Source of the DNA: Chiloscyllium plagiosum
Taxonomy: Eukaryota
NCBI RefSeq assembly: GCF_004010195.1
Contig: NC_057739.1
Coordinates: 45,514,176 to 45,578,175, forward strand
DNA: 64,000 nt
Direction: 5' to 3'
The notes under the pieces are model-generated. The model saw nothing but the letters and a program-made list of their open reading frames with translations, was not told where the DNA came from and ran no database searches. The translations under genes were made by a program, and so were the position numbers. Numbering within the stretch: the stretch's first letter is position 1; every line of letters begins with the position of its first letter. Shown here one piece after another: positions 1 to 64,000 of this stretch.

Positions 1-875
1 ACCCTGTGGCTTCTGCACCTTTTCAAAATCTGTTTCCCAATCTGTTTCTCCACATCTCTGCTGCTATTGGGGGGCCTATAGTAAACACCCAACAAGGTGA
101 CTGCACCTTTCTTATTTCTGACTTCAGCCCATACTACCTCCAAAGGCAGATCCCCCTCGAACTGCCTTTCTGCAGCCGTTATACCATTTCTAATTAGCAA
201 CGCCACCCCCCTCCTTTTTTACCACCCTCCCTAATCTTACTGAAACATCTGTAACCAGGAACCTCCAACAACCATTCGTGTCCCTCTTCTATCCACGTTT
301 CCGTGATGGCCACAGCATCGTAGTCCCAGGTACCGATCCACGCCTTACGTTCACCCACCTTATTTCTGATACTCCTTGCATTGAAGTATACACACTTGCA
401 CCCATCTCTGTGTCCGCAAGTATTCCCTGTCAGTGCTACCTTCTCCACCGCCTCCCTACAGTCTTGGGCATCCTGTCACACAGCTAGCTTACTTGCTGGA
501 CTACAAGTCCGGATCCCATCCCCCTGCCAAATTAGTTTAAACACCTCCGAAGAGTGCTAGCAAACCTACCCCCCAGGATATTGGTGCCCTTCTGGTTCAG
601 GTGCAACCCGTCCTGTTTGTACAGGTCCCACCTTCCCCAGAATGCAGTCCAATTGTCCAAATATCTGAAGCCCTCCCTCCTACACCAGCCTTGCAGCCAC
701 GTGTTCAACTGCACTCTCTCCCTATTCTTTGCCTCACTGTCACGTGGCACCGGCAACAACCCAGAGATGACGACTCTGTCTGTCCTAGCTTTTAGCTTCC
801 AGCCTAACTCCTTGAGCTCTTCAATGACCTCCCCACCCCTCTTCCTATCTATGTCGTTGGTACATACTGTAACCC
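1..875 (-). mobile_element. CR1-clade LINE (HER1-like), 5' part: ORF1 SGNH esterase and start of ORF2 AP endonuclease
   Basis: ORF 532..759(-) LNTWLQGWCRREGF...DGLHLNQKG is esterase-like; ORF 194..448(-) CVYFNARSIRNK...AVAITETW is the APE motif I; truncated by the window edge. Confidence 0.85.
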
Positions 876-1308
876 TCCTACTGCACTGTAATTAATCCCT
901 GAGGCTGAACAGTATACTCAGTAATCTCTTGGTTAATTAAAACTGAACTCCAGGTTTAGACAGTGTTTATCTGCTCCTGGGTTAATATTAACCAAACATC
1001 TCAAGCCAGAGATTAAGGTCAATCCTGCAGCACCAATAAAATGAGATCAATTATCCTGATTATTTACCTCAAAGGAACAGAGTGAGACTATTCAGCCTCA
1101 GTTACACCAGGATCCAAACCTTAATTCCATTCTCCTGGCTTGGCTCTATCTCACTTCATAACAGATAATCCTCTAATTGTCTTCATCCTACGGAGTCCAA
1201 GTCTATGTAAACCATCCTAATGATGTGGAGATGCCAGTGTTGGACTGGGGTGGACAAAGTTAAAAATCACACAACACCAGGTTATAGTCCAACAGGTTTA
1301 TTTGGAAG

Positions 1309-1343
1309 CACTAGCTTTCGGAGCGCTGCTCCTTCATCAGGTG
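1309..1343 (-). ncRNA. Minimal type-I hammerhead ribozyme motif in the Penelope terminal repeat
   Basis: Minus strand reads CAC CTGATGA A GGAGC AGC GCTCC GAA AGCT A GTG: intact core, 5-bp stem II, palindromic AGCT stem III, CAC/GTG stem I. Confidence 0.75.
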
Positions 1344-3142
1344 GTTGTGGAGGTTAAGACCATGTTCTTAGGATTTATTGCCAAAGGAGTCCAGTGTCAT
1401 GGAGTTGGGATACAGCAAACAATCTTAGATTAGACCAAAATGGACTCCACACTTTCGGCCAGCACTCAGGATACAGCAGTACACTTACGGGACACTCCCA
1501 AACAGGGAAGGTGACAAAACTACACCACGTACACGCACACCAAGAACAGGAAACAGGAGAAACTTGGCATCACCACCAGCAGTAGCCAAGCCCCCCGGCA
1601 CCATGGTTGAAAACATTATCACCACGGGGAAGTTGATCATCAACATATCAGACCACACCCTTCAACTGGAAGAGATCGAAGTTCTTAGCAAAGGGCTCAA
1701 TTTTTGCCCCATCACTAACGTGGACCCCATCAGTCTAGCAGCAGAGGAATTCATTAGACAGATAAGACTCTCAAGATGCCAGCAATGATCCCAATGACTC
1801 CACCAACGAACCAGAATAGTCATCACAAAGCATCCAAAGAGGAGCGACCAAAAAAGACGTCAACTTGGACCCCACCAGAGGGCCGCTGCCCTGGGCTTGC
1901 CATGTATGCTCAAACCATCAGGAAATATATAAATACCAGATTCCTCAGCCGCACCCACAATGTAGAGCAGAACATCACCCGATCACAGCACAACACCATC
2001 CAGGCTCTCAAACCCAATCACAATCCCATTGTCATCAAACCAGCAGATAAAGGAGGAGCCATTGTCATTCAGAATAGAACAGATTGCTGAAAGGAAGTGT
2101 ACCGACAACTGAACAACCAGGAACACTGCAAGCAACTACCAGCCGATCCAACCAAAGAACACACCTGTGAACTAAACACATTGATCAGGCCTTTGGATGC
2201 AATCCTTCAGAGTTCCCTACATGCCCTCATCCCACATACTTCTGGCGTAGGCAACTTCTACTGACTTCCAAAGATACACAAAGCCAACACAGCAGAATGT
2301 CCTGTTGTATCAGGCAATGGGACCCTGTGTGAGAACCTCTCTGGCAATGTCGAAGGCATCTTGAAACCCATTGTACAGTGGACCCCCAGCTTCTGTCGCG
2401 ACACTACAGATTTCTTAAGGAAACTCAGCACCAATGGAACAGTCGAACCAGGAAAATTCCTCATCACAATGGGTGTTTCAGCACTCTACACCAGCATCCC
2501 CCACAGCCTCAGTGCTCAGTACCAATAACTGCCAATCTCCAAGCTGCAACTCATCCATTTCATCCTTGACCACAATATTTTCACCTTTGACAACCAATTC
2601 TTCATCCAGACACAGAACAGCCATGGGGACCAAATTTACACCCCAATATGCCAACATTTTCATGCACAAGTTCGAACAAGACTTATTTTCTGTACAGGAC
2701 CTCCAACCAACACTTTCCACCAGATATATTGACGACATTTTCTTCCTCTGGACCCATGGTGAGGAGTCACTGAATATCAATGAGTTTCATCCCACCATCA
2801 GATTTACCGTGCACTACTCTCTACTATCTGTGTCTTTCTTAGACACAAGTATCTCCATCAAGGATGGACACCTCAGCACCTCACTGTACCACAAATCCAC
2901 AGATAATCGCATAATGTTACACTTCTCCAGCTTCCACCCAAAACATATTAAAACATCCCCCATGGACAAGCCTCCACATACACAGGTTCTGTTCAGATGA
3001 GGAATAATATGACGGACACTTGAAAGTGCTCAAGGATGCCCTCATAAGAACGGGGTACGATGCTCAACTCATCAACCGCCAGTTCCACAGCAAGAAACCA
3101 TAATGACCTCCTCAGGAGACAGACATAGGCTGCAACAGACAG

Positions 3143-3296
3143 AAGAAAGTGAGGACTGCAGATGTTGGAGATAGAGTCGAAAGTGTGGTGCTGGAAAAGC
3201 AAGAGAATCGACATTTTGGGCATAAGCCCTTCATCAGGAATCCTGTTCCTCGGATGCTGCCTGACCTGCTGTGCTTTTCCAGCACCACACTCAACT
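3143..3296. mobile_element. Short fold-back Penelope-derived element (family B) nested in the Penelope ORF
   Basis: Inverted arms gtgtggtgctggaaaagc / gcttttccagcaccacac; 13-bp direct repeat CTGCAACAGACAG at 3130-3142 and 3297-3309. Confidence 0.8.
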
Positions 3297-4714
3297 CTGC
3301 AACAGACAGGCTACCCCTCGTTGTCCAGTACTTCCCGACTATGCCATGTTCCTCGCAGCCTGCAACACATTATCCATGAGGATGAGTATCAAGCCAAGAC
3401 CTTCCCTGGGCCTCCACCTTTCGCCTTTAAATAACCACCAAACCTTAAACAGATCATGATCCGTAGCAAACTGCCCAGCCTACAGGACAGCAACACCGTA
3501 CAACCCTGCCCCAGCGGCTGTTACAAGATATGTCAGAGTATGGGGACACCTCCCACCACGTATACGGCGAGTACTCATGTGACTCGGCCAATGTTGTCTA
3601 TCTCATATGCTGCAGGCAAGGATGCCCTGAGGCATGGTACATTGGTGAGACCGAGCAGATGCTAGGACAGCGGGTGATTGGACACTGCACAACAACCACC
3701 GGGCAGGAATGTTCCTTCCCAGTCAGTGAAGACTTCAGCGGTTCGGGACATTTGGCCTCGGACCTTCAAGTGACCATCATCCAAGGTGGACTTCGAGACA
3801 AGCAACAACGCAGCGTGGCTGAGCAGAGGCTGATAGCCAAGTTCAGTACCCATGGGGATGGCCTCAGCCGGGACCTTGGGTTCATGTTACACTACAGGTG
3901 ACCCCACTGCACTACACACAGACAGACACACACACACAGACACACACTCCTACATACTCACACACCCGCGCAGACCCTCCCTCATACACAAGGTCTCATA
4001 TGCACACAATACACCTCCCACACTAACACCAACACATGCACCCTCTCGCACGTACCCCATAACACTCACACACACTTAACGAAGCATACACACACACAAT
4101 CACTTACATTCACACCCAAACACCCACACTCAAATGCACACTCACTCTGTTGCTCCTACATGCACACACATATAAGTTTATGGGGTGAATTTGTTTTTGC
4201 AGAATTACATTTTATTTTGTGAAGAAACTGCCTGAATCCATGTAAAACTCTAAAATCATGCAGAGGGTTTGTCAGTCTGACATAGCATTGGGACACAGAC
4301 AGATTCACACGTATTGTTTAAAAAGCTGAGCTAGCTTGAGAATGTAATTTAAAAGAGGTTCTGGGATTTACATATCAAAGACCAGAAACCAGCATATCCC
4401 ATTCTCAAAGATGAAAGTTTTAATCTAAGATTTTCTCCCTGACACTGGCCTCCTGTGGCTTTAAATTCTGTGAGCATGATCTTAACCTCCACAACCACTT
4501 GATGAAGGAAACTACTGCTTCCAAATAAACCTGATGGACTATAACCTGGTGTTGTGTGCTTCTTAACTGTCCTCGTAATTTAACCCTTTAAACCCTAGGA
4601 TCAGTCAGGTGACTGGGTGCTGCTGCCCCTCCAAGTCTGGCAGCTCCTCCCTGGGGGTGGGCTTGACTAACCCCCATACCCCCGCATGGCCTACAGCAGC
4701 TGATTGAATGTTGA

Positions 4715-5048
4715 CTGTATCATAGAATCCCTGCAGTGTAGGTAGAGGCCATTTGACCCATCGGGTCTGCACAGACCCTCCACAAAGCATCTTCCCCAGA
4801 GCTCAGCCCCAGCCTTGCACCTCATCCTTTTCAAGGCCACATTTCCCATTGCTAACCCACCATAGTCTGCACATCCCTGGACACCAACAGCCAATGGCCA
4901 ATCCACCCTAATGTGAACACCTTTGGACTGTGGGAGGAAACCCATGCAGACATGGGGAAAATGTGCAAACTCCACACAGACATTCACCTGAGGCTGGAAT
5001 CAAATCCGGGTCCCTGGCGCCATGAGGCAGCAGTGCTAACCACTGAGC
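4715..5048 (-). mobile_element. HE1-like tRNA-derived V-SINE
   Basis: Reverse complement of the same head, V-domain and CR1-like tail seen at 40681-40984. Confidence 0.85.
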
Positions 5049-5212
5049 TTGGGGGTATTTCTGCTCTGGCCCTCCTCACTCAATGTACTGGAAAATCCCA
5101 ACCCAGAGACTGGAATTATTGACAATCATGTTTCTCTCCTGCTGCTGGAATCTCTCTGGGTCCCTGCGAGAGAGTTGCTTTTATTGGTGTCCTTGATAAA
5201 TAGTACATTCTG

Positions 5213-5430
5213 CATGTGTGCACACTCACATGTGCACACTCTCACACATGCACACTCAAATGCATATGCACACTCATACATGTGCACTCACACACACACA
5301 TGTACACTGTCACACGTGCACACTCACACACATGCACACTCACACATTTACAGACACATACACATTCACATATGCACACTCACATACTCACACAAATTCA
5401 CATTTTCACACATCCTTTCTCTCACACACT
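5213..5430. repeat. Degenerate (CA)n microsatellite
   Basis: CA-rich low-complexity tract; produces spurious His/Thr ORFs. Confidence 0.9.
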
Positions 5431-6124
5431 AACAGCTGGTCTCCCACTGATCAGTGTCAGAGGCAGGAATTGAATTTTCCATAGTTCCTACCACCTGCCT
5501 CAGTAGCAGTGACCATCGATCCTGGGCCTGACTTTAAACAGAGTGTCTGCTCCATGACCTGACACTGAACAAAGCAGAGGAATTAGCTCATTAGGTTAAA
5601 TACCCAGCGAGTGAATGCTTTCTCACACAAACTAACCTGTAAGTTGCTGTCTCTGTCAACAGTGAATTTAATTGAATGAAAGTGAGGTGAACTCTGAATG
5701 ACCTCAGCCATACATTCCCAAATTCTTAGAGTGTCTACGTAGTCCCAGTTCTGGGACATTCCCAACACAGTGTTAGGGACTGGAGTCAAATCTCAGACCA
5801 AAGGTCATCCTGGGGGCTGTCAGCTCCTTGTTGACCCATCAATCAGCTCATTAACCTGCCTCAGCTTTTACTGGGGAGATCAAGCTGTAAGAACAACCAA
5901 CTCCTAGAGTAGGACCGAGTTGCCAACTTTCAAAGATCACTCTGGAGACTATAGAGGTTAATCTCCAGGACAATGGAAGCGACACATGGCAGGTATATTG
6001 AAGATGGGGCATTAAAATAACCTGTGAACTATCTCAGGAACATTTTTGTTGTGATAGTATTGGCCAAAACGAGAAGGCCCAGAGATGTTGAAACTGGAAT
6101 TAGCAACTCAATGGTGTCCTTATG

Positions 6125-6635
6125 ATTTGGATGATTTGGAGGAGCTGGCGTTGGACTGGCATGGACAAAGTTCAAAATCACACAGCACCAGGTTATAGTC
6201 CAACAGGTTTATTCGGAAGCACTAGCTTTTGAGGTGCTGCTCCTTCATCAGGTGGTTGTGGAGCAGGACCAGAAGACACAGAATTTATCACAAAAGCTTA
6301 GTATCACGGAGTTGTAATGATATGTTAAACAAACTTAGATTAAGTCTTGCATCTTTTAGGATGGGATACACTGGTTTAGACTCTTTAATATGTAAATTCG
6401 AGAACTCCTTTTAAGTTACATTTTCAAGGTGGCTTCAGTTTATCTAACAGTAGGTGTTATCTTAGCTCAGACAATGTATTAAAGCTGTAAACTTAAAGTC
6501 TGTCTCAATGTTGAGTCAGTTTTATTTCTAAAATGCTTCCAAGTAAACCTAAACCACCTGATGAAGGAGCAGCACTCTGAAAGCGAGTACTTCCAAATAC
6601 TTCCAAAACCTGCTGCTGTGTGATTTTTAACTTGA
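6125..6635. mobile_element. Non-autonomous fold-back Penelope family-A element
   Basis: Both ends match the terminal repeat of 1225-4570 in opposite orientations; degenerate hammerhead cores at about 6220-6255(-) and 6555-6590(+). Confidence 0.8.
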
Positions 6636-6699
6636 TCTGGATGAGGACAGGCAGACACAACAAAGTTGTTATTTACTGTAAAAGTGACTAAGCTCTGCA

Positions 6700-7175
6700 G
6701 TTTAGGAAGGAGAGGGTGTGGACAGAGATTCACTAAAACAGGTCCGGGGATGATGGACTGCAGGGATGTGGAGAGACTGCAGACTCTGGGATTGTCCTCC
6801 TCAGAGCAGAGAAGGTGGTGGAGATTATTAATCCAATTTGGAATCATAAATGGTTGTGCTCGAGTCAATGAGGAGAAACTGTTTCCAGGGTCAGGAGGGT
6901 CAATGATCAGATGGACAGAGATTGTAGGCAATCGGAAAAGGGCTAGAGATGTGGTGGGGAGTGGATTCAGAATTATATTTGATGCAGTGATTTGTGATGA
7001 GAGGGACATGCTGTTTGAGAGAGGAGTGGGAATAGATTCAACAGGAGTTTACAGGTTGAAGAAATGCCTGAAAAGGAAGAATGGGGTACAAGCAAGGGGC
7101 ACTAGGATTAATTGGGTTGCTTTTGTGGGAGTCAGCACACAGGCATGACCTTTATGTGGTCTGTATCATTCTCTG
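6700..7175 (+). mobile_element. Degenerate CR1 LINE 3' end
   Basis: ORF 6666..7148 contains RFTKTGPGM...ERLQTLGLSSSEQRR, the CR1 RT C-terminal signature. Confidence 0.7.
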
Positions 7176-7584
7176 TTCCTGTGGTGACTTATTGTGATAG
7201 CCTGCCCATTGAGCATTCCCACTGACTGGCATCACCAGCTTTACCAGATTGGAACTTCCAGTCTGCTCATGTGGACAGGGTCAGGGTGTAGAAAGGACCG
7301 TAGTCTTGGAGCTGGGCACAATCTTTCCCTGTCACCGATTCTTGGAAATCACATCCTGTGTGTGTCCAACTACTTGCTGCCAATCCTTTCAAGGCAGTGA
7401 TGTTCTCTACAAAGTATCACTCAGTCAGAAACAGATCCTGGTTTGGGAAGAGCTCCCCCTCAACTGATGCTATGAGAATGCGAGTCCAATAAAGATCAGA
7501 GAATTCATCTCAAATCAGAAAAGCTGCTGAACAGCCCCATACTCCCCTCACACTGGTTTACTGTCAGTGAGCTATATACTGCAT

Positions 7585-8145
7585 TGGGAAATCAGTCAGG
7601 GTTCCTGCTTCTGATCACTGTCCACTGATCCCTGGGTTAGAGAGAGAGAAAGAGAGAGAGGGCAAATCAGTCAGCGTTCCTGCTCCTGATCACTGTCCAC
7701 TGATCCCTGGGTTAGAGAGAGAGAGGGGAGGGGGGAACTCAGCCAGGGCTCCTGCTCCTGATCACTGTACACTGATCCCTGGGTTAGAGAGAGAGAGAGA
7801 GAGAGAGGGCAAATCAGTCAGCGTTCCTGCTCCTGATCACTGTCCACTGATCCCTGGGTTAGAGAGAGAGAAAGAGAGAGAGGGCAAATCAGTCAGCGTT
7901 CCTGCTCCTGATCACTGTCCACTGATCCCTGGGTTAGAGAGAGAGAAAGAGAGACCCTGGATGCTGCCTGACCTGCTGTGCTTTTCCAGCAATAAAGTTT
8001 CAACTTTGATCTCCAGCATCTGCAGACCTCACTTTCTCCCCGGGTTAGAGATCCCTTGGATTGAGAGAGAGAGTGAGAGAGAGAGGGAAAATCGGTCAGG
8101 GTTCCTACTCCTGATCACTGTCCACTGAGCCCTGGGTTAGAGACA
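7585..8145. repeat. Tandem repeat of about 60-70 bp with embedded (GA)n, interrupted by a Penelope-B fragment (about 7956-8040)
   Basis: Unit aaatcagtcagcgttcctgctcctgatcactgtccactgatccctgggttagaga..., about 6 copies. Confidence 0.9.
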
Positions 8146-9040
8146 AGAGAATTTCTATGAGTTTATTTACCGTTAGTGACCACTGACAGTTCCTGCTCTT
8201 AACTTTCGGATAAATGTTGCCCCTAAAGCTTTAATGACTCCAGAAAGTGAGTGTGAAAGTCTGTATTGAATAAAGCAGCTTTGTCAATGTTCCAAAGCAA
8301 TGCTCTCCATTTCTGTGGTCTGGAGGTACACGAGGCCAGACGAGCAAAAGACAATTCCTCCTCATTCTGGATAGAACTTGATAAGAATCCAGCTACAGTT
8401 TGAACTGGGGTCTGCTGATCATCAGACCTTTGAATGAAGTGTCCAGGACCACAATCATTAGACTGCTGCCTGCTCACTGCAGTGGTGTCTCACAGTCACA
8501 ACCCCGCAGCAGAACAGTATCTGAGAGAGGACTGGGGTCCATGATTGGGTTCCTGCTCCTGATTGCCAAGGGCTGGAGCAGGTGGGGGTGACTGTACACT
8601 GGGAATTGGGCATGCCTGATGACAGTGTAGCACTCAGGATCAAGATTGGGGAGACACTTAAGGTTCAAAATCTGACTTTCTTCAAGATATTCAGGCATCA
8701 CAAACTTATCACAAACCATGTCTGTACTTTGTATCTCTCGTGAACTTTAGTGATCTGCAGATACACTCCTACAGTAACTCCTTATCATGGACAAAGCCAT
8801 GTGTTTGACATGTCTGAAGGCAGGTTGTTTGTTGTGAACTGGCGCATCATAAAACACTGACTCAGGCTGTCCACAGGGCTCACTCACTGCTGCACACTCA
8901 TTACAGGGGGAGCCAAGTCCAGATTCCAATCTTGCCCCATGAATCCACGTGTGTCTCACTGTTAACCTTGAACCTGAACAGTATATACCAACTTAAAGAG
9001 AAATATTTAGAGACAATACAACAAGATGGGTGTGAGAGAA

Positions 9041-9313
9041 CAGTACCCCAGTGAGAGTCAGTGTGTGTGGGACTGTACCCCAGTGAGAGTCAGTGTGTGG
9101 GGGACTGTACCCCAGTGAGAGTCAGTATGTGTGGGAGCCGTACCCCAGTGAGAGTCAGTGTGTGTGGGACTATACCCCAGTGAGAATCAGTGTGTGGGGG
9201 ACTGTACCCCAGTGAGAGTCAGTGTGTGGGAGCCGTACCCCAGTGAGAGTCAGTGTGTGTGGGAGCCGTACCCCAGTGAGAGTCAGTGTGTGTGGGAGCT
9301 CTACCCCAGTGAG
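9041..9313 (+). repeat. 30-33 bp minisatellite (gtaccccagtgagagtcagtgtgtgtggga)
   Basis: About 9 direct copies. Confidence 0.95.
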
Positions 9314-10105
9314 ATTAGTGCACCCATTTGTTGATTATTGCGGGGAGGAACTCTGTGCTATTGCAGTGAAAAGGCCAGTTCTTAACCAGCAGGTGTTTGG
9401 CCAAATGGAGCATGATGGTGATGAGCTGTTGTGCAGTGTTCAAATCCTTTTGTTTTGTTTCCCGTCGCTGCTCTGTCGCATCATGAAGGTGTTTGAATCC
9501 GATGGTCGTGTCGTTGTCATTTTGACCAATTTGTAGCAAACTCCAGCAATCTGGAATGATTAATGAAAAGGTAAATGGAAAACAGATAGGAAATTGTACA
9601 TTTGTTGGTGAGGTCCCTGTTTATGACTGGTCTAAGCCCAGTCCAGGAGACAGAATGACAGGGGAAGCTAATACCTCTTCATTCCCACGATAATCACTTT
9701 CCGTCACCAAGGTTAAAGTGATTATTTCTTTTTGTTGATGATGAGGGATTGAAGAGAGAGACATTTCCCCCATGGCTTTGAGATGATCCCGGATATCCCT
9801 CTCACTGACACGACAGTTGGGATTCAGTCCAATTCCACTTCCCACCTGAACAAACAGTGAGCATTCACATGGAGCATCATGGCAGACAACACAACCTTCT
9901 TCACTTCCCCAGGCTTCACACTCGCACGCACACTCACAACACAACCTCATTCTCAAGCAGCGAGAAAGAGACTCAGTGGGAACAGGTTAGAGTAAACTAC
10001 ATTGGACACTGATGACAATTCATTTGTGCCCATGGGTCTCATCATTTGCTACTGCCATGTCACAACACAAAGTACAGACAACAATGAGGCAGAAACCTTC
10101 CTATT

Positions 10106-10581
10106 CACACACACTGACTCTCACTGGGATACAGCTCCCACACACACTGACTCTCACTGGGGTACAGTCCCACAGACACTGACTCTCACTGGGATACAGC
10201 TCCCACACACACTGATTCTCACTGAGGTACAGCTCCCACACACATTGACTCTCACTGGGGTACGGCTCCCCCACACACCGACTCTCACTGGGGTACGGCT
10301 CCCACACACTGATTCTCAGTACCTTCATTCTTGACTCTCACTGGGATACAGCTCCCACACACACTGACTGTCACCGGGGTACAGTCCCACAGACATTGAC
10401 TCTCACTGGGATACAGCTCCCACACACACTGACTCTCACTGGGGTACAGTCCCACAGACACTGACCCTCACTGAGGTACAGCTCCCACACACATTGACTC
10501 TCACTGGGGTATGGCTCCCCCACACACCGACTCTCACTGGGGTACGGCTCCCACACACTGATTCTCAGTACCTTCATTCTC
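10106..10581 (-). repeat. Same minisatellite in inverted orientation, with a higher-order duplication
   Basis: Units cacacactgactctcactggggtac; terminal block tgattctcagtaccttcattct occurs at about 10310 and 10559. Confidence 0.95.
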
Positions 10582-11182
10582 TCTGTTTCTCTCTCCCTCT
10601 CTTTCTCTCTCAGCCTACTCTGTGTAATCCCTCCAATTCCCTTGTGTGTGCCTGCCTCACTTTGATTTCAGATTATTTGAAGAATCCTGAGCTGCTTTTG
10701 CATAAAGTCTCAAACATGTTCTTAGTTTAAAATTAAAAATACAATACTACCCACTGATGATGTTCTCATTAAAAGCTCTGTGCAGAACCTTGGAACAAAG
10801 CAAAAATCACCCAATCAGATCACCTCAGCCGACAGTGATTTCACAGCTCAATAAGCTGAAGAATTTGTTCACAGGCTATTCAACCACAAGGTGCTTCACA
10901 TTCAAGCCTAATCGTGTTTGAAACAGCAGCCCACACATGCTGCCCACAGGAACAAACCCAGGCATGATCCCTTCCCTTGCCAGGGGGCTTGCAGGTTTAC
11001 TGTGAGAGCAGACTGAGTCTGTCAGGTTCACAGGGTGTGACAGCTACTCACTTACACTGAGTCAAGAGGGAGTATACCAGTTCCTGCACCCAATCACAAC
11101 ACGCTTCAATCCAACTCAGAAAATCCCAATCATACCAATACACTCCTGAGACACTCTGCCACCTTCATTTAAAACTCATTAG

Positions 11183-11497
11183 AGGGTGAGTGCTGAGGGA
11201 GTGCCGCACTGTCGGAGAGTCAGTGCTGAGGGAGTGCCGCACTGTCGGAGGGTCAGTACTGAGAGAGGGCCGCACTGTTGGAGGGTGAGTGCTGAGGGAG
11301 TGCCGCACTGTGGGAGGGTCAGTGCTGAGGGAGTGCCGCACTGTCGGCAGGTCAGCGCTGAGGGAGTGCCACACTGTCAGACGGTCAGTGCTGAGGGAGT
11401 GCTGCACTGTCGGACGGTCAGTGCTGAGGGAGCCGCATTGTCGGAGGGTCAGTGCTGAGGGAGTGCCGCACTGTCGGAAGGTCAGTGCTGAGGGAGA
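11183..11497 (+). repeat. 33-bp minisatellite (gtcagtgctgagggagtgccgcactgtcggagg)
   Basis: About 9 direct copies; same unit at 23081-23273. Confidence 0.95.
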
Positions 11498-11634
11498 TTC
11501 TCAGTATTTGAAGCAAAGCAGCTATGGTCTCTCTGGCTCCTGACCAATCTTCTTTTCTGTCAATTCCTCAGCGTCTCAGCTGACTTGCTTCTACTCAGTC
11601 GGTGATGGTGATGATGATGTTGTGATGATGGTGA

Positions 11635-11765
11635 TCATGATTTGGAGATGCCGGTGTTGGATTGGGGCGTACAAAGTTAAAAATCACACAGCACCAGGTA
11701 ATAATCCAACAGCTTTATTTGGAAGCACTAGCTTTCGGAGCGCTGCTCCTTCATCAGCTGGTCGA
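11635..11765 (-). mobile_element. Penelope family-A terminal repeat fragment with hammerhead core
   Basis: Matches 1225-1345; CTGATGA...GAAAGCTA intact on the minus strand, stem I mismatched. Confidence 0.8.
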
Positions 11766-11769
11766 TGGT

Positions 11770-12225
11770 GGATTGTCCAATCCTGAAACTGCAAATTCTG
11801 GCACCAAGGAGTGGCAGGGAGTGTTTGAGGAGGTGGGTGAGTGGGATGTTCCAGTTTCTGTGTGCTCTGCCCACTGCCTGTGCTTGGTTGCCACATGCTG
11901 CACACCATGACGTTCACTGTGGGTGGCACCAACACAGATGCTCCCTCTCCAGTTTGTGTATTCTGGGACACACATGTTTGTGGGATGTTACATTTGCTTA
12001 GAGACACTTTCAGGGTGTCCTTATACTATTAACTCTGCCCTCTGAGCACTTGACTGGGGAATCTTGTGTTGGGCCTGGGGACAATGTGGCCCACTCATCA
12101 CCACTCGTTGTGTGTGACTAGAGCCTGGGTATACAGGTCTGGGAGAGGACGCTCACATTGGTACACCTAACCTGCCAGTTGCTTGCTGCTACATTTGAGT
12201 TCTCCGATGTTGAATACTCTGTGTC
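11770..12225 (-). mobile_element. RTE-like LINE 3' fragment
   Basis: Minus-strand translation WRGSICVGA...KHRQWAEH resembles an RTE ORF C-terminus. Confidence 0.5.
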
Positions 12226-12489
12226 AAAATAACTATTCATGAATCAATATCACAAAAATCAATGCCACACTGCTGGCTGTGGGAGTTTGCTGTGCAAACA
12301 TTAGCTACCATGTTTTCTTCATTGCAACATCGTTACCTTTGAAGGCAACCTGAGGCTATGGAATTTGCTACTGAAATGCATGTCTTTCTTTTCTTTATCA
12401 ATCTGTTACTTCCAGGCGCCCCACAACCCTTTGGGATCCCTACACTCCTCTGATTCCAGCCAGTTCATCACAAAATCAGAGAATCATAC

Positions 12490-13270
12490 CATATCCAGTC
12501 AGAGTCATGGAGATGTTCAAAGACCCTTCGGTCCAACCCATCCATGCTGGCCAGATATCCCAACCCAATATAGTCCCACCTGCCAATACCCGCCCCATAT
12601 CTCTCCAAACCCTTCCTATTCAGATAGAAGAGGCCTTTCAGCCCATTGAGTCCACACTGACAAAAAATTACTCTAAACCTACACCAGTCCCAATTTCCAG
12701 AACCAGGCAAATAACTGAAAGTTATGACATTTCAAGAGCTTTTCCAAATACTTTTGAAACATGCTGAATTTCCTGCCTCAACTCCCCTCCCAGGCAGTGC
12801 TTTACAGATCCCCCACCCTGAAAAGGTTTTCCCTCAAATCCCCTCGAAACCGCCTACCTTTCACTTTAAAATCATGCCTCCTTTTATTGACCCTTTAACT
12901 TAGGGGAACAGCTACACTCTATTCACCCTGTCCATGCTCCTCAATCTTATAAATCTCTATCAGGTTCCCTCTCAACCTTCTCTGCTCCAAGAAAAACCAC
13001 CTGAGCTTATCCAGCCCGTCTTCATCGCTGCAATGCTCCATCCCAGGCAACATCCTGGTGAATCTGTTCTCCACCCCTCCTGTACAATCACATCCTTCCT
13101 GTAGTGCGGTGACCAGAACTGCACGCAGTGCTCCAGCAGTGGCCTAACCCAAGTCTTGTTTAGCTCTAATGTAACTTTCCTGCTCTTGTAATCTATTCCA
13201 TGACTGATAAAGACGAGTGTCCCATATGCTGCCTTATCAACTCTATTCCCTTCAGGGATCTGTGCACACC
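12490..13270 (-). mobile_element. CR1 LINE 3' fragments
   Basis: Reverse complement of the CR1 3' end (cagttctggtcaccgcactacaggaagg; catggatgggttggaccgaagg). Confidence 0.8.
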
Positions 13271-13642
13271 CCTGATATAAATGGTTCCTCCACCTGCAGA
13301 CATGCTTTCACATACCAGATCCAGAGTTCAGAAATTCCCACAGTAAACTCACTGCCTCTCCCTCTCCTCCATAAATGCCTCCCCCCGGCCCACCCAGTTG
13401 AGCTTGGGGCAGAGTGAGGTGTTGCTTTAGGTGGAGACCATTCTGAGTGGGGGGGGTGTCTGTTACAAGCAATGGCATGCAACACCAGGACAGCCAACAA
13501 TCACAGGTAGAGTTAGCCTGCCCTCTTCTGTACAGATACCATATTTCAGATCACACTTCACAGGCTTCAGACCAATTACAGAATCTCTGGAGAATAAAGT
13601 TTCCACCTCAGGATTTACCCCAATGAGGGTCAGTTTGTGAAG

Positions 13643-14010
13643 GACTGTACCCCAGTGAGAGTGAGTGTGTGTGGGAGCCGTACCCCAGTGAGAGTCAGTG
13701 TGTGTAGGACCTGTATCCCAGTGAGAGTCAGTCTGTATGGGAGCTGTACCCCAGTGAGAGTCAGTGTGTGTGGGACTGTACCCCAGTGAGAGTCAGTGTG
13801 TGTTAGAGCTGTACCCCAGTGAGAGTCAGTGCGTGTGGGAGCTGTACCCCAGTGAGAGTCAGTGTGTGTGGGACTGTACCCCAGTGAGAGTCAGTGTGTG
13901 TTAGAGCTGTACCCCAGTGAGAATCAGTGCGTGTGGGAGCTGTACCCCAGTGAGAGTCAGTATGTGTGGGACTGTACCCCAGTGAGAGTCAGTGTGTGTG
14001 GGAGCCGTAC
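13643..14010 (+). repeat. Third array of the 30-33 bp gtaccccagtgagagtcag minisatellite
   Basis: About 11 direct copies. Confidence 0.95.
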
Positions 14011-14714
14011 GTTGGTGACAGTATCTGAAAATATTTACATTTCAAAGTGAAATTCCATTCAATCTCTTCTGTTATTGTGTCAAAATCTTGGGAAAATCTA
14101 AGTGTCAGAATAGATAAAGGTTCCAGAGTCTGTGCCAGTGGAAACAGGTGAACGATTGGGGCCAATAAGAGAGCCCAAGGACCAGACAATGGGGTGAGAC
14201 CTTACTAATTTCCAAGGTAAATAATTTCTCCAGCAGCTGCAGCCAGGGGTCTGGAGTTCAGGAAATGTTGCATTTACCAGGAGGCGGCTTTATGCTGAGA
14301 TAACAGCTGTGTCCTGATCCACTCTGTTATTCCGCACTCTATTTCACATCCCAGGACCAGCCGAGAATTCCATAAACATAATCTGTCTCCAGCTCACTCT
14401 CAAAAACATTTCCCTCCTGATTAGGAATCACCTTGGATGGAGTTATTAAACTCCTAGTGTGATAGGGCACAGCCTAATGCTACAACAGGTCACATTTTTA
14501 CTTTCCCTCATGAATAAACCAAAACTGCTGACATTTTGTGGAAAACACGCTCATCCAACCTGTATTAAAACCTTGTATACCAGACTCTGAGGTAGGGACA
14601 CACAACCTGAAACGTTAATTCAGATTTCTCTCCATAGATGCTGAGTTTTTCGAACAATTCCTGTTTTTGTCTCTGAATACCGTCTTGCTGTTGTTCTGGA
14701 CCAACAGTTTTACA

Positions 14715-15490
14715 GTCAGAGAGTCATAGAGATGTACAGCATGGAAACAGATCCTTTGGTCCAACTCATCCATGCCAACCAAATATCCTAAATTAATTTA
14801 GTCCCATTTGCCAGCACTTAGCCCATATCCCTTCCTATTCATATACCAATCCTGATGCCTTTTAAATGTTGTAATTATACCAGCCTCCACCACTTCCTCT
14901 GGCAGCTCATTCCATACACACACCACCCTTTGCATGAAAAAGTTGCCCCTGAGGATCTTTTTAAATCTATCTCCTCTCACCCTAAACCTATGCCCTTTAG
15001 TTTTGGACGCCCCCACTCCAAGGAAAGACCTTTTCTCTTTACCCTATCCATGTCCCTCATGATTTTATAAACCTCTATAAGGTCAGTCCTCAGCCTCCGA
15101 TGCTCCAGGGAAAACAGCCCTCGCCTATTCAGCCTCTCCCTATAGCTCAAACTCTTCAACCCTGGCAACATCCTTTTAAATCTTTTCTGAACTCTTTCAA
15201 GTTTCACAACATCTTCCCGATAGGAAGGAGACCAGAATTGCACACAATATTCCTACAGCGGCCTAACCAATGTCCTGTACAGCCACAACATGACCTCCCA
15301 ACTCCTGAACTCAATACTCTGACCAATAAAGGAAAGCATACCAAACACCTTCTTCACTATCCTATCCCCTGAGATTCCACATTCAATGAGCTACGATCCT
15401 GCACTCGAAGGTCTCTTTGTTCAGTGACACTCTTCATGGCCTTACCATTAAGTGTACAGGTCCAGCCCTGATTTGCCTTTCCGAAATAAG
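14715..15490 (-). mobile_element. CR1 LINE (HER1-like) 3' end
   Basis: ORFs QFWSPSYREDVVKLERVQKRF and NFFMQRVVCVWNELPEEVV; tctatgactc tail. Confidence 0.9.
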
Positions 15491-15834
15491 CACTGCCAAG
15501 TTCTGCAAAACAAGCTGCTAGAAACATGGCTTGGCCTAGAGCCTCAGTACATTGTCTATAGAGGAGACAGTTCCAGATTGTCACTCCCATTTGTGTGAGG
15601 AAATGCTTCCTAGCATTATCGTTGACCATCGCAGCTCAGATGTTAAGTTCCTGACCCTTCTTCTGGGCTCTTTCCACCAGAGGGAAGAGTTTAGCCCCAC
15701 CAGTCTGATAAAATCTTTCTGTCATTTTAAATTTATCAACAAAATCCTACAGAACTTCATAGTGAGCAGATAATTAGACTTCTGGGCAATTTGAAATTAA
15801 ACAGTAATCCCTTACAGTAAGATTCTTCTAAAAT

Positions 15835-17858
15835 CCACACCCCTCACTGTGACACCCTGATATACCCCACACCCCTCACTGTGTCACCCTGATACATCCC
15901 ACACCCCTCACCATGACACCCTGATATGTCACACACCCCTCACTGTAATACTCTGATATTTCACACACTCCTCACTGTAACACTCTGATATACCCCTCAG
16001 ATTAACATTCTGATATATCCCACACCGTGACACCCTGATAGGTCACACACCCCTCACAGTAACATTCTGTATCCCACAGCCCTCACTGTAACACTCTGTA
16101 TCCAAAACCCCTCATTGTAACACTCTGATATACCCCACACCCCTCACCATGAAACCCTGATATGTCACACACCCCTCACTGTAATACTCTGATATACCTC
16201 ACACCCCTCAGATTAACATTCTGATATATGCCACACCGTGACACCCTGATAGGTCACACACCCCTCACTGTGACACTCTGATATTCCCCACACCACTCGC
16301 TGTGACACCATGATATACCCCACAGCCCTCACAGTCACACACTAATATACCCCACACACCCTCACTGTTTCACCCTGATATACCACACATCCCTCGCAGT
16401 GCCACTCTGATTTGTCCCACACCCATCGCTGTAACACCCTGATATATCCCACAACCCTCACTGTGACAGTCTGATATACCCCACACCCCTCAGATTAACA
16501 TTCTGATATACCCCACACCCCTCACCGTGACACCTGATAGGTCATACACCCCTCACTATAACACTCTATATCCCACACCCCTCACTGTAACACTCTGATA
16601 TTTCACACACCCCTCATTGTAACATTCTGAAAGACCCTTCAGCCCTCACCTGATCTGTCCTCGCACCGTCACTGTGTCACCCTGATACACTGTACACCCT
16701 CACTGTAACACTCTGATATACCCCACCCCCCTCACCACACTGTCACACCCTGATATGTCCCACACCCCTCACTGTCACACCCTGATATATCCCACCCCCC
16801 TCACTGTGTCACCCTGATATACCCCACCCTCCTCACTGTGTCACCCTGATATACCTCACACCCCTCACTGTAACACTGATATACCCTACACGCCTCACTG
16901 TAACACTGATATACCCCACACCCCTCACTGTAACGCACTGATATACCCCACAGCCCTCACGGTAACACTCTGATATACCCCACACCCCTCACTGTAACAC
17001 NNNNNNNNNNNNNNNNNNNNNNNNNNNNNNNNNNNNNNNNNNNNNNNNNNNNNNNNNNNNNNNNNNNNNNNNNNNNNNNNNNNNNNNNNNNNNNNNNNNN
17101 NNNNNNNNNNNNNNNNNNNNNNNNNNNNNNNNNNNNNNNNNNNNNNNNNNNNNNNNNNNNNNNNNNNNNNNNNNNNNNNNNNNNNNNNNNNNNNNNNNNN
17201 NNNNNNNNNNNNNNNNNNNNNNNNNNNNNNNNNNNNNNNNNNNNNNNNNNNNNNNNNNNNNNNNNNNNNNNNNNNNNNNNNNNNNNNNNNNNNNNNNNNN
17301 NNNNNNNNNNNNNNNNNNNNNNNNNNNNNNNNNNNNNNNNNNNNNNNNNNNNNNNNNNNNNNNNNNNNNNNNTCCTGATATACCCCACACACCCTCACCG
17401 TGACACTCTGAAATACCCCACACCCCTCACTGTAACACCCTGATATATCCCACACCCCTCACCATGACAACCTGATATGTCACACACCCCTCACTGTAAT
17501 ACTCTGATAATTCACACACTCCTCACTGTAACACTCTGATTTACCCCTCAGCCCTTATTTTAAAATCCTGATATGTCCTCACACCCCTCACTGTGTCACC
17601 CTGATACACTGTACACCCTCACTGTAACACACTGATATACCCCACACCCCTCACTGTAACACACTGATATACCCCACACCCCTCACTGAAACACACTGAT
17701 ATACCCCACAACCCTCACCACACTGTCACACTCTGATATACCCCACACCCGTCACGGTAAAACCCTGATATACCCCACACCCTCATTGTAACACCCTGAT
17801 ATACCGTTCACTCCTCACTGTCAAACTCTGATATGTTGCACACCCCCCACTCTAACAA
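15835..17858. repeat. 33-35 bp satellite (acccctcactgtaacactctgatataccccac) spanning an assembly gap
   Basis: Dozens of diverged copies on both sides of the N run. Confidence 0.95.
17001..17372. other. Assembly gap (372 N)
   Basis: Run of N. Confidence 1.
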
Positions 17859-18085
17859 GGGAAAGTGAGGACTGCACAGACTGAAGATCAGAGTCGAAAA
17901 GTGTGGTGCTAGAAAAACACAGCAGGTCAGGCAGCATCCGAGGAGCAGGAGAGTCAACATTTCAGGCATAAGTCCTTCATCAGGAATGTGACACTCTCAT
18001 AAAGGACTTATGCCCAAAACATCGACTCTTCTGCTCCTCAGATGTTGCCTTTCCTGCTGTGCTTTCCAGCACCACATTTGTTGAC
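17858..18085. mobile_element. Short fold-back Penelope family-B element
   Basis: gggaaagtgaggactgc...gtgtggtgctagaaaaac / gctttccagcaccacat inverted arms; two degenerate hammerhead cores. Confidence 0.8.
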
Positions 18086-18449
18086 CCTCACTGTAACACT
18101 CTGACAGGGCTTTGTTATAGCCCCTCGAGGGTAGTGTTCATCACTCCCTAAAAATTTTAATTTTTTCTTTCCTGTGTCTAAGTAGAAAGTTTTTCATCCT
18201 CCAGACTGATGGTTTCTTTATTTCCCCTGTTTATTGGTCAGCGCAGAGTGCTCATCCATGATCTAGTGCTGTATCACAGTCTGTTTCTGTTCCTGCCAAA
18301 CTTGCTAAGTAATGCCTTGTCAGAAATAAATGCTAACCCTCCCTGGCTACTGTGGCAGGACATCCCAAAGTGTTGTGATTCAGTCATTTGGCTGGTTTTC
18401 TTGAAAGCCAATGTTAATGAGCTATGGGTTTCTATGTGTTAGCCAAATG

Positions 18450-19835
18450 AACATAAATAGGAGTGAGGTAAGGTATGGCCGATCTTTTCATGGACCCAGC
18501 TCTACTTACCCTGCTCACCGTAACCACTAATTCCTTTACTATTCAAAAATTTATCTTTGCCTGAAAAACATTGAGGAAGCTTCAAATGCTTCACTGGGCA
18601 CAGAATTCCACAGATTCACAACCTGTTGGGAGAAGAAGTTCCTCCTCAACTCAGCCGTAAATCTGCTTCCTCTAATTTTGAGGCTACGTCCTCATTGTCC
18701 TAGTTACACCCACCGGTGGAAACATCCGCTCTACTTCTATCTTATCTATTCCCTTCATAATTTTAAATGTTTTCATAAGATCTCTCCTCATTCTTCTAAA
18801 TTCCAATGAGTATAATCCCAGTCTACTCAGTCTCTCCTCATAAGCCAACCCCATCAACTCTGGAATCAACCTAGTGAACCTCCTCTTCACCCCCTCCAGT
18901 GCCAGGACTTCTTTTCTCAAGTAATGAGACTAAAACTGTACACAGTACTCCAGGTGTGGCCTCACCAGCACTCTATACAGCTGCAACATGACCTCCCTAG
19001 TTTTAAACTCCATCCCTCTAGCAATAAAGGACAATATTCCATTTACCTTTTAATTTCCTGCTGCAGCTGCAAACCAACTTTTTGTGATTCATGCACAGGG
19101 ACACCCAGGTCCCTCTGCACAGCACCATGCTGCAATTTAAATAATAGTCCATTTTGCTGTTATTTGTACCAAAATGGATGACCTCATATTTACCAACATT
19201 GTGCTCCATCTGTGAGACTCTTGTCCACTCACTTAACTGATCTGTATCCCTCTGCAGACTTTCACTGTCCTCTGTACAGTTTGCTTAAACACCTATCTTA
19301 ATGTCATCTGTGAACCTTGACACACCACACTTGGTCCCCACCTCTAAACTATCTCTGTAAATTATAAACAATTGCAATCTCAACACTGATCTCTGAGACA
19401 CACCACTAGCCACTAATTGCCAATCAGAAGAACACCCATTTATCCCCAATCTGCTTTCTGTTAGTTAACCAATCCTCTATCTATGCTACTACTTTGCCCA
19501 CCATGCACTGTTATGTTTTGCAGGAGCCTTTTGTGTGGCACCTTGTCAAATGTCTTTTGGAAATCTACCATATCCACTAGTTCCATTGTCCACCCCACCC
19601 ACTCATAATGTCCTTGAAGAGTTCCAGTAAATTAGTTAAACATGACCTAACTTTCATGAATTCTTGCTGTGTCTGCCTGATGGGACAATTTCTATCCAGA
19701 TGTCTCGTTATTTCTTCCTTGATTATAGCTTCAAGCTTTTGCCCCACTACAGACATTATGCTAACGGGCCTATAGTTACCCACCTTTTGTCCACCTCCTT
19801 TTTTAAATTGTGGTGTCACATTTCTGTTTTCCATG
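18450..19835 (-). mobile_element. CR1-clade LINE RT 3' half
   Basis: ORFs GNYRPVSIMSVVG, RSCLTNLLELF, ALEGVKRRFTRLIPEL. Confidence 0.9.
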
Positions 19836-20699
19836 ACTCATTTGGAGGCACATTCTCTCGCATCCAAGCTCAGAGGTTGAGCGTTCAAGTTCCACTCCAC
19901 AGCCAAATTTACAATGACATTCTTGATGCGGTATACACACAAGGGATGTGAGTCAAAGACATTGGGTGTTTGAGGTTACAAAGATGGTGAGGATCATGCT
20001 GCATTTGAAGTAGTGCTGTGAACAGCTGTAATCTGTGTGTTATAAAAAGGAGATGGAAGCACCTGGAGAAGATGGAACATGATTTCTGCAGCAGAGATTC
20101 TGAACTGAAATGAACAAGCTGACCTCCCTTGAAAGGTGACATGATAGAGACATTCAGAATTTTGAAAGGGATTGACAAGGTGACCATGGAACAATTCTTT
20201 CCACGTAAATTGTGGGGAGGCCTAAACTATGGTCATCAATACCGTCAAGTCCAGTAGGTAATTTGGTTATTTAACCCAGAGCGTGTGAGAACTTGCTGCA
20301 GTATGGTTGATGTGAATGTACATTTGAGGGATAACAGGTGAGGAAAAAATACAAGGGAAGTAGATGGGTTGTGTGAAATATGGACTTACAGCCCATTTCA
20401 CTTTGTCAACAGCATAAACACAATCATTTTCCGGTCCCTTTAGTTCTGAAGAGATCATTGGACTCAAAACTTTAATTCCGTTTTTCTATCTCTGCGGCCA
20501 GAACTGCTTTTGACAGCATTTTTAGTTTTTAATTTTGGTTTCACTGCATAATACAGTCGAGATAAAAACTGCAAGGCCATAGACCTGCATTTCCCCAGCA
20601 GGAAACAACCAAATTTCTCAAGCTTTAGTTTTATTGAAGGGGTCCATTCTCACGGATAAGCTCCACATGTTTTACTCGTTATTGGAGATAGTGCACTTT

Positions 20700-20997
20700 C
20701 ACATCTGCCATCTTACCGGAAGTTCCTTATTTACTCTCCAAATAGATTTTTGGAATAGAAAACACTGTTGTTGGAGTCGGGAGGGGGTTGTCCTGACTCT
20801 AGACACTGGGTTTTGAGACTCTGATTCAAATCAGTACGTTAAATTACGTTTTAGTTTCTCGTTTGGTGGTTAGGTTAAAAAGTCCGGAAGTGTTGTCATT
20901 TTTTATTTCCGGTTACTGGTGGCCCACGTGCTTGACCCGGAAGTACCGTTGTTATACTCGATTCTAATCGGATCGGATCGACTCCGGCTCCATCTCC
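20700..20997. promoter_or_regulatory. TATA-less SURF2 promoter with bidirectional-type motifs
   Basis: ETS/GABP CCGGAAGT at 20716-20723, 20884-20891 and 20937-20944 (plus a reverse CCGGAAAT at about 20905-20912); E-box CACGTG 20925-20930; YY1-like GCCATCTT 20707-20714; local CpG enrichment. Confidence 0.75.
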
Positions 20998-26696
<5,699 letters not shown>

Positions 26697-29600
26697 CTGA
26701 AAACTGGAAATCAGAACTAACCCTGGGAACAACTTAGCCATTTGGTCGCCTGGTACAATGTGCTGAGTAGTTACTGTACAGTTTCAATTTGTATCTGTGT
26801 AGGGAGTAAAGCATACCTGAAACAGTAAAGCTGTGAGCATCTTTGAACCTCTTGTTCAACTGTAACCTTGAGTCCTTCCATCTCCTCTGTTAACAATGTT
26901 GACTCACACAAGGATGCAGGCTACAAAACTATTTCTATAACTTGGTATCATAGCCATATGTACCCAAGAGGATAATCAAACAAAACTTGATGCTGCAGAG
27001 GAGATATTAGGACAGGTGACCAAAAGTCTTAGTCAAAGAGAGAACTTCCAAGCTGGCACACTAATTGAAATTTGAGCTTGTTCAAGGCTGGGTTGGAGTA
27101 ACGCGGGTGAGGGTTGTGGGGCCGGAATTGAAAATTGAATTTCAAAACTTGTATGAGAATTTTAAAATTGGCTCTGAGTGAAGCAATGCTTCAGTGTTGG
27201 TTAGTGAGTTGGGTGCTGGCTCAATGTAATGTGATAGAAGTTAGAATGTTGGCAGCAGAATTCTGGTTCTGATGTCAGTACCACCGGATGTAAATGTAAC
27301 CAGAGGGTTTCAACTTGCACTTCATAGCAGTGATGGGATCAAGGACCATGGTTCATGTCCTACCTCTGTAGAGAGGTAGACCAATGCCTGGCTCAGAGTA
27401 AGTGAGCACAGCTGAGGCTGAGATAACAATTTTTTTCTGCTAGAAGATTCCATAATGATTGAGTCAAGGTTTTACTTTCATTTCTGAACACATGTAAAGC
27501 TGATCTTTATTACCCATTCATAGTGGCACTTACACCTAGGTTTTGATGCAGCAATATGGGAATGGTGCCTCTATCTGGGTGAAGAGGCTAATATGTGGAA
27601 GGGGTATTTGGAAGTATTCTGTGCTGTAGGCTGCTGAGCTTGCCAGTTGCTGTCTTGCATCTGCTAATCCAGCAGACAACAGAACAAATCCCACTACCTC
27701 GGTTGAAAAACAACTGGTATGAATGCAACAATGCAGAGGGGGTGCAGGGAAATTCACAGCTTTTATTTAACAACAAACTCAACAGCACAATTTTCAGAAG
27801 AGAACAAAGGTTCCTGGAATTTTGCACTAATAGTTACCCAATGGTCTGGAGCTGCTGTGGCCACAACAGCAGTAAGAGCTTGCCTCCACTCCAGTGACCT
27901 TGTACTCTACATGTGAACATTTTTAAAGGAAAAAAAAGCTGTGTAAACACGTTCCCAGCAGAAATGCAGGTACGCTCTGTACCACCCCTCCCTCCTCCCA
28001 ATCAGGCACATCGACTAATACTGACAGTTATTGCACTGAGCGGCTTCAGAATGAGTCCATCGTTATTGCTGTTTATATAAATTATTTTCTATCCCTCCTC
28101 TCTTGAAGTGAACTTTGTCAGGAATTTCCAGTCCATTGGATGCTGGCTGTTTATTTCAGCTTTTCAATTGCAGAGGACATCACAGTCTAGTTTGACCCTT
28201 GTGTTTCACACAATTCCATGCAAGAGTCACAGTGAGGAGGAGAGGTGAGGCCTGGGGTGCCTGAACATTTTGAAAATATTTCTGTTTGAAACAGAAACAA
28301 CTTGTATAGGGACCAGCCATGAAGTGTCACCCATTTCTGCCACTGTGCAGGGTCTACTAAACCTAGCAGAATACCAAGATGCAACGTCAAGGGAAAGATA
28401 AATAATGCAACCACTTTTAAAAACAGGAAGCAGACCTTAACATATTTTTGAAAATTACAGCCACAGCAAGATTAATTTTGAAACAGGAATATTCAGTGGC
28501 AGTATATGTTAATACCAAATCCATCAATAACATGATCAGCAATCCACTGCAAAATTAACTTGGAAATGTAGGTCATTCACTCTCACACTACACTCTGCAC
28601 TTTGTGATGGTGGTGGCAGTGATATTCAGCATTATCCTCCTTATAGAAGGGACTGGCTCTGTCTGGCAGTTTCCACACATATCTCAAGCAACAAGGGCAC
28701 TCTATGAGCCTGAAGAGTGATGGATAGGTATTACGATATGGTAGATGGGAATCAAGCTGAACCTAGTAAACACATTAATTACACACGAGCATGCTTTTAC
28801 TCGCGTGCACAATTGGATGAGGACCTAAAATCTGAGTCAGTTTCCCCTTCTTAACCCTCAGTGATTATCAAAGCAACAACTCCAATCACATACCTCCACC
28901 TACACACTGGGGAAATCAAACCCCAGTCCTTTCAGAATCACCTGGCACATACATCAACTACACAGGCAGTTTGTACTAGCCACTTTTAAACATCTAGCAA
29001 GAGGGTTCTGGGTCTTGGTAACAGCCTTTGGGAATGTCTGTCCCATGATCTCAGCATCTACTTATATCTGAGATCAGTAAAGGTTACAGAAACTGCATTC
29101 GCAGAGAAAGGATGAACAACACTAGGAGTTGATCCTCAGCTGGTAGTTTGGACAGACAGAGCCTGGGAGGGATTTTAATCAATAAGGGTACCTCATTTTG
29201 GCACAACTTAGTGTTAGAGAACATAACCATTTTTAGTGAAATGTAATTAAATAAGGAGTTATAATAGCTACAAGTTGACTCATGAGAGTAGGAAAATATT
29301 CCAATTCCTTTCCTCCTGGGACAAGAATATGCAAAGAGAACTAACTCTACACAGTAGCAGGAACCTGAACTGGGGCTTCATTTTAACTTTGTTTTATTTT
29401 AAAGAGGCTAAGTTAATTCTTTAATACATAGCCAGTGTCAAAAGTCTGAACCTGAAATACTTTACTGTTGGGACATTGTAAATTTACAATTGTCTTTTAT
29501 CTCTGAAAGCCAAAAGAAGGCTGTGTTTTGTGAAGTTACCAATGAGCAGTGGAGCATTACATGCCCTGAATGAGAATGCATTGAAATCTGGGTAAAAGTA

Positions 29601-29724
29601 CATACTGTAAACTGTACAAAACAGTGGGGAAGGATGGTTGATAAGGAAGAGGGATGAAAGGTGGTGGTTGTGGGAAGAGGAAGGCGGATGGAGGGTGGCA
29701 GCAGTTTTGAAGATGGTACACCAA

Positions 29725-38843
<9,119 letters not shown>

Positions 38844-39149
38844 TTCGCCTTCCCGCCGCCCGGCCGCCGGAACTGTGGGCCGCACGTCTACTCACACCAT
38901 CAGAGGGCGGAGCCTCACCGTCTCCCACAACACACCGCGCCGCCACGTCGGCGGCTGGGGGGCGGGACCACCCCTGCAGACGGTGATGGTCTCGGTCAAG
39001 GGGCGGGGCTAGGTCAGACGGAGGGACGAGATGGGAGGCGGGGCTAGATGGCGAACTGCGTGGGACAAAGGTCAGGGGGGCGGAGCTAGATCAGGGCGCA
39101 TGACTTGATCACGGGGCGGGGCTAAAACAGGGGCGGAGCTAGAGGCTGG

Positions 39150-40200
39150 TTTGATGTGGAGGTGCTGGTGTTGGTCTGGGGTGGACAAAGTTAAAAATCA
39201 CACACCACCAGGTTATGGTCCAACAGGTTTAACTGGAAGCACCAGCTATCAGAGAGCTGCCCCTTAGTCAGGGAGCTAGTGGGGTTCGATCATAGGATAC
39301 AGAGTTTATAACTGATGCGACGTATTGAACAAATCTAGATTGCTGTTAAGTCTTTAATCACTTACAATGGAAATATATGTTTCGATTGATTAATATTCAT
39401 TAAATCCCAGAACTTCTTTCAAGTCACAGTCCCAAGATAACCGAAGGTTTTATAAAAAAGACAATGGATTAAAGGTGTGAGGTTACAGTCTGACCCAACC
39501 TTGAGCCAGACTGGTTTTATTTCCAAAGTATGAACTTATAAAATGTCACATGGACTGACTGCCTACAGATTGTGTTTTTTTTAACAAAATAGAATGTTTC
39601 TACAAAAAAAATCTGCAAATGCAAATTCTCCCCATAGACTGATGTGTGTGTGTGTGAGGGAAAGAGGGAGAGTGAGTGTGTGTGGAACAGAGTGAGAGTG
39701 AGTAAGTGTGTGTGGGTGCGTATGTGTTTGTGGTAGAGAGGGAGTGAGTATTTGTGTGCATGTGAGAGTGCGTGTGTGCATGCTTGATAGTGTGTGCAGA
39801 GTGTGACAGAGTATATGTCTGTGTGAGGATGTGTACGTGAGTGTGGGTGTGTGTGTCTGAGAGAGTGTGTGTATGAGAGAGCGTCTGTGTGAGTATGTTA
39901 ATGTGATTGTGTGTAAGTGTATGTGTTTGTGTGCTTGTGTGTGAGTGAGAGTGTATAGTGTAGTGGAGTCACCTGTAGTGTGATATGAATCCAAGAACCT
40001 GGTTGAGGCCATCCTCATGGATACTGAACTTGGTTATCAGCCTCTGCTCAGTGACTCTGTGTTCTTGCATATCCTGAAGACCACCTTGGAGGATGGTCAC
40101 CTGAAGATCTGAGCCAAATGTCCTTAAAGTGTTCCCTGACTGGGAAGGAACATCCCTATCTGGCAATTGTTGCGAGGTGTCCATTCATCAGTTGTTATAT
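39150..40200 (-). mobile_element. 5'-truncated Penelope family-A element
   Basis: ORF 39969..40184(-) SDLQVTILQGGL...EQRLITKF...GLNQVLGFISHYR matches the C-terminus at 3530-3901; (TG)-rich tract and terminal repeat. Confidence 0.9.
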
Positions 40201-40680
40201 TTTAATTTTAATTGAATTAAATTCCACCATCTGCTGTGATGGGATTCAAAGCCAGATCCCCAGACATTACCTGGATCTTTGGGTTGACAGTCCAGCAGTA
40301 ATGCCACTAGGCCATCACCTGCCCATAGTGGGTGACTGTAACTTCTCCAATATTAAATCACAGCATCATAGAATCCCTACATATGGAAGAGTCCATCTGG
40401 CCAATCAAGTTGGATGGCAGCACAGTAGGACACTCCAACCAGAGCTCATCTGCTCCACCTGTTCTTTCTGATTCTATCCAAATTTTTCTCTGTTTTCAAC
40501 AGTCCTGGAGCGATCTGTGGGGAAACCGGAATCCTGGAATGACGCATGGGAAAGCCTGAATCCTGGAACAGCACAAAAGGAACCCAAGTCCTGGAGCGGC
40601 ATGATTCTTAATATTCTGGAGTGAAGTGGAGTCAAGTGCTCGCCACCACCTTCTCCCAGATCTGTATGGGAATACCACCC

Positions 40681-40984
40681 GTGGGCGGCACAGTGGTTAG
40701 CACTGCTGCCTCACAGCGCCAGAGACCTGGGTTCAATTCCCGCCTCAGGCGACTGACTGTGTGGAGTTTGCACATTCTCCCCGTGTCTGCGTGGGTTTCC
40801 TCCGGGTGCTCCGGTTTCCTCCCACATCCAAAGATGTGCAGGTCAGGTGAATTGGCCATGCTAAATTGCCCGTAGTGTTAGGTAAGGGGTATGGGTGGGT
40901 TGCGCTTCGGCGGGTCGGTGTGGACTTGTTGGGCCGAAGGGCCTGTTTCCACACTGTAAGTAATCTAATCTAATCTAATCTAAT
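40681..40984 (+). mobile_element. HE1-like V-SINE, young CpG-rich copy with (TAATC)n tail
   Basis: tRNA-like A/B boxes (cagtggttagc; ggttcaattcc); V-domain gtggagtttgcacattctccccgtgtctgcgtgggtttcctccgggtgctccgg; CR1-like tail. Confidence 0.92.
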
Positions 40985-41289
40985 ATGGGGTGGTAACATA
41001 TGTCAATACCAGATCTTTCTTGGGATTGTAGTGTGCCAACACCTTGTAGGATTATAGCTGTTTCTTTAATTCATTGAAAGCTAGGGCTTGTCTATGAGAC
41101 CATTTCCAAGGCTAACCCTTTTGTAGGAGTTGATGAATAGTGCCAGGATGGATGCCGGGTTATGTATGAACTTTCCATAATAATTTACCAGTCCAGAAAA
41201 GACCTAAGCTCCCAGAGAGACATGGGAGCTGGGGCACCTTTGATCACCCTGAACTTTACCTTTCAACGATGGAACTTGAATTTAAAAAT

Positions 41290-42730
41290 AAAGAGAACAA
41301 AGAACGTTACAACACAGGAACAAGTCCTTCAGCCCTCCAAGCCTACGCCAATCCAGATCCTCTATCTAAATCTACTGTCTATTTTCTAAGTATCCCTCTG
41401 CTCCCTGCCCATTCACGTATCTGCCTAGATACATCTTAAATTATGGTGTCACCTCCACTGGCAACGTGTTCCAGGCCCCCACAACCCTCTGCGTAAAGAA
41501 CTTTCCATGCATATCTCCCCTAAACCTTTCTCCTCTTACTTTGAACTTGTGACCCCTTGTAATTGAGTTCCCCCACTCTGGGAATATGTTTCTTGCTATC
41601 CACCCTGTCTACTCTTTTCATGATTTTGTAGATCTCAACCACTGCCTTCTTTCTAATGAACATAATCCTAATCGACTCAACCTTTCATCATAGCTAGCAC
41701 CCTCCAAACCAGGCAACATCCTGTGAACCTCCTCTGCACCCTTTCCAAAGCATCCACATCCTTTTGGTAATGTGGCGACCGGAACTGTATGCAATATTCG
41801 AAATGTGGCTGAACCAAAGTCTTATACAATTTTAACATGACTCAGTACCCCATCTGATGAAGGCAAATATGCCATATTCCTTCTTGACCACTATATTGAC
41901 TTGCGTTGCCAACTTCAGGGTACAATAGACCTGAACACCCAGATCTCTCTGTACATCAATTTTCCACAGGACTTTTCCAATTACTGTATAGTTCGCTCTG
42001 GAATTGCATCTTCCAAAATGCATCATTTCACATTTTTCTGGATTGAACTTCATCTGCCATTTCTCTGCCCAACTCTCCAATCTATCTATATTCTGCTGTA
42101 TTCTCTGACAGTCTCCTTCACTATCTACTACTCCACCAATCTTAGTGTCATCTGCAAACTTGTTAATGAGGCAATCTACACCTTCCTCTAAATCATTTAT
42201 GTATATCACAAACAACAGTGGTCCCAACACAGATCCCTGTGGGACATTACTGGTCACAGGTCTCCATTTTGCGAAGCTCCCTTCCACTACTACTCTCTGT
42301 CCCCTGTTACCCAACCAGTTCTCTATCATCTAGCCGGTACACTTTGGACCCCATGTGACTTCACCTTCTTCATCAGCCTACCATGGGGAACCTTATCAAA
42401 CACTGTACTAAAGTCCATGTATATGACATCTACATCCCTTCCCTCATCAATCAACTTTGTCATCTCTTCAAAGATTTTTATCAGGTTTGTAAGACATGAC
42501 CTTCCCTGCACAAAACCATGCTGTCTATCACTGATAAGCCTGTTTTCTTCCAAATGGGTATATATCCTACCCCTTAGTAACTTCTCCAGTAGCTTCCCTA
42601 CCACTGATGTCAGGCCCACCAGTCTATAATTACCTGGAGTATCCCTGCTTAAACAAGGGGACAACATTAGCAATTCTCCAGTCCTCTGGGACCTCCCCCG
42701 TTTTCAAGGATGCTGCAAAGATATCTGTAG
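41290..42730 (-). mobile_element. CR1 LINE RT and 3' end
   Basis: VPQGSVLGPLLFVIYINDL, KFADDTK, QHGFVQGRSCLTNL. Confidence 0.92.
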
Positions 42731-43439
42731 GGAAGACCATGTCTTACAAACCTAATAGAATGTTTTGAAGAGGTGACAAAGTTGATTGATGAGGAAGGAA
42801 TGTAGATATCTGTTAATATGCCAACTCTGTAGCCCACGTTGGTCACTTTGGGGCCCTGGAACACACATTGTTTCCTTTTTAGGCATACGCCTGCCTTAGA
42901 AAAATGCCTTAGGACTATATCCAGGTTCTCTACGTGTTCCTCATTAGTTTTCCATGATCTAGGTAAATGATGACCTCAGGTAGACCTTGCGAAATGTTCT
43001 CCATCGTCTGCTGAAAAATCCCAAATGGCAATCTGGTACATTGGTACAAGACTTTATAGGTATTAATTGTCGCACACTTCTGGGAATCCTGGTCTAAATA
43101 CAATCGCAAGTTAAGCTTGGCTCATGCCCAGCTTCATAAAGACCAAATTTGCATATAAATCCTCTATCTATGGGATCAGGTATTTATCCAGCTGTAGAAA
43201 GCAGTTTACCATTTGTTAAAATCCCACAAATGTGGACTGATCATCAGGCTTCAAAATCAGTACAACAATACTCATTCCACAAGTTGGACTGGTTTGATTA
43301 TTCCTTCACTTTCCAGCCTTCTGATTTCTGTTTCGACCAGACTGGCAGATGGAGGGTTATAGAATATTGATAAAATAGAGACACACTATGCTGCAGCAAA
43401 GGAGGCAAGTTGGAATGACTTCAGATGTGTTGAGTGTCA

Positions 43440-45650
43440 AGAGAGTAAGGCAAGGCTGATCTTTATTTTAATGCTAGGAGTGTACCAGGTAAGACTGATG
43501 AGTTAAAGGCATGGATTGACGTATGGAAGTATGATATTGTTGCCATCACATGAAACATGATTGAGGGAAAGGCTGCATTGACAACTCAACATCCTGGGGT
43601 ATAGGAACTTTAGGTGAGACAGTGAAAAATATAAAAAGGATGCTGGTGTATCACTATTAATTAAGGAGTCAGTTATTGCAATAAGGAGAGATGATATCTT
43701 TGAAATGAGGCTTTGTGGGTAGAACTTAGGAATGTTAAGGGGGCAGGAACTTTACTGAGAGTGTATTGTAGCCCCCAAAGAATCAGCAGGAAATAGAGAG
43801 GCAAATATATAGTCGGTTTATAGGGGTATGCAAGAGTAATAATCAGGTAATTATTCAAAGGGATTTCAACTATCCCAATAGAAATTGGCTTAGTCATAGT
43901 GTTAAGGGTTTAGAGGGGGCACATTTCTTGAAATATATCCAGGAGAGATTTTTCGTATAGAATATGTAGAAGGGGCCCAACAAAGGATGGTGCAGTACCA
44001 GATCTGATTCTGCGGAAAGAAGCCAGACAAGTGTTCAATGCAGGAATGTTTTGAGCGATAGTGACCACAACAGTTTTGTGTGTGTGTGTGTATGTGTGTG
44101 TGCGTGTGTGTATGTGTGTGTGTCAGGGACCCATGTTCAATTGTAGCCTTAGGTGACTGTCTGCGTGGTTTCCTTCAGGTGCTCCAGTTTCCTCCAACAA
44201 TCCAAAGATGTGCAGGCCAGGTGAATTGGCCATGCTAAATTGCCCATAGTGTTCAGGCATGTGTAGGTTAGGTGCATTCATCAGGGGTAAATGTAGAGTA
44301 ATAGGGTATGGGAATGGAGCTGGGTGGGATACTCTTTGATGTTGACTTGTTGGGCCGAAGGGCCGGTTTCCACACTGTGGGATTCTATGTACCCTGTAGG
44401 GGGAAATATCGGTGCAAAAAGTTCAGGGACACCTGGATGTCTAGGAAATTCAGGACTAGGTGAGGAAGAACAGAAAGGCCTTTCGCAAGTCCAAATGGAG
44501 CAATTCTTTTGCGGCCCTAGAGGATTATAGGGAGTGCAAAAGGGAACTTAAGAAAGCAATTAGAAGAGCAAAAAGGAGAACTTGGGAACAAGATTAGGAA
44601 GAATTCTAAGGTATTTTATAAATACATTATAGGGAAGAGGTTAACCAGAAAAAGAGTAGGGACCAAGGGCAACCTATGTGTGGAGCTGCAGGATATTTGA
44701 AGGGTGTTAAATGAATATTTCTCTTTGCTCTTCACTCTGGAAAAGGAGAATGTAGGTACAGAATTCAGGAAAAGGGACTGTGAGGAAACAGACAAATCTT
44801 CTGGCCCAGATGAATTGCAACGCAGGCTCCTGTGAGAGGTGAGGCAGGAAATTACAGGGACTTTGACGTGAATTTTTAATTCCTCTCTGTCCACCAGGGA
44901 AGTGTCAGAGGAGTGGAGAACATCTAATGTGGTTCCACTTTTCAAGAAGGATGGTAGAAATGAACCAGGAAATAAATGTCATGTCAGTGGTAGGGAAACA
45001 ATTAGAGAAAATTTTGAAAGAGAGAATTAATATCCATTTGGAAAGGCATGGGTTAATTCAGGTTAGTCAGCATGGCTTTGTCAAAGGGAGTCGAGAGCGT
45101 GGTGCTGAAGAAGCACAGCAGGTCAGGTAGCATCCAAGGAGTAGGAGAATCGACGTTTTGGGCAAAAGCCCTTCATCAGGAATGATGCTGTGAGGTGAGG
45201 GGGTGGAGAGATAAATGGGAAGGGGGTGGGGGCTGGTGGGAAATGTAGCTGAGAGTGCAATCGGTGGATGGAGGTGGGGGTAATGGTGATAAGTTGGAGG
45301 GAGAGTGGAGCAGATAGGTGGGAAGGAAGATGGACAGTAGGACCGGTCATGAGGACAGTGCTGAGTTGGAAGGTTGAAACTGGGATAAGGTGGGGAGAGG
45401 GGAAATGAGAAATAACATTTTCATTTAAAGCATAGTGGGAATCTGGAATGCACTGCCTGGCAAGGTAGTGAAGACTGGAAGCCTTATAACTTGAAAAAGA
45501 TTTTGGATGAGCATTTGAAATATCATAACATTCAGAAATATGGGACAACTGCAGGAAAATGAGATCAGCACACCTTCAGTGGCAGTTATGTTGTTGCAGA
45601 CTGGATGGGCCAAATGACCTATTAGGCACTGTATGACTCTATGACATTTG
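43440..45650 (+). mobile_element. Degenerate CR1 LINE with nested (TG)n, HE1 SINE fragment (about 44125-44390) and Penelope-B fragment (about 45089-45420)
   Basis: APE-like tattttaatgctaggagt...; SVVGKQLEKILKERINIHLERHGLIQVSQHGF. Confidence 0.8.
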
Positions 45651-46929
45651 CCTAGGAGTTAATGAGGACTGCAGATGCTGGAGGTTAGCGTCAAAGAGTG
45701 TGGTGCTGGAAAAGCACAACTGATCAAGCAGCACCCAAGCAGCAGAAGAATCGATGTTTCGGGAATACGCCCTTCATCAGGAATGACTTTTGCTCATAAG
45801 GCAAATAGCACTGCTTTGGCCTTACAGAATCATGGAATTGCTTCCTGGTCAACATGCAAGGTGGCCTTAGTTCCTCTAATAGTCCCGAAACCTTCTAGGA
45901 AGACTTCTGGGTATTTAGTTAGGACTTCACTCAGGCAGCCATTTTCTAATTGAAAAATGTTGAGCCAATTAGGTGAATTTCTCACAATCAATTTCGCTCC
46001 ATCAAACTTGGGTCCAGCTTTTTACTACAATCACTGGTAACTGAAGCAGCTGCTTTTCATAAGCGAAGGTTCCCTGATATCGGTTCTCAGCCAAACTGAG
46101 GTGTTGTGTAAAGTTAAGGGCTGGAGTCCAGAGTGAATTTTATTAAAAATGAGTTCTGCAATCACTGATCCAGCCTCGCGGGTATTGACTTCTATTAGAA
46201 GTGGATGATCATTTAACCAAACATTTATCTTGATTCGTTCTGGTTTGGATATTCCTGAGCAATTTAACAGTTCCATATCAACTGTAGGTAGACTTTCCAG
46301 CATATGAACTCTCCTGAATACATTCCGGAGAGTTCATACAGGTCTATGAATGACCTTACTCAATTCAGTTCTGGTAGGACTCTTGCTGACTTGAGTCTGC
46401 ATACCAACAACTACTATGGGTTGCTGGCCAGGATCCTGAAGAAAATTTTAACTGTTTGGCCAAGGCTTGGCTTTGTTTTGGGATTTTGCTGTGGGCTGAC
46501 CAGAGTCACTCTGATCAGGAAATGTGCTGAGTAAGGCTTTGCAATTACCTGCACCCACATGATGTTTCCCAGTTGGACTGGTTAAGGCGAGAATGTGGTG
46601 CTGGAAAAGCACAGCAGGTCCGGCAGCATCCAAGAAGCAGGAGAATCAATGTTTCGGGCATAAGCCCTTCATCAGGAATGAGGCTTTTGGGCTGGGGGGT
46701 GGCGTTGAGTAAAGGTGACCATTTCCATTGGAATACCTTGCTCCAATGGCCATATTTTCCAATAATAAAGCCAGTTGTAGCACCCATGTGAAGTTAAGCT
46801 GAGTTTCAACTTGCAGTTACATTATTATTGTTGATTGATAGATGTACCAAGATACAGTGAGGAGCATTGGCAGAGAAATAACACCCACAGCCTCTTTGAG
46901 TTTGAGGGCGAAATGACCATCATGCTGGA

Positions 46930-47480
46930 GGGACATTGATGGTGGGTTTAAATTCACCCTCAGTCTCTCTGGGGGGCATTGGGATGGGATGAATTAACCC
47001 TCATGATGTCTCTAGGGATATTGGGGTGGGGCTTAATTGACCTTCATGATCTCTCTGGGAGGACATTGGGGTGGGGGTGAATTGACCCTCATGGTCTCTC
47101 TGGGGGGAGACATTGGGCTGGGGCTTAATTGACTTTAATGGTGTCTCTAGGGGGATACTGGAGTGGGGCTTCATTGACCTTCATGGTCTCTCTGGGGGAC
47201 ATTGGGGTTGGGGTGAATTGACCCTCATGGTCTCTCTGGCGGACATTGGGGTTGGGGGTGAATTGAGCCTCATTGTCTCTCTGGGGGACATTGGGGTTGG
47301 GGTGAATTGACCCTCATGGTCTCTCTGGCGGACATTGGGGTTGGGGGTGAATTGAGCCTCATTGTCTCTCTGGGGGACATTGGGGTTGGGGGTGAATTGA
47401 CCCTCATGGTCTCTCTGGGGGACATTGGGTGGGGGGTGAATTGACCCTCATGGTCTCTCGATGGGAGGAGTCATTGGGGG
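46930..47480. repeat. G-rich tandem repeat of about 44-46 bp upstream of STKLD1
   Basis: Unit gggggtgaattgaccctcatggtctctctgggggacattgggt, about 12 copies. Confidence 0.93.
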
Positions 47481-47519
47481 TGAAATGTGACGAAATATGG
47501 AACGGAAATGTATGAAGTG

Positions 47520-47720
47520 CGGTGTTATATCGGAGATGGTGACTCCAGCGGCCTGTGCTATTGGGCCTCCCTTGGCCCCATGGTGCAGTGCGCGGGCTGG
47601 GTTGCCCTGGTAACGGGCGGGAAGGCGGGAAGGCCGTCGTCCGTCGGCGCCATGGACAACTATGAGGTAAACCCCCACCCACCCCGGAGCTTGAGGCCTG
47701 CTGCCGTCCATCCCCGCCCC
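47520..47720 (+). promoter_or_regulatory. Small CpG island / STKLD1 5' region
   Basis: CpG-rich, GC box gggcgggg, strong Kozak ggcgccATGG. Confidence 0.65.
47652..47666 (+). CDS. STKLD1: STKLD1 coding exon 1
   Basis: MDNYE; donor GTAAAC. Confidence 0.8.
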
Positions 47721-50700
47721 TTCCAACGACCTTCTCATTAACAATACACTTTTCAGCAAGAATTCCGAGTTTTAGTTATTGTGCAGCAACTCTCTCTGCT
47801 CCATTCCCATCCAGATTCAGAAAACAGAGCCCAGAGGCAGCTATGGGTTCGTGCACATCGTGAAGCGTATTAACGATGGGAGGACATTTGCCATGAAAGT
47901 GGTAAGACTGGTCTCCACAGTGACACTGGTATCCATGGTAATATGACACACACATCCACAGTGGACCCAACAAGTGACATGGTGACATAACGTGTGTATC
48001 CATGGTGACATAACGTGTGTATCCATGGTGATGTGACTCATGTATCCATGGTGACATAATGTGTGTATCCATGGTGATGTGACTCATGTATCCATGGTGA
48101 CATAATGTGTGTATCCATGATGATGTGACTCATGTATCAATGGTGACATAATGTGTGTATCCATGATGATGTGACTCATGTATCCATGGTGACATAATGT
48201 GTGTATCCATGGTGATGTGACTCATGTATCCATGGTGATGTGATTCATGTATCCATGGTGATGTGACGTGTGTATCCATGGTGATGTGACTCATGTATCC
48301 ATGGTGACATAACATGTGTATCCATGGTGATGTGACGTGTGTATCCATGGTTATGTGACTCATGTATCCATGGTGACATAATGTGTGTATCCATGGTGAC
48401 ATAATGTGTGTATCCATGGTGATGGGACTCATGTATCCATGGTGACATAACATGTGTATCCATGGTGACATAACATGTATATCCATGGTAACATAATGTG
48501 TGTATCCATGGTGATGTGACTCATGTATCCATGATGACATAACGTGTGTATCCATGGTGATGTGACTCATACATCCATGGTGACATAATGTGTGTATCCA
48601 TGGTGACATAATGTGTGTATCCATGGTGATATGACATATGTAACCCCAGTGACATGATACAGGTTTGACAGTGACTTTACATAGGTATCCATGATAACAG
48701 GACAGTATTCATGTTGATATGAAACTGCTATCCACAGGACATGACATATAATGAGTTTCCATAGTTAGGTATGATATTGACAGGACTTTCGAAGTAGGAG
48801 CATGAGCAAATCTTCCAGCCCTGAACCTGTTCTGCTAACCAAAAGAATCATGACTGACCTTTTATTTCATCTGCATTTTTACACACTAACCTCAAACACC
48901 TTAATTCCCATCTGTCCAAAACCTATTGATCTCTATTTTGAATATACTCAACAAATTTGAAAGGGTTCAGAAAAGATTTACAAGGATGTTGCCAGGGTTG
49001 GAGGATTTGAGCTATAGGGAGAGGCTGAACAGGCTGGGGTTGTTTTCCCTGGAGCATCGGAGGCTGAGGGGTGACCTTATAGCGATTTACAAAATTATGA
49101 GGAGCATGGATAGTCTTTTCCCTGGGATCAGGGAGTCCAGAACTAGAGGGCATAGGTTTAGGGTGAGAGAGGAAAGATATAACAGAGACCTATGGGGCAT
49201 CTTTTTCACACAGAGGGTGGTACGGGTATGGAATGAGCTGCCAGAGGAAATGGTGGAGGCTGGTACAATTGCAACATTTAAGAGGCATTTGGATGGGTAT
49301 ATGAATAGGAAGGGTTTGGAGGGATATGGGCTGGGTGCTGGCAGGTGGGACTAGATTGGGTTGGGATATCTGGTCAGCATGGATGGGTTGGACTGAAGAG
49401 TCTGTTTCCATGCTGTACATCTCTATGACTGTATAACCACACGTCCACAGCTCTCTGGTGTAAAGAACACTGCGAAATGAAGTAATTTTTCATCACATCA
49501 GCTCTAATTGCCGACCCCTCAATTCGTTAACTGAAAATGTGTTTACTTGAAGAATGTGCTGGGAATCCAGAATTCCAGGCAAATGTCCTCCGAATGTCAA
49601 TTCAAATTGCAACGTGGTTGATGGTGAAATATTATTCAGTAAAAATCTGGACTTTAAAACTTTTCAATTGTCATTTTTAAAAAAATAATGTATCTGGTTT
49701 ACTAATGTCCTTTAGAGAAGGAATGCTCCCATCCTTTTCCTGTCTGACCAACATGTGACTCCAGATCTGCATGAACTAGTTGACTCCCAATTGCTTTCTG
49801 AAATGGCTTAGAGAGCCACTCTGTTCGAGGGCACCCAATAGATGGACAAAGTTTGGTCCTGCTTATCAACTGGAGTTGCCCCTCATTCAGTTTTAATGCT
49901 GATAAGGCCATTCAAGAACAGATGTAGGAATCAGTTAATAAAGAACAAGATGAATGAGTCAGGGATGAGCAAACAGATATTTCAGTCAGTTTAAATGAAG
50001 AGGGTAGAAAGAGACTTATGAAGAGTATAGTCCCGACGTGGATAATAGGTAGACCTGAGCAAGAGTACTGTACAGTCCTGGTCATCGCATCACAGAAAGA
50101 ATGTGGTGACGCTGGAAATGACAGGAGATTTATGACAATGTTATTTGGAATGGAGAATTTTAGTGTTAATGAAAAGCTGGATATGCTGTGTTTGTTTACT
50201 TTAAGACAGAGAAGGCCGAAATTGGATTTCTGTGAAATGAATAAAATTATCAGGAGTGAGATAGGTTCTTCCTATCCACTCTATTTTTATTAGCTGTGAG
50301 ATCAATAAGTAAGGAGACAGATTTAAAATAACTGGTAGAAAGATTAGAGGAGAGTTTAAAATGACTTTCACCCAGAGCAGGTGGTACTGAGCAAGGGAGT
50401 TGAACAGTTTACCAGGACTTCTGCCAGCAAGTCATGATGGTGCAGGAGGGTAGGTGGAGCAGTGAACACTCCCTTCTTATGGATTAAAAAAAAAGGTGTG
50501 TTAAAAACACTGAAGGAGAGCTGGTGGGAGAGGGAGCACAGAGACCAAAGATTCCAACCCAATGTTTTAAATTTGAAAGAGTAGAGCACACCTTACATCT
50601 CCATCAATTATTCTTTAAATGTGAGACAAAGACGAAATCCCTGCTGATCTCATTGTTACAACCACTGCTACTGTCTTCAAAGGAGGATACAAAGTGGTCT

Positions 50701-53700
50701 GTTGGAACTACTAAGAAATTTCCCTACTCTTCACCGCCAGAAAGACAATTGCACAAGTCCTCCCTCGCCACCTCCTCCCTGTCTCTGAAGAAATCCTTTC
50801 GGAAAGCTAGTATGGCTTCCAACCAAACATGGAACTATGAACATGACTTCCACTGTTCAGCAACTCCAAGAGAAATGCCAGGAACAGCACCAACCACTTT
50901 ACATTGAGTGAAAAGCCTTGATCAAATCAGTCACTCAGGAAGTGCTATGGAAGACCCTCTCAAAGCCTCGCTGTCCAGAGAAATTATTAACATCCTTTGT
51001 CTCCTCCATGATGAGATGTCAGCGAAGGTCCTTATTGACGGTTCTGACAGAAAGCTTTGAGGTCAAGACAGGATTCAAGCAGGAATGTGATAATGCGATC
51101 ATCCTTCTCTTCATCTTGTCAAGAAAAGGTTTTCCAATGGTGTGAACACTATCTGCAGGATGGACAGAAAATGTCTCAACCTCAGCTGATTGAAATCCAA
51201 GAAGAAAACAACACTGACGTCAGTTGTGGAACTTCAGTATGTGGATGACATCGCCGCACAATGGGAAAACAATCTTCAAACCTCACTCAACACTTTTGTG
51301 GAAGATACTGAAGAACTAGTCTCAGTCTTAACCTTGAATCCTTTACAAACTTGTCTCAGGGCAAGTTCAGGTCTATTCTTTCATTAAAAATCAATGGAGA
51401 AATCCTTCCAATTGTGGAACATTTCCCCTACTTGGGGGAAATCATCTCTCATCTAAGGCTGATATTGATGTGGAGATTTAACACTGCCTCCAGTCTGTGA
51501 ATGTTGCTTTGGATGCCTGTGGCTGAGAATCTTCAACAACTGCAACATCAGTACTGATACTAAAGACCTTGTGTATAACATAGTTGTCCTTCCAACTCTT
51601 CTAAATGGCTCAAAAAAATAGACACCATCTCGATGCCCTGGAGAAGTATTATCAACACTATTTGAGATGGATTCTCCGTATCAGCTGGAAAGCCAGTATC
51701 TTTGAAGAATCCAGTAGTACTAGCATCAATACTGTAATCATTAGAAACCTACTTTCCTGGTTCCAGCCACATTTTTAGGATGTCTAAACTCTGACTGCTA
51801 TAGCAAAATTTCTTTGCCCAGCTCAAGAAGGCACTCAAACAGAGGAGGATAAAGGAAACTTACCTCAAGTAATCCAACAAAGACATGAATACCCGGAAGA
51901 TACCCGCTCAGAAGAAACTGGCTTGGAGGGTTTTCCTGTCTGAAGGGACACAATTCTTCAAGAATACAATTGGCAAGATGGGGTACAGAAAGGAGCCTGG
52001 AAAGGGATGCTAACAATCTTGGGTCCAAGGACCAATCCCACTTCCTGACACATGTGCAAGCATTCAATTGGAGCTGTGGCTCTAGGATTGGGCTCATTAG
52101 CCATGCGAGCACACCTTGAACCCATAACCAGTGATATGGATGTTCCTAGGTGGACAAGCATACTCATAATTATAGTGAGTGGTTTGCCAACAGCATCTTT
52201 ACTCTCAGGCTTTTTTTCCATGTACATACTTTAGGTAGTTTCTTCTTGATCCCTAATTTTCCTTCCTGTTTGTAATATATTGATACAAAGGGAATAAATA
52301 ATGTCTGCCTCATGATCTTTGGGGCTTTTCAAATCTTAATGTTACATGTCTAGCACAGTCGACAGGATTCTATAGCACAGGCATCAGTTCATGGCGATTG
52401 AGATTGAAAAGTATCTGGCCAAGCTGGAGCGGACGGTGGAGTTGTTGAAACTGACACTTTCCACGAGGGAGGCCAAAGCTGCTCTGTAATTACTGGAGGC
52501 TCGGAAATTAGCGAAGGAAATCGGGACTTTATGCTAAGCCCAGGCAGAGGATTCCATATATGTTCCCTTGGCACTATGGTTATGGAGGAAGGGAGTGGAT
52601 TGGATATTCTACTTGCTGGAAAGTGGGAAGCTAGACAGATTTGGGGAAAGACAGGATACAACCAATTATCCTATGATTGAAAACTGGATGAGGATTCACA
52701 GCCAATGTGGCATCCGAGGCCTCAGTGTGAGTAAGCAGGAGGCATTTGTTATGGAATATCTGTGTGGAAAAGCGCATTAGGAAATTCTGGAAAAAGATAC
52801 AGTAATTTAACTGGTTAAGATCTACATTTAATGCAAGACCTCTATTTTCCCAGAACCTACTGACAATATTTTGAGGAAGAAAATCTTAAACTCACAATAT
52901 AGTTGCCTTACTAAAGGATCTTGTGGTATAATGGTTGTCGCCCTACTTCTGGTCCAGAAGGTCTGCGTTCAAGTAAAACTTGCCATGGATGCGTGTCATA
53001 ACAAGTCTGAATAGATTGATTAAAATAACTGATTGTCTACCTGCTCATCAAATTAAAACATTGACCATTCAGCAGCCTCTAGCGGTTTCTTCCCATTCTG
53101 CAGTTCACTCACACACCACACCTTAGTCAGACTAACCACACACTGTGCACCCAAATGCTCTCTTCGTTCTTTTAAGACATTGGTTAAAACCTGTCCACTT
53201 AAGCAAGCATTTGATCGGCATCCTGATATTTCCTTTTGCGAGCTTGGTGTCAGATTTTGTTTGATTGCTTCAGTGAGTTGCCTTTGGGTTATTGCTACAT
53301 TAAGAGAACAATTTAAACATGTTGATGCTGTTCTTTATTTTGGGCTTCCCCCTCCTGGATGAGTCTGACTTTCCACTGTTTGTGTGAAATGTAACGCCAA
53401 CATAGGAGAGCATAGGTTGGTAAGTTTGCAGATGACACCAAAATAGGTGGTGTAATGAACAATAAAGAGTATTTCTCAGAGTACAGTGGGACCTTGATCA
53501 GATGAGCTGGTGGGCTGATGAGTGGCAGCTGAGGTCACACACCTCCTTCTGGAATATGCCTATGCAAAGGAATTCTGGAGAGAAATGCAGTGATGTTTGT
53601 CGAGGTTCATCCTGAGCAGCTCTGTGACGCGGGACTCCGTGCTCTATGGTCTGTTCCCCGGGATGCACACCGAGACAAACATCAACTGTGCCTGGAGGAT

Positions 53701-56700
53701 CATCAACTCGGTGAAGGACGCTCTTTGGTCTGTCCAAAACCTGTTGATCTTCCAGCTGAAGGAGTTGACCCTGACTGAGTGTTGCAGAGTGGCACATTCC
53801 AAGGTCCAGGACTACATGTTGAGGGACATGCTGAAGTTTGGGGCAGCTTTCGCCAAGGCGCAGTGGGGAAAGACCACTGTGTAAGGTCTGCCTGCCTAAG
53901 AAGAACAGGGGACCAACTCAGTAATCAGGCCCCGCTGACGCCTCAGCTAAATATCTGGATGGTCAATGTACAGACTTGTACATACGAATGATTAATTCCG
54001 AACTCTGTATGTAAAGAAATGCAATGTGTGCATAAGAGTGACTTGACCAATTGTATAGATATCAAAATAATTTTTTGCATAAAGTATATTTTTGAAATTT
54101 AAAAAAAAGTGAGGTGTGGCATGTGAGGGCATGAGTTACACAGTTAATGACAGGGCCTGGAGAGTGTTGTCAAACAAAGAGACATGGATGTGCAGGTGCA
54201 TAGTTCCTTGAAAGTGGAGTCACAGAGAGATGAGGTAGTGAAGAAGGCATTTGGCACACTTGCTTTCATTGGTTAAAATTTTAGATGTGAAAGTTGGAAT
54301 GTCATGTTGCTGCTTTACAGGACATTGGTGAGGCCACTTTTAGAATATTGGAGGCAATTCTGTCCTTCTGCTACAGGAAAGATCTTGTTAAACTTGAGAG
54401 GATGCAGGAAAGATTTACAAGGCTGTTGCTGAGTCCAGACGTTTCAGTTATATGGAAAGGCTGAATAAGCTGAGTTCTCTGAAGCATTGGAGACTGAGGA
54501 GTGACCTTATAGAAGTTTATAAAATCATAAGAGGCATGAATAGGGTGAATAGGTGAGATCTTTTTCCCAGGGTGGGGGAGTCCAAAACTAGAGGGCATGG
54601 GTTTAAGGTGAGAGGGGAAAGATCTTAAAAAGAACCTAAGGGGTTACTTTTTCACAAGGAGAGTGGTGCACGCATGGAACGAGCTGCCAGAGGAAGTGGT
54701 AGAGGTGAGTACAATTATAACATTTAAAAGGCATCTGGATTAGTATATGAATAGGGAGGGTTTAGAGGTATATGGGCCAAATTGGGACTAGGTCAGATTG
54801 TGATATCTGGTCAGAGTGGACAAATCGGACAGAAGGTCTGTTTCCGTGCTATATAATTCTATAACCCAATGTAATTCTATATTGGCTGCAATCCTTTTGA
54901 CTATATTCCATTTTTACCCATCTCCTAAAACTAGGTTGAATTTATGGATGAGGCAACTGCCAATCGTGCTGTGGAAGAAGTAAGTATGTAGCCTAAGTTG
55001 CAGGGGTCAGTGTACATGACAGGTTCAGCTATAATGCACAGAGTGTAACATCGGGGTCAAGGAAGCTTTACTCAGTGTCTATCCATGTACTATGGATAAC
55101 TAGAAGTGTGTGGGGACAATGTAGTGAGAACTTTACTCTGCATCTAACACTGTTGACCTTGAAGTGGCTGATGGGGACATTGTAGAGTGAAGAAAACAAA
55201 GAATTGTGGATGTTGAAGATCTGAAACAAATAAAATCAGAAATTGTCAGAAAAATACAGCAGCTCTGGCAGTATCTGTGGAGGTAAAACATCATCAATGT
55301 TTCAACTATAGTGACTCTTCTTCAAAACTGATAAACTGACAAGAAGGTGGTATTTTTATTGGTGACACTGACTGCGGTTGGGAATAGTTTCTTCGGGAGG
55401 TGCTGAAAAATGAGTGATAGGTGGTGATGGAATCCAGAGAAAGAGAAGGTAGGCATGCAAAGGGATTGTTAATTGCAAGCCAGAGAAGAAGAGAAGAGAA
55501 TAGGTGAAAATGAAGTTATGAGTAATTGATGACTGTGTTGAAAGGAACCCATGTCATGATGGGACCTGGGGGTGTGGGGAAAGGGTAATAGACGTCATGG
55601 GAGGTGCTCAATATTTAAAATTGTTAAACTTGATGTTGCGTCCTGAAGACTGTGTCAGGTTCTTATGCAGAAACTGAGATGGTGTTTTTCTAGGTTGTGT
55701 TGCTGAAGCACTGCAGTAAGTCTGAGACAAAAATCTTGAAATAGGAACATTGTGATGTGCTGAAGTGGCAAGGAACTGGAAGCTCAGAGTCATTTTTATG
55801 GACTGACTGAGTTTATTCTGCAAAGCAGTCACCCAGTCTGCATTTGTCTCCCCAATGTCGAGGAGACCGCACTGAACAATGAATACAGTAGATTAGGTTG
55901 TGTGAAGTGCAGGCAAATTACTGCTTCACCTGGAAGGTGTGTCTGGGACCTTAGATATTGAGGGGGTAAAGTACAGCATTGCCTGTTTCACTTCTACATT
56001 GGGGTGATAAAACACAGACTGTGTGACTACTTCACAGAACACTGATGTTCTGTCTGTAAGAATGATCCTAATTGTTTACTTCAACGCACCATCATGTTTC
56101 TATGCCATTATATCTCTCTCAGGCCTCCTGCTGTGCTCCAGCGAGGTTCAACACAAGCTGGAGGAACAACATCTCATTTTCCACTTGGGACCTTACTCAG
56201 CCTTCAGGACTCAGCATTGAGTTCAATAATTTTATAGCATGACATGGGTTGTTTTCAGCACAGCCAATCCAATTTCAACTTTTAACCCATAGTATTATCT
56301 ATCTGGCTTCTTGTCTCTGGCTAATTGTCAACAATCCCTTTGCCTCTCTCTCTGGGTTTTGCCTCCACCTATCTGTTCACTACTTTTCCTGCCCACCGCC
56401 CGCCATCAGCATATATACCACCTTTTTCTGGTTCTTATCAGTTCTGGAGAAGAGTCACTGAACTTGAAACAGTAAATCTCTTTTCTCTCACAGTTGCTGC
56501 CAAATGTGCTGAGTTTACCCAGCAATTCTATTTTTGTTTCTTACAGTGTAGAGTAAACTTTACTCTAGATCAATCTATACTGTCCCTTTCTGGGAGTGGT
56601 TGATGGGGACAATGCAGAGGCACCTTGAAAAGATGGCCCAGAGGCCAGTGTCCTATCACCAAGTCACAGTTTATTTACACATGCTTAGTACATGGACTCT

Positions 56701-59700
56701 GACCAGCCAGCTCAGAGCTAGTCCGTAGAGGGAGGAAACTCTGAATCTCCTGTTTATATCTGTTGGCCAGGGCTCCCAGATTGGGACTGTTAACTTGGGC
56801 TAATCAAGGGTCTCAAACTGTGCGAGATCTGCTGGCCCTCTTTCCAATCACTACATTTCACCTCCACTGCCAGTCTGGGATGTATCTTCTCCTGGAATGT
56901 TTTGCCCCAGGTCCGCTTCCTGTGATTGTGATTTGGACACAGTGGTGTGTACCAGACTGTAGCCTGTCTCCTGTGCCTAGAGTGTATAGGGAGAGATTCC
57001 TCCTCTTCTTCAGGCAGTAACTGTATGGAGGTTGCATCAATTTTGGACTATGAGGTTACTTCAACAGTAGATAGAGGGGAACAACACATGGTTTCTGACA
57101 GCCTTTTTGGCTGTTGTGAAGGAGAAGATAGATTTTTCTCCTGCCCAGTTTGTGAGGTAGCAGTTTTCATGTGATCCACATATTTATTTAAGATCGCATT
57201 GCCGATCGGACTTTTTTTGTCATGGGATATGACCTCGCACCAACCTTGCCTTGTACCCATTTCTATGGTTTCGACACCAGAATTTGTCCCCTGAAATAAA
57301 CTGTCTCTCTTGCTTAGAGGAGGCATGTGGCCGGCATTGGGGGGGGGGGGGGGGGCATTCCTGTTGCTGTTCCAACTCCTCCCCGAGTCCATGAACATCA
57401 GGTTTCACCTGGTATGGTGGTCTTCTTCCCATCTGCAATTCTGAAGCTATCCCTGTAGTTGCGTGAGGGATGGTCCTATAATTGAACAGGAACCAGGATA
57501 GTTTGATATTGAGTGAAGCTGTAGACTTTCTTTAAACCTGCCTTCAACGTTTGGACTGCTGTTTCCACCATTGGATAATGAATGGTATGGAAGTATCTGA
57601 AATGCTGAATAACATTTGACTTTGGGAAATACTCAAAATCCCTGGTAATAAATGATGTCCTATTGACCCTGAACAATACTTCTGGGAGTCTCTGTATTGC
57701 AAATGATACTCACAGTTTAGTAGTCATCTCTGATTTTGCTCAATGAACTCTGTGTAAGCCCAAACATTTTGAATGGGCATCCACAATGACCAAGAAAATT
57801 GAACCCATGAAAGGACCAACATAGTCAACATGTAACAGAGTCCGGGGTTTACCTGGCCATTCCCACAAATGTGGGGGAGCTGCTGGTGGTAATCTTTATC
57901 CTCGTTGGCACTCTGGGCACTGCCCCACCAATGCAGCTATGTCAGCATCTAGTCCTGGTCACCAGGCATAACTTCTTGTCAGCATTTTCATTTTGGAAAC
58001 CTGATGAACCTGTGGAGTTCAGCCACTATCTGGCAGCAACCTTTACACAGGATGTCACTCTTGTTCACCATAATATGCCACTCTCTGTGGTGAGGCTATC
58101 CACTTCCACTGGGATGTCCTGTAGTTCTCATGGTCTGCCTGCCATATTTTCTACGACAAAGCCAGTTGTAGTGCCTGTTTGAAGTCCAGTTGGGCTTCAG
58201 CTAGTAGGCACTTTTGCATGGTTACATCATTAATACCAAATACCAAACTGTCTCTCAGCATCTCACTCAGGGTTAACCCAAAGTCACATGCCTCTGTCAG
58301 TCTTCTTAAACCCATCAAAAATCCTGATATGGATTCCATTGATTCTTGAATAAAAGCAGTAGCATCTCAGAATTAGGGGAGGCTTGGAGTCGTAAAATAT
58401 TATAGCTATACGAGTCAACTCTTAGTATCTGGTGCCTCTGGGAAAGTTAGGTTCCTAATAACCGAAAATGCTGTGGATCCGCAAGCAGTCAGAAGGATTG
58501 CTCAACTCAAAGACTGTTGTTGTGAACAAATTTTCTTTGTGAGCATGCTGTTTTCCCTCATTGTCACTGAAATAACTGTCCGGAGGCTGATATCCTGTCA
58601 CCAAGTCACCCTTTATTTAGTAGTTGACACTGACCCAACTAGCACTGAGCCAGCTCCTAGAGTGAGCAGAACTCCTGACACTCCTGTTTATATCTGTCAG
58701 CCAGGGCTCCCTAGTTAACCCAGGTTAACAGCCCCAGTGAGGGATCTCCTATTCAACGAGACCTATCTGATCCCCATTCCAATCACTACAGAGCTTCACT
58801 CTGTTGGGGAACTTTACTTTCAGTTTAAAAGAGTAGAGGGATCTTTACTCTGGGGTGTAGAATGGTTTTGAAAGTAATGATTCTGCTTTATTCTATTCCT
58901 GCACTCGTGCCTCAGTTTGAGAGATGAGCAGTGACAATGGTGCATGTGTCAAAGGAAGCCATTTTTAGCATAATGGTTGTGTACATTGGTGGCTTTATGT
59001 CAATGACATGTCATCCTATGTTAATTTGTCATCTTTTCTTTTCATAGGCAATGATCATGTTAAAACTGGATCATCCAAATATCTGCCATTATGAGGAGAT
59101 ATTTGTTTCTTGGGATCATGAGGTATGAGGTGCAATTGCTTGACAATTCTGTGTCTGTAATCATATTCTCTTGTCCTCTCTAATCAGTTAGTGGGGTGAG
59201 CTCCTGCCTGATGAGATGTTGAATACAGTTTGCAAAGTCAGCCAGATTCTGCTGAGTAGAGTGATTTAAGCCCTGCCTTGGCTAACATGGCTAAAACTGG
59301 GTTCATCTGCTTCTGAAGCACTCACCCTGCTTTTGTCATTTTTAGATTTGACTATTTCAGTGTTCTCCTGGTCGGCATCTCAACTTACACCCTAAGTAAA
59401 CTACATTTCATCCAAACACTACAGCATTTATCTAAGTTCACATTAAATAATGTTCAGGAATCACTCCCAGTACTAGTTGATGACATTGGCTTATTTTGGA
59501 TGCAGGAATTTATAGTTTCAACCCAATACAGAAATCAGATCGCAGCATCCAGGCTAACACTGAATACACTTTAGGTTTCTGCTAGTTATTACGGTAATAA
59601 TAGCAGCTTAGCCTCATGCATAGTATTGTTGCCTCTGACTTCGAATCCAGAGATTTCCCACAAATTACATAGCAATGGTGATGAATGGTGCTCTGTCAGA

Positions 59701-60611
59701 GGGCCAGTTGTAACAGGATGTCACACTGTCTGAAAATCAATACTGAAGGAGCACTATAATGTCAGAAAAGCAGTGCTGAGGGATTGCTGCTTAGTTGGAG
59801 AAGCAGTATGAATGAGCACCATACTGCCAGAGAGGTAGTACTGAGGGAGTGCTGAACTAACAGAGAAGCAGTATTGAGCAAGTGTTGTACTGTTGGAGGA
59901 CCAATACTGAGGGAGTGCTGCACTGTCAGAGAGCCAGTACTGAGGAATGCTTCACTACAAAGGGTTTGTTATAGAGTCAGAGAGGCAGTAAAGAGGCATC
60001 ACTGCAGTATTGGAGGGTAAGTTCTGATGGAGTGCTGCGCTGTCAGAGGGTGAGTGCTAAGGGAGTGCTGTACTGTCAGAAAGGCAGTTCTGAGGGAGCA
60101 TTGTACTCTTAGAGTGGTATATTTCAAATGAAATATTAAACTGAGCTTCCGTTTCCCCTCTCAACTGGATGTGAAAGATCCAACAGAACGATTTTGCTGA
60201 AAAGCACAGATGTACTCCTTTGTGTCTTGGACCAATGTTTATCTCTCAACTAACATCAACATAAGTAGCAAATTTGTTCAATAATCTCATTTCTTGAGTT
60301 CTTGATATATAAAAATGTTTTTCTCTTTCTGAACATTGTAACAGCTACTGCTCAAGCAACAAATACTTCATTGTTTGTACAGTGCTTATAATGTCCTGAG
60401 GTGTGAGAGGCTGTAGATAAGTGCAAGCTTTTCCCATACTTTCAAGGTAGCTGGGATGCACTCCAGTTTTTTATCCTTCATTTTGTTGTTGCTGTTTGCT
60501 GTTCAGGTGTCAGCTGTCACAGTTTGTATGGTCATGGACTATTCTCCTGTGGGAGACCTGGCTTCAGTCATCCAGACCAAGAGACAGATGAAGGGGAAAA
60601 TCAGGGAGATG
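47652..60611 (+). CDS. STKLD1: Serine/threonine kinase-like domain-containing protein 1, 5' partial; join(47652-47666,47815-47901,54935-54979,59048-59122,60507-60611,...)
   Basis: MDNYE|IQKTEPRGSYGFVHIVKRINDGRTFAMKV|VEFMDEATANRAVEE|AMIMLKLDHPNICHYEEIFVSWDHE|VSAVTVCMVMDYSPVGDLASVIQTKRQMKGKIREM; all phase 0, GT-AG; kinase N-lobe; head-to-head with SURF4 as in amniotes. Confidence 0.85.
47815..47901 (+). CDS. STKLD1: STKLD1 coding exon 2
   Basis: Gly-loop RGSYG and FAMK; ccAG / GTAAGA. Confidence 0.88.
47925..48690. repeat. 22-25 bp two-variant minisatellite in STKLD1 intron 2
   Basis: Alternating gtatccatggtgacataatgtgt and gtatccatggtgatgtgactcat units, about 30 copies. Confidence 0.95.
48950..49435 (+). 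mobile_element. CR1 LINE 3' end
   Basis: FERVQKRFTRMLPGL...FFTQRVVRVWNELPEE; tctatgact tail. Confidence 0.92.
50700..52000 (+). mobile_element. RTE-clade LINE RT fragment
   Basis: QQLQEKCQEQH, FEVKTGFKQ, ELQYVDD motifs, heavily frameshifted. Confidence 0.75.
53390..54870 (+). mobile_element. CR1 LINE 3' part interrupted by a Tx1/L1-like 3' fragment (about 53530-54108) with A-tail
   Basis: CR1 aagtttgcagatgacacc resumes after the A-run; the insert encodes LYGLFPG...WRIINSVKDALW...WGKTTV. Confidence 0.75.
54935..54979 (+). CDS. STKLD1: STKLD1 coding exon 3
   Basis: VEFMDEATANRAVEE; ctAG / GTAAGT. Confidence 0.85.
55190..56545. mobile_element. Inverted pair of Penelope-like 3' fragments (family C)
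   Basis: GIY-YIG C-terminus LEEQHLIFHLG on + (about 56150-56190) and NLIYCIHC on - (about 55870-55900); terminal repeats face outward. Confidence 0.75.
56620..58790 (-). mobile_element. Internally deleted Gypsy LTR retrotransposon with two LTRs
   Basis: Direct repeats at about 56620-56855 and 58562-58790, both ending ccaatcactaca (TGTAGTG on -); gag LRRLTEACDFG..MLRDSLVFGI; integrase WEWPGKP..LHVDYVGPF..LVIVDAHSK. Confidence 0.85.
59048..59122 (+). CDS. STKLD1: STKLD1 coding exon 4
   Basis: AMIMLKLDHPNICHYEEIFVSWDHE; long pyrimidine tract + atAG / GTATGA. Confidence 0.9.
59600..60435 (+). mobile_element. DeuSINE-like element with an internally expanded, degenerate 33-bp array (about 59690-60115)
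   Basis: Units cagtactgagggagtgctgcactgtcagag followed by Deu-domain text ctctcaactggatgtgaaagatcc...accaatgtttatctctcaac and a SINE tail. Confidence 0.7.
60507..60611 (+). CDS. STKLD1: STKLD1 coding exon 5
   Basis: VSAVTVCMVMDYSPVGDL...; ttcAG / GTAAGA. Confidence 0.9.
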
Positions 60612-60919
60612 GTAAGATGGAAGAGGAAAGTCTTTCAACTAGCTTTTCATTTCTCTAAATACAAAGAGGCAAAGTAATAGCTGACTGCTAACTTTCAGCT
60701 GAGAATCATATGTAATTATAGCAGTAAATGATAACAGATCAACAGCCCATTTTAGGCAGGGTGTAATGTAAGCTGCTGATTTGCCGTCACCTTCTTTAAT
60801 AAAACAAAAAAGAACTGTGGATGCTGGAGATCTGAAATAAGAACTGAAATTGCTGGAGAAGTTCAACAGCCCAGCAGCATCTGTGGAAAGGAAGGAGAGA
60901 TAACGTTTGAGTCTGGTGA

Positions 60920-63900
60920 AATGCAATAAGGGGTATGTCGGGTTCCAAAAAATCGATTGTGTTAGTGGAGTCTCTAGTCCGAGGTACAGACAGACGTTTC
61001 TGTGGCCACCAGCGAAAACTCAGAATGGTGTGTTGCTTCCCTGGTACCAGGATTAAGGATGTCTCAGAGAGGGTACAGAATATTATCAAGGGAGAGAGGG
61101 GCCAGGAGGAGGTCATTGTACACATTGGAACCAATGACATAGGAAAGGAAAAGGTTGAGATTCTGAAGGGAGATTACAGTGAGTTAGGCGGGAATTTAAA
61201 AAGGAGGTCCTTGAGAGTAGTAATATCTGGATTACTCCCGGTGCTACAAGCTAGTGAGGGCAGGAATAGGAGGATAGAGCAGATTAATACATGGCTGAGG
61301 AACTGTTGTATGGAAGAAGGATTCACATTTTGGATCTTTGGAAGTTCTTTTGGGGTAGAAGTGACCTGTACAAGAAGGATGGATTGCACCTAAATTGGAA
61401 GGGGACTAATATACTGGCAGGGAGATTTGCTCGAGCTGCTCGGAGGATTTAAACTAGTAAGGAGGGCAGAGGGTGGGACCCAGGGAGATAGTGAGGAAAG
61501 AGATCAATCTGAGACTGGCACAGTTGAGAATAAAGGTGAGTCAATCAGTCAGGGCAGGCAGGGACAAAGCAGAGAACAAGGTAGGACTGATAAATTAAAC
61601 TGCATTTATTTCAGTGCAAGGCAGATAAACTCAGGGCATGGTTAGTAATGTGGGAATGGGGTATCATAGCAATTATAGAAACATTGCTCAGGGATGGACA
61701 GGACTGGCAGCTTAATGTTCCAGGATACAAATGCTACAGGAAGGAGAGAAAGGGAGGCAAGAGAGGAGGGGGAACTGGTGTTTTTGATTAGGGATAACAT
61801 TACAGCATCCAGGGAAGTTATTTGGGTGGAACTGAAAATAAGAAAGGGATGATCACATTATTGGCATTGTATTATAGATCCCCTAATAGTCAGAAGGAAA
61901 TTGAGAAACAAATTTGTAAGGAGATCTCTGTTATCTGTAAGAATAATAGGGTGGTTATGGTAGGGAATTTTAACTTTCCAAACATAGACTGGGACTGCCA
62001 TAGTGTTAAGGGTTTAGATGGAGAGGAATTTGTTAAGTGTGTACAAGAAACTTTTCTGATTCAGTATGTGGATGTACCTGCTAGAGAAGGTGCAAAACTT
62101 GACCTATTGTTGGGAAATAAGGCAGGGCAGGTGACTGTGGTGTCAGTGGGAGAGCACTTTGGGGCCAGCGACCATAATTCTATTAGTTGTAAAATAGTGA
62201 TGGAAAAGGATAGACCAGATCTAAAAGTTCTAAATTGGAGAAAGGCCAATTTTGACGGTATTAGGCAGGAACTTTCAAAAACTGATTGGGGGCAGATATT
62301 CGCGTGTAAAGGGACGGCAGGAAAATGGGAAGCCGTCAGAAATGAGATAACAAGAGTCCAGAGAAAGTATATTCCGTCAGGGTGAAAGGAAAGGCTGGTA
62401 GGTATAGGGAATGCTGGATGACTAAAGAAATTGAGAGTTGATTAAGAAAAAGAAGGAAGCATATGCAAGGTATAGACAGAATAAATCAAGTGAATCCTTA
62501 GAAGAGTATATAAAGGCAGTATATACATATAGGAGTATACTTAAGAGAGAAATCAGGAGGGCATAAAGGGGACATGAGATAGGTTTGGCAAATAGGGTTA
62601 GGGAGAATCCAAGGGGTTTTTAGAAATACATTAAGGACAAAAGGTTAGCTACGGAGAGAAGAGGGCCCCTCAAAGATCAGCAAGGCGGCCTTTGTGTGGA
62701 GCCGCAGGAGATAGGGGAGACACTAAATGAGTATTATGCATCAGTATTTATTGTGGAAAAGGGCATGGAAGATGTAGAATGTAGGGAAATAGATGAAAAA
62801 TGTCCATATTGCAGAGGAGGAAGTGCTGGATGCCTTGAAACACATAAAAGTGGATAAATCCCCAAGATCCCCTAGAACTCTGCGGGAAGCTAGGGAAGTG
62901 ATTGCTGTTCCTCTTACTGAGATATTTGTGTCATCGATAGTCACAGGTGAGGTGCCAGAAGATTGGAGATTGGCTAACATGGTGCCACTGTTTAAGAAGG
63001 GTGGTAAGGACAAGCCAGGGAACTATAGACCAGTGAGCCTGATGTCAGTGGTGGACAAGTTGTTGGGGGGAATCCTGAGGGACAGGATGGACATGTATTT
63101 GGAAAGGCAAGGACTGATTAGGGATAGTCAACATGGCTTTGTGCGTGGGAAATCATGTCTCAATCATAATCTTGGTTGAGTTTTTTGAAGAAGTAACAAA
63201 GAGGATTGATGAGGGTAGAGTGGTAGATGAGATCGATGTGGACTTCAGTAAGGTGTTCAACAAGGTTCCCCATGGGAGACTGGTTAGCAAGGTTAGATCT
63301 CATGGAATACAGGGAGAACTAGCCATTTGGATACAGAACTGGCTCAAAGGTAGAAGACAGAGGGTGGTGGTGGAGGGTTGCTTTTCAGACTGGAGGCCTG
63401 TCACCAGTGGTGTGCCACAAGAATCAGTGCTGGGTCCACTGCCCTTTGTCATTTAAAGAAATGATTTGAATGTGAACATAGGAGTTAACGTTAGCAAGAT
63501 TGTAGATGACACCTAAATTGGAGGTGTGGTGGACAGCGAAGAAGGTTACTTCAGTGTACAACAAATCTTGATCAGATGAGCTAATGTTTCGAGTCTAAGC
63601 TTTAACAAAGGGTCAGTTAGACTCGAAACGTCAGCTCTTTTCTCTCCTGACAGATGCTGCCAGACCTGCTGAGATTTTCTAGTGTTTTCTCTTTTTTTTT
63701 ATAGTTCAGAGTATTGAGTACAGGAGTTGGGAGATCATGTTGCGGCTGTACAGGATATTGGTTAGATCACTTTGGATAGTGTGTGCAATTCTGGCGTCCC
63801 TCTTATCGGAAGGATGTAGTTGAAAGGGTTCAGAAAAGATTTCCAAGGATATTGCCAGGTTTGGAGGATTTGAGTATAGGGAGTGGCTGAATAGGCTGGG

Positions 63901-64000
63901 GCTATAGTCTCTGGTGCAGTGGAAGCTCACATGTGACCTTATTGAGGTTTATAAAATCATGAGGGATGTGGATAGGGTAACTAGGAAAGGTATTTTCCCT
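60920..64000 (+). mobile_element. CR1-clade LINE (HER1-like): ORF1 esterase plus degenerate ORF2, with a Penelope-type fragment at about 63580-63700
   Basis: ORF1 IVLVESLVRG..VIVHIGTND; APE GASDHNSI; RT GNYRPVSL, VPQESVLGP; stops and frameshifts. Confidence 0.92.

What the first reader, a model, noticed from the sequence alone, without database searches (positions are those of the whole stretch)
1309..1343. Minimal hammerhead ribozymes with cross-family covariation in three repeat families
Seen: family A reads CAC-CTGATGA-A-GGAGC/GCTCC-GAA-AGCT-A-GTG (1309-1343, -). Family B consensus is TTC-CTGATGA-A-GGGC/GCCC-GAA-ACGT-C-GAT (cores intact at about 45750-45783 and 46645-46678, -; ACGT seen at about 34010 and 45153). 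Family C approximates (C)TGAnGA-GGGTC/GAC(T/C)C-GAAAC (decayed, at about 20445, 21570, 55300, 56445 and 63605). Catalytic positions stay fixed while stem II and the 4-nt palindrome replacing stem III (AGCT vs ACGT) change compensatorily. Established: Penelope-like elements carry minimal hammerheads thought to cleave as dimers through a palindromic stem III. Inference: this genome holds very many such motifs (over 15 relics in this window), several inside SURF2, SURF4 and STKLD1 introns; many appear inactivated by CpG decay next to the GAAA.
Basis: partly seen in the sequence, partly recalled or inferred. Interest (0 to 1): 0.8.

Follow-up and report, generated by a model that had tools for sequence, protein, structure and literature searches.

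The report
Hammerhead-tipped Penelope retroelement ends
The motifs are minimal hammerhead-ribozyme sequences at the ends of Penelope-like jumping genes, a known kind, here in hundreds of thousands of mostly worn copies whose edges suggest the copied RNA likely began at the ribozyme and was likely still uncut.

Summary
Real, and of a known kind. The 1309-1343 motif is an intact minimal type-I hammerhead in the inverted terminal repeat of a decayed Neptune-type Penelope-like element (window 1220-4594). Families B and C also follow the endonuclease ends of Penelope-like ORFs. Cross-family covariation holds (85 of 90 pair cells; shuffles at most 71). Genome-wide, 226,029 core-intact matches stand against 5,767 in the control. 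CpG decay of G12 is confirmed. Corrections: only 1 window copy passes a strict descriptor; both 'intact' B copies lost the palindrome; the 63605 copy belongs to a subfamily with a fixed U3-A8 core swap, so the core is not invariant. SURF4 intron positions are confirmed; SURF2 is unresolved and STKLD1 was not found. Added: short copies end just upstream of the core, about 30 nt after a TATA-like box, and not at the cut site (3 of 177 B, 0 of 47 A). So the RNA likely starts at the hammerhead and was copied uncut. Cleavage is untested. The scan already reported these families and the 5' pile-up on other pieces of this genome.

The parts
1309..1343 (-). Family A minimal hammerhead, the only window copy passing the strict descriptor; predicted cut after the CUA triplet
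1220..1404 (-). Inverted, 5'-truncated pseudo-LTR with tail, at the 5' end of the Penelope-like element; holds the hammerhead
1400..3898 (+). Decayed ORF (stops and frameshifts) of a Neptune-type Penelope-like element: reverse transcriptase, cysteine linker, GIY-YIG endonuclease
   Evidence: translation; sister copy L162 hits RVT_1; window endonuclease piece aligns to the GIY-YIG region of P0035, E 4e-8
3143..3296 (.). Family B head-to-head insertion inside the ORF, flanked by a 13-bp target duplication (3130-3142 and 3297-3309); its hammerhead (-) has G12 changed
4307..4594 (+). 3' pseudo-LTR of the same element; hammerhead from 4499 has C3 changed and stem II deleted
6131..6644 (.). Family A head-to-head pair (6131-6486 -, 6551-6644 +), both decayed
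11636..11784 (-). Family A short copy; core, stem II and palindrome intact, stem I lost at the 5' junction
25320..25500 (.). Family A head-to-head relic, decayed
37962..38101 (.). Family A insertion (inverted tail plus short copy) in SURF4 intron 1; position 17 is G
39151..40194 (-). Longer family A copy with endonuclease remnant upstream; hammerhead decayed
7956..8039 (+). Family B fragment without the hammerhead
17861..18078 (.). Family B head-to-head pair, decayed
22178..22311 (-). Family B short copy, core and palindrome mutated
33910..34079 (.). Family B head-to-head insertion in SURF4 intron 1; ACGT kept, core cut off at the junction
36373..36571 (.). Family B head-to-head insertion in SURF4 intron 1, decayed
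45086..45393 (-). Longer family B copy with promoter region; G12 changed to A
45655..45786 (-). Family B short copy; core boxes intact, palindrome ACAT, one stem II mismatch
46586..46699 (-). Family B short copy; core boxes intact, palindrome ACAT
14586..14666 (+).
20446..20527 (+). Family C relic, decayed
21509..21596 (-). Family C relic, decayed
55235..55480 (-). Longer family C relic with TATA-like box and initiator-like start
56075..56528 (+). Family C copy preceded by the C-terminal end of a Penelope-like endonuclease (56075-56232); hammerhead at 56444
60843..60918 (-). Family C fragment, core missing
63598..63693 (+). Copy of the U3-A8 subfamily (called D here), starting at stem I; this copy has G5 changed to A

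Best explanation
These are minimal type-I hammerhead motifs in the terminal repeats (pseudo-LTRs) of several Penelope-like retroelement families, and the element's RNA likely starts at the hammerhead and is likely reverse-transcribed uncut. Shown in the sequence: in family A the order is TATA box, hammerhead, about 90 nt ending in an optional tail of about 35-40 nt, ATG, then the RT and GIY-YIG ORF; B, C and D copies follow endonuclease ends of related ORFs. Inferred: the element's protein nicks DNA and primes at one of two sites 3' of the hammerhead, then copies back to the RNA's 5' end. On a tail at the front of a transcript this yields the 90-130 nt stubs that dominate the genome; fold-back or two cDNAs meeting there yields the head-to-head pairs. 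The ribozyme likely cuts only when two RNAs pair through the 4-nt palindrome or when the protein helps; a cut would remove the capped first 32-37 nt and would likely silence or retire that RNA rather than prepare it for insertion. Individual genomic copies are passive relics.
For: Element anatomy in the window. Direct pLTR-tail-ATG-ORF tandems in at least 4 of 30 loci (L254, L270, L276, L279, output partly cut). B, C and D follow endonuclease ends. Covariation: 85 of 90 cells paired, shuffle mean 57.5, maximum 71 of 20,000. 5' ends stop at 2.8-2.9% per nt in the zone -15 to +8 around C3, against 0.1-1.0% in the 7 other zones; within 1 nt of the cut site lie 3 of 177 B and 0 of 47 A ends. A subfamily-aware recount gives 74 of 133 B ends at -8 to +8. 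TATA-like boxes lie at about -40 in A and -33 to -36 in B, C and D, and ends shift with them: median -6 in A, -4 in B plus D, p 0.001. Target duplications abut these ends in copies read by eye. In PMC11167929 (passages and part 2 of the main text) an anole element primes internally, uses uncut RNA, and its hammerhead cuts only with protein. Poly(A) RNA reads cross the hammerhead with no pile of starts or ends.
Against: No start site was measured; the one informative RNA run is a poly(A) single-cell library that showed no start pile-up at the predicted site either. The B box is degenerate (TTTAT-like). B ends spread from -8 to +14 rather than forming one spike. Poseidon-type family E, with a clear TATA box at about -49, has 24 of 30 long copies, and its 6 short ones end at -40, -29, -28, -14, -14 and 0, not at the predicted -19 to -17. 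A cap-derived extra G was not shown. In PMC2377424 (passages) Drosophila Penelope has a TATA-less internal promoter with an intron before the hammerhead, so the layout is not general. Hammerhead folds lie 1.5-3.6 kcal/mol above the monomer minimum in the 4 intact examples. No cleavage was tested.
Confidence: 0.65

Rival explanations
1. The hammerheads cut the transcript at both repeats, the unit is ligated to a circle, and rolling reverse transcription makes the tandem and truncated copies (the model of Cervera and de la Pena 2014).
For: Strong conservation of core and palindrome across families, including the U3-A8 swap, implies selection for catalysis in master elements. A re-ligated junction would leave no mark at the cut site. 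Direct tandems exist.
Against: A circle has no 5' end, so it does not explain the pile-up just upstream of the core. No circular joints at the cut site were listed in RNA reads (weak, poly(A) library). Core mutants did not impair insertion in vitro (PMC11167929).
Confidence: 0.15
2. The short copies are independent non-autonomous families (SINE-like or retrozyme monomers) whose masters happen to begin at the hammerhead.
For: Short copies far outnumber long ones in B and D. A 2026 preprint (10.64898/2026.07.22.740005, parts 1-2 of 5 read) derives animal retrozymes from pLTRs and reports solo monomers.
Against: 5' ends vary copy by copy over about 20 nt and target duplications abut them. Short and long copies share subfamily-specific letters. 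The predicted promoter lies upstream of the stub. No tandem arrays of hammerhead units among the 20 repeat families shown for the window.
Confidence: 0.1
3. The RNA continues upstream, but reverse transcriptase stops or jumps after unwinding the hammerhead or its dimer, so the pile-up marks structure, not a start site.
For: In B, C and D the peak coincides with the outer edge of stem I; inverted junctions cluster there.
Against: Family A ends centre on -8 to -6 although its stem I is 3 bp. Family E has a hammerhead but 0 of 30 copies end at -3 to -6. Stalls are expected at the 3' edge of a structure (own knowledge).
Confidence: 0.08
4. The motifs are chance or non-catalytic sequence look-alikes.
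For: Rfam gives no hammerhead match; predicted folds are marginal.
Against: 38 hits against 0-1 in shuffles; 226,029 against 5,767 genome-wide; compensatory changes in every helix and in the 3-8 pair.
Confidence: 0.02

Closest known systems
Minimal hammerheads (min-HHR) of metazoan Penelope-like elements (Cervera and de la Pena 2014, PMC4209133; parts 1-2 of 4 read)
   Same: Type I, no true stem III, palindrome at 15.1-16.1, extra base between 9 and 10.1, G10.1-C11.1 pair, short stem I, many families per genome, mostly solo copies, and a U3-A8 variant (reported there for Schistosoma Cercyon).
   Different: Scale: about 2.2 x 10^5 core-intact matches here against about 4,000 (coelacanth) and 9,000 (Xenopus) there, with different descriptors. 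Stem II is 4-5 bp in A-D. No shark is named in the parts read; its supplements were not opened. The 5' pile-up at the hammerhead is not described in the parts read.
Neptune clade of endonuclease-bearing Penelope-like elements (Craig et al. 2021, PMC8557442; passages)
   Same: [quoted passage not shown]
   Different: Clade placement here rests on the linker motif, not on a tree with reference elements. No intact ORF was found among the copies read.
PAc, Poseidon element of the green anole (Frangieh et al. 2024, PMC11167929)
   Same: Two priming sites bounding the tail, uncut RNA as template, no RNA ends seen at the cut site.
   Different: There the ORF starts inside the hammerhead; in family A the ATG lies about 90 nt past the cut site. 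Protein-assisted cleavage was shown there and is untested here.
Adineta vaga Penelope elements (Arkhipova et al. 2013, PMC3846280; passages)
   Same: Putative TATA box and initiator in the pLTR, solo pLTRs, palindromes at head-to-head junctions.
   Different: That paper favours self-priming on an antisense template; the junctions here fit fold-back or meeting of cDNA ends at the sense RNA's 5' end (inference).
Non-LTR retrozymes (PMC7229834, search listing only; preprint 10.64898/2026.07.22.740005, parts 1-2 of 5)
   Same: Type I hammerhead, pLTR-related, reported in one cartilaginous fish.
   Different: Retrozymes are tandem arrays of hammerhead-bearing units; the window copies are dispersed, solo or head-to-head.

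Membership tests
min-HHR of Penelope-like elements | Core boxes CUGANGA, GAAA and UH in order | tested here: met
   subfamily D has the U3-A8 swap
min-HHR of Penelope-like elements | Extra base between 9 and 10.1, and G10.1-C11.1 closing pair | tested here: met
   all 38 random hits have the extra base; G-C in 7 of 9 representatives, G-U in 2
min-HHR of Penelope-like elements | Palindrome in place of stem III | tested here: met
   51 of 70 descriptor hits have ACGT or AGCT when the palindrome is not required; 14 more are single CpG transitions
min-HHR of Penelope-like elements | Compensatory changes between families | tested here: met
   85 of 90 cells paired, shuffle maximum 71; families are related, so this is not a probability
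min-HHR of Penelope-like elements | Location in the pseudo-LTR of a Penelope-like element | tested here: met
min-HHR of Penelope-like elements | Self-cleavage as dimer or with protein | not testable with these tools
   folding only; no RNA ends at the cut site listed
Neptune-type endonuclease-bearing Penelope-like element | Single ORF with RT followed by GIY-YIG bearing the CCHH motif | tested here: met
   RVT_1 on sister copy L162; homologues carry RVT_1 and GIY-YIG; motif read; the 6 window fragments alone hit no Pfam family
Neptune-type endonuclease-bearing Penelope-like element | CX2-5CxxC linker between RT and endonuclease | tested here: met
   family A copies L163, L165 and family B copy L315; not seen before the endonuclease of family E; not examined for C or D
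Neptune-type endonuclease-bearing Penelope-like element | Partial tandems, inverted 5' copy, optional 30-40 bp tail, variable target duplication | tested here: met
   no target duplication recognised around the 1220-4594 element itself
Neptune-type endonuclease-bearing Penelope-like element | Phylogenetic placement among reference Neptune elements | not tested
   no reference set was at hand
Non-LTR retrozyme | Tandem array with a hammerhead in each unit | tested here: not met
   window copies are dispersed, solo or inverted
Canonical hammerhead families in Rfam | Match to a curated covariance model (full stems, tertiary loops) | tested here: not met
   0 hammerhead families among 8 matches

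The most novel reading that the evidence does not exclude
In Neptune-type elements of sharks the hammerhead forms the first 32-37 nt of the capped RNA, placed there by a TATA box and initiator. It acts as a self-decapping switch, armed by RNA dimerisation or protein binding. About a million genomic stubs are run-off copies of the uncut 5' leader, and head-to-head pairs arise where two cDNAs meet or fold back at the cap. Some stubs now supply poly(A) sites to host RNAs.
Probability: 0.35. Interest if true: 0.6.

Novelty: new member of a known kind. Interest (0 to 1): 0.3.

Why it matters
The role of hammerheads in Penelope-like elements is still open: the circle model and the in vitro result that cleavage is dispensable point different ways. 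This genome offers a very large record of template ends, several covarying families and a natural U3-A8 core variant. That makes the question testable by junction statistics, start-site mapping and simple cleavage assays. The motif class itself is not new, and the window copies look neutral.

Tried and rejected
Rfam scan: no hammerhead family. Pfam on window ORF fragments: 0 of 6 and 0 of 2. Search for an intact autonomous copy: the two longest open frames checked (L161, L162) were assembly gaps, and L163 and L165 carry stops; most of the 150 listed hits were not read. Cap-derived G at -5: 15 of 22 listed copies of one B subfamily have G there, but several of the 30 loci read are explained by target microhomology or inverted arms, so it is inconclusive. 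Splice-acceptor explanation of the 5' ends: D has a pyrimidine tract and AG there, but A does not and short copies share no upstream exon. Selection on genomic copies: non-CpG core positions differ less than tail positions (2.9% vs 5.2% in B; 3.8% vs 7.3% in A), but subfamily differences and alignment edges confound this, and catalytic G12 decays like other CpG sites; not counted as selection. The MAFFT alignment of 11 family representatives was off register, so pairs were counted from core-anchored positions on 9 of them; A2 and B3 were left out as near duplicates. Family E test of the start-site prediction: not confirmed. RNA search: no listed holder is on record as RNA; run X20 laid 0 reads. 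STKLD1: no kinase family in 63 + 64 frames scanned and no homologue for 55522-55674. Lunse et al. 2017 is not held, so it was seen only as cited in PMC6765202. The random sample stayed at 114 stretches of 10 kb.

Full report
Observation. A descriptor demanding core, stem II of at least 4 bp, palindrome and stem I of at least 2 bp finds only this copy in the window; 1 of 50 shuffles gave a hit. In 94 random 10-kb stretches (908,823 called bases) it finds 38, against 0, 1, 0, 0, 0 in five shuffles. Profile searches give 9 A, 13 B and 7 C pieces in the window. The two B copies called intact keep the core boxes but have ACAT for ACGT. Rfam lists no hammerhead among 8 weak matches.

What the motif belongs to. 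Window 1220-4594 is a decayed Penelope-like element: an inverted repeat holding the intact hammerhead, a broken ORF on the + strand, and a 3' repeat whose hammerhead has lost stem II. The window fragments alone hit no Pfam family (0 of 6). A sister copy hits RVT_1 at 2.3e-9, and the window endonuclease piece aligns with the GIY-YIG region of P0035 at E 4e-8. The closest named proteins are from sharks, at 82% identity. Sister copies show the cysteine linker that PMC8557442 gives for Neptune and Nematis. An RT search gave 26,708 first-look candidates, 150 scored; no intact ORF was seen in the four copies read. At least 4 of 30 loci show the direct order TATA box, hammerhead, tail, ATG, ORF. Long B copies follow a different GIY-YIG end in L071, L193, L198, L315 and L328. 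D and C copies do likewise, including window 56075-56232. A family B pair sits inside the window ORF with a 13-bp target duplication.

Abundance. Exact matches: 2,154 for the family A motif, 923 for one B variant, 834 for D, 2,290 for one variant of a further family E; all controls 0. A general core pattern without pairing rules gives 226,029 matches against 5,767 for the reversed control. Profiles find 45.6 A, 183.5 B and 90.4 C pieces per Mb in 1,095,342 bases, roughly a million if scaled to the assembly (extrapolation from large chromosomes only).

Covariation and decay. Across 9 natural representatives and 10 pair positions, 85 of 90 cells pair; shuffling 3' partners gives a mean of 57.5 and a maximum of 71 in 20,000. 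The families are related, so this is descriptive. Subfamily D has U3 and A8 in 99 of the first 100 listed matches to a pattern that allowed either base at both places, one C3-A8 and no C3-G8. PMC4209133 reports the same swap in Schistosoma.

Where copies end. 3' ends cluster in two zones, about 53-65 and 92-98 nt past the cut site, matching the optional tail. 5' ends stop at 2.8-2.9% per nt between -15 and +8 of C3 and at 0.1-1.0% elsewhere; 3 of 177 B and 0 of 47 A ends lie within 1 nt of the cut site (copies at gaps or stretch edges, or lacking 40 nt past the cut, were dropped from 201 and 50). A recount against long copies of all B subfamilies gives 74 of 133 at -8 to +8. Of 30 D loci, 25 end at -3 to -8 and 5 are long, with the pattern itself fixing -3. 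Long copies carry a TATA or TATA-like box at about -40 (A) or -33 to -36 (B, C, D), and B and C have an initiator-like word around -4 (consensus from own knowledge). Short ends shift accordingly: median -6 in A, -4 in B plus D, p 0.001 (loci partly pattern-selected). Against this, family E (Poseidon-like by its ORF) shows no pile-up and its 6 short copies do not meet the predicted start.

RNA. No listed holder is on record as RNA. One raw poly(A) single-cell run under the same species label as the best DNA holder laid 2,969 reads on a family A tandem. Depth was about 1,000 over the repeat and under 10 over the ORF, and 382 + 462 reads carried poly(A) about 30 nt past the cut site. No place with many starts or ends was listed. 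A second run laid none. For family B, 2,171 reads lay on both strands about equally, as expected for passive transcription; 5 of 7 opposite-strand joints have an arm at -5 or -4. These reads cannot show a start site.

Mechanism. Shown: anatomy, covariation, end distributions. From the literature: internal priming at two sites, insertion from uncut RNA and protein-assisted cleavage in the anole element (PMC11167929); low activity of minimal hammerheads even as dimers (PMC4209133). Inferred: transcription starts at the hammerhead; priming on the tail at the front of the RNA yields the stubs; cleavage, when it happens, decaps the RNA. Folding puts the hammerhead form 1.5-3.6 kcal/mol above the monomer minimum in 4 intact examples, and the double hammerhead well above other dimers, so help from protein is likely needed.

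Host genes. SURF2 exons at 22829-22984, 23509-23628 and 24038-24223 and three SURF4 exons are confirmed. A SURF4-like first exon lies near 38.8 kb in a CpG island (read by eye), placing three insertions in its first intron. STKLD1 was not found.

Novelty. The class is published. Eight paper searches turned up no paper on shark Penelope hammerheads and none tying short-copy ends to a start site at stem I, in what I read. Lunse et al. 2017 and all supplements were not seen and may bear on this. TATA and initiator motifs in pLTRs are already noted in PMC3846280. The scan's own notes, looked up after my reading was formed, report the same families and pile-up on other pieces of this genome; they are not independent support. 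Verdict: new members of a known kind, interest 0.3.

Noticed in passing
L276:967-970: Family A repeats serve as poly(A) sites in RNA reads (382 and 462 reads with A tails), about 15-20 nt after the A(A/T)TAAA hexamer that follows the hammerhead.
   Followed up: partly
L331-L360: A fifth hammerhead family (E) ends a Poseidon-like element, has a longer stem II and mostly long copies; 2,290 exact matches for one variant.
   Followed up: partly
L221-L250: In subfamily D at least 4 of 30 loci are perfect palindromes centred on the self-complementary stem I strand, with no loop.
   Followed up: partly
L187:5044-5083, L063:1495-1534: Some B copies have a 4-bp stem I where most have a U-U mismatch at the third pair.
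   Followed up: no
window 60920-63453 (+): LINE-like remnant: GDSL-esterase/OSK-like ORF, endonuclease and RT pieces.
   Followed up: no
window 57479-58366 (-): Frames that look like gag and integrase remnants of an LTR retroelement (read by eye, name recalled).
   Followed up: no
window 4850-5050: SINE-like repeat resembling the shark HE1 family (resemblance recalled, not tested).
   Followed up: no
window 47886-48760, 15777-17850, 11107-11563, 23015-23339: Minisatellite arrays with 23-, 32- and 33-bp units; the 33-bp unit recurs at several places.
   Followed up: no
window 7571-8125 (+): A repetitive frame scores on Pfam DPBB_1 (8.3e-7, no single stretch passing); probably an artefact of the 75-bp repeat.
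   Followed up: no

Follow-up and report, generated by a model that had tools for sequence, protein, structure and literature searches.

In the twin priming of L1 elements, a second cDNA is primed from the other target strand, which results in an inversion; each of the two cDNAs is copied from a different part of one RNA. Retroviral minus-strand strong-stop DNA is a short cDNA running off the RNA 5′ end. Among Penelope-like elements, insertions combining an inverted terminus, a one-sided tail and a target-site duplication (TSD) have already been described (PMC3846280; PMC8557442; PMC2377424). According to these accounts, among them those of Pen2a_Av (PMC3846280) and of the D. virilis form (PMC2377424), they carry an inverted, 5′-truncated copy at the 5′ end with a head-to-head junction, a tail of 30–40 bp at one end and an outer TSD. 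The origin of the inverted or tandem ends and of the one-sided tail is named there as an open question (PMC8557442; PMC2377424). For PAc, a Poseidon element of Anolis, two adjacent internal start sites of the reverse transcriptase (RT), ~110 nt into the RNA below the hammerhead, are reported to define the tail. Both target strands are cut and extended, a dimer is predicted, and ribozyme cleavage is described as not needed (PMC11167929).

The window analysed here, a stretch of 64,000 nt from Chiloscyllium plagiosum, contains six short fold-back units. Each is a minus-then-plus pair of copies of one Penelope-like (Neptune-type) terminus, and two families, A and B, are represented. Opposed-terminus units of 145–230 bp had been proposed in the initial annotation; all six were confirmed, with inserts of 147–227 bp. 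Positions within the terminus are counted from +1, the base that immediately precedes the hammerhead. In the first unit, the left TSD of 13 bp (3130..3142) agrees with the right TSD (3297..3309) at 13/13 positions. Between them, a family-B arm with tail (3143..3241, minus strand, tail at ~3143–3176) starts with +1 at 3241 and shows an internal deletion of ~30 nt and a damaged hammerhead core. It is joined to a plus-strand family-B arm without tail (3241..3296), which covers +38 to ~+95. The empty site of this unit is visible in paralogous copies of the host repeat, 13/14 of which show a single TSD motif next to an unbroken left flank. A young family-B fold-back (33892..34089) consists of arms +47..+129 and +9..+96 within a 15-bp TSD, and the two family-A fold-backs are flanked by TSDs of 14 bp (25308..25512, with 33 nt of unrelated filler at the junction) and 12 bp (37938..38108, with a left arm reaching barely beyond the tail). 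The direct repeats annotated for these four units were recovered at 3130/3297, 33892/34075 (14/15), 37938/38097 (12/12) and 25308/25499 (12/14). Two further repeats fared less well. The one expected near 17850/18086 was found at 17845/18086 with 11/14 matches; it flanks a family-B fold-back (17845..18099) with arms from −1 and +5 and the tail on the left, and is weak because it lies within a neighbouring tandem-repeat tract. This C/A-rich tract (16925–17860) contains open frames on both strands and adjoins the unit, inside which (17860–18085) an intact minimal hammerhead core is found on the minus strand. The repeat given as 36353/36567 belongs to a family-B fold-back (36353..36585) with arms from +13 and +10 and a degraded TSD; by eye it agrees with 36566–36585 in 15/20 positions, while the register at 36567 yields only 4/20. 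Empty sites in paralogous host-repeat copies were also seen for the units at 36353 (8/9) and 33892 (3/4).

Larger and smaller relatives of these units occur in the same window. A head-to-head family-A pair of 500 bp (6134..6633), one-tailed and flanked by a TSD of 12 bp, represents the next size in the series, and a single-arm family-B stump with tail (7955..8039, plus strand) is flanked by a 15-bp TSD. A third related terminus family is present at 63578–63700, 55248–55300 and 56450–56520, where its ribozyme region forms a short inverted pair at 63578–63637. An inverted repeat of 80 nt with a 193-nt spacer (42442–42794) lies beside fragments of the RT of a different LINE (Pfam RVT_1) and is possibly a twin-priming inversion of that element. 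Weak Pfam matches without a passing stretch at 48133–48708 (minus strand) and 7571–8125 (plus strand), to Binary_toxB (below cut-off) and DPBB_1, lie in probably repetitive frames and are likely due to chance. A search of a phage collection with the window gave no match.

The first unit was inserted into the reading frame of a now decayed family-A element of Neptune type (1223..4568, plus strand), whose translation shows RT, a CxxxCxxC linker and GIY-YIG. This host has its own inverted, tail-bearing 5′ terminus (1223–1420) and a 3′ terminus ending at 4568; a TSD around 1223–4568 was not recovered, and its broken frames were not scored by Pfam. In translations inspected by eye, the parent ORFs of both families encode a Penelope-type RT and, at the C terminus, a GIY-YIG endonuclease, preceded by a CX4CxxC linker. 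Family-B termini were found joined to the ORF start, the RT and the endonuclease. A CX2-5CxxC linker is given as a mark of Neptune or Nematis (PMC8557442). Judged from sequence features, the parents appear to be endonuclease-bearing (EN+) Penelope-like elements of Neptune type, the linker being common to Neptune and Nematis. The family-B ORF starts ~40 nt beyond the tail, so that the coding transcript, too, has this terminus as its 5′ end. A predicted minimal hammerhead with core, stem II, GAAA and a palindromic helix III is present in the long copies of either family.

Abundance was estimated from a genome sample of 160 segments of 10 kb, taken at round coordinates of large contigs (72 kb of N), together with the window. 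In these 1.66 Mb, 342 family-B and 109 family-A arms were found, 451 in all. The density of ~59 pairs per Mb (90 pairs outside the window in 1.53 Mb) extrapolates to roughly 2 × 10^5 pairs per genome; a few pairs counted as B belong to the third related family, and the L090 pair was counted twice owing to a local duplication. Of 109 cases of neighbouring arms not more than 120 bp apart, 99 were oriented head-to-head (70 in family B, 29 in family A), the others being tail-to-tail (5) or on the same strand (5). A TSD score of at least 7 was reached by 43/68 B and 15/28 A pairs away from segment edges, compared with 1/150 and 0/150 swapped-flank controls. Direct repeats were thus found far more often than chance matches would allow. 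Among young pairs the proportions rose to 19/21 (B) and 9/12 (A); the 25/68 B and 13/28 A pairs without a scoring TSD were mostly older copies. TSDs of family B mostly measure 12–16 bp, and the median insert is ~205 bp. Several stumps classified as single retain an inverted remnant of 7–21 nt between TSD and arm (L076:8950, L169:9364, L119:4531, L050:2513). The number of fold-backs is accordingly a lower bound, the second arms of such stumps being too short for BLAST. Family-B fold-backs also occur within or beside family-A termini (L110:8100–8572; L125:3674–4018).

The tail of 33–35 nt is present on exactly one arm in 87 of 96 non-edge pairs (60/68 B, 27/28 A). Long single copies have it in 29/65 (B) and 12/26 (A) cases, about 45%, so that an independent choice by each arm would produce one-tailed pairs only about half of the time. 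The excess is significant in both families (binomial p 3e-11 for B, 1e-7 for A). The consistent position of the tail on the left arm, as first annotated, holds for 6/6 units of the window and fails in the genome sample (28 left and 28 right in B, 11 left and 15 right in A). The rule is that one arm only has the tail, on a random side (39 left, 43 right). Longer TSD-validated pairs, with gaps of up to 3.7 kb, likewise have one tail in 16/17 cases. As the same one-tailed, TSD-flanked form extends up to insertions of kilobase length, the stumps represent the short end of a series. The suggestion that they are a stereotyped product of Penelope integration is supported by this common architecture and by the RT/GIY-YIG parents. 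The units are probably head-to-head Neptune-type termini, enclosed by a TSD and produced in one integration in which both cut strands were primed near the RNA 5′ end. That two separate insertions became neighbours by chance or by later rearrangement has a negligible probability: the family is very abundant, yet the orientation bias, the TSDs relative to controls, the one-tail rule and the empty paralogous sites refute this for the TSD-bearing majority.

The arms stop preferentially at +1. In family B, 144 arm starts lie at −5..+15, 6 at −45..−11 and 66 at +16..+50, while 65 copies extend past −60; the corresponding numbers in family A are 48, 3, 15 and 26. Single-arm starts were taken from the first mapping and paired-arm starts from a remapping, with starts of long pairs left out. 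Among single stumps flanked by a TSD, 19/26 start at −4..+9. The starts spread over −5..+15, more broadly in A (mode +6/+7), and end-trimming is needed to explain this spread. Upstream, 61/68 long copies of family B have a conserved TATA-like motif at −31 to −33, and 22/23 of family A have TATAAAT at −30 to −32; the copies counted had been chosen beforehand for a motif within −45..−18, which leaves only the tight spacing informative. The +1 context in family B fits an initiator consensus, and +1 sits 32–37 nt above the hammerhead cut site.

An independent test used the 30 best copies of the family-B ORF start. Of these, 27 were readable upstream; none (0/27) extended beyond −13, and 19 began at −6..+22. 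Twenty of the 30 proceed from a variable breakpoint in the ORF into a second terminus in head-to-tail arrangement, which begins at +1 or +2 in 19/20. These partial tandems are often surrounded by a TSD as a whole, and no splice signals were seen at their joints. In 15/20 (the set being L208, L210, L211, L213–L220, L222, L225, L227, L229, L230 and L233–L236), the terminus is preceded by C. Such partial tandems suggest that many element RNAs ended prematurely and that the RT jumped between templates, and their start at +1 is as expected if the cDNA first ran off the 5′ end of the RNA and then jumped. On these grounds, +1 would be the transcription start of the element RNA. A pile-up of molecule starts was found nowhere in the one informative run of raw RNA reads, in which the ORF was almost without reads.

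The main rival also assumes priming on two strands, and takes +1 as a position where the RT halts strongly or the RNA is processed; priming would then have occurred at the 3′ terminus, and the stumps would be very severe 5′ truncations. That +1 coincides in both families with the 5′ limit of hammerhead helix I agrees with it, as does the D. virilis intron reported to end at that position (PMC4209133). A second, smaller accumulation of starts at +32..+41 (28 in B), near the cut site, points in the same direction, although this bump (+33/+38) is confounded by short repeats common to +1..+7 and +34..+42, which explain the junctions as well as hammerhead cleavage does. Against a stall, the RT passes +1 in the 65 B and 26 A long copies, yet never reached beyond −13 in the ORF-start copies. 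A splice acceptor at +1 was ruled out, no AG preceding it in the long copies, and the family-A TATA box lies at the expected distance from +1. A stall or processing site at +1 is therefore considered unlikely.

Next in order is self-priming, in which a cDNA, or an antisense RNA (PMC3846280), folds back and is copied into the second arm. It was put forward in the Discussion of PMC3846280, and palindromic or microhomologous junctions are indeed common. Variants common to both arms would also follow from it. At a polymorphic site with a ratio of 32:28, both arms agreed in 30/30 young pairs (15.1 expected), a set that includes pairs from junction-biased sampling. Rare alleles were common to both arms in 40/247 cases (5.2 expected), and this concordance could be inflated by subfamily structure or gene conversion. 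It indicates the same source for both arms and fits one RNA molecule as well as two RNAs of one locus. A self-copied arm, however, must be a sub-interval of its template, whereas in 27/60 B and 12/28 A pairs the tail is on one arm and the further 5′ reach on the other; in at least one of the 27 B cases, that of the 3130 unit, this is merely an effect of its internal deletion. Copying of a cDNA on itself cannot give pairs in which the tail arm is the shorter one at the junction. The antisense-template version is less directly excluded, and self-priming as a whole is regarded as very unlikely.

Non-autonomous propagation, in which hairpin units of a retrozyme- or MITE-like class are transcribed and re-inserted whole, fits the density of pairs and the recurrence of some junctions. 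RNA data could be read in the same way. In one poly(A) single-cell run, 1841 reads mapped to a family-B locus, on both strands and nearly exclusively to the termini; fold-back joints were spanned by 8 and 13 of them (at family level, from many loci). A second run gave none. Letter differences of the reads are confounded by paralogues. Since the reads stem from many loci, they indicate passive transcription of the family and not editing. The junctions themselves are highly varied, with microhomology of 0–5 nt, short trimming or filler. Even the commonest one, +1/+38, for which loci were specifically selected, combines with the tail on either arm (8 and 6 cases) and with several subfamilies, and hence arises repeatedly and not by unit copying. 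A strand-biased A-to-G scar between arms is absent in aggregate (198 against 206). The largest imbalances of transition differences between arms occur in the pairs L071:9263 and L064:3169 (1:8 and 9:2) and could be due to chance, CpG decay or editing scars.

The ribozyme content also speaks against such a class. The units had been called ribozyme-bearing, and hammerhead-derived sequence is indeed present, but the minimal core is intact in only 1/6 window units. In the sample, 36/70 B and 21/29 A pairs lack an intact core altogether, and just 7/99 pairs retain two, then on opposite strands. An Rfam scan of the window gave no match. Tandem arrays are lacking, the sizes grade into long insertions, and no sign of units being copied as units was found. 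A MITE would be a homogeneous unit with symmetric termini, and the ends here are asymmetric and the junctions varied. The non-autonomous, retrozyme-like class put forward initially is not supported, in view of the head-to-head orientation (99 against 5 same-strand neighbours), the mostly broken ribozyme and the lack of an upstream promoter-like motif; whole-unit copying has a very low probability. In the best reading, the stumps are dead-end products and neither retrozymes, MITEs nor a new element class.

Three of the window units, at 33892, 36353 and 37938, are located in intron 1 of SURF4 (33526..38795, minus strand; coding part of exon 1 at 38843–38796, exon 2 from 33525). SURF4 was recognized by a Pfam match; exon 1 was placed with the help of a short sequence motif and of the splice sites visible in the DNA. 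SURF2 exons (23500–23630, plus strand) and SURF4 (33340–38843, minus strand) face each other in the window, as in the Surfeit cluster. A CpG-rich stretch (38001–40000) lies near SURF4 exon 1. Intronic hairpins of 20–45 bp had been anticipated, and strong folds are predicted for these units. The predicted stems of ~43 bp at the 33892 unit (z = −11.1) and of ~21–25 bp in the third fold (z = −3.5) fall within this range; the one at the 36353 unit, ~70 bp (z = −10.5), is longer. If transcribed with the intron, such duplexes would be candidate substrates of ADAR or Dicer.

The preferred reading, integration primed on both target strands, may be detailed as follows. The endonuclease would make a staggered cut of 12–16 nt, corresponding to the TSDs. 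One target strand would prime at an outer site (+126/129), giving the arm with tail, and the other at an inner site (~+90–97), giving the arm without tail; a coordinated use of the two start sites would account for the one-tail rule. The in vitro data on start sites and strand cleavage come from a Poseidon element, not from a Neptune. Each cDNA would run off the RNA 5′ end at +1, ~31 nt below the TATA or TATA-like motif. The two cDNA 3′ ends would then be joined by a putative repair route that leaves the observed microhomology of 0–5 nt, trimming or filler. Failure of the second cDNA would yield a single-arm stump, a jump of the run-off cDNA to another RNA end a partial tandem, and priming at the 3′ copy of the terminus a classical long insertion. 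The stumps have no promoter-like motif upstream; they should be dead ends with passive transcription only.

A more far-reaching version is offered tentatively, as a proposal that may or may not hold. Integration would be obligately two-handed: a dimer would assign the two start sites to the two target strands, using one RNA or RNA pair, and the fate of the strong-stop-like run-off cDNA would generate all inverted, solo and partial-tandem forms. If the two-handed version is true, a partial tandem rebuilds the promoter, and hundreds of thousands of stumps form a fossil record of integration, seeding introns with double-stranded RNA. In practice, the stumps place many short duplexes in introns, and an annotator can readily mistake them for MITEs, SINEs or microRNA hairpins.

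Among the known systems, the Pen2a_Av and D. virilis insertions are closest, and the stumps are the same in their inverted truncated terminus, one-sided tail, outer TSD and head-to-head junction. They differ in that both copies measure 50–130 nt without an ORF, and in their extrapolated number (PMC3846280; PMC8557442; PMC2377424). The TSDs are 12–16 bp here, against 8–10 bp in the account of Adineta. A fixed stop at +1, demonstrated here, is not found in the accounts of Pen2a_Av and D. virilis as far as these describe the insertions. With PAc, the stumps would have in common two adjacent internal start sites below the hammerhead and the extension of both strands; beyond the findings given for that element, which belongs to another clade, are the inverted pairs, the proposed coordinated site use, the probable 5′-end run-off and the template jumps (PMC11167929). 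Unlike in L1 twin priming, both stump cDNAs copy the same 5′ 95 nt.

Dual hammerheads of Schistosoma, located on opposite strands 100–700 bp apart, are of minimal type I with a palindromic helix III, as here (PMC4209133). They are probably the same structures seen via the ribozyme motif; the description of these pairs does not present them as TSD-flanked insertions with a tail rule (PMC4209133). Non-LTR retrozymes are also non-coding, derive from a Penelope-like terminus and contain a type I hammerhead. According to the available description, they form head-to-tail tandems with a complete ribozyme per unit, whereas the stumps are inverted pairs with mostly broken cores (bioRxiv 10.64898/2026.07.22.740005). 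Beyond the papers cited, a literature search that covered few subscription papers and older reviews yielded nothing on 5′-end run-off, coordinated two-site priming, twin priming, template jumps or shark Penelope hairpins, and the accessible part of PMC12910113 contains nothing further on such insertions. The stumps thus represent a known form of insertion in its minimal variant, to which the present analysis adds the +1 stop, the spacing of the promoter-like motif, the jumps to +1 and the variants common to both arms. They provide quantitative rules, namely one tail per insertion, a stop at +1, arms from the same source and jumps to +1, which are testable in the in vitro system established for PAc (PMC11167929).
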